Positions 1 to 64,000 of a stretch of DNA of 64,000 nt are shown piece after piece. This DNA comes from Bacteroidia bacterium (lineage in GTDB: Bacteria > Bacteroidota > Bacteroidia > M30B66), in the NCBI GenBank assembly GCA_019695235.1, contig JAIBAI010000004.1, forward strand, positions 23,111 through 87,110, read 5' to 3'. Made by a program: the position numbers and the translations under genes. Numbering within the stretch: position 1 is the first letter of the stretch; each line of letters opens with the position of its first letter. The notes below the pieces were generated by a model. It searched no databases. It worked only from the letters and a program-made list of their open reading frames with translations, and had not been told where the DNA came from.

Positions 1-729
1 AACCCCTACCCAAAACTTGTCATCAAAGAGGAAGTGTGCATTGATATCAGCCTGAATAGGGGCCGCGGGCTGGTATTTTACCAGGAAAGAAGGTTTAAAC
101 TTCACACTTCCGGAGCTGTTCAAATCCCATACATAACCTCCGTTAATGAAGAAATGGCGTTTAAGACCGGCATCTGAATCGAGCTTATGGCGTGCATCAG
201 CAAAAAGCAGATTATGAGAAGATATGCCTAAATAACCGCGTTCAGTATAATAATACATCCCGAAGTTAAAGCGTGGAATCCACCAGCTCTGGTTTCCCTG
301 GTAGAGCGGGTCAGTCATATCAACATTTTCAAGCCCTGAGGCATTAAATGTTTCATTTCTGATGCCGGCTCTGATACCAAAGGCAAGGCGATGACCTTTT
401 TCATTTACTTTAATATAGTAAGAGTAGTTGGCTGCAAGTTCATTGGTCGCCATAAGACCGATGCCATCATTGATAAACTGAAAGCCGAGCCCCATATTTT
501 TATCTTTGATAGGGCCATCAACGGCTAACATGTTTGAGCGGGGAGCTCCGGGGAAGCCCACCCACTGGCTGCGGTGCAAGGCGGTGGCTCCCCAATAATC
601 GTGACTACCTGCATAGGCCGGGTTAAGAAACAGACCGTTGAACATATACTGGCTAACCTGCAGCTCCTGCTGAGCAAAAGTGCTTAGTGAGAAAGCCAGT
701 ATACTGAGTACTGTAGCAATTTTTTTCAT
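1..729 (-). CDS. PorP/SprF-family type IX secretion system outer-membrane protein (C-terminal part lost at window edge)
   Basis: Minus-strand ORF runs off the window start, with ATG at 727-729. Translation begins MKKIATVLSILAFSLSTFAQQELQVSQYMFNGLFLNPAYAGSHDYWGATALHRSQW: a signal peptide followed by the SQYMFN...NPAYAG hallmark of PorP/SprF proteins. It lies 32 bp downstream of a T9SS type-B cargo gene, the canonical cargo-PorP arrangement. Confidence 0.8.
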   Translation of the reverse strand, partial: MKKIATVLSILAFSLSTFAQQELQVSQYMFNGLFLNPAYAGSHDYWGATALHRSQWVGFPGAPRSNMLAVDGPIKDKNMGLGFQFINDGIGLMATNELAANYSYYIKVNEKGHRLAFGIRAGIRNETFNASGLENVDMTDPLYQGNQSWWIPRFNFGMYYYTERGYLGISSHNLLFADARHKLDSDAGLKRHFFINGGYVWDLNSSGSVKFKPSFLVKYQPAAPIQADINAHFLFDDKFWVGV

Positions 730-761
730 CATTGTTGATTTAGTTTACAAGGGTATTACGG

Positions 762-3700
762 TTATTTTTCTCTTCTTATATCTATGAATCCTTCTATGAG
801 TTTGTTGTTATCATTCAGATCCACGACAATAAAATACGTACCATCCGGTAATAAGTTACCATCATTACTTACACCAGCCCAATTATTTACAAAATTTGTT
901 TGGCTATATACAATATTTCCCCAGCGATTAAAGATGGTAACCTTGTTTCCAGGGTAACCCTGAATACCTTTTATCACATAGAAATCATTGTATCCATCGC
1001 CGTTTGGTGTAAACCCGTTCGGTAATTTAATGTCTCCAGGCTCTTTCAGTTTAATTGAATCGGTAGCTATACAACCGAGCTGGTCGGTAACTGTTACAAC
1101 ATACATTCCTGCTTTTACACCATTCAAATCTTCGGTCGTGTCTGCTGAATTGGCCCATAAGTATGCAAACGGTGCTGTTCCTCCGTCAACAGTAAGGTCA
1201 ATAGAACCATCTTTTGCACCTTTCTTGGTGATGTTGTAATCGTCATAATGAACCGGGCTATAAAGACTCAGTTTAATTGCCGGACCTTCTTCGATCTCAA
1301 CCTGTGCAGTTGCAGTACATCCAACACTATTGGTACCGGTTACTTCATACTCACCTGCAGTAGTAATGGTAATACTTGCGCCCGATTGGCCGTCAGACCA
1401 TTGATAATCAACAAAACCTGTTGAAGCTGTCAGCGTAATTTCTTTACCTGAACCGGAGCAGATTACAGTATCACTTGTTGTAATAAACAGTGGTGAAACA
1501 GGCTTCACAGTAATTTCAACAGCCTCTGATAAAGAAGAGCAACCGAACTCATCAGTATAGCGCACTGTGTAGAACCCTGCGCTGTTGAGCAGGATATAGT
1601 TAGAAGTAAATCCTGACATGTGCGCTCCGTCTTGGTACCATTGGTTTCCGGCACTATAACTACTTGTAAGCGTAGCAGTTTGTCCTTCGCAGATGGCTAT
1701 CGGGCCGGAAGGGCTAATTACAGGTGGTTCTGGTTTGGATTTGGCAATCAGGTCAATGCTATCACGCATAACGCAACCGTTACTTGCTACTTCAAGAATG
1801 TATGTTCCGGCTTCACAGGCCTGAACGGTATCTCCTGAACTTGAACCTGCTGGAGTAATCCAGTTGATAGTACCATTGGCACTGTCGGCTTCAAGCGTGA
1901 TGCATTCACTTTCGCAAATAACATTTGCACCAGAAAGGTGAATAGCTGCAAACGGGTTTGCTTTAACACTCAGGGTAATGGTATTAGATGTTACCGGACA
2001 GGTACCACCGTATGCAACCTGGGTATAATCTCCGGCCTGGTTTACTTCAAGGTCTAATACATTCTCAGCAATAAGTTCCTGGTTGCGGTACCAGCGTACA
2101 AAGGTTCCAATGGTTGAGTGAATCACTACTGATTGACCGGCACAGACATCGAGACTTCCTTCAGTTGAAATCACAGGAGCCTGCGGAAGCGGATTTACAT
2201 TAATGCGCACCGTATCTGTATCAATACAACCATTAAGGTTGGTGGTAGTAAGGTAAACATCGGCATTATCAGAAGTCAATACTGTAACTGACGGGCCATT
2301 GGTAGCTCCCTGAATGGCAGATGCAGGCCCCCAAGCATAAACAGCACCTGGTACATTGGCAACACCAAGATTCACTGTATCAGCAGCACATACTGTACGG
2401 TCGGCACCTAAGTTGGCATCAATTACCGGCAGAATAGTGATGGTAATGGTGTCGGTATCAGCGCCACAGGCGTTTGTACCGGTCAAGGTATAGGTAGTAG
2501 TTACAGGAGGAGATGCTAAGGGATTAGCGATAATTGTACCTGTAAGGCCGATACTTGGGCTCCAGAGGTAATCAGAAGCACCGGTACCCTGGAACTGCAC
2601 AGTAATACCCTGGCAGGCAGTAGTGTCAGATCCGGCATTTACTACCGGAATGGTCATCACATTTACAGCCATTGTATCGGTAGCAACACATTCGAATTCG
2701 TTGGTAATGGAAACTGTATAGTTTCCGGATACTTTGGCAACGATAGTTTGTCCGGTTTCGCCGGTTGACCAAACATTACCTGTCTGATAACTTGAGCTTA
2801 GTGTAACACTATCTCCTGTACAGAAAGATACAGGGCCTGATGCGGAAATCACAGGGCTTACCGGCCTTGGATTTACATGAATAGACACAGAAGCATTAGG
2901 GAAACTTCCAAAGCAGGTAGGGTCTTCATCTTCAACTACTGATACCATAGAATAATTGGTTGAGTTTGCAGGATCAACCGAGAAGGTAAAGGTAGTATCG
3001 TTGTAAGCACCAATTGTGTTTACTGCAATTCCATCAGTATATTTAAAGGTAAAAGGAGCTGTTCCGGTAAGGGTGATAGTTAATTCAGCAAACTCCCCTT
3101 CGCAGATCGTATCACGGTCAGCTGAGATACTTGCTGTTGGTGCATCTGTATTATTGATGCTGGCAGAGCCGCTAACAACACAAGCGCCACTTGTAACCGT
3201 AACCTGATAACTTCCGGCAGGTACATTCATCAGGTCTCTGGTAGAAGCTGTAAATCCGTTAGGACCTGTCCATGCGTATGTGTTTGGGTCCGGGTCTGGC
3301 GTTGAACCTCCTCCGGCAGGAATAACTGTCAATAGAATTGAACCAGTTACCTGGCCACAAAGGGCATCTGTAACGTTAAATGAAAGGCTTGGTTCATTGG
3401 TATTTACAACATTTACCGTCAAAGTAGCATTGCAATTATTTTCATCAGTTACAGTAAGTTCATAGCTACCAGCGGCTAAGTTGCTGATATCCTCAGAAGT
3501 GGCACTGAAACCAGCAGGACCTGTCCAGCTATAGGTATAAGCTCCTTCTCCACCGGTTACCGTTACATCAATAGCACCAAAGCTTTCACCACATTCGGTA
3601 TGGGTAGTATCGGTTAAGGCAATTGATGGGCCTGAAGCACTATTAATTGTAAAGGTAAATTCAGAAGAGCAGTTATTCGAGTCGGTGAGTGTAAGCGTAT

Positions 3701-6700
3701 AAGAACCACCGCAAAGATCTGTTCTGTCTTCTGAGGTAGCCAAATCATTCCAGAGGAAAGTATAAGGAGTTGTACCACCAGTTACATTAACATCTAATGC
3801 ACCGTTGCAGGCACCACAACTTGCATCTGTAACCAAAGCAGTAGCGGTTGGGCCTGCGATATTCAGAATTTCGAAGCTTCTTGTGGCTTCGCAACCTGCA
3901 TCATCTTTAATGGTTACCTCACAAACACCTGCTGGCATTTCGCTAATGTCTTCAGTAACTGCATCAACACATGACCAGGTAATTTCAAACGGACTTTGCC
4001 CGCCGGATATAGTCAAGTCAATGGCACCATTTTCAAGTCCGCAGGTAGCGTTGGTAACATGTCCGGCTATTGTAAATTGGTTTGAATTTTCAATAGTAAT
4101 TTCGAGTGAATCAGAACATTGACTGCCATCTGGTACCACTACAACTTTATAAGTTCCGGCAACGAGGCCAGTTTGGTCTTCTGCATTAAGGGCCACTCCC
4201 GTCCCAGACCAGGTATAGGTATAGGTTGCAAGCGGGCTCACTGTAATATCAATACTTCCTTCGGCATTTCCGCAGGTGGTATTTACTGAGGTGTGGCTAA
4301 TTTGAGGGGCATCAGTATTGGTAATGTTAAAGGTACCAGTTACTTCACATCCAGTTGAATCAGTTACTGTTACAGCGTATGTTCCGGAAGCAAGAGCACT
4401 GATATCCTGAGTAGTTTCATTACCAGGAGACCAGGTGTAGGTATAAGGTGCTTTTCCACCACTTACCTGCAAGTCAATTGAGCCGGTAGCATTAGCACAA
4501 GTAGTGTTAATTTGGGTGGCAGTCAATGAAGGTTTACCTGTATTCACCAGATTCGCAACACTGGTAATCTCGCATCCATTGGCATCAGTTACAGTGGCAG
4601 AATAGGCCCCTGCAGCAAGGTTTGTCTGGGTTGAAGTAGTATCTCCCATGTTGTGTGCCCATGAAAGGATGTAAGGTGCTACACCACCAGAAACACTTGC
4701 AGTAATTGCTCCATTATTGAGGCCACACGAAGGTTGAGTAATTGCAAAAGCAATTACAGGTGCATTTTCTGGTTGAACACATTGTTGCAAACTCACTTCA
4801 CAACCGGCCTCATCAGTTATCTTTGCATTGTAACAACCTGCCGGAAGGTTACTAATGTCTTCGGTGCTGGCAGCGAATCCGTTGGGACCTGTCCATGTAA
4901 CAGTATATGCAGGTGTTCCGCCGGTAATTTCAAGGTTGATAGCTCCTTCAGCCAATCCACAAGGAGTATTGGTAATTGTTCCATCTAATTGCGGAAGGTT
5001 TTCGTAGGCAAGAATCGCTGTATCTCTTACCACACAACCATTTGCATCAGTAGCGGTAACACGGTAGGTACCTGGCCCGAGATTACTTACATCTTCAGTA
5101 TTGGCAAATGTTACCTCATTTTTTCTCCATACATATATAATAGGAGAAGTCATTTCAAGAAGACTCAGGTCAATGTGCGCTGTATCGTGTCCACAATTTG
5201 GTTGCGTAAATATTAGGCTTGCAAGGGGAGGTAAGCTGGCAGCAACTTCAAACGTTTTGCGTGTTTCACAATTTTGTTCATCCCGAACAATAATTTCATA
5301 GAAGCCGGCATGGAGGTTCACCAAGTCTTCGGTGGTTTCATTACCTGGCAACCAGGTAACGGTAGGATTTACACCACCGGAAATGATTACATCAATTAAG
5401 CCATTGTTAAGGCCACAACGGGTATTTACAACAGTAGCAGTAACCTGGGGAGCATTTTCAAAAATAATTTCAGCGCCGCCAGTTACAGTACAGGTAGTTG
5501 TCGAATCATAAACTGTTACCTCATAAAGCCCAACCATCAGCGCGTTAATATTAGCTGAATCATTGGTATATCCATTGGGGCCAGTCCATTCAATCGCATA
5601 ATGGCCAGAGCCATTGTTAATTGTCATTTCAATTGCGCCGGCATTTTGGGCGCAGGCGCTTGGATGAGCAGTTATGTCTAATATAGGTTGATTTCCATAT
5701 ATAATTGTGATGCTTCCACTTGTTTTGCAAGTAGTATCAGCTGCATCTTTTACTACCACGCTGTAAGTTCCAATGGCAAGTGTATCAATATCTTCGGTAG
5801 TTTCTCCATTTGACCATTCATACAGGTAAGTACCAGAACCTCCAGTAACAGTGAGGTCAATAGCGCCATCTGTGTTACCACAGGTTGCATCGATTTTGTT
5901 GAAAGTTAACCCTGGTTTTACTGCTGGTTGAATTGTTGCTACTACGGTAGTTGAACATTGGGCAGCACCAGTAATTTTCACGGTATATGTTCCGGCAGGC
6001 AGATTTACTGCATCTTCGGTAATGGTTTGCGTGTTTGGAGTCCACTCATAGGTAAATGGTGCTTGTCCGCCATCAACTGTAATATTTATTGAGCCTCCAT
6101 TCGGATTACCGCAGGTTGGATTAGTTACCTGGGCTGTAGCAGTAAATTCATTTTCGTTGATAATCGTAGCTGAAATCAGCACCTGACAATTGTTGTCGTC
6201 ACGAATTGTATCGGTGTAGGTTCCGGCAGGAAGCCCTGAGATATCTTCTGTAGTTGCGCCGTTGCTCCAGCTATGTGTGATTGTACCTGTTCCACCGGTA
6301 ACATTCAAATCAATAGATCCGAGTGACTGCGCACAGAGCGTATGGGTAATGGTATTTACAGTTGCAACCGGGGCGCCTTCATTTACTATAGTAGCTGAGG
6401 CGCTTGCAGTACAAGCAGTAGTTGAATCATAAACGGTAACTGTATATGTTCCGGCCGATAGTCCGCTACGGTTTTGGGTAATTGCATTGTCGTTCCACAA
6501 GAAGCTAAAAGGCCCTGTTGAACCAGTAATTGTCAGGGTTAATTCACCATTGGAAGTTCCGCAGGTTGCATTGGTGGGGACCATGCCCAACACCGGTTGA
6601 TTGGTATTGATAACTGTAAATGTTTTTGTGGCTTTACAACCTTGTTGGTCAGTGGCAGTAAGGGTATAAGAACCAGCGGGGATATTCTGAAGCTCAGACG

Positions 6701-8309
6701 TGTTTCCGCCTGGTGCTGACCAGCTATATGTATATGTAGGCACTCCACCTGTAACGTTTGTTGCAACCCCGCCAGTGCTGTCGCCACACAAAGTATTGGT
6801 AACATCACCTGTAATAGCAGGAGCTTCAAGGGTATTCACAGTGCTGGTGCTGGTAGCCTGGCATGGGCCGGCAGGAGAGGTATATCTTACAGTATAAGAA
6901 GCAAGTGCTGTTGCTCCAGAAATGACACCGGTAACCGGATTGATAGTTGCTGCATCGCCAGGTGCAACATCAAAAGCATAAGTTCCACCGCTTACGAATC
7001 CGGGTGCTCCAACTGGTGCTGTTGAAGGGGCATTGGCACAGAAAGGATGGATGGTAAAGGCTACCACATCCGAATCATTCACAGTAAACGATGTGTTGGA
7101 AGATGCTTCGCAATTAGGCCCTTGTACGGTATATTTTACAGTGTATGTAACACCGGTAAGTGCTCCGGTAACAACTCCTGTTGAAGGGTTAACCGTAGCG
7201 CCATCACCTGGTACTGGCTCAAATTCAAACAGACCACCACCCAAGAAACCGGGTGCTGGAATAGGGGGCTGTGAGGGTGAGCCACAGAAAGGGTTATAGG
7301 AGAACGCAGTTACCGGAGGAGGTGCCGTTTCAATGGTAACAATACCGGAGTTTCCGTTAGAGCCGCAATTGGTTGGGAAGTTATCAGTAAGACCTATTAC
7401 TGAATAGATTCCAGGAAGTGAAGTATAGAAGCGGTAAATATGATCATTCCCAAAAGGTTCACCTACGTCGTTAAATGATAAAACAGAACCTAATCCGTCA
7501 AAAGTGTAAAAGAGGTCATAGGGAGGCTCGCCACCCTGCACAATGATTGCCAATTGGGCGGAGTCGCCTTCACAGATGGTAACAGTAGTATCTGCCGTAG
7601 TAACAATGGTATCGTTGGCCGAATATGCAAGGAATGTGAAGATGGGGGTATTTACATTGATACAAACAGGTACTGAGGAGGTAGTACATCCGTTAGGTGC
7701 GGTTAACAATGTATAATAGCAACCTGAGGAAACCACACCAATAAATGGGTTGGTATTGGTTCCACCCGGATACCAAAGGTTCCCGGAAGGAGCACTTGAA
7801 GTAAGAAAGGTAGTGGCTGAACCGTAGCAGAAATCGGTTGGACCGTTTACAGTAACTGAAGGAATACCAGGGGCGATGTCGTTTTGAATAACCAAATCGG
7901 TGCCGTTATCGGTACCAATAACTGCCGGACTAGAGCTAACAACCCTGATACGGTAACCAGTACCAGCAGGTGATGAAATAAGGCCAAAGATAAATGGAGG
8001 CACCTCGGTTCCAGGGCCTGGTACTGAGCCAATCACTACCGGATTAGCAAAACTACCGCTGGCATCTGAAAGCTCGGCAGTAAAGATATTGTCATTGTTA
8101 AAGGTTCCGCTGGCTTCAAAGCGGATAACAACTGCTGAGTTGGGACAAAGAATTCCAGGGGTGGGAAGTGTATTAATTGCACCGTCCATCACCTTTGCAA
8201 TGTCTTGATTATCGGGGCTACCCAGTGCTGTCGCAGTAGCATTTAACGGGTTAAATGGCAAGCAGGCTGCAAGTAATCCAAACAAAACCAGACGGAAACA
8301 TTTTTTCAT
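762..8309 (-). CDS. Giant SprB-repeat cell-surface adhesin (2515 aa) with gliding-motility-associated / T9SS type-B C-terminal sorting domain
   Basis: N-terminal signal peptide (MKKCFRLVLFGLLAACLP). About 17 repeats match the SprB-repeat pattern (C.G..NG.I.L.VTGG..PYTY.W...G.T.EDISNLPAGTYTVTVTD..GC), and the C-terminal half contains Ig-like repeats. The extreme C-terminus (NGFTPNGDGYNDFYVIKGIQGYPGNKVTIFNRWGNIVY...GTYFIVVDL) matches the T9SS type-B gliding-motility CTD. Confidence 0.85.
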   Translation of the reverse strand: MKKCFRLVLFGLLAACLPFNPLNATATALGSPDNQDIAKVMDGAINTLPTPGILCPNSAVVIRFEASGTFNNDNIFTAELSDASGSFANPVVIGSVPGPGTEVPPFIFGLISSPAGTGYRIRVVSSSPAVIGTDNGTDLVIQNDIAPGIPSVTVNGPTDFCYGSATTFLTSSAPSGNLWYPGGTNTNPFIGVVSSGCYYTLLTAPNGCTTSSVPVCINVNTPIFTFLAYSANDTIVTTADTTVTICEGDSAQLAIIVQGGEPPYDLFYTFDGLGSVLSFNDVGEPFGNDHIYRFYTSLPGIYSVIGLTDNFPTNCGSNGNSGIVTIETAPPPVTAFSYNPFCGSPSQPPIPAPGFLGGGLFEFEPVPGDGATVNPSTGVVTGALTGVTYTVKYTVQGPNCEASSNTSFTVNDSDVVAFTIHPFCANAPSTAPVGAPGFVSGGTYAFDVAPGDAATINPVTGVISGATALASYTVRYTSPAGPCQATSTSTVNTLEAPAITGDVTNTLCGDSTGGVATNVTGGVPTYTYSWSAPGGNTSELQNIPAGSYTLTATDQQGCKATKTFTVINTNQPVLGMVPTNATCGTSNGELTLTITGSTGPFSFLWNDNAITQNRSGLSAGTYTVTVYDSTTACTASASATIVNEGAPVATVNTITHTLCAQSLGSIDLNVTGGTGTITHSWSNGATTEDISGLPAGTYTDTIRDDNNCQVLISATIINENEFTATAQVTNPTCGNPNGGSINITVDGGQAPFTYEWTPNTQTITEDAVNLPAGTYTVKITGAAQCSTTVVATIQPAVKPGLTFNKIDATCGNTDGAIDLTVTGGSGTYLYEWSNGETTEDIDTLAIGTYSVVVKDAADTTCKTSGSITIIYGNQPILDITAHPSACAQNAGAIEMTINNGSGHYAIEWTGPNGYTNDSANINALMVGLYEVTVYDSTTTCTVTGGAEIIFENAPQVTATVVNTRCGLNNGLIDVIISGGVNPTVTWLPGNETTEDLVNLHAGFYEIIVRDEQNCETRKTFEVAASLPPLASLIFTQPNCGHDTAHIDLSLLEMTSPIIYVWRKNEVTFANTEDVSNLGPGTYRVTATDANGCVVRDTAILAYENLPQLDGTITNTPCGLAEGAINLEITGGTPAYTVTWTGPNGFAASTEDISNLPAGCYNAKITDEAGCEVSLQQCVQPENAPVIAFAITQPSCGLNNGAITASVSGGVAPYILSWAHNMGDTTSTQTNLAAGAYSATVTDANGCEITSVANLVNTGKPSLTATQINTTCANATGSIDLQVSGGKAPYTYTWSPGNETTQDISALASGTYAVTVTDSTGCEVTGTFNITNTDAPQISHTSVNTTCGNAEGSIDITVSPLATYTYTWSGTGVALNAEDQTGLVAGTYKVVVVPDGSQCSDSLEITIENSNQFTIAGHVTNATCGLENGAIDLTISGGQSPFEITWSCVDAVTEDISEMPAGVCEVTIKDDAGCEATRSFEILNIAGPTATALVTDASCGACNGALDVNVTGGTTPYTFLWNDLATSEDRTDLCGGSYTLTLTDSNNCSSEFTFTINSASGPSIALTDTTHTECGESFGAIDVTVTGGEGAYTYSWTGPAGFSATSEDISNLAAGSYELTVTDENNCNATLTVNVVNTNEPSLSFNVTDALCGQVTGSILLTVIPAGGGSTPDPDPNTYAWTGPNGFTASTRDLMNVPAGSYQVTVTSGACVVSGSASINNTDAPTASISADRDTICEGEFAELTITLTGTAPFTFKYTDGIAVNTIGAYNDTTFTFSVDPANSTNYSMVSVVEDEDPTCFGSFPNASVSIHVNPRPVSPVISASGPVSFCTGDSVTLSSSYQTGNVWSTGETGQTIVAKVSGNYTVSITNEFECVATDTMAVNVMTIPVVNAGSDTTACQGITVQFQGTGASDYLWSPSIGLTGTIIANPLASPPVTTTYTLTGTNACGADTDTITITILPVIDANLGADRTVCAADTVNLGVANVPGAVYAWGPASAIQGATNGPSVTVLTSDNADVYLTTTNLNGCIDTDTVRINVNPLPQAPVISTEGSLDVCAGQSVVIHSTIGTFVRWYRNQELIAENVLDLEVNQAGDYTQVAYGGTCPVTSNTITLSVKANPFAAIHLSGANVICESECITLEADSANGTINWITPAGSSSGDTVQACEAGTYILEVASNGCVMRDSIDLIAKSKPEPPVISPSGPIAICEGQTATLTSSYSAGNQWYQDGAHMSGFTSNYILLNSAGFYTVRYTDEFGCSSLSEAVEITVKPVSPLFITTSDTVICSGSGKEITLTASTGFVDYQWSDGQSGASITITTAGEYEVTGTNSVGCTATAQVEIEEGPAIKLSLYSPVHYDDYNITKKGAKDGSIDLTVDGGTAPFAYLWANSADTTEDLNGVKAGMYVVTVTDQLGCIATDSIKLKEPGDIKLPNGFTPNGDGYNDFYVIKGIQGYPGNKVTIFNRWGNIVYSQTNFVNNWAGVSNDGNLLPDGTYFIVVDLNDNNKLIEGFIDIRREK
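3380..6830 (-). repeat. Intragenic array of ~17 degenerate tandem SprB-type repeats (~65-70 aa / ~200 nt each)
   Basis: Repeated protein motif with a conserved Cys pair and conserved GG/PYTY/W/EDI/AGTY/TD positions. Repeats are divergent at the nucleotide level. Boundaries are approximate. Confidence 0.7.
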
Positions 8310-8508
8310 ACGTTGATGTTTAATGCAAGTGGCAAAAGTAATAGTTCTAACTTCTTAATTGGTTCAAAAACCGCTTCAAATTTCGTTTTATTGCCATCTT
8401 TGACAAATGACTTTATGAACACTTTATACACCGTGTTTTGAACAATTTGCATTTACTTGCAATTTACTTTAACATTATACCGGGCTAAAATAAATGAAAT
8501 TATGAGTT

Positions 8509-8778
8509 ATGGAAAATAAAGAAATACCTTTTCCAGTATTTCGGAAATATGCCGATGGTCGCACCTATTTTAAAATCGAATCAACAAGCAGCTTTGTCGA
8601 GCTAAGGCAAATGGGACGATTTTATAGTTTTCTAAGCTATAATGCCCAGAACTATGGCGACCATTTGATGATAAATGATATGATACATTTAAGCCTTCCG
8701 CAGTATTTGCCAAGTACTGCTGATGAATTTCAAAGCACATTGGAGCTTTGGGAAAGTAAATTCATTCTGGCAAATTAG
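8509..8778 (+). CDS. hypothetical small protein (89 aa)
   Basis: Isolated ORF between two minus-strand genes. It has no recognisable motif and lower GC than its neighbours. It could be a real small gene or a spurious ORF. Confidence 0.3.
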   Translation: MENKEIPFPVFRKYADGRTYFKIESTSSFVELRQMGRFYSFLSYNAQNYGDHLMINDMIHLSLPQYLPSTADEFQSTLELWESKFILAN

Positions 8779-8788
8779 CCTGGATGTT

Positions 8789-9928
8789 CTATAAATATTG
8801 TTCCTTTTTGAATACAGGGTTTGCATATATCTGTAAAAGAAAAGGTTTTATTTCTTCTTTTTCTGGCCAGTTGGCAAGTTCCTGCGTGACGTATGATTGA
8901 AAATTGCTGAATGCTTTCTGCGAATAATATGCCGGGTATTTACTTTGCCCCTGCAATAAATCTGCAGCGATATAATGATTGGCATACAATGTCGTATTAC
9001 TATGTATTTGCCTGTCAATCAATGCTGCCACGCTTTTTAGAGCATCATTCCGGCTTTTACCTTCAAAACTTTCATGAAGTTCATGTAAGCTCAACGGGCT
9101 GCCGAAATTAAAATTTACTGCCCCTTTCGGTTGTAACATACCTGTTTTCATGCTTATTAGGTCTTCGCCGGGGCTTTTTTGATAAGTTCCGCTTGTGTGC
9201 CGGATGTACATTTCGCGTGCTTTAAGCCCTGCACAAGGTTCAAATTCATAAGTAATACTCAGGGGCAGGATGTTTAATTCAAAAAAACCATCAGGTCCGT
9301 CTGCTGCTGACATACTCAGCATCTTCAATAAGCCGGGCTGGGTAAAATCGTTGCCATCCTTGGTTCGCCCTTCCCGCTGGGCAATCCAGACCGATTGTTT
9401 GTCTTTAAGAATTGATTTTCGAATGTAAGCTGAAACCCTTGCTGAATATTCATAGGCTTGCCTTGCTGCAACATCACGGTGTACGATGAAATTTTTGTTG
9501 AGCCGCACCAACATCTCAATCCATTTTCTTTGCAGCAGGTTGTTACCGATAGCTATTCTGGTAGTTGGAAAGTGATGTCGGAATAGTTCGTAATTCAGAA
9601 ACGCAGAGTCTAATACAATATCCCGATGGTTTGAAATAATAAGGAAAGGGATTCCGGCACTAAATTGCTCAATACCAATTGTTTGCACCTCGCCTCTCAC
9701 AGAAGCTCGAATGATATTTTTCAAAACAGGCGCAATAATGCCAGCCTGAAAATCTTCGATGCTGCGCATAGAAAGCAATTGTTGCTTTAGCTTCTCTGTA
9801 CCAGCGCCCGGCAGTACAAATTGCAATGCAGCTAGAAAGTTTTCCTCCTGAATTAATTCAGCAATGACTGATTGTACCTCATGGTCGTCATAGGGGCGAA
9901 TTGGGTCAAATGAATATTGATTTTCCAT
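8789..9928 (-). CDS. acyltransferase-family protein (PlsC/GPAT-like lysophospholipid/glycerol acyltransferase)
   Basis: 379 aa. Contains IISNHRDIVLDSAF, which resembles the PlsC-family H(X)nD catalytic block. The spacing is HX5D rather than the canonical HX4D, which is why the family call stays tentative. Tightly packed with a deacetylase and a DUF2723 membrane protein. Confidence 0.55.
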   Translation of the reverse strand: MENQYSFDPIRPYDDHEVQSVIAELIQEENFLAALQFVLPGAGTEKLKQQLLSMRSIEDFQAGIIAPVLKNIIRASVRGEVQTIGIEQFSAGIPFLIISNHRDIVLDSAFLNYELFRHHFPTTRIAIGNNLLQRKWIEMLVRLNKNFIVHRDVAARQAYEYSARVSAYIRKSILKDKQSVWIAQREGRTKDGNDFTQPGLLKMLSMSAADGPDGFFELNILPLSITYEFEPCAGLKAREMYIRHTSGTYQKSPGEDLISMKTGMLQPKGAVNFNFGSPLSLHELHESFEGKSRNDALKSVAALIDRQIHSNTTLYANHYIAADLLQGQSKYPAYYSQKAFSNFQSYVTQELANWPEKEEIKPFLLQIYANPVFKKEQYL

Positions 9929-9934
9929 AAGGAA

Positions 9935-10576
9935 TTACATAATTGCACGGTCTGGTTCAAATTCTTCCAGGGTAGCAAAATGGTATTTTTTCTTTAGTTC
10001 GTCAATGATTTCTTCCAGAATGGGTAAAACATTTTTTGATGCTTTAACAGAATCATGAAAAACAATAACAGAGCCATTCCGGCAGTTATTCAACACATTT
10101 GCCTTGCATTGATTTGCAGTCAGACGCTGGTCATAGTCCATTGCCAGTACGTCCCACATGACAATCTGAAAATTTTGCCTTTTTATTTCCCTGTACTGGC
10201 TTCGTTTCATTTTACCATATGGCGGCCTAAAAAGTTTGCTTTTTACATATTCAGCACATTGCTGCACTTCGGTCAGGTAGGCCGACACATCTGATTTCAG
10301 TCCGTTTTTATGGTGAAAAGTATGGTTGCCCACACAATGGCCCTGCTCAAGCAATTGTTTGAAAAGCCCGGGGTATTTCCGTACGTTATCCCCGATGCAA
10401 AAGAATGTAGCTTTCACATCACACTTTTGCAATATACTCAGTACCTGTGGGGTAATATCAGGTATGGGGCCATCATCAAATGTGAGATAAATCTGCGCCT
10501 TATTTTTATCGCCCCGCCACAAGGCCTTAGGGTAAATAAGGCGCATCCATGGCGGGGGGCAGACCAGAAAACTCAC
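9935..10576 (-). CDS. polysaccharide deacetylase (NodB-homology, CE4) family protein
   Basis: The TFDDGP motif (YLTFDDGP) and His-containing motifs (GNHTFHH) are typical of NodB-type deacetylases. 6-bp gaps to the genes on each side suggest an operon. Confidence 0.8.
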   Translation of the reverse strand: MSFLVCPPPWMRLIYPKALWRGDKNKAQIYLTFDDGPIPDITPQVLSILQKCDVKATFFCIGDNVRKYPGLFKQLLEQGHCVGNHTFHHKNGLKSDVSAYLTEVQQCAEYVKSKLFRPPYGKMKRSQYREIKRQNFQIVMWDVLAMDYDQRLTANQCKANVLNNCRNGSVIVFHDSVKASKNVLPILEEIIDELKKKYHFATLEEFEPDRAIM

Positions 10577-10582
10577 ATCTTA

Positions 10583-13500
10583 TTAATTTACTGCTGGTTT
10601 AACAACTGAAACCGGTCTGGCTGCTTCCAGTTGTTCAAATGCAGGGCTCAATTCTTTCACCAATTGGTCACGTTTGGCACGTCGTGCAACCTGCAAAAGG
10701 AAGTTGTAAATAGACATATTCCGGTCGGCTTCAGAACTAAATTCTTTGTACACCTCTTTCTTTTGTTTGAAGTAGTAACTGGTTTCTTTTTGCAAAATTC
10801 CGGCGTAATCCTTTAATATCTTGTCGCCCTTGTCGGGTGCACCAGCCTTGTAGTAATCATCAGCAAGGTTAATAACAAAGAAATTATAGGGAATATTATT
10901 TTCCGGAAGCACTTCAAAAGCGCGGTCGAGCACCTTCAGTGTTGAATCTTTTTTGCCAACTTCGAGCAAGGCATTAGCCAGGCGATCGAAGGTACTGCGA
11001 AGATTCATTGTCATGCGCAGGTTGTTCTCATCCATATAGAGTGGATTTTTATCTACCCCACCCCATTTGAATTTCTCCATTACATTTTTGTACATCAAAT
11101 CTGGCTCTACCCTGCCCATGTTGTCGCCTCTTCCACTGCTTGGCGGATTTTTCACAGGCACCAGGCGGTAAGCCAGACCTTCAAGCTGGAAGTAATCCTG
11201 CAAGCCGAGATAACTGTCATCACCAACGGTGATTGCAAAATACACAGGTCGTTTCCAGTTATTCTGGGCCAGCAGGTCAAGAATCATCAAATCAGCTTTA
11301 AGCAGGTACTGGCGCTCAATTGAGAAATCTACTTCCTTCACCACCTGATTTGCCAGATGTTTTGGCACAGTACCATTGCTCAGTACGGTCGCACTGTCAA
11401 CGGGGATACTGAACTTATTGGATGGGAAATAATCAAAAAAGCGGTCTTCATAACGGAACTTCAGATTAGGGTCATCAGATGCTACGAATTTTATCATTTC
11501 ACGAATATCCTGGTATCCGGCAAGGCCTTTGTCAGCGATAATTATTTGTTCACGTTTTCCTTGCCTGTATTGGGCCGGGGTAAACGAAATAGGTACCGCA
11601 TCAGAGTCGTATGCTTTTCGACGAATCTGGTCAATGTACCAGTCGGTGTTGAGCAGACTCAGGTTCACCACTCTAACATCAGTACGAATTCCTTCAACTT
11701 CCTGGGCATACCAGAGGGGGAATGTATCGTTGTCGCCATTGGTAAACAGAATGGCATTCGGGGCACAAGAATTGAGGTAATTTGAAGCGTAATCACGCGC
11801 CGTATAGCGGTCAGAACGGTCATGATCATCCCAACCCTCCTTAGCCATCAGGCCTGGTACTGCCACCAAAGTGACAAGGGTAACCAATGAGGCTGCGATA
11901 GCTGCCGGGGTGTATTTTTTCAGGAATTCTATCAATCCGGCAACACCCAAACCGATCCAGATGGCATACACATAAAATGAACCTGCAAACCCGTAATCAC
12001 GCTCGCGTGGCTCGTTGGTATATTGGTTCAGGAAGATAATAATGGCTAACCCGGTAAAGAAGAAGAACAAGGATACGATTAAGAAGTCGCGTTTATCCTT
12101 ACGGTATTGGTAAATCAGGCCGATTAGCCCCAGAATAAATGGCAGGAAGTAAAACGAATTGTTGGCTTTGTTACCTGCCAGCGAAGGGGGTACGTCATTT
12201 TGTGTACCCAGCCTTGGAGCATCCATTGCTGCAATACCTGATTTCCAGCCACCGTCAGTTGATGGAGTACCATGCCCCTGCACGTCATTTACCCGACCGA
12301 TAAAGTTCCAGGCAAAATAGCGCAGGTACATAAATCCGACCTGGTAGCCAAAAAAGAATTTCAGGTTCTGGCCAAACGAAGGCTTACGCTGATTCTTCGG
12401 ATCATTCTTTATATCGGCCCAGCTTTTATAGCCTCTGATGTGCGAAGGTTGCGAGCTCCACATCCGGGGGAAAATGGTTGAATACTCTTTGTCGAAATTT
12501 GGCTCCTGATTGTCTTTTGGAGTTGAAACTACAATATACTTGCCGGTTTCACGATCGGGCGCATAAACAGTATTGCCGTCTTTGTATGGTTTAGAACGGT
12601 CAAGGGGTGCGTTGTAGTATTGTCCGTATACAAGTGGTCGCGTACCATATTGTTCACGGTTCAGGTACGACAGCAGTGTAAATACGTTTTCCGGATTGTT
12701 CTCATCCATTGGTGTATCGGCAGAAGAACGAATAACAATCATGCCGTAGCTGCCATATCCGATGAGCATCACGGTGATACATACTGTCAATGTATTTGCC
12801 AGCCGGAAGTTGTTTTTCTTTACCAGCATGAAGTAAGCCATCACCCCTACCGCAAGAATTCCGAAGAAAAGTCCGGAAATCAGCAGTAGCAGTACCGACA
12901 AGCTAATAAATGCAGGCATTTCTTTTTCATCAGAAGAAAATTTCAATGAAAGTATAATCAATACTACCAATGCAAGGATATATACCAATGCGCCTGTTCC
13001 GAAGGCCATTCCCATGCTGTTGGTAAAGAGTAATTCAAATTGTGCAGCAGTACCAACAACCTTTGGTATAAGGGCAAATTGAACAAAGCCCAGAAGCAAC
13101 ATTCCGAGTATGGCAGTAATTAAAATGCCAGCACCTGTTTTTTTGAACCTGCGGAAATAGAATACATAAGCTAATGCCGGAATAGTTAACAGGTTTAATA
13201 AGTGGACCCCTATACTCAAGCCCATCAGATAGGCAATCAGTACAAGATAACGATCGGCATGCGGTTCATCAGCTATGGCTTCCCATTTAAGCATCAGCCA
13301 GAATACAACTGCGGTAAAGAGAGAAGATGTAGCATAAACTTCACCTTCAACAGCTGAAAACCAGAAAGTATCAGAGAAGGTATAAGCCAAAGCGCCTACC
13401 AAACCTGAACCTACAATGGCAATTGTTTCAGCCATATTTGCAGGAGCTTTCCCTTTGGTAACAAATTTTCGCGCCAGGTGTGTGATGCTCCAAAAGAGGA

Positions 13501-13777
13501 ACAAGATGGTCAATGCGCTTGCCAATGCCGAAAAAAGATTCATCATCATGGCTACCTTAGAGGTATCGCCCATTGCAAATAATGTGGCAACACGGCCAAG
13601 AATCATAAACAGCGGAGCCCCGGGCGGGTGACCGATTTGAAGCTTATATGCTGTTGCAATAAACTCACCACAATCCCAGAAACTGGCGGTTGGCTCAATG
13701 GTGGTGCCATAGGTGTACATGGCGATGGCGAAAGTGAGCCAGCCCAGACTGTTGTTGATTAATTTGTATTGTTTCAT
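10583..13777 (-). CDS. DUF2723-family polytopic membrane protein (putative glycosyltransferase) with C-terminal TPR-like soluble region
   Basis: 1064 aa. The N-terminus has the SFWDCGEFIATAYKLQIGHPPGAP motif characteristic of DUF2723/TMEM260-like proteins. It has many predicted TM helices and a long hydrophilic C-terminal half. Confidence 0.7.
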   Translation of the reverse strand: MKQYKLINNSLGWLTFAIAMYTYGTTIEPTASFWDCGEFIATAYKLQIGHPPGAPLFMILGRVATLFAMGDTSKVAMMMNLFSALASALTILFLFWSITHLARKFVTKGKAPANMAETIAIVGSGLVGALAYTFSDTFWFSAVEGEVYATSSLFTAVVFWLMLKWEAIADEPHADRYLVLIAYLMGLSIGVHLLNLLTIPALAYVFYFRRFKKTGAGILITAILGMLLLGFVQFALIPKVVGTAAQFELLFTNSMGMAFGTGALVYILALVVLIILSLKFSSDEKEMPAFISLSVLLLLISGLFFGILAVGVMAYFMLVKKNNFRLANTLTVCITVMLIGYGSYGMIVIRSSADTPMDENNPENVFTLLSYLNREQYGTRPLVYGQYYNAPLDRSKPYKDGNTVYAPDRETGKYIVVSTPKDNQEPNFDKEYSTIFPRMWSSQPSHIRGYKSWADIKNDPKNQRKPSFGQNLKFFFGYQVGFMYLRYFAWNFIGRVNDVQGHGTPSTDGGWKSGIAAMDAPRLGTQNDVPPSLAGNKANNSFYFLPFILGLIGLIYQYRKDKRDFLIVSLFFFFTGLAIIIFLNQYTNEPRERDYGFAGSFYVYAIWIGLGVAGLIEFLKKYTPAAIAASLVTLVTLVAVPGLMAKEGWDDHDRSDRYTARDYASNYLNSCAPNAILFTNGDNDTFPLWYAQEVEGIRTDVRVVNLSLLNTDWYIDQIRRKAYDSDAVPISFTPAQYRQGKREQIIIADKGLAGYQDIREMIKFVASDDPNLKFRYEDRFFDYFPSNKFSIPVDSATVLSNGTVPKHLANQVVKEVDFSIERQYLLKADLMILDLLAQNNWKRPVYFAITVGDDSYLGLQDYFQLEGLAYRLVPVKNPPSSGRGDNMGRVEPDLMYKNVMEKFKWGGVDKNPLYMDENNLRMTMNLRSTFDRLANALLEVGKKDSTLKVLDRAFEVLPENNIPYNFFVINLADDYYKAGAPDKGDKILKDYAGILQKETSYYFKQKKEVYKEFSSEADRNMSIYNFLLQVARRAKRDQLVKELSPAFEQLEAARPVSVVKPAVN

Positions 13778-13946
13778 CTTTTGTTTACCTAAACGAATAT
13801 GGTGGTGTTAGCTGAAAAATTCAAAGCGACGAAAATAGGAAAGCCTGAACTATTTTCTTAGGTGCTAAGGAAGTAAATAAACGCCACAATTGATTATTAT
13901 TTTGATTTACAGCTACTTATTAAAAAATAATAATTTTTAACATCGA

Positions 13947-13977
13947 ATTGCGCATTTAACGGGATTTGTTAATTTTG
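13947..13977 (+). promoter_or_regulatory. Bacteroidetes-type sigma-A promoter for tRNA-Gln (TTG ... TAATTTTG)
   Basis: TTG at 13947-13949. TAATTTTG (matches the -7 consensus TAnnTTTG) at 13970-13977, 20 bp downstream of the TTG and about 10 bp upstream of the tRNA 5' end. Confidence 0.4.
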
Positions 13978-13986
13978 CCGCACTTT

Positions 13987-14059
13987 TGTCCGATGGTGTA
14001 ACTGGCAACACGTCTGATTTTGGTTCAGAAGAGTCTAGGTTCGATCCCTAGTCGGACAA
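13987..14059 (+). tRNA. tRNA-Gln (anticodon UUG)
   Basis: Manual cloverleaf: acceptor TGTCCGA/TCGGACA, D-stem GTGT/ACAC, anticodon stem TCTGA/TCAGA with loop TTTTGGT (anticodon TTG), T-stem CTAGG/CCTAG with loop TTCGATC, discriminator A. 73 nt, no encoded CCA. Confidence 0.85.
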
Positions 14060-14064
14060 CAAAA

Positions 14065-14085
14065 GCCCCGCAAAGCGGGGCTTTT
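14065..14085 (+). terminator. rho-independent terminator after tRNA-Gln
   Basis: GCCCCGC-AAA-GCGGGGC hairpin followed by TTTT. Confidence 0.6.
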
Positions 14086-14182
14086 GTCATTTTACATCAC
14101 CGGTGTTCATATTCTAAGAAATGTAAACTTCCGGCACAAGAATTCCCGCCTATATTTGTCAGCAACAATTCTACTGTTCGCA

Positions 14183-15490
14183 ATGGGTATTCAAAACATC
14201 CTGTTCATATTGGTTTTTGCTTTTGCAGTGGTACTTTTCACCAAAAACGTACGCAAAGTAATCCGTAACATTCGTTTAGGCATGCCGCTTGACCGTACCG
14301 ACCGCAAAGCAGAGCGCTGGAAGCTCATGCTGAAGGTTGCCCTCGGCCAGAGCAAGATGGTGGTACGCCCAATTCCGGCAATTTTACATCTTTTTGTATA
14401 TGTTGGCTTTGTAATCATTAATATTGAAATACTTGAAATCATCATTGATGGTTTTTTTGGTACTCACCGGGTATTTGCTCCCCTACTAGGCAGTTTTTAC
14501 AATTTTTTAATTGGTTCATTTGAAGTACTTGCATTACTCGTCCTTGTGGGGGTTGTCGCTTTTTTTGCACGCCGCAATTTCATCTACATAAAACGTTTCC
14601 GTCAAAAAGACCTCGATGGCTGGCCGAAATCAGATGCCAATATCATTTTAATTACTGAAGTCTTTTTGATGTCGGCATTCCTTGTAATGAATTCAACAGA
14701 TGCGATATTGCAAACAAGGATGGTCGAACATTATTCTCAGGCTGGTTGGTTTCCGATAAGCAATTTGCTCGTACCGGCATTCAGCCATCTTAGCACCGAG
14801 GCTTTAATCATGATAGAGCGGGGCACCTGGTGGTTTCACATTTTAGGAATTCTGGCTTTTTTAAATTACCTGGTTTATTCAAAGCATTTCCACATTATTC
14901 TGGCATTTCCGAACGTATGGTACGCTAACCTTGAAGCCAAAGGCCGCATTCGCAATATGCCAGAGGTTGCCAACGAGGTAAAACGCATGATGGATCCATC
15001 GGCTGTGGTGCCTGAGCCGGAAGGTGCTGTTAAGTTTGGTGCCAGAGATGTACATGACCTTAGCTGGAAAAGCCTGTTGGATGCATACACTTGTACTGAA
15101 TGCGGGCGATGCACCTCTGAGTGCCCGGCAAACATCACAGGTAAATTGCTCAGTCCGAGATTGGTGATGATGAAAACCCGCGACCGCCTGGAAGAAGTAG
15201 GTCGGAATATTGATAAAAATAAAGGTCAGTTTGTACCTGACGGCAAGTCTTTGCTGCATGATTATATCAGTCCGGAAGAACTATGGGCATGTACTACCTG
15301 TAATGCTTGCGTACAGGCCTGCCCGGTAAACATTGACCCTCTGAGCATCATTATTGATTTGCGCCGTCAACTTGTCATGGAAGAAAGTGCTCCACCTCCT
15401 GCGCTGGCATCTATGTTCAGCAACATGGAGAACAACGGAGCCCCCTGGCAGTATGGTCAGGCCGACCGTTTAAAGTGGACTGAAGAATAG
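14183..15490 (+). CDS. membrane-anchored (Fe-S)-binding oxidoreductase subunit: N-terminal polytopic (HdrE/NarI-like) domain fused to a 2x[4Fe-4S] ferredoxin domain
   Basis: About 5-6 predicted TM helices with conserved His residues, followed by CTECGRCTSECPAN and CTTCNACVQACPVN (two CxxCxxCxxxCP clusters). The tool ORF starts at 14084, but that start overlaps the tRNA terminator, so I prefer the in-frame ATG at 14183 (MGIQNILFILVF...). Confidence 0.7.
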   Translation: MGIQNILFILVFAFAVVLFTKNVRKVIRNIRLGMPLDRTDRKAERWKLMLKVALGQSKMVVRPIPAILHLFVYVGFVIINIEILEIIIDGFFGTHRVFAPLLGSFYNFLIGSFEVLALLVLVGVVAFFARRNFIYIKRFRQKDLDGWPKSDANIILITEVFLMSAFLVMNSTDAILQTRMVEHYSQAGWFPISNLLVPAFSHLSTEALIMIERGTWWFHILGILAFLNYLVYSKHFHIILAFPNVWYANLEAKGRIRNMPEVANEVKRMMDPSAVVPEPEGAVKFGARDVHDLSWKSLLDAYTCTECGRCTSECPANITGKLLSPRLVMMKTRDRLEEVGRNIDKNKGQFVPDGKSLLHDYISPEELWACTTCNACVQACPVNIDPLSIIIDLRRQLVMEESAPPPALASMFSNMENNGAPWQYGQADRLKWTEE

Positions 15491-15491
15491 C

Positions 15492-16151
15492 GTGAGGAAA
15501 TCAGTTTACATCAGTAGCCCTCCTGAAGAAGCAGCACTATTTAGCAGGCGGGTAGAAGGCTGTGGTTTTAGGGTGCATGCCGCTATACCCTATCGCTACG
15601 AAACCATTGAAACAGGCTATCTTCCATTTACCGACTGGATTTTCTTTAAAAACCCTCAGGCAGTTATTCATTTTTTTGGCCAGGATTTGCTTGCCCCTGC
15701 TACTGCCATGATTGGCGCTGCTGACAGCAGAACCGCCACAGCATTAATGGAAATTGGCATACAACCTTCATTTGTTGGTACAGATGGTGAACCTTCAGCA
15801 ACCCGGGAAGGCTTTTCCGCTGCTGTGAAAAACAGGGATGTATTGTTCCCTTGCGGAGATAAGGAGTGTATAGCTCCTTTCGAGAAGCCTGGTTTTTCTG
15901 CACCCATCATCAAACTTCCCATTTACCAGTTTGTTCCGGAGCATATAACTGGTTTGCAGGCTGAAATTTTTGTATTTACAAGCCCTATAGCTGTCGAGGC
16001 TTTTATCGGTTCCAATGGCTTGCCAGAAGGCACCCTTCTTGCTATAGACCATTACACCTTTGAAGCTTTGCACCAACTCGGATTGCAAGCAGCATGTGCG
16101 CCAAGTGCTAACCTTGAGGCGCTTGCTGATTTAGTTTGTGCACTCGCTTAA
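15492..16151 (+). CDS. uroporphyrinogen-III synthase-like (HemD family) protein
   Basis: 219 aa with a GTG start 1 nt after the upstream stop. Resembles HemD at DWIFFKNPQAV (HemD family: DWIxFTSxNAV), VLFPCGD (VLxPRGD) and LPIYQFVP (LPVYRTVP). There are no Cys-rich CCG motifs, so it is not the usual HdrD-like partner. Confidence 0.5.
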   Translation: MRKSVYISSPPEEAALFSRRVEGCGFRVHAAIPYRYETIETGYLPFTDWIFFKNPQAVIHFFGQDLLAPATAMIGAADSRTATALMEIGIQPSFVGTDGEPSATREGFSAAVKNRDVLFPCGDKECIAPFEKPGFSAPIIKLPIYQFVPEHITGLQAEIFVFTSPIAVEAFIGSNGLPEGTLLAIDHYTFEALHQLGLQAACAPSANLEALADLVCALA

Positions 16152-17357
16152 TTAAGGCTGCAAAAGTTCATTTACTGCCAGCCATGCCATCATCCCCATT
16201 CCGGTAATCAGGGCTTGTTCGTCAATATCAAATGTGCTGGTGTGAACACCTGAAGTGTATGCGCCGTTTTGCCCTGCTGTACCAAGCCGGTAAAAACAAG
16301 CTGGCATTTCTTGTGCAAACCATGCGAAGTCTTCGGCAGTCATTCTCATATCAAGGTTCACTACTTGTTCTTTGCCAAGGTATTCTTCAGCAGCATGACG
16401 GCTGCGACGGGTGAGTGCTTCGTGGTTATATAATACCGGATAACCTCTGCTAATCTCAACATCTGCCTTTGCCCCGTAAGCATGGGCTGTTTCGGTGGCA
16501 ATGCGCAAAATTTGTTCATGTGCTTTATTGCGCCATTGTTCATCCATGGTTCTGAATGTACCTTCAAGCAAAACCTCATCAGGTATCACATTGGTAGCGC
16601 CATTTGCGATAACCTTGCCAAACGAAAGTACAGTGGGAACCAGCGGTGGCGCAAAGCGGCTGCTGACAGCTTGCATGGCTACCAGCATTTGAGCGGCAGT
16701 ATGTACCGGGTCAACCAGCTGATGGGGCATGGCTGCATGGCCTCCTTTGCCTCTGACTTTTATAAAAATTTCATCTGAAGATGCCATATAGCGCCCTTCC
16801 CGAAAGCCCACCATACCGGCAGGCAGGGTAGGAAACACATGTTGCGCAAAAATTGATAAAGGATGGCGGTCTTGAAATACACCATCTTCAAGCATTAGCC
16901 TTGCTCCACCAGGATGCTGCTCTTCTCCCGGCTGAAAAACAAGTACAACTGTGCCCGGGAGGTGCTCAGCAAGAGAATGGAGAATCATTCCAGCACCCAA
17001 CAGACAGGCACTGTGCACATCATGGCCGCAGGCATGCATCACCCCATCATTTATTGACTTATATGCGGTTTTGTTGGTTTCCTGAATTGGCAATGCGTCC
17101 ATGTCGCCCCGGAGTGCAACCTGCCGGCCATCAGACGCACCTTTGATTTCTGCCCGAATACCTGTTTTTACCAGCCCGGCGACAAAAGGGATACCGGCAT
17201 CCTTTAATAAGTTTTGAAGATACTCACTGGTTTTAAATTCGTTGAACGAAAGCTCAGGGTGCTGATGTAAATGCCTTCGTACTTTTTGAATTGAAGGGAA
17301 AATATTTCCGGCGGCAGACTGGATTTTTTCCCGCCATTGACTAGCGTTTAAACTCAT
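16152..17357 (-). CDS. M20D-family amidohydrolase (N-acyl-L-amino-acid amidohydrolase / hippurate hydrolase-like)
   Basis: 401 aa. MHACGHDVHSACLLGAGMIL metal-binding block and overall M20 peptidase / amidohydrolase organisation. Confidence 0.8.
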   Translation of the reverse strand: MSLNASQWREKIQSAAGNIFPSIQKVRRHLHQHPELSFNEFKTSEYLQNLLKDAGIPFVAGLVKTGIRAEIKGASDGRQVALRGDMDALPIQETNKTAYKSINDGVMHACGHDVHSACLLGAGMILHSLAEHLPGTVVLVFQPGEEQHPGGARLMLEDGVFQDRHPLSIFAQHVFPTLPAGMVGFREGRYMASSDEIFIKVRGKGGHAAMPHQLVDPVHTAAQMLVAMQAVSSRFAPPLVPTVLSFGKVIANGATNVIPDEVLLEGTFRTMDEQWRNKAHEQILRIATETAHAYGAKADVEISRGYPVLYNHEALTRRSRHAAEEYLGKEQVVNLDMRMTAEDFAWFAQEMPACFYRLGTAGQNGAYTSGVHTSTFDIDEQALITGMGMMAWLAVNELLQP

Positions 17358-17722
17358 TTTTGAAATATTATACGGAGTGCCATAATCAGAATGAATACCC
17401 CAAAAATTCTTTTCATAGTATGGGGGTCAATTGCAAGTGCAATCTTTGAACCCAGGAAGGCCCCTCCGATAAAACCCAAACCCATTAAGAGGCTGTACCG
17501 CATATCGAAATTCCCTGCTTTATAGTAGTTGTATGCGGCCATGAATCCCACCGGTAACATAAGCATCCCAATACTAACCCCCTGGGCTTTGTGTTGACTT
17601 AGGTGCATAAAAAACACCAGTGCCGGAACAATAATAATACCGCCACCAATACCTACCATTCCACTGACTATACCTGCGCATAATCCAATCAATACAAGAA
17701 TTAAAAGTTCTGAGACGCCCAT
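17354..17722 (-). CDS. TauE/SafE (DUF81) family membrane protein, half-length (122 aa)
   Basis: LLILVLIGLCAGIVSGMVGIGGGIIIVPALVFF is the signature N-terminal TauE/SafE block, with 4 predicted TM helices. Its stop overlaps the start of the downstream amidohydrolase by 4 nt. Confidence 0.55.
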   Translation of the reverse strand: MGVSELLILVLIGLCAGIVSGMVGIGGGIIIVPALVFFMHLSQHKAQGVSIGMLMLPVGFMAAYNYYKAGNFDMRYSLLMGLGFIGGAFLGSKIALAIDPHTMKRIFGVFILIMALRIIFQK

Positions 17723-17732
17723 TTTATTTTAG

Positions 17733-20700
17733 TTAAAAATCATTACAAAACGAAAGATACATAACAGGTGCAAGCAGGTGTTGGTCATATATCCCTCTTG
17801 CATAATCGAACCGTACAAAGTAACCAAAAATTCGGGCACGCAAACCTATTCCCGTACCAAATACCAAGGGATTGTACAGATTCTTCAAAGTAACAGTAAT
17901 TGGGCCGTTCTGAATAATTGTATGGTTAAATACATTTTTATCAGACCAGGGATGGGGGCCGGTAAAGGCACTACCCACATCGAAAAAAGGCACCAATTGT
18001 AGAGAATTTATAAGTTCATTCTTCAAGGGATAATGACTGAAAAAGCGCACAGGATTCCATCTTAATTCAGCATTGAATAAAGCAAAGCAATTACCACTCC
18101 TTACCTGTTGCCTATAACCGCGCATATTAGTTGCAATGGTTTGAAAAACATAAGTGTTTTTTGCGTCAGCCGACACGCCCGGTTCTATGTCAGGATTAAA
18201 CCAATTGTCAACGCCACCAAGCATAAACAATAATTTCCCGGGGCCAAAAGAACCTGCAGCTGCAAAGCGAAGTGCGAATATTGTTTCACGAACAATAGGT
18301 ATATAATGTCGCAGGTCAACACCCAAAACGCCAACCATTGGTTTGTCACTTCCATAACTAAAAAAGAACTCCGATGTGAGCTTGGCACGCGTGCCCGAAA
18401 GCATATTCTTTCCGTAGGGGAAAGTGTTGTCGAACACATATTCAAGTTTCGGTTGCAGCCAGTGTGTAAATGTGGTTTTTTGTTTTAAGCTGGCCAAATC
18501 AGAAGAAAGATAAATGTGTTGGTCATTGCGATATGCAGCTCCAAAACTAACTTTCGACAAAGGTGAAAATGGCCAACCAAAAATTGATGATATCGTATGA
18601 GTCACAATCTTCTCATCAGCGCTATTATCTAAACGCAGGCTCTGCCTATGGACAGAATATAACTTATCAAGTCTTCGCTTCTGATTCTGGAATGCAAGTA
18701 AGTATTCATTTCCTGAAAAATCGCCTGATAATCGAACACCCGCAATAATGCGATAATCCTCAAACAAATCAGCAATTCCAAATCGAAACATGCCATTTAA
18801 AGGTGGGTTTACGTACCCTGCCTGCCCCGTAAAAGGCTGGTATGACTGATTTAGATATGCCCGGTCTATTCGGGCACTGAACTTCTCGAGGTACCAGGTA
18901 GTAAAGTAGATTCTTTGAGTAGGGATTTTAAAAGTATCGCTACTTGCAGGCAGCAGAATATTATTCGAATCGGTCGAATTATCCTTACCAAAAACGACAA
19001 TCCTTTTCGGTTTGTCTTTTTGCAACTCTGGTTTCGGCACTGTTTTACCAACTACACTATCGGATGACTGCATGATATGCTGGCCCCACATTGCATGAGA
19101 CAAAATGGAGTTTGTTTTTTGTAAATCAATATTGAGATATCGTAAATTTATTCGACCTATATTTCTAAATATTTCAACCGCCATTCCAGATGAATGAACA
19201 TCATTAACAAGTACTGAATTATTATAATTCGTCAATGGGTATTTCCTCAATAAATAACGATAATGCACCAGTGTATCAACATGTGTAATTGCACTGTCGA
19301 CCTGCCCTAAAAAAATATTTTTAACACCATTCTCATCAGAGAGAAATGTCAAAGATTTATTACTGACAGGTACTGGATAACGTTCATCAATTTGAGGAGA
19401 ATTACTCAAACGCAAACAACTCTTCGTGGCACTTACGGGATGATATAAAAATAAATCGTGGTTGTTGTTCAGCGAACTGAAATTAGGTTTTGATTTTGTA
19501 AACAGTGAATCATTGGTTCTATTAGAACTAAAAACAAATGAATTTCCATCTGGAAACCATCTGGCTTCTGATTCATCAAAACCATCATTGCTCAGCTGTT
19601 CAATTGTGTTGGAAACATTATTAAAGATAAAAAGGTCTTTATATCCGTTTTTTATTGCAGTCATCAGAATTTTTCTGCCGTCAGGCGAAATATCTATACT
19701 GCATAATTTCGTAAAAAATTCAAGATATTTTTGTTCTTTTCTTCCGGATGGTAGGTGGTAATAACGAAGGAGAATTCTTCCTTTATTTTCATCAGAGAAC
19801 AACAACCATTCATTGTCGGGATGCCATGCAATAAGAGGATATGAAAGGTCGGTTATATCCGGAATTTTTTTACCCGTTTTAATAGTTTTTACTATCTTCC
19901 TTTCTTGTACATCGTAAATATAAATTACCTGTTTTCCATAACAATTTTCAACCCAGGCAATATGCTTTTTATCATTGCTGATTCTTGTTGATGTTACTAC
20001 AGAATTCTTTTTTATTTTTCTATAAAAAACAATTGAATCATTGTTGGTTTTTATGGTATTGTCTATGGTGAAATAACTATTAAAATACTTTCTCCAACCT
20101 TCCAATATTTCTGATTGTTTATGGCCCAACACATAAATAAAACTATCATCAATATTCCGGCTCATATATGCCACATCAAGCATATCAAGAATTACACTCT
20201 CTCCAAAAGTTTTTGCTATATATTTCCAAACAGAACTCCCGGCAACAGCAGCTTCTTTCCCCGTTAATCGGTCAGGGTACTTAAACCTCCCGGAGCGCAT
20301 GCCATCGCGTAAAATATCTTCGTCAGTACTGGTCCATTCGCTTGCCAACCATGATATCAAGCCATTAAAGTACCATTCGGATAGGTGCAGAAATGCGGCG
20401 CTCCTGATTTTCTCCCGAAATTCGGTACCCAGTAGCAACTCTGATACAAATGCTGTAGCAATGCCTTCACGTAGCTGAGTATACAATTGCGCATACCCAT
20501 CTTCCATATAAAGCAGCATTTTCCCTCCTTCGTGCATGGTGGTGCCTCCAAGGCTTTGGGAGCCCAAAACACCGGTGCCTAAATTTGTCTGTTTCAGGTC
20601 TGAAAGCCGGTTAAAAACAACAATCTGAAGTCTCCCTTCCAAAGGATAGCTAAATCGTTGCTCATATTGCTGAAGATAAGCCTCAGCTGCCCTGGCAAGC

Positions 20701-20900
20701 TCAATAGCAACTTCTTTGCTGCCTGCATAAAAATATACATCGAAACGCTCATACCGATAAAACGACCAATCGAATGGGTGGTACTGAATTCTGCTCTTGC
20801 CAAACTCAAGTTGTGAACCCGAATAAAACTGAGCCTTACCGTTCATACTCAACAAGAGCAGAAAAAACACTTTACCAAACAGATATTTCACCTTTGCCAC
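17733..20900 (-). CDS. large outer-membrane protein: N-terminal domain + TolB-like (PD40/WD40) beta-propeller + C-terminal Omp85/surface-antigen-like beta-barrel
   Basis: 1055 aa with a signal peptide. The central region has PD40-like repeat signatures (ISPDGRKIL, WFPDGNSFVFSSNR). The C-terminal ~350 aa shows alternating amphipathic strands ending ...RFDYARGIYD...LSFCNDF, with a terminal aromatic typical of Omp85/BamA-like barrels. Confidence 0.6.
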   Translation of the reverse strand: MAKVKYLFGKVFFLLLLSMNGKAQFYSGSQLEFGKSRIQYHPFDWSFYRYERFDVYFYAGSKEVAIELARAAEAYLQQYEQRFSYPLEGRLQIVVFNRLSDLKQTNLGTGVLGSQSLGGTTMHEGGKMLLYMEDGYAQLYTQLREGIATAFVSELLLGTEFREKIRSAAFLHLSEWYFNGLISWLASEWTSTDEDILRDGMRSGRFKYPDRLTGKEAAVAGSSVWKYIAKTFGESVILDMLDVAYMSRNIDDSFIYVLGHKQSEILEGWRKYFNSYFTIDNTIKTNNDSIVFYRKIKKNSVVTSTRISNDKKHIAWVENCYGKQVIYIYDVQERKIVKTIKTGKKIPDITDLSYPLIAWHPDNEWLLFSDENKGRILLRYYHLPSGRKEQKYLEFFTKLCSIDISPDGRKILMTAIKNGYKDLFIFNNVSNTIEQLSNDGFDESEARWFPDGNSFVFSSNRTNDSLFTKSKPNFSSLNNNHDLFLYHPVSATKSCLRLSNSPQIDERYPVPVSNKSLTFLSDENGVKNIFLGQVDSAITHVDTLVHYRYLLRKYPLTNYNNSVLVNDVHSSGMAVEIFRNIGRINLRYLNIDLQKTNSILSHAMWGQHIMQSSDSVVGKTVPKPELQKDKPKRIVVFGKDNSTDSNNILLPASSDTFKIPTQRIYFTTWYLEKFSARIDRAYLNQSYQPFTGQAGYVNPPLNGMFRFGIADLFEDYRIIAGVRLSGDFSGNEYLLAFQNQKRRLDKLYSVHRQSLRLDNSADEKIVTHTISSIFGWPFSPLSKVSFGAAYRNDQHIYLSSDLASLKQKTTFTHWLQPKLEYVFDNTFPYGKNMLSGTRAKLTSEFFFSYGSDKPMVGVLGVDLRHYIPIVRETIFALRFAAAGSFGPGKLLFMLGGVDNWFNPDIEPGVSADAKNTYVFQTIATNMRGYRQQVRSGNCFALFNAELRWNPVRFFSHYPLKNELINSLQLVPFFDVGSAFTGPHPWSDKNVFNHTIIQNGPITVTLKNLYNPLVFGTGIGLRARIFGYFVRFDYARGIYDQHLLAPVMYLSFCNDF

Positions 20901-21031
20901 AGAACCGGTAAAATTACTAATTGCTTTGATTATTAGGAAGCAGCTCGTTCATTCTTCTATAGAATATTTCAAGTGGCTTTCATTGCTAAAACAGTAAATT
21001 TGCATCCTTCTGTCATTCAGGTTTCAGCTTT

Positions 21032-21673
21032 ATGCTTCATGCACATTCAATAACATTTAATCCGTTTAGTGAAAACACTTGGCTTGTCTGGTCTGATGAG
21101 CTTAATTGCATCATCATTGACCCTGGCTGCTATGGCTCTGATGAAGAAAGGACTTTGTTGTCCTTTATTACCGAAAATAAGCTTAAACCGGTACGCCTTA
21201 TCAACACCCATTGCCATATTGATCACGTATTGGGAAATCCTTTTGTCTATAGAACCTGGGGGCTAAAACCCGAAATTAATCCTTTGGAGCAGGCATTATT
21301 GGATGCAGTTCCGCAATATGGTTCAATGTGGGGCATTCGTTCTGAAGAACAACCAGAAACTATCCATAGCCTGTTGCCGGGGGAAACAATTGCACTTGAT
21401 GAGCATCAATTTCGTATTTTGTTCACCCCTGGCCATGCACCTGGTGAAGTGTGTCTGTATTCAGCAGAAAATAACTTATTAATTGCCGGCGACGTTTTGT
21501 TTAAAGAAAGTATTGGTCGTACTGATCTGCCAGGCGGCAATCATGCCCAATTAGAAAAAAGTATTCGTGAGCAGCTTTATATATTGCCTGACCAAACCTT
21601 GGTTTGCCCGGGGCACGGCCCCAGTACCAGTATCGGACATGAAAAAGCCCATAACCCTTTCGTTAGGTTTTAA
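21032..21673 (+). CDS. MBL-fold metallo-hydrolase (glyoxalase II-like)
   Basis: HCHIDHVLGN (HxHxDH) zinc-binding motif; 213 aa. Confidence 0.8.
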   Translation: MLHAHSITFNPFSENTWLVWSDELNCIIIDPGCYGSDEERTLLSFITENKLKPVRLINTHCHIDHVLGNPFVYRTWGLKPEINPLEQALLDAVPQYGSMWGIRSEEQPETIHSLLPGETIALDEHQFRILFTPGHAPGEVCLYSAENNLLIAGDVLFKESIGRTDLPGGNHAQLEKSIREQLYILPDQTLVCPGHGPSTSIGHEKAHNPFVRF

Positions 21674-21741
21674 ACCACCTTCCTCGTAGACACTAAAGGT
21701 TAGCGCCTGCATTATTTTTAATCAATGCGTATATTTACCGC

Positions 21742-23877
21742 ATGAAACGCCCTGATTTTTCACGCCTGGGTCATGACATCCCGCAATCAGCCTCCAAAAT
21801 ACCAAGGCAGGAAGCATGGATAAGCCCTGAAGGCATCCCTATTCAGCCTGTGTATCAACCAAAAGACCTGGAGAACGCAGAACATATTGGGTTTGGTGCA
21901 GGCATTGCACCATTTCTCAGAGGGCCTTATGCCAGCATGTACCTCAATCGCCCATGGACAATCAGGCAATATGCAGGGTTTTCAACTGCAGAAGAAAGCA
22001 ATGCCTTTTACAGGCGCAACCTGGCTGCGGGGCAAAAGGGGCTTAGCGTAGCCTTTGACCTGGCAACCCACAGGGGTTATGATAGCGACCATGAAAGAGT
22101 GGAAGGAGATGTAGGCAAGGCCGGTGTTGCAATTGACTCAATAGAGGACATGAAAATCCTTTTTGACCAGATTCCCCTTGACAAGATGAGTGTTTCTATG
22201 ACCATGAATGGTGCAGTTTTACCCATCATGGCATTTTATATCCTTGCCGCAGAAGAACAAGGCGTAGCACCTGAATTGCTTTCCGGAACAATCCAGAACG
22301 ATATTCTGAAAGAATTCATGGTGCGCAATACGTACATATACCCTCCCAATCACAGTATGCGGATTATTGCTGATATCTTTGCTTATACTTCGAAGCGAAT
22401 GCCGAAGTTCAACAGTATCAGTATCAGCGGGTACCACATGCACGAAGCAGGAGCAACCGCAGATATAGAGTTGGCATATACCCTTTGTGATGGGCTTGAA
22501 TATGTTCGTACCGGGCTAGCCTCCGGGCTGAAAATAGATGAGTTTGCGCCCCGGCTTTCATTTTTCTGGGGCATTGGCATGAATCATTTTATGGAGATTG
22601 CCAAAATGAGGGCCGGACGTATGTTATGGGCAAAACTTATCCGACAGTTTGAGCCTCAGTCTGAGAAATCTCTCATGCTGCGCACACACTGTCAAACAAG
22701 CGGCTGGAGCCTGACAGAGCAAGACCCCTACAATAATATCACCCGTACTTGTGTAGAGGCATTGGCCGCTGCCCTGGGTGGTACACAAAGTTTGCATACC
22801 AATGCATTGGATGAAGCGATTGCACTACCAACCGATGCATCTGCAAGAATTGCACGAAACACACAGCTTTTCCTGCAATTTGAAACCGGGATTACCCAAA
22901 GCGTTGACCCTTGGGCGGGTTCGTATTATGTTGAAAGCATTACCAAAGAACTTGCCGATAAGGCATGGGCACTCATAGAAGAAGTAGAGAAGCTGGGTGG
23001 AATGGCAAAGGCAATTGAAACGGGTATACCAAAGATGCGCATCGAAGAAGCCGCTGCAAAGAAACAAGCTCGTATTGATTCAGGTCAGGATGTTATTGTA
23101 GGCGTTAACAGATTCAGGAGCGAAGATGAGCAACAATTGGATATTCTTGAAATCAACAACACACTTGTACGTGAAAACCAGTTAAAACGCCTGAATAATT
23201 TACGTAAAACCAGAAATAATACCAAGGTAGACGAAAGTCTCAGGGCATTGAATCATGCCGCACTATCAGGCGAAGGAAACCTGTTGGAATTAAGTATAAA
23301 CGCTGCCAGGAACAGAGCAACACTCGGAGAAATTTCTTCCACTTTAGAGTCGGTTTTTGGACGTTATCAGGCAGCAATAAGACCCATATCAGGAATTTAT
23401 TTGAATGCCGTGAAAAACAACCATCAACTTGAAAAGGCACGTCAGATGGCCGACACCTTTGCTGAATTAGCAGGTCGCCGCCCACGAATTCTGGTTGCAA
23501 AAATGGGGCAGGACGGCCATGACCGGGGTGCCAAAGTAATTTCTACCGGCTTTGCCGACATCGGCTTTGATGTTGACATTGGCCCACTGTTTCAAACCCC
23601 AGCTGAGGTGGCCAAACAGGCTGTTGAAAACGATGTGCACGTGCTTGGGATATCTTCACTGGCGGCTGGCCATAAAACTTTGATACCACAAGTAATAGAA
23701 GCCTTAAAAGAAGCCGGTCGTGAAGATATGGTTATTGTGGCTGGTGGAGTCATCCCCCAGCAAGACTATAACTTCCTTTTTGAAAACGGTGTATCAGCCG
23801 TCTTTGGCCCCGGAACCCGTATACCTCAAGCCGCTCATGATATTCTCGAAATACTCATCGAAGGATATCGCTCATGA
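21742..23877 (+). CDS. mutB: methylmalonyl-CoA mutase large (alpha) subunit with C-terminal cobalamin-binding domain
   Basis: 711 aa. Strong family match throughout ([59 protein letters not shown]). The C-terminal [12 protein letters not shown] block is the DxHxxG B12-binding motif. Confidence 0.9.
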
Positions 23878-23992
23878 AAGATGTAAGCGCGTAGTAAAAA
23901 CTGAACGCCAAATTCACAAGTATAACATTACGTACGAAACCAAAACTCAATTGCAGGTAATAATCCACACGAAAGAATAAAATCAGATTATA

Positions 23993-25246
23993 ATGACAAT
24001 AAAACAACTACTCTTTACAGCACTCTTCTCAATCGTTGTCTCAATAACGCATAGTCAATGCCTGAAATGGAGCGACCCGGATACTGCAAGTGGCTGGTTA
24101 AATTTTAAAACTGTGCCCTGCAATGGTGAATTCACCGAAGATGAAAGCTTTGAGATTTTTCAGTCAGAAGCATACGCCCTGCCTGGTATCCTGAAAGACG
24201 GGAACTACACTTTTAGTGCCTGTAATGGTGCGGGCGCCGGCACATGGGAAATAGACTATACGATTCTATCTCCTACTGGTAGAGTAGATGCCTTCGGACA
24301 TGATTCTGCCTCTTCATGCTCAATTACCTGGACAGCCACTGAGCCAGGCACTTACCTTGTTGTTATCAACAAAGCAGGTGCATGTGGCATTGCTGACACC
24401 ATTGACAATGGTTATGCAAGAATTACAACAAATTATGGTGGGCTCAACTGCCCTCCTCCACCAGTGTTTAAAGAAGGAGCTGAAAGTTTTGAAGGACTAT
24501 TTGGAGCGTTGCCGACATGTTGGAACAGAGTAGATGCAGATGGCGACGGGAAGGGTTGGCAAATTATAAATTTTGATACCCTGGCTTTCAACGGAAATAA
24601 TGCAATAGTCTCATTTTCATGGGACCCGGTGGGAGGAGAAGCACTTACGCCTGATAATTACCTGTTTACCCCACAATTAAAATTTGGGGAAAACGACTCA
24701 CTCTATTATGTAATAAAGACCCTGAATGCTGATTTTCCGGCTGAAAAATATTCGGTATTAATTTCAACCACCGGAAATGACACTGCAGATTTTAACACTG
24801 AAATATTTTCAGAAACGCTTACAGCTGATGCCGCTGAATGGCAGGCCAGGTCAATCAACCTGAGTGCATATAACAACCAGCTTGTATATATAGCTTTCAG
24901 GCACCATTCATCTGCTGACAATGTTGGCGTGGTGTTAGATGGAATCTCTTTGCCAGGTGAGATGCAGGACTGTAATTCTACAGCTATTACGCATCTGGCA
25001 GATAAGCCCACCATTCAGATTCACCCAAATCCGGCAACTTATCAATTGTTTATTTCATCTTCCTTGCCTAAAAAGTCTGTCATTGCTGTAATTGACGTTA
25101 CCGGCCAAATTGTATTGAAGTACGAACGCATTCCTCAGGGAAACCTGCCTTCTGCCATTGATATTTCTTCGTTAGCACCTGGCACATACCTTTTGCGGGT
25201 TCAATCAGGAAATAATTCAGAGGTACTTAAATTTATCAAAATTTAG
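23993..25246 (+). CDS. secreted choice-of-anchor-J-like domain protein with T9SS type-A C-terminal sorting domain
   Basis: Signal peptide, with a Cys-rich N-terminal region. GWQIINFD...LTPDNYLFTPQL...IAFRHHSS block. The C-terminal ~80 aa (IHPNPATYQLFISSS...APGTYLLRVQSGNNSEVLKFIKI) matches a Por/T9SS CTD. Confidence 0.7.
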   Translation: MTIKQLLFTALFSIVVSITHSQCLKWSDPDTASGWLNFKTVPCNGEFTEDESFEIFQSEAYALPGILKDGNYTFSACNGAGAGTWEIDYTILSPTGRVDAFGHDSASSCSITWTATEPGTYLVVINKAGACGIADTIDNGYARITTNYGGLNCPPPPVFKEGAESFEGLFGALPTCWNRVDADGDGKGWQIINFDTLAFNGNNAIVSFSWDPVGGEALTPDNYLFTPQLKFGENDSLYYVIKTLNADFPAEKYSVLISTTGNDTADFNTEIFSETLTADAAEWQARSINLSAYNNQLVYIAFRHHSSADNVGVVLDGISLPGEMQDCNSTAITHLADKPTIQIHPNPATYQLFISSSLPKKSVIAVIDVTGQIVLKYERIPQGNLPSAIDISSLAPGTYLLRVQSGNNSEVLKFIKI

Positions 25247-25338
25247 ACTTATCGGGTCTTCAATACAGCCTTTTTGAACGGCCGGATGAAATGGTGATTT
25301 ATGTCAGAAAAGTTGTCTTCCATGAAAAATGAGGCATT

Positions 25339-25385
25339 AATTTGACATATTTTTTGGCATGTCGGAATATTTGACGATATTTCCG
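25339..25385 (+). promoter_or_regulatory. operator-like repeats immediately upstream of the XRE/S24 repressor gene
   Basis: Two copies of TTTGAC(A/GA)TATTT (25341-25353 and 25369-25382). The second copy is embedded in an imperfect inverted repeat CGGAATATTTGACGATATTTCCG (25363-25385) that abuts the ATG at 25388. Confidence 0.3.
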
Positions 25386-25387
25386 GC

Positions 25388-26176
25388 ATGTTTACAGCCC
25401 CCAACCTGAAATTTCTGCGTAAGCAAAAAGGCTTGTCGCAGGAGGAAGTTTCTGCCGCATTAGGCATTAAACGTACAACCCTGAGTGGATATGAGAACGG
25501 TTCAGCGGAACCAAACTTTGAAAATCTCATTAAGCTAACTGATTTTTATGCAGTAGCTATTGACCAGGTGATAAAGGCAGACCTTCAATCACAAACAGGG
25601 GGGGCGCTCAAAGGCGCTGACCTATCTGGGGGGGCGCTCCGGGTGCTGGCAACAACGGTTGATAGCGACAACAACGAAAATATTGAGTTGGTTCCGTTCA
25701 AAGCAAGGGCGGGGTATACAGCCGGGTATGCTGACCCTGAGTACATTGCGGTACTGCCTACCTTTCAGCTTCCATTTCTTTCGCCAAATCGCAAATACCG
25801 TACCTTCCCCATCATTGGTGACTCAATGCCACCTGTAGCTGACGGCTCCTGGGTCACAGGTGAATATCTACAAAACTGGAACTTTATCCAGAACGGGCTT
25901 CCGTATATATTAGTGACCCTTGATGAGGGCATTGTTTTTAAAACGGTTTACAACCGTATTGAAAAGTCGGGTACGCTGCTACTTTGTTCTACCAATCCCA
26001 CCTATGAGCCTTACGAAGTTGATATTAACACTGTAAAGGAGGTATGGAAGTTTGTGCACTTTATCAGTCATGAGTTGCCTGAACCCAATCTGAGTAAGGA
26101 TGAGATTTCAGACACGGTCATGGAATTGCAGAGAGAAGTGAGTCTGCTGCGCAACGAAATACGCCGTAAAAAATAA
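25388..26176 (+). CDS. XRE-family HTH + S24 peptidase (LexA/cI-like) self-cleaving transcriptional repressor
   Basis: N-terminal HTH (LRKQKGLSQEEVSAALGIKRTTLSGYENG). C-terminal S24 domain with GDSM (IIGDSMPPVADGSWV) and a conserved Lys (VFKTV). The linker has a duplicated GGAL motif (GGALKGADLSGGALRVLATT) and the VPFKARAGY cleavage-site region. Confidence 0.8.
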   Translation: MFTAPNLKFLRKQKGLSQEEVSAALGIKRTTLSGYENGSAEPNFENLIKLTDFYAVAIDQVIKADLQSQTGGALKGADLSGGALRVLATTVDSDNNENIELVPFKARAGYTAGYADPEYIAVLPTFQLPFLSPNRKYRTFPIIGDSMPPVADGSWVTGEYLQNWNFIQNGLPYILVTLDEGIVFKTVYNRIEKSGTLLLCSTNPTYEPYEVDINTVKEVWKFVHFISHELPEPNLSKDEISDTVMELQREVSLLRNEIRRKK

Positions 26177-26198
26177 ACACCCGGTTTTGGCCGGGTGT
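26177..26198. terminator. bidirectional hairpin terminator between convergent genes
   Basis: ACACCCGG-TTTTGG-CCGGGTGT hairpin. The minus-strand reading is followed by TTATTTTTT, a good T-tail for the minus-strand gene ending at 26224. The plus-strand T-tail is weaker. Confidence 0.55.
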
Positions 26199-26223
26199 TT
26201 ATGCATGTTGCGTTTCTGTGCCT

Positions 26224-27606
26224 TTATTGACGTATCACACGAATGCTTGAATTGGTGTTGAGGGTGCGATAATTAACAAAATACACCCCTGCACTTGACA
26301 ACATCCCACTTAAATCACTGGTACTCACACCGGCAGGCAAGTTTAGCAGTCGCTCTGCTATCTTTTTTCCGGTGATATCAAGCACTTGAATAGTTACTGC
26401 CTCTGATTTCTCAAGCTCACAGGTCAAATAAAGGGTTTCATCTGCCGGATTTGGATAAACTGACCAGTTTAGTTGAACTGTAGGACTTTCGATGCCCACA
26501 AGGTCTTCAATATCAGTGATATTACGTGGTAGCAACCTGTAATTGCCGAATGCATAGGTAATTACACCGCTTATGTTATATCTATGCCCTACAACGGGTG
26601 TGTAACGAAATAACACTGTATCCACCAATAGGTCACCAGAACCATCATTGGCAGGCCAAACCTTAAAGTTGTTAGGTGCAGCAGTTGCTTCGGCATTGCT
26701 GGCCTTCACTAATACCCCTTCAAATGGTTCAGTGCCAAGTACAGCGGTGGTGCCTTCATGTGCCGCTGGAACAGTATTGCCTCCAGATACTTTGTTAAAG
26801 TTACTTACCTGTTCTATTTGGGTAGTGTTAAAATACTCCTTTACAGTACCCGAAATGGTAAGGCTGTCGCCAATAGCTACTGTGCTACTGCGGGCCGGGT
26901 CATAAACAAAAACCCCACTCCAATTCCCTGTTCCTGCTTGCAGAAAATACCCTCCGTTGGGGTTTGGTTTTACGGCAGTAATGATACCACCGGTGGTAAC
27001 TTTCTGGTCTTTCAGTGGTGAATCTCCAGCTGACTCTTCTGTAAACTGAATATCGTATATACTAACCGGAACCACGCTTGCAGGGGTGATGGCTACGCTG
27101 TCAATCTGAATGTGGTTGTTGGCAGCATTGGTGTTGCGGATCGAGAAAATAAATTGTGCCCCATCGGTTGTTGTATCGGCAGCAACTGATTGGTTTACCT
27201 CAACCCAGTCTTCACTGTCAAGGGTAAAATAACTGCTGTAACCGTATCCGGCATCATTGTCGCCCTTATCATTGTCGAACAAACCTGCACGAATCTCGCC
27301 CTTTCCTTTTACAAAATATTTAAAATGATACTCTTTTCCTTCTTCTACGCTAACAGCATTTGAAGAAAATCGTTTATGGCTGTTCGACCTGTTTTGCAAC
27401 TGTACTGCTGTACTGCCATATACAGTACCTGAATTCACCTGTGTAATTGAGTCTACCCCCAGATTTGAAGCAGAGCCTTGCCAATCAGTAGGTTTTCCAC
27501 TGTCCCAATTCTCAAAACTACTTGTAAAAACCGGGGCCTGTGCAAACGCTCCTCCGCCTATTAACAGGGCGCCCAGAACGCTAAAAAATGTACTTGCTTT
27601 TTTCAT
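26224..27606 (-). CDS. secreted T9SS cargo protein with ExeM/NucH-type (COG2374-like) OB-fold nucleic-acid-binding module
   Basis: 460 aa with a signal peptide. The central VSIYDIQF...VTTGGIITAV...GGYFLQAG...GVFVYD...IGDSLTISGTVKEYFNTTQI pattern is the N-terminal module of predicted extracellular nucleases. The C-terminal ~85 aa (VYPNPADETLYLTCEL...GVYFVNY) is a T9SS CTD. No catalytic nuclease domain. Confidence 0.55.
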   Translation of the reverse strand: MKKASTFFSVLGALLIGGGAFAQAPVFTSSFENWDSGKPTDWQGSASNLGVDSITQVNSGTVYGSTAVQLQNRSNSHKRFSSNAVSVEEGKEYHFKYFVKGKGEIRAGLFDNDKGDNDAGYGYSSYFTLDSEDWVEVNQSVAADTTTDGAQFIFSIRNTNAANNHIQIDSVAITPASVVPVSIYDIQFTEESAGDSPLKDQKVTTGGIITAVKPNPNGGYFLQAGTGNWSGVFVYDPARSSTVAIGDSLTISGTVKEYFNTTQIEQVSNFNKVSGGNTVPAAHEGTTAVLGTEPFEGVLVKASNAEATAAPNNFKVWPANDGSGDLLVDTVLFRYTPVVGHRYNISGVITYAFGNYRLLPRNITDIEDLVGIESPTVQLNWSVYPNPADETLYLTCELEKSEAVTIQVLDITGKKIAERLLNLPAGVSTSDLSGMLSSAGVYFVNYRTLNTNSSIRVIRQ

Positions 27607-27626
27607 GTGTGTATTTGTTTGCTGTT

Positions 27627-28913
27627 TTAGTCTCTGATATAAATATTGTCAAGGGCTGATGTGCCTGTTTTTCCTGCAGGAGCACTGCCTGTGTACCTGA
27701 ATGCAATATGAAAATTACCTGTATAGCCCTGTGGCAGATAGCCGCTTAGGTCAATATCACCTGAACTTACCCATGCATAATTTGCATTTGACTGGCCTGC
27801 TAATGTTGCCGTAACAGACGACCATGAGGCAGTAGTAGGGTTTGAGCCATCAAAATTGGTGCTAATGAGCACCTCCAGTGCGTTGTGCGTCCAGTTTGAT
27901 ACAGCCGAACTAAATGAAAGTTTCTTTGTGGCACTATTGATCACTGGTGGGGTAATCAGCCAGGAAATATTATTTGCATCTGATGACTGATATGAACTTA
28001 TTTGGGCATACTTGTCAGTATTGTTAAAAATACGACCTCGCCAGTAACGCGTTCCTGTAGTCGCAATATTAAGCCATCCGGCGGCGGCATAATCAATGTT
28101 ATTCGTTACATTATCAAAAGCCTCCTGTACAACGGCAACAGGGTCAACCGGACCGCCTCCTGTGCAACGATCACCGGTCATGGTTAATTCTGCAGGGTTG
28201 CGAACATACAGTTGCATATCACCGTTGAATTCACTTACCACTGCAATAAGTGAACCATTGCCAGAAGGTACTGTTTGGCTTGCGAAGCTTGCATAACCGC
28301 TGGTTCTTACAAGAACTGTTTTTCCATTGCAATCTGTAAGTGTATGATTCACTGTGGTCTGATTCACTGCATCCGACCATGATTTACCCAGATCTGCTGC
28401 TGTAAACTCCGACTGGTCAATGCGAACCAGCTTTGCCTGCATCCCTGATAATTGGTCAATTGTTGCAACAGTAGGTTGCCGTTTACGGCCTGTAGCCTGC
28501 TTTACAACGTTATTGTCAACGCTTACTGAATCTAATTGCAGCATACCATTATAGCGGCTAACATAGCAATTCTTTAGATAAATTCTGATGGAGTCTCCCT
28601 CGTATAAACCACCAGAATTAAGCAACCTTACGTTGATTGCTCCGGTATTGTCTTCGATAAAAATGTTTTTGTACAAATTGCCACTGCGTTCGTCGGCAGT
28701 TACTACAGCATAAACCGATGAGTCACCAATAATTTTCACGGTTTTGTTTACGTATAATGCACGCAAATCTGCTATTGTCAGCACACTACCAGTTGGCAAG
28801 GTCCTGAGGGGAGGCGTGTCAAACTCTTTCTTGCATCCACCCATGGTGGTTAAAAATAGAAGAGCAAATAATCCGATAATGGAAGAAATGTATTTCATGA
28901 AATGTAAAATCAA
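27627..28913 (-). CDS. DUF5689-like lipoprotein (OB-fold-like region + choice-of-anchor-J-like C-terminal domain)
   Basis: Lipoprotein signal (LFLTTMGGC). Blocks VTIADLRALY...IFIEDNTGAINVRL...GDSIRIYL... and GKTVLVRTSGYASF...MQLYVRNP. The C-terminal part resembles the anchor-J domain of the 23993 gene (GWLN...FHIAFRYTGS). Confidence 0.55.
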   Translation of the reverse strand: MILHFMKYISSIIGLFALLFLTTMGGCKKEFDTPPLRTLPTGSVLTIADLRALYVNKTVKIIGDSSVYAVVTADERSGNLYKNIFIEDNTGAINVRLLNSGGLYEGDSIRIYLKNCYVSRYNGMLQLDSVSVDNNVVKQATGRKRQPTVATIDQLSGMQAKLVRIDQSEFTAADLGKSWSDAVNQTTVNHTLTDCNGKTVLVRTSGYASFASQTVPSGNGSLIAVVSEFNGDMQLYVRNPAELTMTGDRCTGGGPVDPVAVVQEAFDNVTNNIDYAAAGWLNIATTGTRYWRGRIFNNTDKYAQISSYQSSDANNISWLITPPVINSATKKLSFSSAVSNWTHNALEVLISTNFDGSNPTTASWSSVTATLAGQSNANYAWVSSGDIDLSGYLPQGYTGNFHIAFRYTGSAPAGKTGTSALDNIYIRD

Positions 28914-31429
28914 AAACGGTAAGAAATAACCAAATTATAAATTGCCCCCAGGCTGTACACTCTTTTTTGAGGGAACTTGTCAATATTATCAGTGTCGTAA
29001 CGCAACTGTTCAAAAGCAGAAATCACAAACTTCTGGTTGTTCAGGGCGTTATTAATATTTAGGCTAATGTTCAAATTATTGCCTTTTATTCTGAAAGATT
29101 TCCCTAATGAAAGGTCTAAAGTTACAGCAGGGTCAAACTCTTGTTGTTCAAGTAATTCAGTCCATTGTGGATCAGAAGTAACGAATTTGTCTAAAGCTTC
29201 TGCACTTCTTCGGTCAGGATTGGGTTCAGCAAAAATATCTCTGAAATAATTCAGGTTGGCGCCAGCCCACCAGCCTTTCCGGCCATTGAAACGCAAACCT
29301 AAACTAACAGCAGTTTGAGGCATCCCTCCTATTCTGTAATTTTCAAAATAAATCAACCTGTTTTCAGCCAGCAATTCAGCTGAGTTATCACGCACAATCG
29401 TAGCAAGTGGCCTTGAATTGTAAATATACATGCCCTTTGATGCTACCAATTGCAGTGTAAAAGGGCCATAGACATTGTATTCGCCCGCAAACTCAAGGCC
29501 CTGATGCAACTGCCCTACACCACTCATGGTGTAATTTACAAGATTCCGGTAATCATCATGGTAGAAATTCCGGTACCAAACCTGGTTACTAAATTCAGTA
29601 TGGAACCATGTAAGGCGCAGTTTAAGTCGAGGATAACGAATTTGGTAGTTGAAATCATACGAGGCTACGGTTTCACTACGCAGGCCTGGCACAAGGTCGG
29701 GGCGGGTTCGTGGCGACAAGAAAGCTTCTCTCGACAAGGGGGCACGGCTGTAATAAGCCGCATTGGCATATACATAATGCCTTCCGTTGATTTTCCATGT
29801 CAGCCCGCCTTTAACCCCGCCGTTTGTGAAGTTCTGTTTGGCAGAATTACCAGATGAACTGTTCGGAAAACGCCCATTCACCATGTTGCCTTCACGCCAA
29901 AAAGCGGTATGCGACAGATGAGCGGCAACATAGCCTTCCCATTTTGCCTTACTATACTCGAGCTGAGAAAAACCCATGTATTGTTGTTGGTGAATATTAT
30001 AGTCAAAGCCAAAAACATCACCTTTCTTAATAACATTATTCGGATTATTTAAATCGTTCTGTGCCACATTGGGGTCAGCAAAATCACGCTCTGCAAACTG
30101 ATCAACATCTAACCAGAAATCACCGCCTAACAGGTCATTCATGCGTTTGTAATTTCTGCTTTTGTAAAACAATCCATTTATCCCGCCGGATAGTTTCATG
30201 CTTTCACCAAATGCGCGGGTACCAAGCAGCGTAAAGCCTCCCTGCCTGCGGTCAATCACCGACTCTTCGAGCACATATTTTGAACGATTACCGGTTAAAA
30301 TCTGTCCTGCCTGGCCATCAGGATTTGTTACCTGATATAAATTCTTTGAATTGGCAAAATAGAGTTGCTCCCAATTAATTTGTCGGATATTCTCATTGGT
30401 TTCCCATGCGTTTGTCATTGCCTGCGCCCTTGCAGGGTCTTCTTCAGCATAATAGCTGGGCAGATAACGGTAGTAATCCGGGCGTGGGTCTGCTGCTTCG
30501 TACCAATTCAAATTTGTATAACTGTTTCGTCCGAAAGCGTAAAAAAGTGAGCCTGTAATTTTTGTATTTTCATCCGGCTGGTAGATATGGCTTAAAATAA
30601 TGGTAGGCATGTGGTTATTGCTTACCCTGGCATTGCGTTTTTCACCGTTTTGGTATCCCCAGTTAGGGTTATAAAAGTTTGAACCTGCCAGGTCATAAGC
30701 TTCCTGAGTGGCAAAACCTTGCCGCCCCTGCCGGATAGGTGCTCCAAAGGCAATCAGGTTTAGGCTGTGCCGCTTGTTAAATTTCTTTTCTGCCGCCCCA
30801 AAATAGCTCCAGGCATCAAAGAATGTCCCTTCCACAAAGCCTTCCTGCGACCAGCGTCTTGAACCGGAAAAAGTGAATGCCCATCCGTTCTTATTAAAAC
30901 CTGTTGAATGGGTAAACATGACCCTGTGCCTGAAAATCCGGTTACTGCTGGCATACGAAACCGAAGTTCCGGGCCGTAGTGAACCTGCCCTGGCCTCGAT
31001 GTGCGAATACCCTCCTACCCCCGAAAAGGTATAACGGCTGTCTTGCAAATAGGGGCGCATTTCCTGAAACCGGGTAACATCATTCAAACCGCCCCAGTTG
31101 GCAAATGTAGCCAGGCCTGATTCGGCATCATTGAGTTTCACCCCATTGATCATTACCGCAAAGTTCTCCGTGCTGTATCCACGTATCCGGAAACGGGCAG
31201 TGCCAAAATGAAAACCTGCGGTACTGGCGTATAAATCACGCGATGATTGTAATAAGCCGGATACATCTTGCCCGCCTTTATCAGAATCGGCATCATCCCC
31301 GCTTACACTAAACAAAGGTATCCGGTTTACATTTGCCGAATCAGGCTTAACTATGGTGTCACTTTGAGCCATGATCTGACCGGAGAACATGACTACCAAT
31401 GCGCTTAAGGAGAGTATGAATTGCTTCAC
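28910..31429 (-). CDS. TonB-dependent receptor-like outer-membrane beta-barrel protein
   Basis: About 840 aa. Preferred GTG start at 31429 gives the signal peptide MKQFILSLSALVVMFSGQIMA-QS (the tool ORF extends to 31495). Plug-like region (RFRIRGYSTENFAVMINGVKLND), a long beta-rich body and a C-terminal ...YNLVISYRF with terminal Phe. Confidence 0.65.
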   Translation of the reverse strand: MKQFILSLSALVVMFSGQIMAQSDTIVKPDSANVNRIPLFSVSGDDADSDKGGQDVSGLLQSSRDLYASTAGFHFGTARFRIRGYSTENFAVMINGVKLNDAESGLATFANWGGLNDVTRFQEMRPYLQDSRYTFSGVGGYSHIEARAGSLRPGTSVSYASSNRIFRHRVMFTHSTGFNKNGWAFTFSGSRRWSQEGFVEGTFFDAWSYFGAAEKKFNKRHSLNLIAFGAPIRQGRQGFATQEAYDLAGSNFYNPNWGYQNGEKRNARVSNNHMPTIILSHIYQPDENTKITGSLFYAFGRNSYTNLNWYEAADPRPDYYRYLPSYYAEEDPARAQAMTNAWETNENIRQINWEQLYFANSKNLYQVTNPDGQAGQILTGNRSKYVLEESVIDRRQGGFTLLGTRAFGESMKLSGGINGLFYKSRNYKRMNDLLGGDFWLDVDQFAERDFADPNVAQNDLNNPNNVIKKGDVFGFDYNIHQQQYMGFSQLEYSKAKWEGYVAAHLSHTAFWREGNMVNGRFPNSSSGNSAKQNFTNGGVKGGLTWKINGRHYVYANAAYYSRAPLSREAFLSPRTRPDLVPGLRSETVASYDFNYQIRYPRLKLRLTWFHTEFSNQVWYRNFYHDDYRNLVNYTMSGVGQLHQGLEFAGEYNVYGPFTLQLVASKGMYIYNSRPLATIVRDNSAELLAENRLIYFENYRIGGMPQTAVSLGLRFNGRKGWWAGANLNYFRDIFAEPNPDRRSAEALDKFVTSDPQWTELLEQQEFDPAVTLDLSLGKSFRIKGNNLNISLNINNALNNQKFVISAFEQLRYDTDNIDKFPQKRVYSLGAIYNLVISYRF

Positions 31430-31624
31430 GGAAATTTTTAGGGCTACAAATATAGACTGTTCATTCAGCCGGGATACAAGTTTACAATTTTTCATGCATG
31501 TTTTAACCTAAAGATGAAATTAAAGCCTTACTATTTATATTCGCTTTACAAATCATTCGTTCATGACAAATGGAATATCTTTAATTTGCATGCTTAATTC
31601 GCTTGTTTCAAACTTACTCAAAAC

Positions 31625-32680
31625 ATGAACCACCGGGCCTCCATTATAGCGTCATTGAGTTTTATTTTTATTTTCAACCCTTTCGGGGGTTTTTCTCAGG
31701 AAAAACCAAAGAAATTTGAGGTGGCTTGCATTGGCTTTTACAATGTTGAAAACTTATACGACACCGAGAATGATACTTTGGTGAACGACGAAGAATTTTT
31801 GCCGGAAGGGGGTAATCGCTGGACGGACAAGCTATACCGCGAAAAACTACAACACATGAGTCAGGTAATCAGCCAGATAGGCACCGACGCAAGTCCTGAT
31901 GGTGCAATTGTATTAGGCATGGCAGAAATTGAAAACCGGAAAGTTGTTGAAGATCTTATTGCCCAACCCTTACTGAAAGGCCGGAATTATGGTATTGTTC
32001 ACTACGATGGCCCTGACCGTCGGGGGGTTGACGTGGGTCTTATCTACCGGAAAGATTTCTTTACAGTAGAATCGTCAAGAAGCATACGTTTAGTGAATCC
32101 TTCCGACACTTCCTTCAGAACACGCGACCAATTGTTGGTAAGCGGGAGTTTACGTGGCGAACGGGTGCATTTCATGGTAGCACACTGGCCTTCGCGCAGG
32201 GGAGGAGAAAAAGCCAGCTCACCTTTGCGGATGCTTGCCGCCCAAACTGGTCGTAAAGTCATTGATTCAATCTTAGCCGTAGAGCCCAATGCCCGTATTA
32301 TTTATATGGGCGATTTAAACGATGACCCCATCAATAAAAGCCTTACCGAGGGTTTGCGTGCCAAGGGAAACAGAAACAAGCTACAAGCAGGTGACATGTT
32401 TAATACCATGTATGCATTTTACAAAGATGGTATTGGCACTCTCGCCTATAGGGATGCGTGGAATCTCTTTGATCAACTGGTTATTACACAACCTTTTTTA
32501 AATGGTAACGACGGAGGGTTTCAGTTTAATCGTTCGCGAATCTTTAACAAGCCCTTCATCAGAAAACAAGATGGCAACTTCGATGGCTACCCCTGGCGTA
32601 CCTTTGTTGGTGGCAAATACGATGGTGGCTTTAGCGACCACTTCCCGGTTTACTTGGTCTTGATGCGAGAAATCAAGTAA
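31625..32680 (+). CDS. secreted endonuclease/exonuclease/phosphatase (EEP, DNase I-like) family protein
   Basis: Signal peptide, then YNVENLYDTEND, GDLNDDP and SDHFPVYLVL, which are conserved EEP catalytic blocks. Resembles the C-terminal nuclease domain of ExeM/NucH-type extracellular nucleases. Confidence 0.8.
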   Translation: MNHRASIIASLSFIFIFNPFGGFSQEKPKKFEVACIGFYNVENLYDTENDTLVNDEEFLPEGGNRWTDKLYREKLQHMSQVISQIGTDASPDGAIVLGMAEIENRKVVEDLIAQPLLKGRNYGIVHYDGPDRRGVDVGLIYRKDFFTVESSRSIRLVNPSDTSFRTRDQLLVSGSLRGERVHFMVAHWPSRRGGEKASSPLRMLAAQTGRKVIDSILAVEPNARIIYMGDLNDDPINKSLTEGLRAKGNRNKLQAGDMFNTMYAFYKDGIGTLAYRDAWNLFDQLVITQPFLNGNDGGFQFNRSRIFNKPFIRKQDGNFDGYPWRTFVGGKYDGGFSDHFPVYLVLMREIK

Positions 32681-32684
32681 TAAT

Positions 32685-34373
32685 TTACCTGGCAACTGCA
32701 ACCCGAAACACTGCTCTCTCCTGCCCTGTCACTACTTCAAGCAAGTAAATCCCGGCATTCAGCTCTGCAACATCTACTTGTATAGAATGGGTACTACCTG
32801 TGCCTGAAAGTTGCCGGATGGTTTGCCCGCCTAAATCTGATAAGCGCACCTGCACCTGCTGACTATTTGAATTATCTGTGCGTTTTAGTTGAATACTACT
32901 TGCTGCCGGATTAGGGAACACCTGCCACAACGTCTGTGGCAGCGCCATCGGAGAGATGCCTACCGTTCTTCCGGTATAGCGTTTGAATAGCCACGAAAAT
33001 GCCTGGTAATATTGATTGGCGATGTCGGCATCATGAATTATCAGGGTATTTTCATCGTTCTTTGTTTCGGCCGATGTGCTCCAGTTATGCGAGCCCGTCA
33101 ATACCTGAGGGTCTGAACCCGGAGCAGTGGCATCAGCAATTACAAATTTATGATGCATAATACCTGCAAAGCCATTGTTACTGGTCATTCTGCCAAATCT
33201 CAATGCCCCCTTTAATTGATTCCATTCTGCCACCTGATCAACCTGGGTAGAGTCATCAATGACCCCATAGGTTTCAGTAAGCCCGTTGCTGACACGGTTT
33301 GTAATGGCATTGGCAATATCGAAACGGGTTATTACCATAGAAGCAAACTCCAAATCGTAGCCTGCTGAGTTAATCACTCCTATAATCTGGGCATTTGCTC
33401 CATCAGAAGGACTGAAATAGGAGCGCACCCGACGTCCACCAATATTGAATTCATGCGGGGTGTTATTGGTCTTATCAGGTCCGAATTTTGCGTTGGCTTC
33501 GTTAGGCTGAGGCCCGGTACTTCCAAACATTTCTTCAAACTCAAGCTTGTATGCCCTTGCCAGTGCCTGGTCTTGCAGGATAATCACATTGTTCTCATCC
33601 GGCCCATTTAATTGATCTACCGTCCAGTTGGTCGAACCCGTCCATACCAATGCGTCATTCGGATTTTCAGCATCAGCATCAATAACCACAAATTTATTAT
33701 GCATGAGTCCATAAGTAAAGTTGCGTACCTTACTTTTTATTTTTCCAATCTGCGATGATACATTGGGAATCATCGTGTTGCTCGAAGACTCATCATACAC
33801 CATCCTCACCTGCACCCCACGTGTTCTGGCACTGTTTAATGCGGCAGCAATATTTGACAAACTATTAGCGGTTGAACTGTTGTAAATCGCGATATCAATG
33901 GTTTGTTTTGCACGATTAAGATAGGCAATCAGGGTATCATCAACCAACTTGTTTAAATAATTGGCAGGGGTTTGGGTGGCTACTGCATGCTCAACCTCAT
34001 GGTTAAAATAGACCTTTATTTCACCTGTTGACAGGGCGCGGGTTGTGTATAAAAACGGACCTGATTTTAAAGTATCGTTCTGGTTTGCGGCGAAAAAAGT
34101 AACCTGATAAAAACGTGCTGGTTCACCTTCCCGGAAGATCCAGCGAAAGTTTTCCTGTTGTTCGCCAAGCTGCATCGTGCCTGTCTGGTTGGTATGGGTA
34201 GCCGACCATTCGACCCATGCATTTGCCTTCTGGTTAAGTTGCCAGTTCAAGGTGAATCCATTGGATTGAATAGTATTTACAGTTGCTTCATTATGTAATG
34301 CCAATTTCTGTGCTCCAACAAAAAAGGGCGCTTGAAAAATCAGGCTTAGGGTCAAAAAAACAATATGCTTCAT
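32685..34373 (-). CDS. phospholipase D-superfamily protein (two HKD motifs) with T9SS type-A C-terminal sorting domain
   Basis: Two HxK(x)4D motifs (LMHNKFVVIDA...GSTNWT and IMHHKFVIADA...GSHNWS). Signal peptide. C-terminal QVFPNPAASSIQL...GIYLLEVVTGQERAVFRVAVAR matches a T9SS CTD. Confidence 0.8.
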   Translation of the reverse strand: MKHIVFLTLSLIFQAPFFVGAQKLALHNEATVNTIQSNGFTLNWQLNQKANAWVEWSATHTNQTGTMQLGEQQENFRWIFREGEPARFYQVTFFAANQNDTLKSGPFLYTTRALSTGEIKVYFNHEVEHAVATQTPANYLNKLVDDTLIAYLNRAKQTIDIAIYNSSTANSLSNIAAALNSARTRGVQVRMVYDESSSNTMIPNVSSQIGKIKSKVRNFTYGLMHNKFVVIDADAENPNDALVWTGSTNWTVDQLNGPDENNVIILQDQALARAYKLEFEEMFGSTGPQPNEANAKFGPDKTNNTPHEFNIGGRRVRSYFSPSDGANAQIIGVINSAGYDLEFASMVITRFDIANAITNRVSNGLTETYGVIDDSTQVDQVAEWNQLKGALRFGRMTSNNGFAGIMHHKFVIADATAPGSDPQVLTGSHNWSTSAETKNDENTLIIHDADIANQYYQAFSWLFKRYTGRTVGISPMALPQTLWQVFPNPAASSIQLKRTDNSNSQQVQVRLSDLGGQTIRQLSGTGSTHSIQVDVAELNAGIYLLEVVTGQERAVFRVAVAR

Positions 34374-34673
34374 TTGGCCAAAGATAATTGGCTTTGCAAC
34401 ATATTACAACCAATGATTTTTTTGTGGGTTTCGTTTGTGAAAGCTAAAGGATGTGAGAGGATTCTCATTCCGGATATTGTGAGCATTCACGAACCTGAAA
34501 AATTGAAAGTCCCGACAACGACCATTGGCGCTGGTTCAGGGCAGATATTAACAGCAAAGTTCAGAACTAAACGTTTATACACGGATGGTCATTTTGAGCC
34601 AAAAAAGGCATTGCGTACCTTTATGACGGGGCAGCGGGTGCTGTCCCCGGGCAGGTATTTATTTGAAAATGCG

Positions 34674-34708
34674 CTCTATATAAGTTGCACTCTATAAGTT
34701 GCACTCTG
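34674..34708 (+). repeat. short tandem direct repeat (CTCTATA(TA)AGTTGCA x2 plus a partial third copy) in a 400-bp divergent intergenic region
   Basis: ctctatataagttgca / ctctataagttgca / ctctg, read directly from the sequence. Confidence 0.5.
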
Positions 34709-34751
34709 TTTGTTCTATCTGTAATAGATTTCCTTTCTCTTTAAATCGGGC

Positions 34752-34759
34752 TATATTTG
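34752..34759 (+). promoter_or_regulatory. candidate Bacteroidetes -7 promoter element (TATATTTG) for the deoxyhypusine-synthase-like gene
   Basis: Matches TAnnTTTG; lies 19 bp upstream of the ATG at 34779. Confidence 0.35.
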
Positions 34760-34778
34760 CCGGCTCAAAATACCAATC

Positions 34779-35753
34779 ATGACCAAAGGCCCTGTATCAC
34801 AATTTATTGAAAAACATTACCTGCATTTCAACGCTGCTGCATTAGTTGATGCGGCCAAAGGCTACGAAGCACACCTCAACGAAGGTGGTAAAATGATGAT
34901 TACCCTTGCCGGAGCAATGAGTACTGCTGAACTGGGGAAATCACTTGCAGAAATGATTCGGGCAGGCAAGGTTGATATTATTTCGTGCACCGGCGCTAAC
35001 CTTGAAGAAGATATCATGAATCTGGTGGCTCATAGCCATTACAAAAGGGTACCGAATTACCGTGATTTAAGTCCGGAGGACGAATGGAAACTTTTGGAAA
35101 AAGGTTTTAACCGGGTAACAGATACCTGTATTCCTGAAGAGGAAGCGTTTCGCCGGATACAAAAGCACATTGTAAAACAATGGAAAGGAGCACATGATGC
35201 AGGTGAGCGCTTTTTTCCTCATGAATACATGTACAAAATGCTGTTGTCAGGAGAGATGCAACAGTATTATGAAATTGACCCCAAAGATTCGTGGATGATT
35301 GCTGCCGCTGAACGCAATTTGCCTATCATCGTTCCTGGCTGGGAAGATTCGACTATGGGCAACATCTTTGCTTCTTATGTAATTAAAGGCGAACTGCCGG
35401 CATCAGTGATGAAGTCGGGTATTGAATATATGGTTTGGCTGTCAGACTGGTACCGTAACAATTCTGCGGGCAAAGGAGTCGGCTTTTTTCAGATTGGTGG
35501 TGGTATCGCCGGAGATTTCCCTATTTGTGTGGTACCAATGATGTACCAGGATTTAGGCTGGAAAGATGTACCTTTTTGGTCGTACTTCTGCCAGATATCT
35601 GATTCTACTACCTCTTACGGCTCCTATTCTGGTGCTGTGCCTAACGAAAAAATCACCTGGGGAAAACTAGACATCAACACTCCTAAGTTTATTGTCGAAT
35701 CAGACGCTACCATTGTAGCCCCTCTGATTTTTGCCTGGCTACTCGGTTGGTAG
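34779..35753 (+). CDS. deoxyhypusine synthase-like protein (DHS/homospermidine synthase family)
   Basis: 324 aa. LAGAMSTAELGKSLAEMIRAGKVDIISCTGANLEED and the downstream GGG..GDFPIC-like blocks are typical of the deoxyhypusine synthase fold. Confidence 0.75.
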   Translation: MTKGPVSQFIEKHYLHFNAAALVDAAKGYEAHLNEGGKMMITLAGAMSTAELGKSLAEMIRAGKVDIISCTGANLEEDIMNLVAHSHYKRVPNYRDLSPEDEWKLLEKGFNRVTDTCIPEEEAFRRIQKHIVKQWKGAHDAGERFFPHEYMYKMLLSGEMQQYYEIDPKDSWMIAAAERNLPIIVPGWEDSTMGNIFASYVIKGELPASVMKSGIEYMVWLSDWYRNNSAGKGVGFFQIGGGIAGDFPICVVPMMYQDLGWKDVPFWSYFCQISDSTTSYGSYSGAVPNEKITWGKLDINTPKFIVESDATIVAPLIFAWLLGW

Positions 35754-35812
35754 CTTGTAGGCAAAACGCCTGCCACAGCCACTGACAGCAATGAGCCGGG
35801 GTGCAGTGCAGG

Positions 35813-36862
35813 TTATTTGTTCTCTAAAGCCGCGATTGTCATTTCTCCCCTCAGCGAAAAAGAAAACAATCTTTTTATCTCCGCAGTATCTGAATAATTA
35901 CCCAACAAAAACATGAGTTTGGTAATAGCTGCTTCAGTGGTGACATCCTGTCCGCTTATTACCCCAATTTTCTCCAATTGGTTGCTTGTTTTATATTTTC
36001 CCTGATAAACAGTACCAGAGGTACACTGGGTGACATTTGCAATGATTAATCCTTTCTGAATTGCAGAATGCAAAGCTTCAATAAACCAGGTTTCGGTAGG
36101 TGCATTCCCAGAGCCGAAAGTCTCCATAACAACCGCCTTTAGCCCTTCAACCTGAAGAATACCATTTACATACCCAGGAGTCATTCCGGGGAATATCTTA
36201 AGTATGGCAATATCCTGATTCAATTTCTTATGAAAAATCGTTTCCTTCCCGCTCTGCCTGTGTAATACATTTTCGTTAAGATTAATTTGCACTCCTGCCT
36301 CCGCCAATGGAGGATAGTTGGCGCTGGTGAAGGCATTGAAGTGCGATGAGCTGAACTTGGTGGTACGATTACCTTTCAGCAAATGGTATTCAAAATAAAT
36401 GCACACCTCATTCAGCTTGGGTGCACCGTTTTCTTTCATAGCAGCTATTTCAAGTGCTGTAATAAAATTCTCACGTGCATCTGTACGTAAAACGCCGATA
36501 GGTAATTGAGAACCTGTAAAGATTACTGGTTTCGATAGATTCTCAAGCATGAAACTCAATGCAGAGGCTGAGTACGCCATGGTATCTGAACCATGTAGCA
36601 CCACAAAACCATCGTATTGCGGATAATTCTCCTCAATCACTTCTACCAATTGTACCCAATGTGCCGGGTGGATATTGGACGAATCAATGGTATGTGTGAA
36701 GGTGTGGATATGTATCTCAATATCAAGACGGTTGATTTCAGGAATATTTGCCAGAAGCCTTTCAACATTCACGGGCACCAGCGAACCACTTTCTACGTCT
36801 TTCACCATACCAATGGTACCACCAGTATATATTACCAATATTGAGGAGGGTTTACGCATCAT
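35813..36862 (-). CDS. ansA: L-asparaginase, type I
   Basis: ILVIYTGGTIGM (TGGTIAG-type active-site Thr motif). 349 aa. Confidence 0.85.
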   Translation of the reverse strand: MMRKPSSILVIYTGGTIGMVKDVESGSLVPVNVERLLANIPEINRLDIEIHIHTFTHTIDSSNIHPAHWVQLVEVIEENYPQYDGFVVLHGSDTMAYSASALSFMLENLSKPVIFTGSQLPIGVLRTDARENFITALEIAAMKENGAPKLNEVCIYFEYHLLKGNRTTKFSSSHFNAFTSANYPPLAEAGVQINLNENVLHRQSGKETIFHKKLNQDIAILKIFPGMTPGYVNGILQVEGLKAVVMETFGSGNAPTETWFIEALHSAIQKGLIIANVTQCTSGTVYQGKYKTSNQLEKIGVISGQDVTTEAAITKLMFLLGNYSDTAEIKRLFSFSLRGEMTIAALENK

Positions 36863-37625
36863 GATGAAATAATTTTAATGCGTTTGTACTGGTAATTTCG
36901 GCAATTTGTGTAACCGGAATTTCATAAATCAAAGATAGTTTTGCAGCAATCTCTTGCAAAAAAGCTGGTTCGTTGCGCTTACCCCGATACGGTACAGGCG
37001 CTAGGTAAGGTGCATCGGTTTCTAATACAATATTTTCAATAGGTACTTGCTTCAACAGCTCAGGCAAGGTACTTGTTTTAAAAGTAACAACTCCGCCAAT
37101 CCCCAGTAGAAAGCCCTGTTTAACAATTTCATTTGCTTGTTCTGCCGTTCCGGAAAAACAATGAAAAACACCTTTTAGTCCTTTATTATTAAACTCTTTC
37201 ACAATCTGAATACATTCAGCTGTGGCATCCCTACTGTGTATTGATACCGGAAGATTTTTCTCAACTGCCCAGGCGCATTGCGTACGGAATGCCTCCTGTT
37301 GAATTTCAATAGTTGATTTATCCCAGTATAAATCTAATCCTATCTCGCCTACTCCATAATAAGTTCCGGAACAAAGCAATTCGTATGCCTGTTCAAGCTC
37401 CTGCTCCCAAGTCTGAGGCTTTACCGAACATGGATGCACCCCCATCATCGGGAAACATCGTTCAGGATATTGCGCAACCAATTCAAGCATTGCAGTCACA
37501 CTTTCCTGGTCAATATTTGGCAAATACATACGTGTTACCCCTGCCTGCTCGGCACGCTGCATCATCAGGTTCAAATCTTCACTGAATTCGCTTAGATAGA
37601 TATGGGTGTGGGTATCTATCAGCAT
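36852..37625 (-). CDS. TatD-family metal-dependent hydrolase (DNase)
   Basis: MLIDTHTHIY N-terminal His motif. 257 aa. Overlaps the asparaginase start by 11 nt. Confidence 0.85.
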   Translation of the reverse strand: MLIDTHTHIYLSEFSEDLNLMMQRAEQAGVTRMYLPNIDQESVTAMLELVAQYPERCFPMMGVHPCSVKPQTWEQELEQAYELLCSGTYYGVGEIGLDLYWDKSTIEIQQEAFRTQCAWAVEKNLPVSIHSRDATAECIQIVKEFNNKGLKGVFHCFSGTAEQANEIVKQGFLLGIGGVVTFKTSTLPELLKQVPIENIVLETDAPYLAPVPYRGKRNEPAFLQEIAAKLSLIYEIPVTQIAEITSTNALKLFHHDA

Positions 37626-39661
37626 TAGCGCTGTGTTAAAGCCTGGGCCTGGTGATTCTTCAAACCTTCCTTCAGAAAGCCGAGGAAAGCATCTTTATCT
37701 GAGTAGCCTACCGGATTATTCAGTACCTTTAAATCAGGTGAAAGCAACACATAATAGGGCTGAGCATTGGCCTTGAAATTTACCAATTGCAGATTACTCC
37801 ATTTTGCCCCTACGCTCTCTACACGTTTACCTGAATAACATGAAACAAACTTTTCTTCTGCTGGCAGCTCTTTCTTTTCATCCACGTAAAGTGAAACGAG
37901 AATGTAATTTTCACTCATCATTTTCTTCACTTCCGGATCTACCCAAACCCCTTCTTCCATCCGGCGACAATTGACACAAGCCCATCCGGTAAAATCAATC
38001 AGCAGTGGTTTGCGTTCTCTTACCGAGCGTTCGCGTGCCTTCTCAAAATCATTTTCACAAGGTATACCGTGCGGACAATGCGTAGTATTGTCATCAGCCA
38101 CTTCAGTGGCTTTGTGTCTTTCACCTTCGTAGCTGTAAAACAAAGGTGGCGGGAACCCGGAAATCAGCTTCAGGTTGGCTCCGAATACACCAGCAGTGAA
38201 ATAGATACCTCCGGCAAAAAACAACAGGCTCAGTGCGATTCTGACAGGACTGTATTTTTTCACCGGGCTGTCATGCGGAAAGCGGAACACCCCAAGTAAG
38301 TACAAACCCAAGGCGAAGGCTAGTAATGACCAGATATACAAAAATGTTTCCCGTTTTAACAAGCCCCACTGCTCTACAAGGTCTGCATTCGACAAGAATT
38401 TCACAGCAAGCCCCAGCTCCAGAAAACCCAAAACTACTTTTACTGAATTAAGCCAGCCGCCACTTTTGGGGAGTGTATTCAGCCAGGCCGGAAATGCAGC
38501 GAACAATGCAAAGGGGAAGCCAAGAGCTACACCAAAACCCAGCATGACAAACAAAATATTGTAGGGGTCAGGATTGGTTGCCAGCGTTCCGGCAAGGAAC
38601 GTTCCCAGAATTGGGCCGGTGCAACTAAACGAAACCAATGCCAATACGATGGCCATGAAGAAGATACCCATCACACCTCCGACATTTGAGGCTTTATCGG
38701 CCTTATTTGCGAATGATGATGGCAGTGAAATTTCGTAGTACCCAAAGAAGGAAATAGCAAACGCTACAAATACCACAAAAAACACCAGGTTAAGGATTGA
38801 ATTGGTGGCAATGGCATTCAGCGTATCCGGCGGTATTTTTGCTACTACAAAAGGTACTGCTATCAGGGTGTAAATTGCTGCAATTGACAATCCATACAAA
38901 CTCGCCATCAGCAAGCCTTTTTTACGACCGGTGGCATTTTTCGTAAAGAAACTTACAGTCAATGGAATCATTGGAAACACGCATGGTGTAAGCAATGCAA
39001 GCAGCCCCCCGCCTATTCCGAGTAAAAATATCAACCAATATGATTTCGCTTCTTCTTTTTTCTGTTCAACATGCAGCCCATCAATAACATAATCTTTGCA
39101 GGTATTAGGTGAAACCACTGCACTTGGCCCGGGTGCCGGTGATATTGTATCGCCCGGAGTTGCAACAGGCAGCGCTGCCGAAGTCTCCGAATTTTGAAGT
39201 TTATTTCCTTCAATCTTAAAGGTAAAAGCTACCTGATCAAATGGAATACATCCCTCGTCGTTGCAAGTCATCCCGCTTATTTCACCCTTCAAGTCAAAAG
39301 CTTGTGAGGTACGTATACGAACTTCCTGCTTGAACATAACAGTTTCTTGCTTAAAAACGCTGACATTAACGCCAAACAACTCATCAAAAGTTGTTACCGG
39401 TTTTGGTTCAACCACCTTCCCAACCAACTGATATCCGGTGTTTTTAATAAAATCAAATTTTGTTGGCAGGGGTCCGCCCTCAGGAGTATACTGCGAATAG
39501 ATACCATAACCTTTATCAAGTTTTGCAGTGAACACCAAAACACTTGTTGAGTCGTTTTTGCGCTCTTGTTTGTATGACCATGTAACCGGATTAAGAATTT
39601 GGGCTCCCAGCCAGGAAACAGAAAGAAAAAGTAAACAAACGCTGGTGATGATTTTCTTCAT
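37625..39661 (-). CDS. dsbD: thiol:disulfide interchange protein DsbD (membrane electron transporter with C-terminal thioredoxin domain)
   Basis: Signal peptide and N-terminal periplasmic domain, then a polytopic core with a Cys pair. C-terminal thioredoxin-like domain with WACVNC (CxxC). Confidence 0.85.
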   Translation of the reverse strand: MKKIITSVCLLFLSVSWLGAQILNPVTWSYKQERKNDSTSVLVFTAKLDKGYGIYSQYTPEGGPLPTKFDFIKNTGYQLVGKVVEPKPVTTFDELFGVNVSVFKQETVMFKQEVRIRTSQAFDLKGEISGMTCNDEGCIPFDQVAFTFKIEGNKLQNSETSAALPVATPGDTISPAPGPSAVVSPNTCKDYVIDGLHVEQKKEEAKSYWLIFLLGIGGGLLALLTPCVFPMIPLTVSFFTKNATGRKKGLLMASLYGLSIAAIYTLIAVPFVVAKIPPDTLNAIATNSILNLVFFVVFVAFAISFFGYYEISLPSSFANKADKASNVGGVMGIFFMAIVLALVSFSCTGPILGTFLAGTLATNPDPYNILFVMLGFGVALGFPFALFAAFPAWLNTLPKSGGWLNSVKVVLGFLELGLAVKFLSNADLVEQWGLLKRETFLYIWSLLAFALGLYLLGVFRFPHDSPVKKYSPVRIALSLLFFAGGIYFTAGVFGANLKLISGFPPPLFYSYEGERHKATEVADDNTTHCPHGIPCENDFEKARERSVRERKPLLIDFTGWACVNCRRMEEGVWVDPEVKKMMSENYILVSLYVDEKKELPAEEKFVSCYSGKRVESVGAKWSNLQLVNFKANAQPYYVLLSPDLKVLNNPVGYSDKDAFLGFLKEGLKNHQAQALTQR

Positions 39662-39663
39662 AA

Positions 39664-41292
39664 TTATTTTTTATTCGGTTCAGCAGTTACAACTTTTCCT
39701 GACTCCAGTACTTCTATAGCCTTTCTCACAGTTTTATCTGTTGCACTTGCTACCTGGTAATAACCGTTATAGCCGTACAAATTCCGTGCTAACATTGCCT
39801 TTAACTGCGTCAGCATGAATTCAGATGAGTTGCTTTTCAAATGCAGTGGCTGCTTGACACCTTGCTTATCAAGATATTGATAAAAGCCTGTTACCAAAGC
39901 ATTTGCATCATATTTTTGGGCAAAAACACCTGCATCGGGATAGGCAGCCATGATTTGTTTCCGGTGCTCATCAGCAAAAGCAAAGGTATAGGTACTAAAA
40001 TGCCCGCCGGATGCAATCTCGGTCACAAATCCACTATACCCACTGGTGTCAATAGCAACAAAAATATCTGGCATGATGCCGCCTCCTCCATACACCACAC
40101 GTCCCGATGGTGTTTTATAAGCAATGCTATCATGCTGCAGGGTATCGGGATGCTCCATCTCTCCATTGCTATACCGGTCAGCTAATTCGTGGTAATATGC
40201 TTCCTTTCCTTTCTGATACGGGCGTTGAATGCAGCGACCTGTAGGAGTGTAATATCTGGCAATTGTCAATCGCATAGCACTGCCATCGTCAAACTGCACC
40301 TCTTCCTGTACCAGGCCTTTTCCAAATGAGCGACGGCCAATTATCCAGCCCCGGTCGTTGTCTTGAACAGCACCTGCAACAATTTCCGAAGCCGAAGCCG
40401 AGCCTTCATCAATCAGAACAGCAAGGCTTCCGGTTTCAAATTTCCCCTGTGAAGTAGCGTTGAAATCTTCCCTCTTACGTGCCTTTCCCTGGGTATATAC
40501 AATCTTTTTCCCACTTGCCAAAAACTCATCTGAGAGGCTCACAGCCGCATTCAGGAAGCCTCCGGGATTGTCGCGTAAATCAAGAATAAGCTTACGCATA
40601 CCTTGTGCTTTAAGCTCCTTAAACGCCTTTTGGTACTCTTCAAAAGTGGTCGCTGAAAAACGACTAATCCGGATGTACCCGATGTCTTTGCTGATTATGT
40701 GATGGGCATCAAGGCTGTAAAGCGGAATCTTGCCTCTGGTAATGGTGTATTCACGTGTGCGCTTGATTGAAGGCCGAAAAACCCCCACCTTTACTTTTGT
40801 ACCACTTTTACCACGTAATTGCTTGACAACCTGTTCGTTGCGGATGCCATTTCCGGCTACATTCTTTCCTTCAATCGCTACTATCCGGTCTCCTGAACGA
40901 ATACCCAATGATTCAGAAGGCCCCCCTGAAATTGCAGCTACCACCATAATCGTGTCGCGCTGGATATTGAATTCGATGCCAATACCGTCAAAATTCCCTT
41001 CCAGAGGCTCCTTCATTTGTTCTAACTCAGAAGCAGGGATATACGAAGAATGGGGGTCTAACTGCTGCAACAGGCTCACCACTGCTTCATCTTCCAATTC
41101 ACCAGGGTTAATGGTATCAACATATTCAGCCTCGATATATTTCAGAATATCGCGAATCTTATCTGACTTTGTTTTGCCGGATACTTTTCCATTTCCACTT
41201 GTAAAACTGCCTATGAGCAGACCCAGTGCTATAGCAGCACCAGCCACAAGCGGAATAAGCACTTTATTGTAGGTTGCTTGGGCCGACATCAA
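39664..41292 (-). CDS. carboxyl-terminal processing protease (S41 family, PDZ-containing)
   Basis: PDZ-like GIGIEF...GGPSE...GDRIV, and S41 catalytic region LILDLRDNPGGFL. 542 aa. Confidence 0.85.
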   Translation of the reverse strand: MMSAQATYNKVLIPLVAGAAIALGLLIGSFTSGNGKVSGKTKSDKIRDILKYIEAEYVDTINPGELEDEAVVSLLQQLDPHSSYIPASELEQMKEPLEGNFDGIGIEFNIQRDTIMVVAAISGGPSESLGIRSGDRIVAIEGKNVAGNGIRNEQVVKQLRGKSGTKVKVGVFRPSIKRTREYTITRGKIPLYSLDAHHIISKDIGYIRISRFSATTFEEYQKAFKELKAQGMRKLILDLRDNPGGFLNAAVSLSDEFLASGKKIVYTQGKARKREDFNATSQGKFETGSLAVLIDEGSASASEIVAGAVQDNDRGWIIGRRSFGKGLVQEEVQFDDGSAMRLTIARYYTPTGRCIQRPYQKGKEAYYHELADRYSNGEMEHPDTLQHDSIAYKTPSGRVVYGGGGIMPDIFVAIDTSGYSGFVTEIASGGHFSTYTFAFADEHRKQIMAAYPDAGVFAQKYDANALVTGFYQYLDKQGVKQPLHLKSNSSEFMLTQLKAMLARNLYGYNGYYQVASATDKTVRKAIEVLESGKVVTAEPNKK

Positions 41293-41801
41293 TCATTAAG
41301 CTTAGTGGTGAATGGTTGTTCAGTGTTTCCAGTTGGTACGGCAGGTTCGTACCGTTCAACATCAACACCAAATTTTCGAAGAAACTCAACGCCTTCGTCT
41401 GAAGCAATGCCTTTGTAATCAGCATAAGAATCACGAAAAAAAACTTTTCGAATACCTACCGAGTAGATAATCCGTGCACAGGCAAGGCAAGGTGATAGGG
41501 TAACGTACAAGGTACTTCCGTCAATTTCTGTTTTGTTTTTTGCTGCATATAAGATAGCATTTGCCTCTGCGTGGAGCGCAAGATAGCAGCTACCTTTCCT
41601 GTCTTTCTCACAGCCTGTTTCCGGCCATTCTTCGTCGCAATTATGAGTACCTGCCGGCGGACCATTATACCCCAATGAAATAATGCGGGTATCTCTCGTT
41701 AAAACTGCACCAACCTGCTTTCTAACACAATGTGAACGCAAGGCAAGGCTGGATGCCAGATTCATGTATATTTCGTCAAAACTTGGGCTGGGTATCTTCA
41801 T
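41289..41801 (-). CDS. dCMP/cytidine deaminase family protein
   Basis: HAEANAI...TLSPCLACARII zinc-binding motifs (HAE...PCxxC). 170 aa. Confidence 0.8.
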   Translation of the reverse strand: MKIPSPSFDEIYMNLASSLALRSHCVRKQVGAVLTRDTRIISLGYNGPPAGTHNCDEEWPETGCEKDRKGSCYLALHAEANAILYAAKNKTEIDGSTLYVTLSPCLACARIIYSVGIRKVFFRDSYADYKGIASDEGVEFLRKFGVDVERYEPAVPTGNTEQPFTTKLND

Positions 41802-41870
41802 GTTAAAATGCCCGCAAAATTACCAAAAACCAATGAAAGCATAGTTGTATTACTTGAGGGCTTTGTCTTT

Positions 41871-42461
41871 TCATGAAAGCAAAATTTCAATGAATTCAGC
41901 AAATGAAAAGGCTGGAGCAAAATCAGGGCCGGGAATTTCTTCAGAAAGTATTTCCAGGTACAATGGGCGTTCGTCAATATACTTGATTTGCAGGGTGATA
42001 ATTCCATATAGCTGCTCTTGCCGCGAATTGCCAATAAAGACAGGGCTTGCAGGACGTAAAACATGCTTTTCTGTTTTCTCAATGTATCCAAGTCTTTCAA
42101 CGATCTTTCTGTCACTCAGGTACGACTGATAGCCCAGTTTTAAGGTACATTCTTTAAAGTAGTCCATCAAAAAAGGGAATAAATCTTTACCAAAACTATC
42201 CAGATAGTGTATAAGCAAACGTTTCCGGCTTTCCTCCTGAAAAACATGCAATGGCATTTCCCCGTCAATTCCTAAATTGCCGAATGTGAAAGAGGTGTAC
42301 AGGTTTTTCAGCGGCTCTTTATGCCGATGTAACTTCAGCCATTTCTGGTACATAAGCCTGAACGACTGTGGCCTGACCAACATCTCATGCCGCACCTGAT
42401 TCAGGTTGTTTTCCGGAAGGTAAAATAATTGCCTGACAAATTTTACAATGCCGCTAACCAT
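41871..42461 (-). CDS. hypothetical protein (196 aa)
   Basis: Fills the gap in a long co-directional minus-strand gene array. No recognisable motif. Overlapping alternative-frame ORFs are shorter. Confidence 0.4.
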   Translation of the reverse strand: MVSGIVKFVRQLFYLPENNLNQVRHEMLVRPQSFRLMYQKWLKLHRHKEPLKNLYTSFTFGNLGIDGEMPLHVFQEESRKRLLIHYLDSFGKDLFPFLMDYFKECTLKLGYQSYLSDRKIVERLGYIEKTEKHVLRPASPVFIGNSRQEQLYGIITLQIKYIDERPLYLEILSEEIPGPDFAPAFSFAEFIEILLS

Positions 42462-42527
42462 GCGTAAATTTACAAAAGATACCTGTTCAAATGAATGAAC
42501 GTTTATCTTGAAGGAATGTTTTGCTCC

Positions 42528-43382
42528 TTAAGACCTGCTTGCGTCAGTCACATTCTTAACCTCATTGCTTCTTTCAAGCATCCGGTGGAGCATGGTGGCG
42601 TCCTTCTTATTGACCAATCTTTTAAACAACTCAAGTTCAGCTATATACAAATCAATTGCTTCACTCACATGGCTGGCATTTTGGGTAAAGATGGGGGCCC
42701 ACATGTCAGGCGAGCTCTTGGCCAAACGGGTGAGTGATGCAAAACCGCTTCCTGCCAGGCGGAACAAAAATTGTGAATCTTTTTCAGCTTCCAGAACAGT
42801 ATTCACCATCGCAAATGAAATTACGTGCGGCAAGTGCGAAACGTATGCCAGATGCACATCATGCTCGCGGGCTTCCATATACATCAGGTTCATATTGAGC
42901 GTTTTAAAGAGCACCTCTGCTACTTGCAAGGCTTTGGCAGCGCTTAACTCTTTCTCGCAGATGATGGTCGTTTTATTATCAAAAAGGTTGTTGACAGCCG
43001 CAGCGGGACCACTTTTTTCTGTTCCGGCAATCGGATGCGCCGCCACATATTGTTGTCTTTTGGGATGCGTTTTTACTGCCTGACATATCTGTTCCTTCGT
43101 ACTTCCAAAATCAACTACTACCGTTTGGGAGTCAATATTGTTTAGAATTTGAGGTAAAAGTGCTGTAATAGCGCTCACCGGAACAGTCACCAGCACCAGT
43201 TCTGCACCTTTTACGGCAAGCTCCATGGTACTTATGGTATCCACAATGCCCAGCTCAAGAGCATCCTGCGCATTTTTCTCATCCACATCGTTTCCGGTGA
43301 TGTAGGTGGCAAAGCCACGTTCTTTAAGGTCTTTCGCCAATGACCCTCCGATTAGGCCCAAACCTATAACAGCTATTTTCAT
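42528..43382 (-). CDS. tyrA: prephenate dehydrogenase
   Basis: N-terminal Rossmann fold (MKIAVIGLGLIGGSLAKDL) and overall TyrA-like organisation. 284 aa. Confidence 0.8.
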   Translation of the reverse strand: MKIAVIGLGLIGGSLAKDLKERGFATYITGNDVDEKNAQDALELGIVDTISTMELAVKGAELVLVTVPVSAITALLPQILNNIDSQTVVVDFGSTKEQICQAVKTHPKRQQYVAAHPIAGTEKSGPAAAVNNLFDNKTTIICEKELSAAKALQVAEVLFKTLNMNLMYMEAREHDVHLAYVSHLPHVISFAMVNTVLEAEKDSQFLFRLAGSGFASLTRLAKSSPDMWAPIFTQNASHVSEAIDLYIAELELFKRLVNKKDATMLHRMLERSNEVKNVTDASRS

Positions 43383-43479
43383 CCGGCAAAGATAATGTCA
43401 GTTGAAAGGAGATTTGATTGCTAAAAAAGATTGAAAACTTAAAAAAATAAAGCATTTCAGATTTCGCATCTTTGCCCTT

Positions 43480-45951
43480 ATGGAGCAACAGACACTTTTT
43501 GTTGAAGTGGTATTACCCCTACCATTGCCCCGTATGTTTACTTATCGGGTTCCGAACCTGCTGCGCCATGAAGTGAAACTGCTGCAAAGGGTAATAGTTC
43601 CATTTGGCAAGAACAAGCGTTACACGGCAATCATTTGGGAAATTCATGAACAACCTCCTAAAGAATACGAAGCACGTTATATAGATCAGTGCCTTGATGA
43701 AGAGCCAATTTTAAACACGGTTCAAAAAGGTTTTTGGGAGTGGATGGCCGCCTATTACATCTGTTCTGTTGGTGATGTAATGCAGGCTGCTTTACCTTCA
43801 GGGCTGAAGCTCTCAAGTGAAACAAAGATTTTGCCCTACCCTCAGGCTGAAGAACAGGAGCTCAATGAACGTGAACACCTCATCATGGAGGCACTTGAAA
43901 AGCTGGGCGAATTATCATTGCCGGATATCGAAAAGATGCTGGGCATTAAGACAATTTATCCCCTGCTCCGCTCAATGATGGAAAAACGGCTCATAGTATC
44001 TGCCGAAGAAATGCAGGAGAAATTTAAGCCCAGGGTAGAAATTTGGGTACATCTTGACCAAACATATTACAGCGAAGCAGCATTAAACCACCTGCTGACC
44101 AGTCTCAAACGGGCACCGCGTCAGCAAGAGGTTTTACTGGCATTTTTAAGTATGCCCGGAAATCATAGCCCTGAAAATATTGTTGCGGTTAAACGCTCAG
44201 ATTTGCTCAACAAATCGGCTGGTTTGCAGGCTGCCTTGCTTCAGGCTGTAAAGAAAGGTATCTTTCACCTTGAAGAGCGTGTGGTAAGCCGCCTTGGCGG
44301 CGAACAGGCAAGCCCGGTTCAAATAAACCTGAGTGAAGCACAACAGGCAGCACTCGAAAGCATCAGGCTTCATTTTACCTCACAAATGCCGGTACTGCTA
44401 TATGGGCATACCGGAAGCGGGAAAACAGAGGTTTATATCCGATTGATTGAAGAACAACTAAAGGCCGGAAAACAAGTCTTGTATTTATTGCCAGAAATAG
44501 CACTTACTGCACAGATTATCAACCGATTGCGCAGGTTTTTTGGCCGAAAGGTACAGGTGTATCACAGCCGTTTTAGTGAAAATGAACGGGTAGAGGTGTG
44601 GAACATGGTCGCAACAGGTGATTTGCATACCGGCAGCTTGATTTTAGGCGCACGCTCATCTCTGTTCCTCCCCTTTCGCAACCTGGGTCTGGTTATCATT
44701 GACGAAGAGCATGAACCTTCATTTAAGCAAAATGAACCTTCGCCTCGTTACCATGCCCGCGATGCAGCTATTTACCTTGCCCGGTTAAGCAAGGCGCAGG
44801 TCGTTCTGGGCTCTGCAACACCTTCGTTTGAGTCGTTTTACAACGCCCAGCAAGGCAAGTATGCAATGGTGCGCCTTGAAGAGCGGTATGGCGGGGCATC
44901 GCTGCCACAAATTACCCTTGTGAACCTAAAAGCGGAAACCATGAAACGTCGGATGAACGGATTGTTCTCAGGTTTTCTGCTCAACGAGCTCAAACAGGTG
45001 CTTGAGCAGGGAGGTCAGGCGATATTGTTCAGGAACCGCAGGGGATTCGCCCCTATGCTCAAATGCAATAAATGCCAATGGGTACCCGAATGCGTTCAAT
45101 GTGACATCAGCCTTACCTACCATAAAACAATCCACCAGTTGCGTTGTCACTACTGTGGCTACAGCATTAACGTGCCTTCATCGTGTGGCAATTGTGGTTC
45201 AACTGACTTACGCATGTTGGGCTTCGGCACTGAAAAAATCGAGGAAGAATTAAATGCATTCCTCCCGGGTATCTCAACCCAGAGAATGGATTTGGATACC
45301 ACCCGTTCAAAATTTTCATATCACCGGATTATTGATGATTTTGAACAACAAAGGGTACAGGTACTCATTGGCACCCAGATGATCAGTAAAGGGTTAGACT
45401 TCTCGAACGTTCGTTTGGTAGGTATTCTAAATGCCGATGCCATGTTGAATTATCCGGATTTCAGAGCTTATGAAAGAAGCTTTCAGTTGCTCACGCAGGT
45501 TGCCGGAAGAGCAGGCAGAAGCACCCAGGCCGGGAAGGTAATTATTCAAACCTGGAATCCTGACCACCCTGTACTTAGCCTGGTTCAGTCGCATCGTTTT
45601 GATGACCTCTATGCGCTTGAAATACCTGAGCGAAAAAAGTTTTACTACCCTCCATTTTGCCGCTTGATTCAGCTTACCCTAAAGCATGAACAGGCGGCAA
45701 TGCTCGATGAAGCAGCCGATTCACTGGCAGAAACACTGCGCGCAACTTTCGGCAAACGTATCTTAGGCCCTGAATATCCAGCCATACCACGTGTACGCAA
45801 CTATTACCAAAAACGTTTGCTTCTAAAAATCGAACCAGAAGCTTCAGCTCCGAAAATCAAGCTGCGTTTACACGAAATAACCTCAGCATTTTTTAGCAAG
45901 TTTCCGTTAAAACATTTCCGGATTGTATTGGATGTTGACCCGGTTTATTGA
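43480..45951 (+). CDS. priA: primosomal protein N' (replication restart helicase PriA)
   Basis: Walker A (GHTGSGKTEVY), DEEH box (IIDEEHEPSFKQ), and a Cys4 zinc-binding region (CNKCQW...CVQCD...CHYCG...CGNCG). 823 aa. Confidence 0.9.
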   Translation: MEQQTLFVEVVLPLPLPRMFTYRVPNLLRHEVKLLQRVIVPFGKNKRYTAIIWEIHEQPPKEYEARYIDQCLDEEPILNTVQKGFWEWMAAYYICSVGDVMQAALPSGLKLSSETKILPYPQAEEQELNEREHLIMEALEKLGELSLPDIEKMLGIKTIYPLLRSMMEKRLIVSAEEMQEKFKPRVEIWVHLDQTYYSEAALNHLLTSLKRAPRQQEVLLAFLSMPGNHSPENIVAVKRSDLLNKSAGLQAALLQAVKKGIFHLEERVVSRLGGEQASPVQINLSEAQQAALESIRLHFTSQMPVLLYGHTGSGKTEVYIRLIEEQLKAGKQVLYLLPEIALTAQIINRLRRFFGRKVQVYHSRFSENERVEVWNMVATGDLHTGSLILGARSSLFLPFRNLGLVIIDEEHEPSFKQNEPSPRYHARDAAIYLARLSKAQVVLGSATPSFESFYNAQQGKYAMVRLEERYGGASLPQITLVNLKAETMKRRMNGLFSGFLLNELKQVLEQGGQAILFRNRRGFAPMLKCNKCQWVPECVQCDISLTYHKTIHQLRCHYCGYSINVPSSCGNCGSTDLRMLGFGTEKIEEELNAFLPGISTQRMDLDTTRSKFSYHRIIDDFEQQRVQVLIGTQMISKGLDFSNVRLVGILNADAMLNYPDFRAYERSFQLLTQVAGRAGRSTQAGKVIIQTWNPDHPVLSLVQSHRFDDLYALEIPERKKFYYPPFCRLIQLTLKHEQAAMLDEAADSLAETLRATFGKRILGPEYPAIPRVRNYYQKRLLLKIEPEASAPKIKLRLHEITSAFFSKFPLKHFRIVLDVDPVY

Positions 45952-46077
45952 GTAAAGAGGCTCACACCCTATTCGTTGCTAAATATCTGGCATAATCATT
46001 CGACAAAATATCCTTCAATTTATTCACAAATAATTGGGATTTTAAATATTTTTTATATTTTGCAGAGAAAATATCCT

Positions 46078-46317
46078 ATGAGAAAGGTATTTTTTGTGTT
46101 TTTAAAAAGAATGAAAATCACGCATTTGGTTTTCACCGGCATACAATTGTTACTTCTGTTTGCTGGAATAATTCTTGCAGGCCGTTTTTCAGCAATTCTT
46201 CCAGATACAGAGCATCGTCAATTTCTAAGAATTGTGTGCCTTCTTGCATTGGTAACATCATTCAGCAGCGGTCAGATGTTTTTGCGACAACATTTGTACG
46301 AAATAAAAGATGCTTAA
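46078..46317 (+). CDS. possible small membrane protein (~79 aa)
   Basis: Hydrophobic ORF (MRKVFFVFLKRMKITHLVFTGIQLLLLFAGIILAG...) in a 600-bp AT-rich spacer. Weak evidence. Confidence 0.2.
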   Translation: MRKVFFVFLKRMKITHLVFTGIQLLLLFAGIILAGRFSAILPDTEHRQFLRIVCLLALVTSFSSGQMFLRQHLYEIKDA

Positions 46318-46564
46318 GGAATACCTCAAAAGCTACACACCTATAGCCATTTTATTTTTATCAGGTCATGTATTTGGATGATATCCAACCTGATTACATT
46401 CTTTTGTATGCTTATTCAGGCTGATGTGTTTGTTTATACCTTCGCTGTACTGATGATATTTCTTAGCAACCTTCATTTCCCATTTCAGAAACAGGTACTG
46501 CGTGATTTAAAACTTAGTCACCGCGAAATTCACCTCTTACGCGAGACAAGTTCTTTTGCCTGAC

Positions 46565-47242
46565 TTAGCCATTCTGTCTTTCACCCAGCAACCACTCTGT
46601 GGCCAATTGCGTTAAAACTGCTACCTTTTCTTCAGCAAATTTTAAGGTCATACTCCCATCAAAAGCTTCTTTTGCCTCAACGGTCATCACCAGACCCAGG
46701 CTAATGCCCTTGCGACTTAAGAAACGTAAAAAGTCATCGGTTGAATTTACCACCGCACAAAGGCGGAGCTTGTCGCCTGGCTGACATTCGCTCAGCTTCG
46801 AGAAATGAATTTTCTCAATGTTCCCTTCCCGGTCAGGGATAGGAGAACCATGCGGGTCAATTTTGGGATACCCAAGCATTTCATCCATGCGTGAAAAAAA
46901 TGCTGGTGCGTGAATATGTTCTATCTGTTCAGCAATCTGATGCACTTCATCCCAGCCAAAACCCATTACCTGTACCAGATACATTTCAGTGAGCCTGTGC
47001 TTGCGGATAATTTTACCGGCAGCCGATTCACCAGCCTTTGTAAGCCTGAGTGGCTTATAGCTCTCATAATTTACCAGCCCCTTCTCAGATAACTTTTTCA
47101 TCATGCTGGTAACCGTAGGCATTTTAATGCCTAAATGCTTTGACAACTCATTCACATTGACCTCTCCCCGCTCATTTGCCAGATTATATAAGGTCTTCAG
47201 ATAGTTTTCTTCCGCCAATGAATTCATGCACCAAACATACAA
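46565..47242 (-). CDS. DtxR/MntR-family metal-dependent transcriptional repressor with C-terminal FeoA-like domain
   Basis: HTH (LGIKMPTVTSMMKKLSEKGLV) and metal-binding/dimerisation blocks (RKHRLTEMYLVQVMGFGWDEVHQIAEQIEHI). 225 aa. Confidence 0.8.
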   Translation of the reverse strand: MYVWCMNSLAEENYLKTLYNLANERGEVNVNELSKHLGIKMPTVTSMMKKLSEKGLVNYESYKPLRLTKAGESAAGKIIRKHRLTEMYLVQVMGFGWDEVHQIAEQIEHIHAPAFFSRMDEMLGYPKIDPHGSPIPDREGNIEKIHFSKLSECQPGDKLRLCAVVNSTDDFLRFLSRKGISLGLVMTVEAKEAFDGSMTLKFAEEKVAVLTQLATEWLLGERQNG

Positions 47243-47311
47243 AATTCAAACACCTTCGCCGCAATTCAGGCAAATACCTGTCAATTTCAACCGATAGTAT
47301 AAGTTTGCAGT

Positions 47312-51035
<3,724 letters not shown>

Positions 51036-51056
51036 CCCAATACTACCTCTGCGGGC

Positions 51057-52688
51057 ATGGCAATTATCTATGCACTGGTTTCTGGTTTACTGATGGTTCT
51101 TGCCTGGCCGGTTCAAGGCTGGGCACCTCTAATCTTCATGGCATGGGTGCCGCTGTTGTTGATAGAAGAGCGCATTCTTAACGATGGCAATCATTACAAT
51201 AACCTGCGTGTTTTCGGGCTTGCTTACCTGAGCTTTCTGACCTGGAACGTAGGTACCACCTGGTGGGTTTTGTATGCCTCATTAGGAGGCGCTTTGCTGG
51301 CTAATTTGGCCAACACCTTACTGATGGCTTCGGTATTTATGCTTTTTCATATTTTAAGAAAAAGAATTCCGGCAAAGCAATCTATGTATTACCTGCCAAT
51401 TGTATGGCTGGCTTTTGAGTATTTTCACTTCGACTGGGACCTCAGCTGGCCTTGGCTTACACTGGGTAACGTGTTTGCAGAAGACTACCAGCTGATTCAA
51501 TGGTATGAGTTTACCGGAACTTCAGGGGGCACCCTTTGGGTACTTCTCATCAATATTGCTATTACACGCCTGCTACTTTCAGTCAACAAAGCCAACCAAG
51601 TTTCTGATATCCTGAAAAAGGCAAGGCTTATTATTGCCGGAATGTTACTGCCAATATTGACTTCATTATTGATTTACTATAACACATCTGACAAGGGCGA
51701 AAAGGTAAATGTTGCGGTAGTACAACCCAATGTTGACCCTTATCTTGAAAAATTTGATGAGCGCACTTTCGACCATCAACTCAGTCGTTTTATCCGTTTG
51801 GCCAGTGCAGCAATTACCGATAGTACCGACTGGTTGTTTGGCCCTGAAACAGCCCTTGCCGGCTCTATAGATGAAGCAGAACTCAGCGGGGATGATCGTA
51901 TTAAGCGGCTTGATAGCTTACTCAGTGCACATCCGGGGCTCAATATTTTGATGGGTGCCGAAACACACCGTTTTTACCGGCCCGGGCAGGAGCACCCCAC
52001 TACTGCACGTCAACTGCAAAACAGAGATGATGTGTTCTACGATGTGTACAACACAGCCCTCTTCATGAATAAGGGCAAAAAACAAGTGTATCATAAATCA
52101 AAACTTGTACCCGGGGTTGAACAAATGCCTTTTCCGGCCATCTTTCGTTTTTTAGAGAAATGGGCGATTAACATGGGCGGAACTACCGGAACCCTGGGCA
52201 CACAAAAAGAAAGAACCGTATTTGAGGGCATAAAACCATCGCAATTGGCTGCACCCGCCATTTGTTACGAGTCGGTCTATGGCGATTTTATGCAGAAATA
52301 CATTGCTAATGGGGCCAGTTTTATCGCTGTTATTACCAACGACGGGTGGTGGGACGACACCCCCGGTTACCGCCAGCACCTCGCCTACGCCCGCCTCAGA
52401 GCTATCGAAAACCGCAGGAGTATTGTACGCAGCGCCAACACCGGAATCAGTTGTTTAATCAACCAGCGCGGCGATATTAGTCATGCGAGCCAATGGTGGA
52501 CAGCCAGCTCCTTTAATGGTACTATTAAAGCAAACACCGGAAGAACTTTCTTTTCAGTTACAGGTGACTTTCTGGGCCTGGCAGCAACATGGATGAGCCT
52601 TTGGCTCCTGGCCTGGATGGTTTGGCTACGTTTTCGCAAAAATACAAGCTCCACACCAGTGCCGAAAGGCAAACCTGAATCTGAATGA
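51057..52688 (+). CDS. lnt: apolipoprotein N-acyltransferase
   Basis: N-terminal polytopic membrane domain, followed by a CN-hydrolase domain with YHKSKLVPGVEQMP and the catalytic ICYESVYG Cys motif. 543 aa. Confidence 0.8.
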   Translation: MAIIYALVSGLLMVLAWPVQGWAPLIFMAWVPLLLIEERILNDGNHYNNLRVFGLAYLSFLTWNVGTTWWVLYASLGGALLANLANTLLMASVFMLFHILRKRIPAKQSMYYLPIVWLAFEYFHFDWDLSWPWLTLGNVFAEDYQLIQWYEFTGTSGGTLWVLLINIAITRLLLSVNKANQVSDILKKARLIIAGMLLPILTSLLIYYNTSDKGEKVNVAVVQPNVDPYLEKFDERTFDHQLSRFIRLASAAITDSTDWLFGPETALAGSIDEAELSGDDRIKRLDSLLSAHPGLNILMGAETHRFYRPGQEHPTTARQLQNRDDVFYDVYNTALFMNKGKKQVYHKSKLVPGVEQMPFPAIFRFLEKWAINMGGTTGTLGTQKERTVFEGIKPSQLAAPAICYESVYGDFMQKYIANGASFIAVITNDGWWDDTPGYRQHLAYARLRAIENRRSIVRSANTGISCLINQRGDISHASQWWTASSFNGTIKANTGRTFFSVTGDFLGLAATWMSLWLLAWMVWLRFRKNTSSTPVPKGKPESE

Positions 52689-52726
52689 ATTAAATTGTGT
52701 AAGAAGCAGATTTATACCTTTGCCTC

Positions 52727-54529
52727 ATGGGACTTTTCACGGAATTTAAAAAAGCCACTTACAGCGAATGGCGCGAGCAATTGCAAAAAGAACTTAAAGG
52801 AACTGATGACGCTCGTTTCACGCATAGAAGCATAGAGGGTATTAAGATACCTACTTATATCAGCCCTGACACATTTTCTTCAAGTGAATCGCCTGTCGCA
52901 TACCGTTCAAATAATGCGAACCAAACAGAAGGGGCAAACTCCTGGCTGGCCTGTGTTGAAATAGACACTGCAAATCTTTTTACAGCCAACAAAACTGCAC
53001 TGGCGCTATTGGAGCAAGGTGCAGGTGCTGTACGTTTTAAAGGCATTGGCATTTCAAATCAGGAAGAATTACGCCTGGTGCTGAAAGACATTAACCCTGC
53101 ACTCATACGCATACATTTTGATGCCGGCGAAGCCAATCCTTCACTGCTGTTTATGTTGTATGATGAGCTGCTACAGATGCAACAAGAAGCTCATCAAATT
53201 CAGGGTTCCCTTGCATTTGACCCGCTGAGTGATTATGCTTTCAATGGCTATCTGCATACCAGTTTCGACGAAACCATGCAGATTGCCAAAGCACTATTGG
53301 ATTTCAGACAAGTTAACCTGCCAGCATTTCATATTTTTAGCATTCAGGGGGCACGCTGGCACAATGCCGGTGCAAGTACTGCACTTGAACTTGCCATAGC
53401 CCTTGCATGCGCCACTGAATATGGTGTTCAACTGAAAGTACCCGAACAGGTACTTCCTGCAATAAGTGTGCAAATTGCTGCAGGTGCTGATTATTTCGCA
53501 AGCATTGCCAAATTCAGAAGCTTCAGAATGCTTTGGGCAAAAATGTTGCAAGGCTTCGGACTGGATGCCAGGACATTGCCCTTATGGCTCGCTGCTGAAA
53601 CTTCTCAACGAAATAAAACGATTTTCGACCCCTGGAACAACCAGTTAAGACTTACCACAGAAGCAATGGCAGCTGTAATTGCAGGTGCTGATGAGCTTAC
53701 AATTCATCCTTACGACCAGGTATTCAGAGCTTCGGATGAACTTGCGCAACGAACTGCCCTGAATGTACACCATCTTTTACGTTACGAATCACACCTGAAC
53801 GCCGTTGCTGATGCTGCCTCAGGGTCAATGTTTATTGAAACACTCACTTCCGGAATAACAGAAAAAGCATGGGCACTGTTTCTTGAAATTGAGAAGCAAG
53901 GAGGCTACCTGAAAGCACTTCGCAAGGGTTGGATACAACAGGCAATCATGACCTCACGGCAAGAGCTGGAACAAAACTTCAGAACAGGAAAAAGGAGTCT
54001 GATTGGCACCAATCGTTTTGCCCAAATAGCTGATGCTGGCCATCCTTTCAAAATACTTGCCGCTGACCCTTTGCGCAAAGAGCCTGAATTCAAACCAATT
54101 GATACCTTCAGAGAAGCCGAACTCATCGAGCAAATTCGCCTCAACTTTACAGGCTCACAAAAACCCGCTCATGTATTTCTGGCAATGACCAGCAACAGCA
54201 AACGTGCAAATGACCGGGCTGAGTTTATCACCGACTTCATGGCAATGGCCGGAATTAGTTGCATCGGCGCAAATTCGGAAGAAACATTAGCACAACAGCT
54301 TCAATCAACCAAAGCAAGAACTGCCCTGGCTATTGTGCTCTGCGGTGCTGACGAAGAGTATCTGCCAGCCTGGGAAGCGCTGGATAAAAACCTCTTGAGA
54401 GGCACAAAGGTGTTAGTGGCTGGCCGGCCTGACACAACAGACCAGCTTAGTGCTTCCGGCATTGCTGATTATATATACCTTGGCTGCGATGCCCTTCCTA
54501 TATTTTTCAGCCTTAGTAAAACTGACTAA
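52727..54529 (+). CDS. mutA: methylmalonyl-CoA mutase small (beta) subunit
   Basis: 600 aa. Shares the mutase-family core with the 21742 gene (FRSFRMLWAKMLQGF versus [17 protein letters not shown]) but lacks the DxHxxG cobalamin motif. Confidence 0.7.
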   Translation: MGLFTEFKKATYSEWREQLQKELKGTDDARFTHRSIEGIKIPTYISPDTFSSSESPVAYRSNNANQTEGANSWLACVEIDTANLFTANKTALALLEQGAGAVRFKGIGISNQEELRLVLKDINPALIRIHFDAGEANPSLLFMLYDELLQMQQEAHQIQGSLAFDPLSDYAFNGYLHTSFDETMQIAKALLDFRQVNLPAFHIFSIQGARWHNAGASTALELAIALACATEYGVQLKVPEQVLPAISVQIAAGADYFASIAKFRSFRMLWAKMLQGFGLDARTLPLWLAAETSQRNKTIFDPWNNQLRLTTEAMAAVIAGADELTIHPYDQVFRASDELAQRTALNVHHLLRYESHLNAVADAASGSMFIETLTSGITEKAWALFLEIEKQGGYLKALRKGWIQQAIMTSRQELEQNFRTGKRSLIGTNRFAQIADAGHPFKILAADPLRKEPEFKPIDTFREAELIEQIRLNFTGSQKPAHVFLAMTSNSKRANDRAEFITDFMAMAGISCIGANSEETLAQQLQSTKARTALAIVLCGADEEYLPAWEALDKNLLRGTKVLVAGRPDTTDQLSASGIADYIYLGCDALPIFFSLSKTD

Positions 54530-54594
54530 AGATTCAACCTGAATCAGCTTTTTCAACTTATATTCGCACTTTTAACCAAAAGGGCTGCCTCTCA

Positions 54595-57500
54595 ATGCCT
54601 TATCCAGAATACAAACAACTCAATTTGCCGGAGATTGCCAACGAAATCCTTTCCGGCTGGGAACAAAACAAAACTTTTGAGCATTCTGTAAAAAACAGAA
54701 ATGGTGCTCCCGCATTTACATTCTATGAGGGACCTCCCTCTGCCAATGGTTTACCTGGCATTCACCATGTGATGGCAAGAGCTATTAAAGACATCTTTTG
54801 TCGTTACAAAACCATGCAGGGCTTTCAGGTACTCCGTAAAGCAGGGTGGGACACGCATGGCCTCCCTGTTGAATTAGGAGTGGAGAAAGAACTGGGTATC
54901 ACCAAAGAAGATATCGGGCAAAAAATCAGTATCGAAGAATACAACCAGGCGTGTAGAACTGCTGTAATGAAATATACCAGCATCTGGCACGACCTGACGC
55001 GTAAAATGGGCTATTGGGTTGACATGGACCAACCCTATATCACCTATGAGAACAAGTATATTGAGTCGGTTTGGTTCTTGCTTCAACGCCTGTTTGAGAA
55101 AAACCTGCTATACAAAGGTTATTCAATTCAACCCTATTCACCTGCCGCCGGAACCGGGCTTAGTTCACACGAACTTAATATGCCAGGCACCTATAAGATG
55201 GTAAAAGACAATACCATCGTGGCCATGTTTAAACTAAAGGAGGACGAAGCATTTGCAAAGCTGTTTGGCGATTTGGGTAGAGATGCCATTCATTTACTTG
55301 CCTGGACGACTACTCCATGGACATTGCCCTCCAATACCGCATTGAGTGTAGGTAAAAATATTGTTTACAGCGTTATTCGCACTTTCAATGCCTATACCCA
55401 TCAACCAATTGTAGTTGTGCTTGCCAGAGACCTGGTTAACAGGTTCTTTCCGGAAAAAAATGAAGCACTTGCTTTAGAAAGTTATCAAGCCGGCGACAAA
55501 GCCATTCCTTTTAAAAGATTGAAAGACGTAGCAGGTGCTGAATTAGCAGGCTTGTACTATGAACAGTTATTGCCTTATGCACAGCCCGAGGATGGTGATG
55601 CGTTCAGAGTGGTTCTTGGTGATTTTGTAACTACTGAAGATGGCACCGGTATTGTACATACCGCCCCCAGCTTTGGTGCTGATGACTTTAAAGTTGCCCG
55701 CCAAAATGGGATAGGCAACCTTACCCTGGTTGATCTGCAAGGAAGATTTACGAGCAATGTGAACGACCCTGTTTTTGGTTTCGCAGGTGAATTTGTAAAA
55801 GAACAATACCTAAGCGAAGAAGAAAAAACACATGAATTGTTGTTGCAGCAGGAGCGTTTGAAAACCCTGATACCTAAGCTCGACAAATACCTGAATGTAG
55901 ATGAGCGTATTGCTTTAAAGTTAAAAATTGAGGGCAAGGCATTCCGCATAGAAAAATACGAGCACACCTATCCGCACTGCTGGAGAACTGATAAACCCAT
56001 TTTGTATTATCCACTTGATAGCTGGTTTATTAAAACAACTGCAGTCAAGGAACAACTGATACAGCTAAACCACCAGATCAACTGGAAACCGGAAAGTACC
56101 GGTACAGGAAGGTTTGGGAATTGGCTTGAGAACCTTCAGGACTGGAATTTGAGCCGGTCAAGGTACTGGGGTATCCCTATTCCGGTTTGGAGAAGTGAAG
56201 ATGGCACAGAACAAATCTGTATCGGTTCAGTTGAGCAGTTAAAGGCAGAAGTTGAAAAGGCACTAAAGGCCGGATTGATGGAACAAAACCCTTTTGGTGA
56301 TTTCAAACCGGGTGATATGTCGGATGCAAACTACCATGTATTTGACCTTCACAGGCCTTATGTTGACCGGATTGTGCTGCTTTCGCCTTCAGGCAAACCC
56401 ATGTATCGTGAAGCTGACTTGATTGACGTTTGGTTTGATTCAGGTGCAATGCCTTATGCTCAATGGCATTATCCATTTGAGAACAAAGAGATGATCGAGC
56501 AGGGTAAAGCCTTTCCGGCAGATTTTATTGCAGAAGGGGTAGACCAGACCCGCGGTTGGTTTTTCACCCTGCATGCCATTGCGGCGATGTGCTTCGACAG
56601 TGTGGCGTTTAAAAATGTAGTTTCAAACGGATTGGTTTTAGACAAAAACGGCAATAAAATGTCGAAACGCCTGGGCAATGCCACCGACCCATTTGAAACA
56701 TTGGCACAATGGGGGCCGGATGCAACCAGGTGGTACATGCTGGGGAATGCCCAACCATGGGATAATCTGAAATTTAACCCCAATGGCATTGCAGAGGTAC
56801 AGCGCAAATTTTTTGGTACACTTTACAATACTTATCAGTTCTTTGCGCTGTACGCCAATATTGACGGCTTTGTACCACAAAAGGAGCAAACAGCCAACGC
56901 ACCTGAACTAGACCGCTGGATTTTGTCAAAACTCAATACACTTACCGCTTATTGCACTGAACGACTGAACGACTATGACCCTACCCCATCGGTACGTGCT
57001 ATGGAGGACTTTGTTGACACACAACTCTCAAACTGGTATGTGCGTTTAGGCAGAAGGCGTTTTTGGAAATCAGGGAGCAGTGAGGACAAATTAAGTGCCT
57101 ATCAGACGTTATATACCTGCCTTGATACCCTTTCAAAGCTCATGGCTCCTATTGCTCCGTTTTTTGCAGATTGGCTTTACCAGAACCTGAATGACAAGGG
57201 CAGTTCGGTACACCTTCAGCAATGGCCTTTGGTACAATCAGATAAGATTGATCAGGCACTTGAAGCCCGGATGGAAATGGCACAAAGAATTTCATCATTG
57301 GTTTTGAGTTTGAGAAAAAAAGTGAATATCCGTGTTCGTCAACCTTTGTCAAGAATTCTTCTTCCAACCGGAAATAATGCAAAGCAGATGCAAATCAACC
57401 TGGTGAAGGAACTGATTTTGTCTGAAACAAATGTGAAACAGCTTGAATTTGCCGAAGAAGAAAACACCATCATTGTAAAGAAGGTGAAACCTGATTTTAA

Positions 57501-57999
57501 AGCATTGGGGCCAAAATTCGGGAAGCAGATGAAAGAAGTAGCAGCTGCAATTCTGCAAATGTCGGCTGCACAGATAAACCAGCTCCAACAGGAAGGTGTA
57601 ATTTCGCTCGAAGCTTTTAGTGCACAGATACTTCTTGAAGATGTTGAAATTGTTACAGAGGATATTCCGGGCTGGCAAGTGGCCAGCGATGGGCCTTATA
57701 CTATTGCATTAGACACTACTATTACTGAAAGCTTATTTTCTGAAGGTTTGGCAAGAGAACTTATTAACAAAATACAGTCCTTAAGGAAAACAAGCGGGCT
57801 GGAGGTAACCGACCATATTCACATTTTTGTTAAAAACCATCCCCTACTCACCCCTGCAATTGAAAGCAATAAAAATTATATTTGCGCCGAAACACTGGGA
57901 GATACCTTAAATATATCTAACGGTGAGAGTTTTTCAGGAGGTGTTACCGTCGAATTGAATGATGAGATATCTACTGAAATAAATATTGCTAAAATCTAA
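54595..57999 (+). CDS. ileS: isoleucine--tRNA ligase (long, Bacteroidetes-type)
   Basis: Class-I HIGH region (PPSANGLPGIHHV), KMSKS motif (KMSKRLGN), editing-domain blocks. 1134 aa. Confidence 0.9.
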   Translation: MPYPEYKQLNLPEIANEILSGWEQNKTFEHSVKNRNGAPAFTFYEGPPSANGLPGIHHVMARAIKDIFCRYKTMQGFQVLRKAGWDTHGLPVELGVEKELGITKEDIGQKISIEEYNQACRTAVMKYTSIWHDLTRKMGYWVDMDQPYITYENKYIESVWFLLQRLFEKNLLYKGYSIQPYSPAAGTGLSSHELNMPGTYKMVKDNTIVAMFKLKEDEAFAKLFGDLGRDAIHLLAWTTTPWTLPSNTALSVGKNIVYSVIRTFNAYTHQPIVVVLARDLVNRFFPEKNEALALESYQAGDKAIPFKRLKDVAGAELAGLYYEQLLPYAQPEDGDAFRVVLGDFVTTEDGTGIVHTAPSFGADDFKVARQNGIGNLTLVDLQGRFTSNVNDPVFGFAGEFVKEQYLSEEEKTHELLLQQERLKTLIPKLDKYLNVDERIALKLKIEGKAFRIEKYEHTYPHCWRTDKPILYYPLDSWFIKTTAVKEQLIQLNHQINWKPESTGTGRFGNWLENLQDWNLSRSRYWGIPIPVWRSEDGTEQICIGSVEQLKAEVEKALKAGLMEQNPFGDFKPGDMSDANYHVFDLHRPYVDRIVLLSPSGKPMYREADLIDVWFDSGAMPYAQWHYPFENKEMIEQGKAFPADFIAEGVDQTRGWFFTLHAIAAMCFDSVAFKNVVSNGLVLDKNGNKMSKRLGNATDPFETLAQWGPDATRWYMLGNAQPWDNLKFNPNGIAEVQRKFFGTLYNTYQFFALYANIDGFVPQKEQTANAPELDRWILSKLNTLTAYCTERLNDYDPTPSVRAMEDFVDTQLSNWYVRLGRRRFWKSGSSEDKLSAYQTLYTCLDTLSKLMAPIAPFFADWLYQNLNDKGSSVHLQQWPLVQSDKIDQALEARMEMAQRISSLVLSLRKKVNIRVRQPLSRILLPTGNNAKQMQINLVKELILSETNVKQLEFAEEENTIIVKKVKPDFKALGPKFGKQMKEVAAAILQMSAAQINQLQQEGVISLEAFSAQILLEDVEIVTEDIPGWQVASDGPYTIALDTTITESLFSEGLARELINKIQSLRKTSGLEVTDHIHIFVKNHPLLTPAIESNKNYICAETLGDTLNISNGESFSGGVTVELNDEISTEINIAKI

Positions 58000-58008
58000 A
58001 ATGAAATT

Positions 58009-58389
58009 ATGAGTACGTCTGAAAAAACAAGATACACGCCTGAAGAGTTGCAGGAATTCAAGGAGATTATTGAGCGTAAACTTGAAGAAGCCCGTCGCGA
58101 CTATGAGCTTTTGAAAAGTGCTTTTTCAAACTCAGATGACCATGGTACGGATGACACCTCCCCTACTTTCAAACTCTTAGAAGAAGGCTCTGATGTGCTT
58201 TCAAAAGAAGAAACAGGGCAACTGGCCGCCCGCCAGAAGAAATTTATTGAAAATCTTGAAGCCGCACTGGTACGTATTCAAAATAACACCTACGGCATTT
58301 GCAGGGTAACCGGTAAACTAATACCCAAAGAAAGACTACGGATTGTGCCGCATGCAACCTTAAGTATTGAGGCGAAGAATCAGCAATAA
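58009..58389 (+). CDS. TraR/DksA-family regulator (Cys-poor variant)
   Basis: 126 aa. Coiled-coil N-terminus with acidic tip region. The C-terminal YGICRVTGKLIPKERLRIVPHATLS resembles a degenerate DksA zinc-finger. It sits between ileS and lspA, a conserved neighbourhood. Confidence 0.6.
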   Translation: MSTSEKTRYTPEELQEFKEIIERKLEEARRDYELLKSAFSNSDDHGTDDTSPTFKLLEEGSDVLSKEETGQLAARQKKFIENLEAALVRIQNNTYGICRVTGKLIPKERLRIVPHATLSIEAKNQQ

Positions 58390-58430
58390 CCTGCTATTGC
58401 CCCGGTAAACCCGGGGCTTTTTTTAAAGAC

Positions 58431-59069
58431 TTGAAAAAAGCTATTGCAATTATCCTGGGCATTCTTCTGATTGATCAGGTAGTGAAAATCTGGGTAAAAA
58501 CCCACATGCTTCTCGGTGAACAGATTGCTGTTGCCGGCAACTGGTTTTACATTAGTTTTATTGAAAACTATGGAATGGCATTCGGAATGGACTTTGGTGG
58601 TGACACTGGAAAAATATTGCTAAGTCTTTTCCGGATAGTAGTTGTAAGTATTATGTGCGTTTATTTATTCCGGCTTATCAATACCCAAAAAATCCATACC
58701 GGAGTGCTGGTGTCTTTTTCAATGATTATCGCAGGTGCCATTGGCAATATTATTGATAGTGTTTTTTATGGTCTGATATTTAATAAGGGAATGACTTTTG
58801 ACCCGGTAACTTCTGGTTTCTTCAGGTATGATGGTCTTGCAGAATTTTCAAGCCAGGGTTATGCACCTGTTTTACATGGCTGCGTGGTAGATATGTTCTA
58901 TTTCCCCATTATCGAATCGAATTTCCCCAATTGGCTACCTATCTGGGGAGGTGAACATTTCATTTTTTTTAGCCCGGTATTTAATGTCGCCGACGCTGCA
59001 ATAACCTGTGGGGTGGCACTTTTTCTTATTTTTAGAAAAAAATTTCATTTATCTGAAAACAATTCCTGA
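58431..59069 (+). CDS. lspA: lipoprotein signal peptidase (signal peptidase II)
   Basis: Four TM helices, a conserved Asp-containing NVADAAI block, and the typical ileS-downstream position. TTG start as given by the ORF track. Confidence 0.85.
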   Translation: MKKAIAIILGILLIDQVVKIWVKTHMLLGEQIAVAGNWFYISFIENYGMAFGMDFGGDTGKILLSLFRIVVVSIMCVYLFRLINTQKIHTGVLVSFSMIIAGAIGNIIDSVFYGLIFNKGMTFDPVTSGFFRYDGLAEFSSQGYAPVLHGCVVDMFYFPIIESNFPNWLPIWGGEHFIFFSPVFNVADAAITCGVALFLIFRKKFHLSENNS

Positions 59070-59182
59070 TATTGCTATAAGTATTCGGAAAATTATTTAA
59101 AATTTTAGTTCGGAAAAATCCATAACCCCTCATAATCAGTTCATTCTGACAAACTCTTGATGCAAATTAAGACATCACGCAC

Positions 59183-61249
59183 ATGAAACATTTTTTATCC
59201 CCGGATCAGGCCCCGGATGCAACGGCTGACAATGCTGCAATGAAACAATCAGACGATTTGTCCGTATCAGTTGCACAAACAAATACAGAGGCAATGCCTG
59301 AAATCAATGCGCCTGCACCTGAGGTATCAACAGAAACAGTGGAAGTTGCATCAGCCTTACCCGCTCAGCCATCTCCCCATGCCGAAGAGGCAATGCCTGA
59401 AATCAATGCGCCTGCACCTGAGGCATCAACAGAAACAGTAGAAGTTGCATCAGCTTTACCCGCTCAGTCTGTTCCCCATGCCGAGTTAGAAGAAGAAGAG
59501 GAAACCACAGACGAGCATGATGAGTTGCACCCACAAATTGCATTTCATGAATTGTCACGTACGGAGCTTCTTGGCGAATTAAGAAACATTCTTGGCACGT
59601 CGAATCCGGATGTTGAAAAGCATCGGTTTATTGCGATAAAAGAAGCTTACTTTAGGGTAAAAGAAGAAGAAACTGCTTCGAAACGCTCAAAATTCATTGA
59701 GAACGGTGGCGAACCCGAAGAATTTGAAATTCAACGTGATGAAACTGACCTGCAATTTGAACAGGGTATCAAGGCCTTCATTGAAAAGAAAGCGGAGTAC
59801 AGAAGGCAAAAAGAAAAAGAACTTCAGGACAATCTCCGGAAGAAAAAAGAAATTCTTGCAGAATTAAAGCAACTTACCGGCAATGAAAATGTACAGGCAT
59901 CGTTCGACCGTTTGCATGAGCTGATGGCGCAATGGCGTGCTGTTGGCCTGGTACCTGCTGCCTATATTGATGAGTTATGGAAAAACTATCATCACCATAT
60001 CAATAATTTTTACGAGGTAATTAAAATCAACAAAGAACTTCGTGAACTTGACTATAAAAAGAACCTCGAACTTAAAACAGAATTATGCATTCGTGCCGAA
60101 AGGTTGTTCCTTGAACCATCTATCAGCAAATCGCTTGATGAATACAAAGAGATTCAAGACCAATGGAAACAAATCGGGCTGGCAGGAAAAGAACAGAATG
60201 AAGTTGTTTGGGAACGATTTCGCGCCGCGGGGGATAAATTATTTGATCGTCGCCGGGAATTTATTCAAGGGCAGGAACAGCAATTTCATGAAAACCTCGA
60301 AGCAAAAAACAAGGTAATAGATGATACTGAAGCCCACCTTGCAGCCTTGCCATTTACTTCGCACCTTCAGTGGCAGGAAGCTTCTGAGAAAATGGCGACC
60401 CTCTTAGACCAATGGAAAAAAACAGGGTTTGCCGGACGCAAAGACAATGAAACATCTTGGAAACGCTTCAAGCAATTGCGCGACCGTTTTTACTTAGCCA
60501 AAGAAGAATTCTACAAAACACTCCGTGAAACACAGGCTCATCATTACAAGCTGAAAGTTGACCTTTGTATGGAAGCCGAAGCATTAAAAGAAAGTACCGA
60601 TTGGAAGAAATCGGGAGATAGAATGCGAGAACTACAGGAGCAGTGGAAAAAAACCGGGCCGGTTGCAAAGAAATATACAGAGAAACTTTGGCAACGTTTT
60701 CGCACTGCTTGCGATGCGTTTTATAGCCATCGTAAAGAATTCTTCTCCGGAATTAATCAAAGTCAGGATGAGAACCTGAGGCTTAAGCGTGAACTGGTTG
60801 CTCGTATTCAGCAATTTGAGCAAGGGCCTGACTCACAAGAAAACTTCGATACCCTTAAGGCGTTTCAGGCCGAGTGGATTGAAATTGGCCATGTTCCGGT
60901 GAAAGAAAAAGACAAGTTGCAGAAAGAATACCGTTCGGCCATTGACAAGCAATTTACCAAACTCAAGGCAGAAAGTGCTGATGCCCGCAGGCAGGTATTC
61001 AGGGCACAGGTACAAAGTACCCGCCAGCAACCTGGTGGCAAAGACAAGCTCTCGCACCAGAAACATGCCCTTCAGGAAAAAATCCGGAAAGTCCAATCAG
61101 AGATCCAGGCATGGGAGAACAACATGGGATTCCTTGGGCGGTCAAAAGCTGCTGATGAACTCAAGCTTGAAATCAATAAGAAAATCGAAAAAGCCCGTAC
61201 TGAGATTGCCGCCCTTCACGAGCAATTAAGAATCCTCAAAGAGGATTAA
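59183..61249 (+). CDS. DUF349 domain-containing protein
   Basis: 688 aa. Multiple copies of the DUF349 helical repeat (W..Y...I..F..., e.g. QWKQIG...VVWERFRAAGDKLFDRRREF; QWKKTG...KLWQRFRTACDAFYSHRKEF). Acidic N-terminal region containing a tandem duplication. Confidence 0.8.
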   Translation: MKHFLSPDQAPDATADNAAMKQSDDLSVSVAQTNTEAMPEINAPAPEVSTETVEVASALPAQPSPHAEEAMPEINAPAPEASTETVEVASALPAQSVPHAELEEEEETTDEHDELHPQIAFHELSRTELLGELRNILGTSNPDVEKHRFIAIKEAYFRVKEEETASKRSKFIENGGEPEEFEIQRDETDLQFEQGIKAFIEKKAEYRRQKEKELQDNLRKKKEILAELKQLTGNENVQASFDRLHELMAQWRAVGLVPAAYIDELWKNYHHHINNFYEVIKINKELRELDYKKNLELKTELCIRAERLFLEPSISKSLDEYKEIQDQWKQIGLAGKEQNEVVWERFRAAGDKLFDRRREFIQGQEQQFHENLEAKNKVIDDTEAHLAALPFTSHLQWQEASEKMATLLDQWKKTGFAGRKDNETSWKRFKQLRDRFYLAKEEFYKTLRETQAHHYKLKVDLCMEAEALKESTDWKKSGDRMRELQEQWKKTGPVAKKYTEKLWQRFRTACDAFYSHRKEFFSGINQSQDENLRLKRELVARIQQFEQGPDSQENFDTLKAFQAEWIEIGHVPVKEKDKLQKEYRSAIDKQFTKLKAESADARRQVFRAQVQSTRQQPGGKDKLSHQKHALQEKIRKVQSEIQAWENNMGFLGRSKAADELKLEINKKIEKARTEIAALHEQLRILKED
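59288..59485 (+). repeat. near-perfect 99-bp x2 tandem duplication (about 93% identical) inside the DUF349 gene
   Basis: gaggcaatgcctgaaatcaatgcgcctgcacctgagg(t/c)atcaacagaaacagt(g/a)gaagttgcatcagc(c/t)ttacccgctcag... occurs twice back to back. It encodes EAMPEINAPAPE(V/A)STETVEVASALPAQ(PSP/SVP)HAE x2. Confidence 0.85.
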
Positions 61250-61280
61250 TCAGGTTTTGTAAGAATAGAAAAAACAAAAA

Positions 61281-61303
61281 AGGCTGCCTCTGGGCAGCCT
61301 TTT
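61281..61303. terminator. bidirectional hairpin terminator (DUF349 gene on +, tRNA-Gly on -)
   Basis: AAAAAA-GGCTGCC-TCTG-GGCAGCC-TTTT: a perfect 7-bp stem with T/A tracts on both sides. Confidence 0.6.
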
Positions 61304-61304
61304 G

Positions 61305-61377
<73 letters not shown>

Positions 61378-61443
61378 TTTTCGTCAACTCGACGGGCTGC
61401 AAAAGTAATACAAAAAGACTTTTTTCAAAATAATTCTGAAAAA

Positions 61444-64000
61444 TTATCCGCCTGAAATTTTTTTAATCTCATTGAGCTTCAATAAAGCCTCAACAGGTGT
61501 GAGCGAATTGATGTCGAGTGTTGCAAGTTCAGCCCTTATCTGACTTAGCACAGGATCATCGAGCTGAAAAAAGCTTAGCTGCATACCCTTGTTAGCAGGC
61601 GATGTTGCCGTTTGCCGGGCTTCCTTACTCCCGTTGCGATGTAAAGATTCAAGCTCTTTTAGCATCTCTGAGGCCCGCTCGATAATTGCTTTGGGCATAC
61701 CTGCCATGCGGGCAACATGAATCCCAAAGCTGTGATTGCTCCCCCCTTCTTTTAACTTACGCAGAAATAGCACCTTTGCCCCCACTTCACGTACAGACAC
61801 ATTGTAATTTCGGATACGGGGAAAGCGGGTAGCCATATCATTCAACTCATGGTAATGAGTAGCAAAGAGTGTTTTTGCCCGGTGTACCGGCTGTTCGTGT
61901 AGGTACTCTGCTATGGCCCAGGCGATAGAAATACCATCGTAGGTGCTTGTACCTCTTCCTATTTCATCCAGGAGTATCAGGCTGCGAAGGCTCAGGTTAT
62001 TCATAATCGCTGAGGTTTCGTTCATCTCTACCATAAATGTAGATTCACCAGAACTGATATTATCAGAGGCGCCTACTCGGGTGAAAATCTTATCAACCAA
62101 ACCGATACTCGCTGACTTTGCCGGAACAAAGCTGCCTATTTGTGCCATAATGCAAATCAGGGCAGTTTGCCGTAACAAGGCTGATTTTCCAGACATATTC
62201 GGGCCGGTAATCATCATAATCTGGCAGTCATCCGGATCGAGCCTGATTGAATTGCTAATGTACTCCTCCCCTGCTGGCATTTGTTGTTCGATCACTGGGT
62301 GGCGGCCATCTGTAATTTCAATGCAATAAGTATCATTCACCTCAGGCCTGCAATAATTTTGCTTAATGGCCAATTGGGAGAAACCCAGGAGACAATCGAG
62401 CTGGGCAAGCAAATAGGCATTGTGCTGTATTGGCTGGATATATTGACATAAATCTGTGACCAGGGCTTGGTAAATGCTCTCTTCCAAACGGTTAATCTTT
62501 TCTTCAGCACCAAGTATCTTCTCTTCAAAAGTTTTTATCTCAGGAGTAATATAGCGTTCGGCATTGACCAGGGTTTGTTTCCTGATCCAGGTTTCCGGCA
62601 CCTTGTCTTTATGGGCATTGGTCACCTCAAGGTAGTACCCAAACACGTTATTATAGCCAATTTTCAATGAACTGATACCGGTTTGTGCACTCTCCCTTTG
62701 CTGGATGCTTGCCAGAAAATCCTTGCCTGAACGTTTAATTTCTCGGAGTTCATCTAACTCCTGATTCACTCCCGGACTGATTACGTCACCTTTTTGCAAA
62801 GCGGCAGGCGGGTCAGGTACAATCTCATGCTGAATACGTTTCCTGATTCCGGCACAAGGATTGAGTTGTTCTCCTATAGTTAGTAACAGCTTATCTGACG
62901 ACAACTGGCAAATCTCACGTATAGGCTCAATTGCCTGTAATGCCCGCTGTAATTGTACCAGTTCACGTGGTGTAATCCTGTTCACCGCTGCTTTACCTAC
63001 CAAGCGTTCAAGATCACCTATCTCGCGTAATTGCACTGCAAGTGCATCTGCCAATTCAGGTGATTTTACCAACAAATCAACCAGAGCATGCCGCTCTGCA
63101 ATGGGTGCCAAAGAGCGAAGTGGCAAGGCCAGCCAACGTTTGAGCATTCTAGCACCCATGGGAGTGATGGTATGGTTCAGGATGTCGAATAAGGTTATTG
63201 CATTTTCATGTGCAGAACCAAAAAGTTCTAAGTTTCTTACCGTAAACGCATCTAGCCACATGTGGCTTTCTTCTTCAATCCGTGAAATAGTATTTATATG
63301 CCCTGTACGGTCATGGTTTGTTTCACGCAAATAATGTAAGCAGGCTCCTGCGGCAATTACTGCAAGCTGCAATTTGTCAATACCATAACCTTTCAGCGAT
63401 TGTGTATCAAATTGTTTCAGGAGTGTTTCTTCGGCATAATCCGGTTGAAAAACCCAATCTTCTAATGCATACTGAAAGAAACGCTCACCGAATTGTTCTT
63501 TGACTAATGCCGCTTTGGGCCGGGCAACCAATACCTCCCCTGGCTGAAAATTGCGCATCATCTGCCATACGTAATCTAATGTACCTTGTGCCACAAGGAA
63601 CTCCCCGGTACTATGGTCGAGGAAAGCAAGCCCGGCACGTTCATCCTGGATATGAATGGCCGCCAGATAAGCATTTGAACGATGGTCTAACAGTTTATCA
63701 GAACTCACCAGACCCGGGGTAACCAGCTCAGTTACACCTCGTTTTACAATGGTCTTGGTTTGTTTTGGGTCTTCCAGCTGGTCGCAAATAGCTACCCTGT
63801 ATCCGGCTCGTACCAGTTTGGGCAGGTAATTATCAAGCGCATGGTGTGGGAAACCGGCAAGCTCCACAGATGATGCAGCGCCATTGGCCCTTTTTGTAAG
63901 CACGATTCCTAAAATTCCTGCGGCGGTAATAGCATCCTGACCGAAGGTTTCATAGAAATCGCCAACTCTGAACAATAACAAGGCATCAGGATATTTCGCC
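61444..64000 (-). CDS. mutS: DNA mismatch repair protein MutS (N-terminus beyond window end)
   Basis: [16 protein letters not shown] (mismatch-binding domain block, normally ~20 aa from the true N-terminus). Walker [15 protein letters not shown] and ABC signature region. The ORF remains open to the window end, so the gene is 5'-truncated here. Confidence 0.9.

Follow-up and report, generated by a model that had tools for sequence, protein, structure and literature searches.

A candidate Ddb-like locus for extracellular-DNA use, adapted to T9SS export, in a Bacteroidia bacterium

Overview

Five genes in the window (the whole stretch of Bacteroidia DNA analysed here, 64,000 nucleotides) make up a conserved unit that we interpret, with a probability of about 0.6, as a Ddb-like, PUL-style system for the use of extracellular DNA adapted to an environmental T9SS bacterium. 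The unit consists of a minus-strand operon, which runs from a transporter gene through the gene of a DUF5689/anchor-J lipoprotein to that of an OB-fold T9SS protein, together with a divergent EEP gene and a slot for a second nuclease. A preliminary description of the region had proposed a locus of seven genes for capture, degradation and uptake of extracellular DNA; its central reading is upheld by OB/HIN-like folds, by synteny, and by homology of family and architecture to modules studied elsewhere (PMC12478041, PMC8459023, PMC8851478), and its extent has to be reduced.

Gene organization and conservation

An ORF check of the window shows all seven open reading frames of the region 23,993-34,373 where they had been placed, and domain searches bear out nearly all of the earlier domain assignments. 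The features are as follows.

23993-25246, plus strand: anchor-J T9SS cargo (Cleaved_Adhesin/choice-of-anchor J, E 2e-31 / 2e-25; Por_Secre_tail, 9e-14)
25388-26176, plus strand: HTH/S24 (cI/LexA-like) repressor (HTH_3, E 8e-17; weak Peptidase_S24, E 7e-5, just under cut-off)
26173-26202, minus strand: strong hairpin terminator with a 12-bp stem and a T run behind it, lying 22 nt past the OB-fold gene's stop codon
26224-27606, minus strand: T9SS-secreted accessory protein, 460 aa (SPI signal, jelly roll, double OB, T9SS CTD)
27627-28898, minus strand: DUF5689 + choice-of-anchor J lipoprotein, 423 aa (SPII signal, invariant Cys22)
28910-31429, minus strand: divergent TonB-dependent outer-membrane transporter, 839 aa (N-terminal plug; DdbC/BT3560 counterpart)
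31430-31624, no strand assigned: divergent promoter region of the transporter operon and the EEP gene, with a Bacteroidetes-type -7 box
31447-31454, minus strand: Bacteroidetes -7 box TATATTTG, within that promoter region
31625-32680, plus strand: EEP-superfamily nuclease of family PF19580, 351 aa (Exo_endo_phos_3, E 8e-128)
32685-34373, minus strand: two-HKD PLD-superfamily, Nuc/NucT-like enzyme, 562 aa, with a type A T9SS C-terminal domain

This layout rules out a single transcription unit: besides the minus-strand trio there are an EEP gene that diverges from it, a PLD gene in convergent orientation, and two plus-strand genes unrelated to the rest. Gaps of 11 nt (transporter/DUF5689) and 20 nt (DUF5689/OB-fold gene) separate the members of the trio, and their operon is closed by the terminator at 26173-26202, which runs into the end of the convergent HTH gene and sets the operon apart from this repressor gene.

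Gene order was compared among 82 related loci, with denominators that vary per gene. The DUF5689 gene immediately follows the transporter gene in 69 of 73 loci and is itself followed by the OB-fold T9SS gene in 36 of 59; the flanks contain the EEP gene in 33 of 46, with the same divergent position in 25 of those 33. Of the 82 loci, 4 have the PLD gene, a single relative (L001, the closest, 81% identical) has the repressor gene, and none has the anchor-J gene at 23993-25246. Independent gene calls with Pfam labels give the same picture. The conserved unit is thus five genes only; its invariant core is the transporter-DUF5689 pair and its variable part the secreted nuclease, and since adjacency is conserved across the 82 loci, the clustering of the core is far beyond chance. 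Near the locus, 5'-nucleotidase genes occur in 6 related loci, and in one relative (L004) a GDPD gene follows the OB-fold T9SS gene.

The transporter and its lipoprotein partner

The transporter carries an SPI signal peptide (...GQIMA/QSD), ends in ...SYRF and has more than 7000 homologues, and no PDB sequence match to it was found. Its Plug match (23.0 bits) falls below the cut-off of 23.9; among 20 aligned relatives, however, Plug is matched by all 20, against only 1 that matches the TonB_dep_Rec barrel. The GTG start at 31429 chosen originally is favored over an upstream ATG at 31495 because the -7 box at 31447-31454, which is kept in the closest relative, falls inside the longer ORF. In 43 homologous intergenic regions TAATTTTG and its complement are the sole enriched k-mers (13 of 43, compared with at most 9 in shuffles), and this analysis reveals no further conserved operator in the region 31430-31624. 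Neither a Pho box nor another regulatory signal was found in the promoter region, which counts against our interpretation.

The lipoprotein gene most likely starts at ATG 28898 (MKYISS...) and not at 28913, because a database protein with 99% identity is 423 aa long and both M1 and the lipobox Cys22 are conserved; with this start the 4-bp overlap reported with the transporter gene becomes the 11-nt gap. The earlier assignment of DUF5689, an OB-like region and anchor-J agrees with the domain matches (DUF5689, E 8e-48; choice_anch_J, E 2.5e-18) and with the fold, in which the N-terminal half is tandem OB/HIN-like and the C-terminal domain cleaved-adhesin/MAM-like. We propose that the protein is a DNA-binding lid or partner of the transporter, the counterpart of DdbD and RA0C_RS04920. 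However, the residues after the lipobox (CKKEFD) do not match the simple export rule C(x/xx)(D/E)(D/E), so that the lipoprotein is only putatively surface-exposed, a point that counts against our interpretation.

The OB-fold T9SS accessory protein

The 26224-27606 protein begins with a CBM4/22-like jelly roll (aa ~25-177), absent from the preliminary description, which had correctly identified the ExeM/NucH-type OB module (here a double module, aa ~180-370), the type A T9SS C-terminal domain (Por_Secre_tail match) and the lack of a catalytic domain, none being detected by domain search. The anticipated similarity of both accessory proteins to OB-fold modules was also found: both contain OB/HIN-like folds, the OB regions of the two are related, and the 26224 protein matches the N-terminal part only of the ExeM_NucH_DNase model (aa 206-313, E 7.5e-14, with 51.5 bits where the cut-off is 300).

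The OB module of the 26224 protein is found in 3146 representative proteins, and among 48 of these taken as a sample it is joined to LTD (17), Exo_endo_phos (3), Exo_endo_phos_3 (2) and PLDc_2 (1), fusions that lend Rosetta-stone support to the idea of modules fused elsewhere and split here.

Nucleases

The EEP protein was rightly recognized as a signal-peptide EEP domain, with catalytic motifs NVENL (40), GDLND (229) and SDH (337). Since it has an SPI signal peptide and neither a lipobox nor a T9SS C-terminal domain, it is predicted to be periplasmic, and we infer a DdbB-like role. It does not match the ExeM/NucH model at all, and its resemblance to an ExeM-like EEP domain is at the level of motifs only.

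For the PLD protein, too, the original assignment holds: PLDc_2 matches in two stretches, HKD motifs lie at aa 225 and 407, and Por_Secre_tail is present. NucT models match with E 9e-22, PDB matches are to Zucchini/MitoPLD, NucT and Nuc, and the protein is predicted to be an extracellular nuclease. Its gene occupies the variable second-nuclease slot, filled elsewhere by an Endonuclease_1-CTD protein (L002) or an EEP-CTD protein (8 loci); the occupant is always a nuclease with a T9SS C-terminal domain, and its family changes (PLD, Endonuclease_1, EEP).

Comparison with known systems

The preliminary description knew of no characterized arrangement of this kind coupled to a TonB-dependent transporter; such arrangements were in fact characterized between 2021 and 2025. 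Transporter, DUF5689 protein and nuclease together make up the module of the ddbABCDEF DNA-utilization locus of Bacteroides thetaiotaomicron (Sharan et al., PNAS 2025, PMC12478041), of which the BT3560-3563 operon (Bechon et al., PNAS 2022, PMC8851478) is part. Deletion of ddbABCDEF abolishes DNA depletion, DdbA, DdbB and DdbF are active nucleases, and DdbD is a HIN-like DUF5689 protein (PMC12478041); BT3563 is an extracellular DNase encoded in the same operon as the transporter BT3560 (PMC8851478). In Riemerella anatipestifer, natural transformation requires both RA0C_RS04915 and RA0C_RS04920 (2021; PMC8459023).

The likeness to the ddb locus, as to DdbC, DdbD, DdbB and the Riemerella proteins individually, is one of Pfam family, architecture, fold and gene order: in both loci the gene right after that of the transporter encodes a DUF5689 protein with a HIN/OB-like model, and extracellular nucleases are accompanied by an SPI-signal (periplasmic) nuclease, in a PUL-like logic of binding, cutting, importing and cutting again. 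Unlike the extracellular ddb components, which are SPII lipoproteins, those of the window locus carry C-terminal sorting domains as T9SS cargo; a two-HKD PLD takes the place of the secreted nuclease; and the conserved third operon gene (CBM-like, double OB and T9SS CTD, non-catalytic) is undescribed in the Ddb work. With Riemerella the locus shares a host in class Bacteroidia that has T9SS, the two-domain lipoprotein architecture of RA0C_RS04920 (DUF5689 + anchor-J/DUF5017), and adjacency of the lipoprotein gene to genes for a TonB-dependent-type outer-membrane protein and a ddbB-like nuclease. However, the carboxypeptidase-regulatory domain of RA0C_RS04915 is absent from the window transporter, which counts against our interpretation.

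SusC/SusD PULs pair a transporter with a surface lipoprotein encoded immediately downstream, as the locus here does with its putatively surface-exposed one, with secreted hydrolases and accessory binding proteins encoded alongside; here, in contrast, the partner is DUF5689 and not SusD, the enzymes are nucleases, and the transporter lacks SusC signatures and any PDB sequence relative. As for ExeM/NucH (NCBIfam NF033681/NF033680, COG2374), the 26224 OB module matches the N-terminal ~115 positions of the model, and LTD and EEP domains are found together with related OB modules, but the 26224 polypeptide has neither LTD nor EEP and scores far under the family cut-off, and the neighboring EEP gene belongs to a different family. 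Of the claim that the locus is a disassembled ExeM/NucH nuclease, the notion of parts fused elsewhere and split here is supported and the literal version is not.

Discussion

In the mechanism we favor, the T9SS would export the Nuc-like PLD nuclease, which would cut extracellular DNA, and the non-catalytic protein with its OB folds, which would bind DNA on the cell surface or close to it. The adjacent DUF5689 surface lipoprotein, tandem OB/HIN-like in fold, would sit on the transporter and hand over DNA fragments for import, a complex and a transport step suggested by DdbC/DdbD and by the Riemerella mutants. In the periplasm, the signal-peptide EEP nuclease would then degrade what has been imported. 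The three genes from transporter to OB-fold protein form one operon up to the strong terminator, with the EEP gene read divergently from the promoter region they share; the purpose would most likely be nucleotide or phosphate scavenging. This reading draws on the domain architecture of all five proteins, the tight operon spacing and terminator, the conserved synteny, the slot that always holds a nuclease, the 5'-nucleotidase and GDPD neighbors, the OB/HIN-like folds of both accessory proteins, the fusion of the OB module to LTD, EEP, PF19580 and PLD domains elsewhere, and experiments on homologous modules (PMC12478041, PMC8851478, PMC8459023). However, B. thetaiotaomicron grows poorly on DNA as sole C, N or P source (PMC12478041); a nutritional role is therefore only putative even for the model system, which counts against our reading.

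A possible but unlikely alternative is an outer-membrane machine for natural transformation as in Riemerella, in which transporter and lipoprotein would carry long DNA to the periplasm for ComEC/DprA-dependent recombination and the OB-fold T9SS protein would be the surface DNA receptor, a role that suits non-catalytic OB proteins. Complete loss of transformation is the only genetic phenotype reported for a Flavobacteriales homologue pair (PMC8459023), transformation is also lost in tonB mutants (PMC8383284), and the Riemerella locus has a ddbB-like nuclease too (PMC12478041), so that nucleases as such are no argument against it. However, Riemerella comEC (RS04895) and recA (RS04870) lie a few genes from RS04915/RS04920 (PMC8459023), whereas no competence genes lie near the locus here and no ComEC, DprA or ComF gene is found in the 64-kb window or among the recurrent neighbors in the 82 loci; two to three nucleases, one of them secreted, and the 5'-nucleotidase neighbors favor catabolism; and Flavobacterium johnsoniae is reported not to be transformable under the same conditions (PMC7965970). 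In Riemerella the documented phenotype is transformation.

It is improbable that the main role is remodeling of eDNA at the surface of cells or in the matrix of biofilms, with import secondary. The eDNA-degrading activity of BT3563, from the homologous B. thetaiotaomicron operon, promotes the bile-dependent formation of biofilms (PMC8851478), and the nuclease of the window locus is predicted to be T9SS-secreted, but this role leaves unexplained both the predicted periplasmic EEP nuclease and the contrast between an invariant transporter-DUF5689 core and a variable secreted nuclease.

More improbable still is a substrate other than nucleic acid (a glycan or other phosphodiester polymer) bound by the jelly-roll and anchor-J domains, the nucleases being chance neighbors or general phosphodiesterases. 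The best structural matches of the 26224 N-terminal domain and of the lipoprotein C-terminal domain are carbohydrate-binding modules and adhesin domains, relatives show weak CBM_4_9 matches, and the GDPD gene in L004 would fit; because of this resemblance the jelly-roll and anchor-J parts may have a non-DNA ligand. Against it stand the conserved association with nucleases of four different families, the OB/HIN folds as the conserved shared element, fusion of the same OB module to nuclease domains elsewhere, and the DNA phenotypes of homologues. Finally, that all seven genes, repressor and anchor-J included, form one locus by disassembly of an ExeM/NucH nuclease has physical contiguity, the repressor gene in L001 and the type of OB module in its favor, but is refuted by the conservation data, with the anchor-J gene never conserved, the repressor in one close relative and the PLD slot variable, and is opposed by the intervening terminator and by an EEP protein of PF19580.

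On the Ddb-like interpretation, what is new in this locus is a conserved T9SS-delivered OB-fold accessory protein together with T9SS nucleases.

Gene content and transcriptional organization

The preliminary description grouped seven adjacent genes into a disassembled ExeM/NucH-type nuclease locus for uptake of extracellular DNA. All seven open reading frames are present within 23993-34373 exactly as it listed them, and profile searches of the seven proteins bear out nearly all of its domain calls.

Genes of the interval 23993-34373 and their profile matches
23993-25246 (+): Cleaved_Adhesin/choice-of-anchor J protein with a T9SS C-terminal sorting domain (CTD)
25388-26176 (+): HTH_3 with a weak S24 peptidase match (cI/LexA-like)
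26224-27606 (-): OB-T9SS protein, matching the N-terminal ~115 positions of the ExeM/NucH model (E 7.5e-14), with a T9SS CTD and without a catalytic domain
27627-28913 (-): DUF5689 (E 8e-48) and choice-of-anchor J (2.5e-18)
28910-31429 (-): transporter, borderline Plug match
31625-32680 (+): EEP protein, Exo_endo_phos_3 (PF19580; E 8e-128)
32685-34373 (-): PLD protein, two PLDc_2 stretches and a T9SS CTD

ATG 28898 is the most probable start codon of the DUF5689 gene and gives a lipoprotein signal (MKYISS...GGC) whose Cys22 is invariant among orthologues; with this start, the 4-bp overlap with the transporter gene proposed earlier is replaced by an 11-nt gap. A Bacteroidetes -7 box (TATATTTG, 31447-31454) supports GTG 31429 as start of the transporter gene, since the box lies inside the longer open reading frame and is kept in the nearest relative. 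On the minus strand the order is transporter, DUF5689, OB-T9SS, with gaps of 11 and 20 nt, and a terminator with a 12-bp stem lies 22 nt past the stop codon of the OB-T9SS gene; the short gaps and the terminator thus define a three-gene operon. The EEP gene is divergent to this operon, with a 195-bp promoter region common to both, and the EEP and PLD genes converge. No conserved operator or Pho box was found in the divergent promoter region, where only the generic Bacteroidetes -7 box is enriched, and an Rfam scan of the window returned two tRNAs only, with no riboswitch or leader. The HTH_3/S24 gene (25388-26176, +) runs towards the operon from the opposite side, and the two share a strong hairpin terminator (26173-26202) that appears to act in both directions.

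The DUF5689 protein bears a type II signal (SPII) whose Cys is invariant; type I signal peptides (SPI) are present on the transporter, on the OB-fold and PLD cargo proteins and on the EEP protein. An N-terminal signal peptide together with a C-terminal Por_Secre_tail/TIGR04183 sorting domain marks the T9SS cargo of the locus as type A. Elsewhere in the window (762-8309, -) a gene encodes a giant gliding-motility-type adhesin of 2515 aa, which has at least 8 SprB repeats and a T9SS signal domain of the CHU_C family (type B). The organism is thereby confirmed to have both CTD types among its T9SS cargo. The genes flanking the locus are housekeeping genes. The window also holds two methylmalonyl-CoA mutase family genes 29 kb apart (21742-23877, +, 711 aa; 52727-54529, +, 600 aa); the genes of the two subunits of this enzyme are usually adjacent.

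Transporter and nucleases

The Plug score of the window transporter (23.0 bits; E 1e-4) falls just under the cut-off of 23.9. Plug is matched by 20/20 aligned transporter relatives at E <= 0.01 (best 2.8e-8), the TonB barrel model PF00593 is matched by one of these 20, and the C-terminus (...SYRF) is compatible with an outer-membrane barrel; taken together, these features point to a divergent TonB-dependent transporter. Its family is very large, with at least 7014 homologues at E <= 1e-5 among 8000 candidates scored, and profile searches found no sequence relatives of the transporter in the PDB.

Both HKD motifs of the PLD protein (aa 225 and 407) are complete; the protein scores far better with NucT models (9e-22) than with cardiolipin synthase (7e-5), and matches Zucchini, NucT and Nuc in the PDB. 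It therefore fits a Nuc-like PLD-superfamily nuclease, its nearest known relatives being nucleases and not phospholipases, and nuclease activity is predicted from these matches. In the EEP protein the NVENL, GDLND and SDH motifs are intact, and a PDB search gave no usable relatives. Since it has a signal peptide and neither lipobox nor CTD, it is likely periplasmic, like DdbB of the ddbABCDEF DNA-utilization locus of Bacteroides thetaiotaomicron.

The assignment of the locus to ExeM/NucH did not hold. The 26224-27606 protein reaches 51.5 bits against the ExeM/NucH model (NF033681; cut-off 300) over positions 2-117 of 546 only, so that the OB part alone matches; profile searches found no EEP domain in this polypeptide and no LTD in any of the seven window proteins. 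The separate EEP protein (PF19580) does not match the ExeM/NucH model, and its similarity to an ExeM-like EEP domain is at the level of motifs only.

OB-fold modules and the DUF5689 lipoprotein

AlphaFold models of the 26224-27606 protein (pLDDT 91) and the DUF5689 protein (pLDDT 87) have three and two parts, respectively, and the predicted fold of the latter resembles HIN-type dsDNA-binding domains. In profile-profile comparison the OB region of the 26224 family aligns with the DUF5689 region (E 5e-5, probability 67%). Searched on its own, the 195-aa OB module matches 3146 representative proteins, 414 of them at E <= 1e-30. In a sample of 48 OB-module proteins, a T9SS CTD occurs in 30, LTD in 17, a tRNA-anticodon OB domain in 6 and DUF5689 in 4; the same sample includes fusions to Exo_endo_phos (3), Exo_endo_phos_3 (2) and PLDc_2 (1), and one more relative carries a fused Endonuclease_1. 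These fusions constitute Rosetta-stone evidence that the module works with the nuclease families encoded at the window locus. The double OB module often occurs as 2-8 tandem copies in very large T9SS or LTD-containing proteins of up to 2800 aa (proteins P0353-P0498), which form a large and hardly studied family of putative nucleic-acid binders at the cell surface.

A longer, ~600-aa form of the DUF5689 lipoprotein is represented by proteins P0253 and P0272 and occurs in related loci L032, L042, L048, L059, L061, L070, L072 and L084. The OB-T9SS gene is rarer beside this long form than beside the short one (3/11 versus 34/48; Fisher p = 0.013). The idea that the long form replaces the OB-T9SS gene by means of an extra OB domain was rejected, as the extra segment is a second choice-of-anchor J domain.

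Conservation across related loci

The comparison set consisted of three metagenomic contexts with independent gene calls and the best 80 loci from species-representative genomes. Gene presence was scored by tblastn with the window proteins, and counts are limited to loci with enough flank to judge. The window stems from an uncultured member of the Bacteroidia. Transporter identity to the window is 45-55% in the species-representative loci (55% in the nearest such genome). The loci are mostly from MAGs labelled Flavobacteriales, Crocinitomicaceae, Cryomorphaceae or Bacteroidales, plus Putridiphycobacter roseus SM1701 (L081), a cultured carrier whose four genes are arranged as in the window, and no Bacteroides or Riemerella locus is among the best 80 of the genome scan. 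One locus with transporter, DUF5689 and EEP genes (L077) comes from a MAG labelled Chlorobiota, which is either a binning or label artefact or an occurrence of the module outside Bacteroidota.

Conservation of the window genes in related loci
DUF5689 directly downstream of the transporter, same strand: 69/73
OB-T9SS gene after DUF5689: 36/59
EEP gene within the flanks: 33/46 (25 in the same divergent position, 7 downstream)
PLD gene: 4 loci
HTH/S24 gene: only L001, the 81%-identical relative
Anchor-J gene at 23993: 0 loci

By this measure the functional unit comprises five genes, and not the seven first proposed, and its invariant core is the transporter with DUF5689. The HTH_3/S24 gene probably encodes an unrelated regulator, since L001, the closest relative, is the only one to keep it. 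Beside the EEP gene lies a variable slot for nucleases of interchangeable family (PLD, Endonuclease I or EEP): PLD-CTD fills it in the window and L001, Endonuclease_1-CTD in L002 and EEP-CTD in 8 loci.

In the window (34779-35753, +), in L001 (5883-6857) and in L002/L005 (L002 15731-16705) the locus is bordered by a deoxyhypusine-synthase-like gene (PF01916); this gene is 84-95% identical across these loci, as against 55-81% for the transporter, and both this conservation and the repeated adjacency are unusually high.

Relation to known DNA-uptake systems

The preliminary description knew of no characterized arrangement coupled to a transporter of this kind, a statement that published work has overtaken (PMC8459023, PMC8851478, PMC12478041). 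In Riemerella anatipestifer a transposon screen found RA0C_RS04920 (DUF5689 and DUF5017, annotated as choice-of-anchor J) and its TonB-dependent-like neighbour RA0C_RS04915. Natural transformation requires both, and they were proposed to carry DNA across the outer membrane (PMC8459023); tonB mutants likewise lose transformation (PMC8383284). In the BT3560-3563 operon of B. thetaiotaomicron, genes for a TonB-dependent receptor and a hypothetical protein are joined by two for nuclease lipoproteins; BT3563 is an extracellular DNase (PMC8851478). In the same species, removal of exogenous DNA and formation of uracil and xanthine both require ddbABCDEF. This locus encodes the nucleases DdbA, DdbB (WP_008767132.1) and DdbF, the transporter DdbC (WP_008762511.1) and the DUF5689 protein DdbD (WP_048698952.1). 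The AlphaFold model of DdbD resembles the p202 HIN dsDNA-binding domain (PDB 4JBM), and a lid-like interface with DdbC is predicted; the authors explicitly relate their locus to the Riemerella genes and to PULs (PMC12478041).

The window locus appears to belong with this Ddb/Riemerella module, to which it is linked by Pfam family, architecture, fold and gene order. The transporter gene is directly followed by the DUF5689 gene on the same strand, here with an 11-nt gap; the lipoprotein has the DUF5689 and DUF5017/choice-of-anchor J architecture of RA0C_RS04920, DUF5017 being recorded for its orthologues; its predicted fold is HIN-like; and exported nucleases adjoin, in the window an EEP protein of family PF19580 with an SPI signal and a PLD/NucT-like one with a T9SS CTD. 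Unlike RA0C_RS04915, which has an N-terminal carboxypeptidase-regulatory domain, neither the window transporter nor its 20 relatives match CarboxypepD_reg in profile searches; the status of DdbC in this respect is not stated in PMC12478041. Nor is the locus a SusCD PUL, since the partner of the transporter is DUF5689 and no SusD-family protein is matched.

The kind of system, a transporter with DUF5689 and nucleases, is thus already known. Three features are not described in the cited Ddb, Riemerella and BT3560 work: the T9SS wiring of the module, the non-catalytic product of the third operon gene (CBM-like domain, double OB module and CTD; 36/59 loci), and the slot for interchangeable T9SS nucleases, among them a Nuc-like PLD.

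Proposed mechanism and role

The observed gene order and its conservation, the signal types, the T9SS CTDs, the OB and HIN folds of the models and the intact catalytic motifs can be read, by analogy with Ddb and Riemerella, as a four-step route. The T9SS-exported PLD nuclease would fragment extracellular DNA; the T9SS-exported OB protein and the DUF5689 lipoprotein would capture it at the surface; the TonB-dependent transporter would import the fragments; and the signal-peptide EEP nuclease, likely periplasmic like DdbB, would degrade them further.

The most likely purpose of such a route is scavenging of nucleotides or phosphate, to which we assign a probability of roughly 60%. This reading is favoured by the secreted nuclease slot, which always holds some nuclease, by 5'-nucleotidase genes (recurring nearby in 6 loci) and a glycerophosphodiester phosphodiesterase gene as neighbours, and by the lack of competence genes nearby. 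The latter neighbour follows the OB-T9SS gene in L004, a related locus in a 4-Mb genome, where an OmpR-family two-component system and a 426-aa protein also lie between the EEP and transporter genes (L004 spans 6221-9627 and 15908-16939). These neighbours hint at phosphodiester or phosphate scavenging; searches bearing on a PhoBR identity of the two-component system gave generic OmpR-family matches only, all under cut-offs.

That the locus instead serves natural transformation is less likely but a serious rival, since transformation is the sole phenotype documented in a Flavobacteriales relative; no competence genes were found in the 64-kb window. Also unlikely is a more specific proposal, in which the OB-T9SS protein (26224-27606) would be a previously undescribed surface DNA receptor feeding a TonB-powered outer-membrane DNA channel, and the T9SS-linked variant would carry out genuine natural transformation in environmental Flavobacteriales-like bacteria and not only scavenging; if so, TonB-dependent, pilus-independent DNA uptake would be a widespread gene-transfer route in the phylum.

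At 2.5-7 kb downstream, genes for a TatD-family DNase (36852-37625, -) and a cytidine/deoxycytidylate-type deaminase (41289-41801, -) follow the locus, an order also seen in L001. Both are probably housekeeping genes; they are of note because deaminated nucleobases are the end products when B. thetaiotaomicron uses DNA through Ddb.

Significance

To our knowledge, no pilus-independent route for DNA across the Gram-negative outer membrane has been described other than the transporter and DUF5689 module, and we know of studies of it only in gut Bacteroides and in Riemerella. The present finding leaves the known principle unchanged. The window and the 82 related loci form a closely knit subfamily that is widespread in uncultured genomes labelled Flavobacteriales, Crocinitomicaceae, Cryomorphaceae and Bacteroidales, and whose link to the T9SS consists of a conserved OB-fold cargo protein and swappable T9SS nucleases (PLD, Endonuclease I, EEP). 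The cargo protein is a testable candidate for an extra DNA-binding component, the nuclease swaps offer a natural set for studying how extracellular DNA is processed ahead of import, and the gene set could be used as a marker of DNA turnover or phosphorus scavenging in environmental Bacteroidota.

Follow-up and report, generated by a model that had tools for sequence, protein, structure and literature searches.

Which function does a cI-like repressor gene fulfil in a stretch of bacterial DNA in which no phage gene is found, and which genes are under its control? The locus considered here lies in a stretch of 64 kb (the window, i.e. the whole DNA that was analysed). The first-pass annotation described a repressor with a cI-like helix-turn-helix (HTH) domain and an S24 domain outside any prophage, and regarded it either as an SOS-like switch with RecA-stimulated autocleavage, possibly acting on the neighbouring nuclease/uptake locus, or as the remnant of a decayed prophage. 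The description itself is borne out by the Pfam match of the protein to HTH_3, by its S24 fold and by the lack of phage families in the window. The gene product is probably an SOS-type repressor that is encoded on the chromosome, regulates its own synthesis and belongs to the 'non-canonical LexA' family of Bacteroidota. The observation was correct but largely ordinary, since this family was already described in 2021 (Sanchez-Osuna et al., NAR 49:11050, PMC8565304); the exception is the operator sequence, which is unlike the published ones.

Domain architecture of the repressor

The features of the locus are compiled in Table 1. Pfam analysis of the 262-aa protein yielded a match to HTH_3, and Peptidase_S24 was found near the threshold, with a score just below the cut-off. 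The search for homologues retrieved 6771 sequences, the best 120 of which are 55-100% identical to the protein. Purifying selection is strong, as the homologue alignments have a mean column identity of 66-68% and invariant catalytic residues.

Table 1. Coordinates of the repressor gene, its leader elements and the encoded domains and residues in the window.
Feature	Position	Strand	Basis
Promoter-like TTGACA (25342-25347), 18-nt spacer, AATATT (25366-25371)	25341..25373	+	Sigma-70-type scan, 10/12 matches
Candidate distal operator TTGACATATTTTTTGGCAT, imperfect 19-bp dyad over the -35/-33 element	25342..25360	+	
Candidate proximal operator TTGACGATATTTCCGGCAT, over the -10/-7 element, the probable start of transcription and the A and T of the start codon	25371..25389	+	
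Repressor gene, 262 aa (XRE HTH, linker, S24 autopeptidase, terminal helix)	25388..26176	+	ORF, Pfam, identity of the C-terminal domain, homologues
Five-helix N-terminal XRE/cI-type HTH DNA-binding domain, residues 3-63	25394..25576	+	
Variable linker, residues 64-104	25577..25699	+	Low pLDDT, poor conservation
Predicted scissile bond Ala108-Gly109 (KARA/GY, cleaved at the slash)	25709..25714	+	Homologue alignments
Predicted catalytic Ser146, GDSM motif	25823..25825	+	Invariance and alignment
Predicted catalytic Lys185, IVFK motif	25940..25942	+	Invariance and alignment
Extra C-terminal alpha-helix, residues 237-261	26096..26170	+	DSSP on the structure model
G+C-rich hairpin, 12-bp stem, likely bidirectional terminator	26173..26202	.	

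Ala108-Gly109, Ser146 and Lys185 were invariant in two alignments, one with 27 and one with 32 homologues. In the published family alignment (PMC8565304), the Ala-Gly pair has its counterpart in an Ala-Gly, and Lys185 falls in the catalytic lysine column. Ser146 aligns with the catalytic serine of E. coli LexA, a position occupied by Ala in the S119A entry 1JHC, and also with the serine of cI and UmuD (Suppl. Data S5, PMC8565304). Judged from these alignments, cleavage is predicted at Ala108-Gly109. In its predicted C-terminal fold the protein agrees with LexA, cI and UmuD'; the loop with the cleavage site has a low model confidence. The extra helix behind the S24 domain is a hallmark of the family and does not occur in LexA and cI (PMC8565304).

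The G+C-rich hairpin is common to the repressor gene and the convergent T9SS gene (26224-27606, minus strand). Rfam and tRNA scans revealed nothing relevant near the repressor gene.

Assignment to the non-canonical LexA family

The C-terminal domain (CTD, residues 94-257) is 40-48% identical to nine CTDs of the CTAA-N5-TTAG cluster of the family (E values of 1e-30 to 1e-56; Suppl. Data S5, PMC8565304), and the identity to the CTD of the experimentally studied protein of Pontibacter actiniarum (WP_025606010.1) amounts to 45%. The identity to the CTDs of the GGA-N5-TCC cluster is 29-34%, and the CTDs of LexA, cI and UmuD gave no BLAST match to the CTD of the repressor. In a neighbour-joining tree, calculated without bootstrap, the clade of the window's protein is located inside the family as sister to the CTAA cluster, with a mean identity of 44% between clade and cluster in comparison to 51% within the cluster.

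The protein also combines the features by which the family is recognised, namely a multi-helical XRE/cI-type HTH (PF01381), an S24 domain with the Ala-Gly pair and the Ser-Lys dyad, and the terminal helix. Neither of the published operators (GGA-N5-TCC or CTAA-N5-TTAG) was found in the gene's own promoter when the leader (25249-25387) was searched. However, these motifs define two clusters and not the family, because members with other dyads are documented in the paper itself (PMC8565304). LexA_DNA_bind, the winged helix of canonical LexA (COG1974), had no Pfam match in the 262-aa protein, and phmmer and a sequence-profile search of the PDB gave no LexA match apart from the XRE-type HTH of 2kpj; the profile did not reach cI either.

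Within this known family the window's protein is a new member, placed in a sister clade whose operator is a variant one; as an annotation, 'non-canonical LexA-type SOS repressor' suits the gene in place of 'XRE family regulator' or 'phage repressor'. The first-pass annotation did not recognise the family. Its suggestion of an SOS-like, RecA-stimulated switch would, by analogy, fit the family: induction by mitomycin C and specific binding in EMSA were shown for members, including a regulator that is divergent from an error-prone polymerase (PMC8565304).

Putative operators and promoter-like elements in the leader

The leader upstream of the repressor gene comprises 139 nt and was described as containing two TTTGAC-N-ATATTT direct repeats. 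This is correct, as the 64 kb contain just two copies of TTTGAC-N0-2-ATATTT (at 25341 and 25370; 0.06 expected), and none of 100 shuffles reached this number. A repeat search extended the pair to two 23-nt direct copies, ATTTGACATATTTTTTGGCATGT and ATTTGACGATATTTCCGGCATGT, which are 29 nt apart. What was described as direct repeats is a tandem of two imperfect dyads of 19 bp with the form TTGAC-N9-GKCAT, which extend over the promoter and the start codon. The proposed role as operators gains support from the conservation of position and sequence in relatives and from the occurrence of the same dyad before error-prone polymerase genes elsewhere, but the unit has to be redrawn, since TTTGAC-N-ATATTT is just the left half of the dyad plus the spacer.

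Both sites of the window are 8/10 dyads with GGCA in place of the GTCA of the perfect site, and the positions of both are kept in the relatives L161 and L163 (77% identity). At the position of the distal site (-46), L161 possesses TTGACGGATTTTTTGTCAA, a 10/10 dyad, and L163 possesses TTGACATGAATTTGGTCGT. The proximal site is identical in L001 and L161, and its TTGAC is invariant in all eight closest relatives. In L161 and L163 the distal site starts within about 4-21 bp of the stop codon of the upstream gene, and the two operators therefore make up most of the short spacer. An imperfect palindrome that had additionally been reported (CGGAATAT-TTGACG-ATATTTCCG, 25363-25385) is visible in the sequence. 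Since the closest relatives do not conserve it, it was rejected as a functional unit; conserved at this position in these relatives is TTGACG-N7-CGGCAT.

It had also been proposed to look for the motif upstream of other genes of the genome, including some of the window. A search of the 64 kb with TGACR-N7-YGKCA matched just the two leader sites and revealed no further operator. Exact copies of CTAA-N5-TTAG do not occur in the 64-kb window, and variants with one mismatch are rarer than expected by chance (11 in comparison to 27), none of them being located in the leader. TTGAC-N9-GTCAA with up to two mismatches was found 49 times in the window (35 expected), nearly always inside genes. An 8/10 site at 46000 behind priA was discarded, as no convincing target gene was apparent.

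The candidate operator in orthologous loci

A comparison of 96 dereplicated orthologue leaders resulted in the consensus TTGAY-N9-RTCAA, which matches neither published motif. In a de novo count of dyads, TTTGA-N11-TCAAA was present in 32 of the 96 leaders (0.05 expected), and 72 of the 96 contain a match of at least 8/10 to the consensus, often as two tandem sites.

The repeats might, on the other hand, represent just the -33 and -7 elements of a promoter, with neither repressor sites nor autoregulation through them. In Bacteroidetes the promoter consensus comprises a -33 element (TTTG) and a -7 element (TAnnTTTG). TTTG is contained in each repeat; the TTTG at 25341-25344 is of the Bacteroidetes type, AATATTTG at 25366-25373 resembles the -7 box, and the spacing of 21 nt between the two suits this consensus. 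The sigma-70-type scan likewise calls a promoter here. As the half-sites coincide with TTTG-containing promoter elements, their conservation could in part be conservation of the promoter. However, the conservation of a symmetric right arm (RTCAA) is left unexplained by a promoter. In the 168 loci, the 260 bp upstream of the regulator contain 93 perfect 19-bp palindromes in comparison to 117 in the remaining 2.46 Mb, and many of these 117 are situated upstream of IMS or dnaE2. Furthermore, the dyad is also found far from the start codon, ahead of long leaders. It is unlikely that the repeats are promoter elements only. The two readings do not exclude each other, since operators of the LexA and cI type normally overlap promoter hexamers. 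With TTGAY-N9-RTCAA, the comparative data provide an operator that can be tested.

Linkage to error-prone polymerases and the putative regulon

A metagenome scan for orthologous loci yielded for the most part one lineage from the rumen and only a small number of close relatives, and further close relatives were retrieved individually. In 134 of the 168 orthologous loci a Y-family polymerase gene (Pfam IMS and IMS_C) lies close upstream of the regulator gene and divergent from it; in 113 of the 168 the IMS gene is followed by a gene for a DnaE2-like pol III alpha subunit. Perfect dyads are present in the shared spacer between regulator and IMS gene in the loci inspected, and again directly upstream of dnaE2 where the two genes are separated. 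The occurrence of the same dyad upstream of the cassettes inspected, together with the pairing of regulator and cassette, supports a role as SOS repressor.

According to the mechanism proposed, dimers of the repressor would bind via the cI-like HTH to the two tandem dyads, which are centred 29 bp apart, and would shut off their own transcription by occlusion of the promoter hexamers and the start codon. Upon DNA damage, RecA-ssDNA filaments would be expected to stimulate the Ser146/Lys185 dyad to cut the protein's own Ala108-Gly109 bond. The HTH would thereby be separated from the dimerising CTD, and the regulon would be derepressed. By analogy to the orthologues, the regulon would centre on the error-prone Y-family polymerase/DnaE2 cassette, which in the window's organism would have to lie outside the 64-kb window.

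The window itself contains neither a gene of this cassette nor a second operator site outside the leader, and within 10 kb of the regulator no IMS/DnaE2 cassette was detected in the window or in relatives with at least 59.9% identity, L169 excepted. It could be supposed from this missing linkage that the family member was retargeted in the freshwater Flavobacteriales lineage, so that it serves autoregulation only, controls a small non-SOS regulon or responds to a signal other than the RecA filament. The right arms of both operators in the window are indeed degenerate, and contraction of the regulon and drift of the motif were reported for paralogues of the family (PMC8565304). Nevertheless, such a retargeting is improbable in view of the catalytic and cleavage residues, which are invariant across the clade. 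Moreover, missing linkage is not equivalent to missing regulation, because the IMS-DnaE2 operons of L170 and L171 carry perfect dyads (TTGAC-N9-GTCAA) although no orthologous regulator is adjacent; a 9/10 dyad is located ahead of IMS-DnaE2 in L082. In the search for homologues of the L082 polymerase, the genome of L165 (4.2 Mb) was not among the best 120 matches, and L169-L171 were taken instead.

For a wider interpretation as an SOS repressor the chances are about even: the clade may represent a third, unnamed lineage of non-canonical LexA with its own 19-bp operator, TTGAY-N9-RTCAA. It would then supply many lineages of the Bacteroidales order (MAGs from rumen, gut and sediment) with the SOS repressor that they seemed to lack, divergently hard-wired to a mutagenesis cassette of Y-family polymerase and DnaE2. 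In the window's freshwater Flavobacteriales lineage, where it lies beside a locus for scavenging of extracellular DNA, it would have been unhooked from this cassette. Lineages of the Bacteroidales order were scored as lacking non-canonical LexA in the survey of 2021 (PMC8565304). The data suggest that an SOS-type circuit over Y-family polymerase and DnaE2 exists in such lineages, and this circuit would bear on stress-induced mutagenesis in Bacteroidota of rumen and gut.

The neighbouring nuclease/TonB locus

The repressor might alternatively act locally on the extracellular-nuclease/TonB-receptor locus for DNA scavenging (26224-34373), possibly coupling DNA damage or DNA availability to the secretion of nuclease. 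The regulator lies beside a T9SS/DUF5689/TonB-receptor/nuclease locus in L001 (80% identity), L161/L162 (77%) and L166 (72%) as well, and its neighbour in L165/L168 (69%) and in the P0025 contig (67%) is a nuclease locus of other composition (Endonuclease_1-T9SS, TonB receptor, LTD-T9SS). The adjacency is absent, however, in L163, and the other loci, with identities of 60% or less, had no match to the nuclease-locus genes of the window; below 60% identity most orthologues pair the regulator with IMS/DnaE2 instead. In addition, an inserted 4-kb Rrf2/cbb3-oxidase segment breaks the adjacency in L166, and a toxin-antitoxin pair does so in the P0025 contig. A synteny confined to close relatives would also result from vertical inheritance.

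Regulator and first gene of the nuclease locus are convergent, with the hairpin terminator between them, and the promoter regions of the locus (31496-31624 and 34374-34778) carry no operator-like site according to the motif scan and reading by eye. Because these promoters are devoid of an operator, nothing supports control of the nuclease/TonB locus by the repressor, which is very unlikely. An even further-reaching version, in which DNA-damage signalling in the window's lineage also governs nuclease secretion or DNA uptake, is highly improbable for the same reason. For the window, a correct observation has for the most part obtained a clean explanation, and the idea of a regulator that runs the nuclease/uptake locus is removed.

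The question of a prophage origin

Pfam was run across the 64-kb window on those 41 ORFs that have at least 120 aa and are not nested in a larger ORF, and in agreement with the first-pass annotation no integrase, terminase, capsid or other phage family was found. The families detected comprise gliding, T9SS and metabolic proteins, PriA, CTP synthase, IleRS, MutS and similar; a 196-aa ORF (41871..42461) had no Pfam match.

It is extremely unlikely that a decayed prophage has left the gene behind as its cI-type immunity repressor, without a function for the host. The domain architecture is that of cI-type repressors, a weak full-length likeness to phage repressors exists (Elizabethkingia phage TCUEAP3 as the best, 33% over 87% of the query; others 24-27%), and the entire family is argued to descend from a phage repressor (PMC8565304). 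Against this reading, housekeeping synteny is conserved on both flanks in relatives, over 160 orthologous loci with 50-80% identity occur in chromosomal contexts, a scan of IMG/VR found no relative, and the purifying selection mentioned above is strong. A present-day prophage origin is not supported.

Comparison with known regulators

The closest known system is the CTAA-N5-TTAG cluster with the protein of P. actiniarum. It shares with the window's protein the XRE HTH, the linker, the S24 domain with Ala-Gly and Ser/Lys, and the terminal helix. Common to both are also the restriction to Bacteroidota, the chromosomal location, a dyad operator in the own promoter, often as tandem pairs about 20-23 bp apart, and, for the orthologues of the window's gene, the link to error-prone polymerases. 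In contrast, the operator of the CTAA cluster comprises 13 bp, whereas that of the window's clade comprises 19 bp with the information in the outer arms, and the window's protein belongs to a separate clade that is abundant in MAGs of the Bacteroidales order. The GGA-N5-TCC cluster (Salegentibacter agarivorans WP_075324850.1), found in Flavobacteriales hosts, agrees in family and architecture, but differs in CTD sequence, operator and branch of the tree.

The protein WP_078407279.1 of Elizabethkingia anophelis (TTAC-N5-GTAA; Fig. 8, Table S10, PMC8565304) likewise has a private palindromic operator near the start codon and forms a divergent pair with an error-prone polymerase, as in 134/168 of the orthologous loci. 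Divergent paralogues of this kind are lineage-specific and have 4-N5-4 dyads. The dyad of the window's clade is longer, and the members of this clade form a group of orthologues that is conserved widely, with 50-80% identity in two orders.

Canonical LexA (E. coli 1JHC/3JSO; T. maritima 3K2Z) possesses a winged helix, while the window's protein has an all-helical XRE/cI HTH and the additional C-terminal helix. The canonical operator CTGT-N8-ACAG is unrelated to the dyad of the window, and only the C-terminal fold is in common. Unlike the phage repressors of the cI type (lambda cI, P22 c2, 434) and ImmR of ICEBs1, the gene of the window is not phage-borne, and its conservation is that of a host gene. 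HdiR (Lactococcus/Streptococcus) and UmuDAb (Acinetobacter) are also non-LexA regulators of the S24 family that act on error-prone polymerases after DNA damage, but they belong to other phyla, have other evolutionary origins, UmuDAb being derived from UmuD, and control minimal regulons.

Linker and start codon

According to the alignment, the linker is 4-6 residues shorter than in most homologues. The internal GGAL duplication that had been pointed out here is real: the 12-nt DNA repeat GGGGGGGCGCTC is present in two copies (25598-25609 and 25628-25639), 30 nt apart, and encodes GGAL...GGAL. It was found in none of the homologues aligned, and because of this and of its location in the variable linker no function is indicated. 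In database relatives with a length of 288-289 aa, the start codons were apparently called 22 codons too early.

Regulator protein and family placement

The regulator combines an XRE-type HTH_3 domain (residues 7-59, E 8e-17) with a Peptidase_S24 match at residues 127-213, which scored 22.9 bits against a Pfam cut-off of 23.3. A106, A108-G109-Y110 (KARAGY), G144/S146/M147 (GDSM) and F184-K185 (VFK) were invariant in alignments of 27 and 32 homologues and correspond in position to the cleavage bond and to the Ser/Lys pair in the alignment of Sanchez-Osuna et al. (2021; PMC8565304). In the AlphaFold model (mean pLDDT 72), five N-terminal helices (pLDDT about 90) are followed by a linker and a cleavage loop of low confidence, then by a beta-rich domain (residues 137-226) and a long helix (residues 237-261). 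The linker also contains the GGAL...GGAL duplication pointed out in the first-pass annotation, encoded by two copies of the 12-nt repeat GGGGGGGCGCTC 30 nt apart; in the homologue alignment it occupies the least conserved linker stretch and occurs in the window protein only.

A database search returned 6771 homologues. Among the best 120 of these, identity ranges from 55 to 100% and length from 206 to 296 aa (259-296 aa for all but one); several already carry the NCBI name 'LexA family transcriptional regulator', and wherever the source name gives a taxon, it is a Bacteroidota MAG. Bacteroidetes lack canonical LexA and use S24 repressors instead. These join a cI-like HTH through an unstructured linker to an S24 domain with Ala-Gly and Ser-Lys, which is followed by an extra terminal helix (PMC8565304). 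Either GGA-N5-TCC (S. agarivorans type) or CTAA-N5-TTAG (P. actiniarum type) serves as operator; induction by mitomycin C and binding by EMSA have been shown for the family, and paralogues with other dyads were recorded (PMC8565304).

In BLAST comparisons with the C-terminal sequences of Supplementary Data S5 of that study, residues 94-257 were 40-48% identical to nine members of the CTAA cluster (E to 1e-56) and 29-34% to five members of the GGA cluster, two groups named after their operators. The C-terminal domains of canonical E. coli LexA, lambda cI and UmuD gave no match. In a neighbour-joining tree without bootstrap, the window protein and 26 relatives formed one clade inside the family, with the CTAA cluster as its sister. 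Identity averaged 65% among members of the clade and 51% among those of the CTAA cluster; between the clade and the CTAA and GGA clusters it averaged 44% and 31%, respectively. The window gene is thus a further member of the family described in 2021, placed in a clade sister to the CTAA cluster.

Putative operators upstream of the regulator gene

Positions of the regulator gene and adjoining features in the window
Feature	Position	Strand	Remarks
Upstream spacer, 139 nt	25249-25387		Carries two TTTGAC-N0-2-ATATTT copies
Distal putative operator TTGACATATTTTTTGGCAT	25342-25360		Position -46; 8/10, GGCA replaces GTCA
Proximal putative operator TTGACGATATTTCCGGCAT	25371-25389		Position -17; 8/10, GGCA replaces GTCA
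Regulator, 262 aa	25388-26176	+	ORF call
Hairpin, 12-bp stem	26173-26202	.	Between regulator and convergent T9SS gene (26224-27606)
Nuclease locus	26224-34373		T9SS protein, DUF5689, TonB receptor, Exo_endo_phos_3 nuclease, PLD nuclease with T9SS tail

A motif search recovered the two TTTGAC-N0-2-ATATTT copies of the first-pass annotation, at 25341 and 25370, and no other within the 64 kb (0.06 expected). A repeat search lengthened the copies to 23 nt, 29 nt apart; GGCATGT closes both of them, and the end of the second is at the start codon.

The loci collected comprised 80 from genomes, 80 from metagenomes and 8 from closer relatives. In 96 dereplicated leaders, every dyad of 4- or 5-mers separated by a spacer of 0-12 was counted without bias. 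TTGA-N11-TCAA was found in 36 of the 96 leaders and TTTGA-N11-TCAAA in 32 (0.05 expected), while 72 contained a match of at least 8/10 to TTGAY-N9-RTCAA, frequently as two tandem sites. Loci of the Bacteroidales order carry TTGATTA-N5-TAATCAA, spaced 23-24 bp, and Flavobacteriales-type relatives TTGACR-N7-YGTCAA, with perfect sites in L004 (TTGACAAAAATTCTGTCAA) and L161 (TTGACGGATTTTTTGTCAA), two loci with orthologues. The clade operator thus differs from the 13-bp CTAA-N5-TTAG of the CTAA cluster. Neither this motif nor GGA-N5-TCC is present at the regulator, and one published site given in its context is flanked by A...T, not TTG...CAA (PMC8565304).

L161 and L163 (77% identity) have sites at both window positions. 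Between the window, L001 and L161 the proximal site is unchanged, and its TTGAC is invariant in 8/8 closest relatives amid drifting flanks. The distal copy of L166 is its proximal copy in reverse complement (TGACG-N7-CGGCA), which shows the imperfect dyad acting as one unit. The stop codon of the methylmalonyl-CoA mutase gene in L161 and L163 is followed by the distal site within about 4-21 bp; the short spacer therefore consists largely of the two operators. The repeats had been proposed as autoregulatory operators, and the sequence data support that role. The unit was misjudged, as the direct repeat comprises, in each of two tandem dyads, the left arm and the spacer. The palindrome noted around 25363-25385 was not conserved.

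Both putative operators coincide with a promoter match, TTGACA-18-AATATT. They likewise overlap TTTG and AATATTTG, which resemble the -33 and -7 boxes of Bacteroidetes. Such a layout of operator over promoter is that expected for autorepression by occlusion.

The polymerase cassette in orthologous loci

The perfect 19-bp dyad occurred 93 times within 260 bp upstream of the regulator (168 loci) versus 117 times in the other 2.46 Mb. Many of these 117 precede the regulator itself at a distance above 260 bp, or are found 2-8 kb upstream of it, before a gene of roughly 950 aa. The latter encodes a DnaE2-like pol III alpha (PHP, DNA_pol3_alpha, finger, HHH_6), and the divergent neighbour of the regulator (378 aa) a Y-family polymerase (IMS, IMS_C). 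By tblastn, the polymerase is close upstream and divergent in 134 of the 168 loci, with DnaE2 beyond it in 113. Where mobile-looking genes (KilA-N, Gp49-like) are inserted between them, dnaE2 retains its own perfect TTGATTAGTTTTTAATCAA. L082 (58% identical, TTGAC-type operator) carries TTGACATTTTTTACGTCAT upstream of the IMS-DnaE2 operon, and two loci fetched via the polymerase, without an adjacent orthologous regulator, carry perfect dyads directly upstream of it (TTGACGTTAATATTGTCAA in L170; TTGACAAAAAATATGTCAA and TTGATTAAATTATTGGCAA in L171). In L169 (Salibacteraceae MAG), IMS-DnaE2 is divergent from a regulator of 60% identity, and directly beyond, on the other strand, comes an SRAP (SOS-response-associated peptidase) gene.

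Regulator and IMS-DnaE2 with their dyads are a classical SOS mutagenesis module; likewise, the E. anophelis regulator is divergent from a damage-inducible error-prone polymerase (PMC8565304). The family was absent from the Bacteroidales order in the 2021 survey of complete genomes (PMC8565304); many polymerase-paired loci found here are labelled Bacteroidales (Lentimicrobiaceae, Candidatus Limimorpha, Rikenellaceae, rumen MAGs). A description of the operator TTGAY-N9-RTCAA and of this spread into Bacteroidales-order lineages was not found in PMC8565304 or in a literature search, which yielded that paper alone.

Neither IMS nor DnaE2 lies within 10 kb in the window or in relatives of at least 59.9% identity, except L169, and the 64-kb window holds no second operator; the regulon of this organism is therefore one that we infer rather than see.

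Several arrangements were observed besides. In rumen Bacteroidales (L032:9162-9986, L052:4353-4676), a KilA-N gene separates the regulator from the Y-family polymerase gene, or a Gp49/HigB-like gene sits beside the operator of dnaE2, between dnaE2 and the polymerase gene; the operator of such a separated dnaE2 is perfect or near-perfect (TTGATTAGTTTTTAATCAA in L032). The L169 spacer (5876-6000) contains TTGTCA-N6-TGACAA, the same half-sites in opposite polarity, and TTGAC-N21-GTCAA; a similar inversion occurs in L002. Just downstream of the L171 operon, a 245-aa S24 protein (10337-11074, minus strand) without a Pfam HTH match is a distant paralogue of the family, since it is 29% identical to the window protein.

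Proposed mechanism

Conservation, symmetry and the EMSA data for the family suggest that a dimeric repressor would occupy both tandem dyads, which cover its own promoter and start codon. The same dyad would silence the Y-family polymerase/DnaE2 cassette, as comparative genomics of the orthologues indicates and as may hold for this genome, and probably other repair genes. After DNA damage, RecA-ssDNA would trigger self-cleavage at Ala108-Gly109 by Ser146/Lys185, as predicted from the invariant residues and the modelled fold. Cleavage would free the HTH from the dimerising domain and derepress the regulon, of which the repressor gene is itself a part. A stabilising effect of the terminal helix on the dimer was a speculation of the 2021 authors (PMC8565304). 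The initial proposal, an SOS-like self-cleaving repressor that lies outside a prophage behind autoregulatory operators, was right in kind.

The adjacent nuclease locus and the question of a prophage

The nuclease locus, of the extracellular-DNA-scavenging type, is bounded by the regulator on one side and a deoxyhypusine-synthase-like gene on the other. Control of this locus by the regulator, as proposed in the first-pass annotation, would fit its retention beside the regulator in L001, L161/L162 and L166. However, the two converge on a terminator that separates them, the promoters of the locus contain no dyad, insertions part them in two relatives, and the association is lost in the remaining orthologues of at most 60% identity. 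The proposal is unsupported, and the adjacency is read as inherited gene order. In L165/L168 and on the contig of protein P0025 an Endonuclease_1/TonB/LTD locus takes its place (L165/L168: Endonuclease_1-T9SS, TonB receptor, LTD-T9SS), which suggests a conserved 'nuclease island' with exchangeable content in this slot. The unusually long 405-bp spacer between the PLD nuclease and deoxyhypusine-synthase-like genes contains a near-tandem repeat (34674-34703; CTCTATATAAGTTGCA / CTCTATAAGTTGCA), which may be a regulatory element.

A decayed prophage is not supported: no phage family was found among the 41 non-nested ORFs of at least 120 aa in the window (one, of 196 aa, had no Pfam match), IMG/VR held no relative, and the best deposited phage protein (Elizabethkingia phage TCUEAP3) is 33% identical. 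The ORFs encode SprB gliding adhesin, acyltransferase, M20 peptidase, methylmalonyl-CoA mutase, TonB receptor, nucleases, asparaginase, TatD, DsbD, S41 peptidase, dCMP deaminase, prephenate dehydrogenase, PriA, DtxR-type repressor, CTP synthase, Lnt, IleRS, LspA and MutS. A phage origin of the whole family, as proposed by the 2021 authors (PMC8565304), is possible and, if so, ancient.

As the repeats, the linker duplication and the phage-free ORFs were all seen, the initial observation of an XRE HTH + S24 gene with operator-like repeats and no phage gene was confirmed in every part; with regard to the nuclease locus and the operator unit, its interpretation was wrong or at the least lacked support.

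The SprB-repeat protein (762-8309, minus strand; 2515 aa) carries a CHU_C/T9SS sorting signal and is of the gliding-motility adhesin type; because of it and the many T9SS tails, the source is taken to be a gliding member of the Bacteroidota. Among genome records, a freshwater Flavobacteriales MAG (L001) matches best.

Start codons and leaders of relatives

About 45 nt before the true start codon, within the database-annotated coding sequence, there is a conserved TGGC-N7-GCCA palindrome (L165:10011-10025, same place in L168). For the 288-289-aa versions of the protein (P0007, P0017 and others), the start appears to have been set 22 codons too early. Many rumen orthologues have a long leader between operator and start codon, ending in a conserved A/C-rich repeat of the CTCAACAATTAAACAGTTAAACAACCAACACTTCAACAAT type, about 40 nt before the regulator ATG (L030, L042, L057, L059, L060, L066-L069 and L079).
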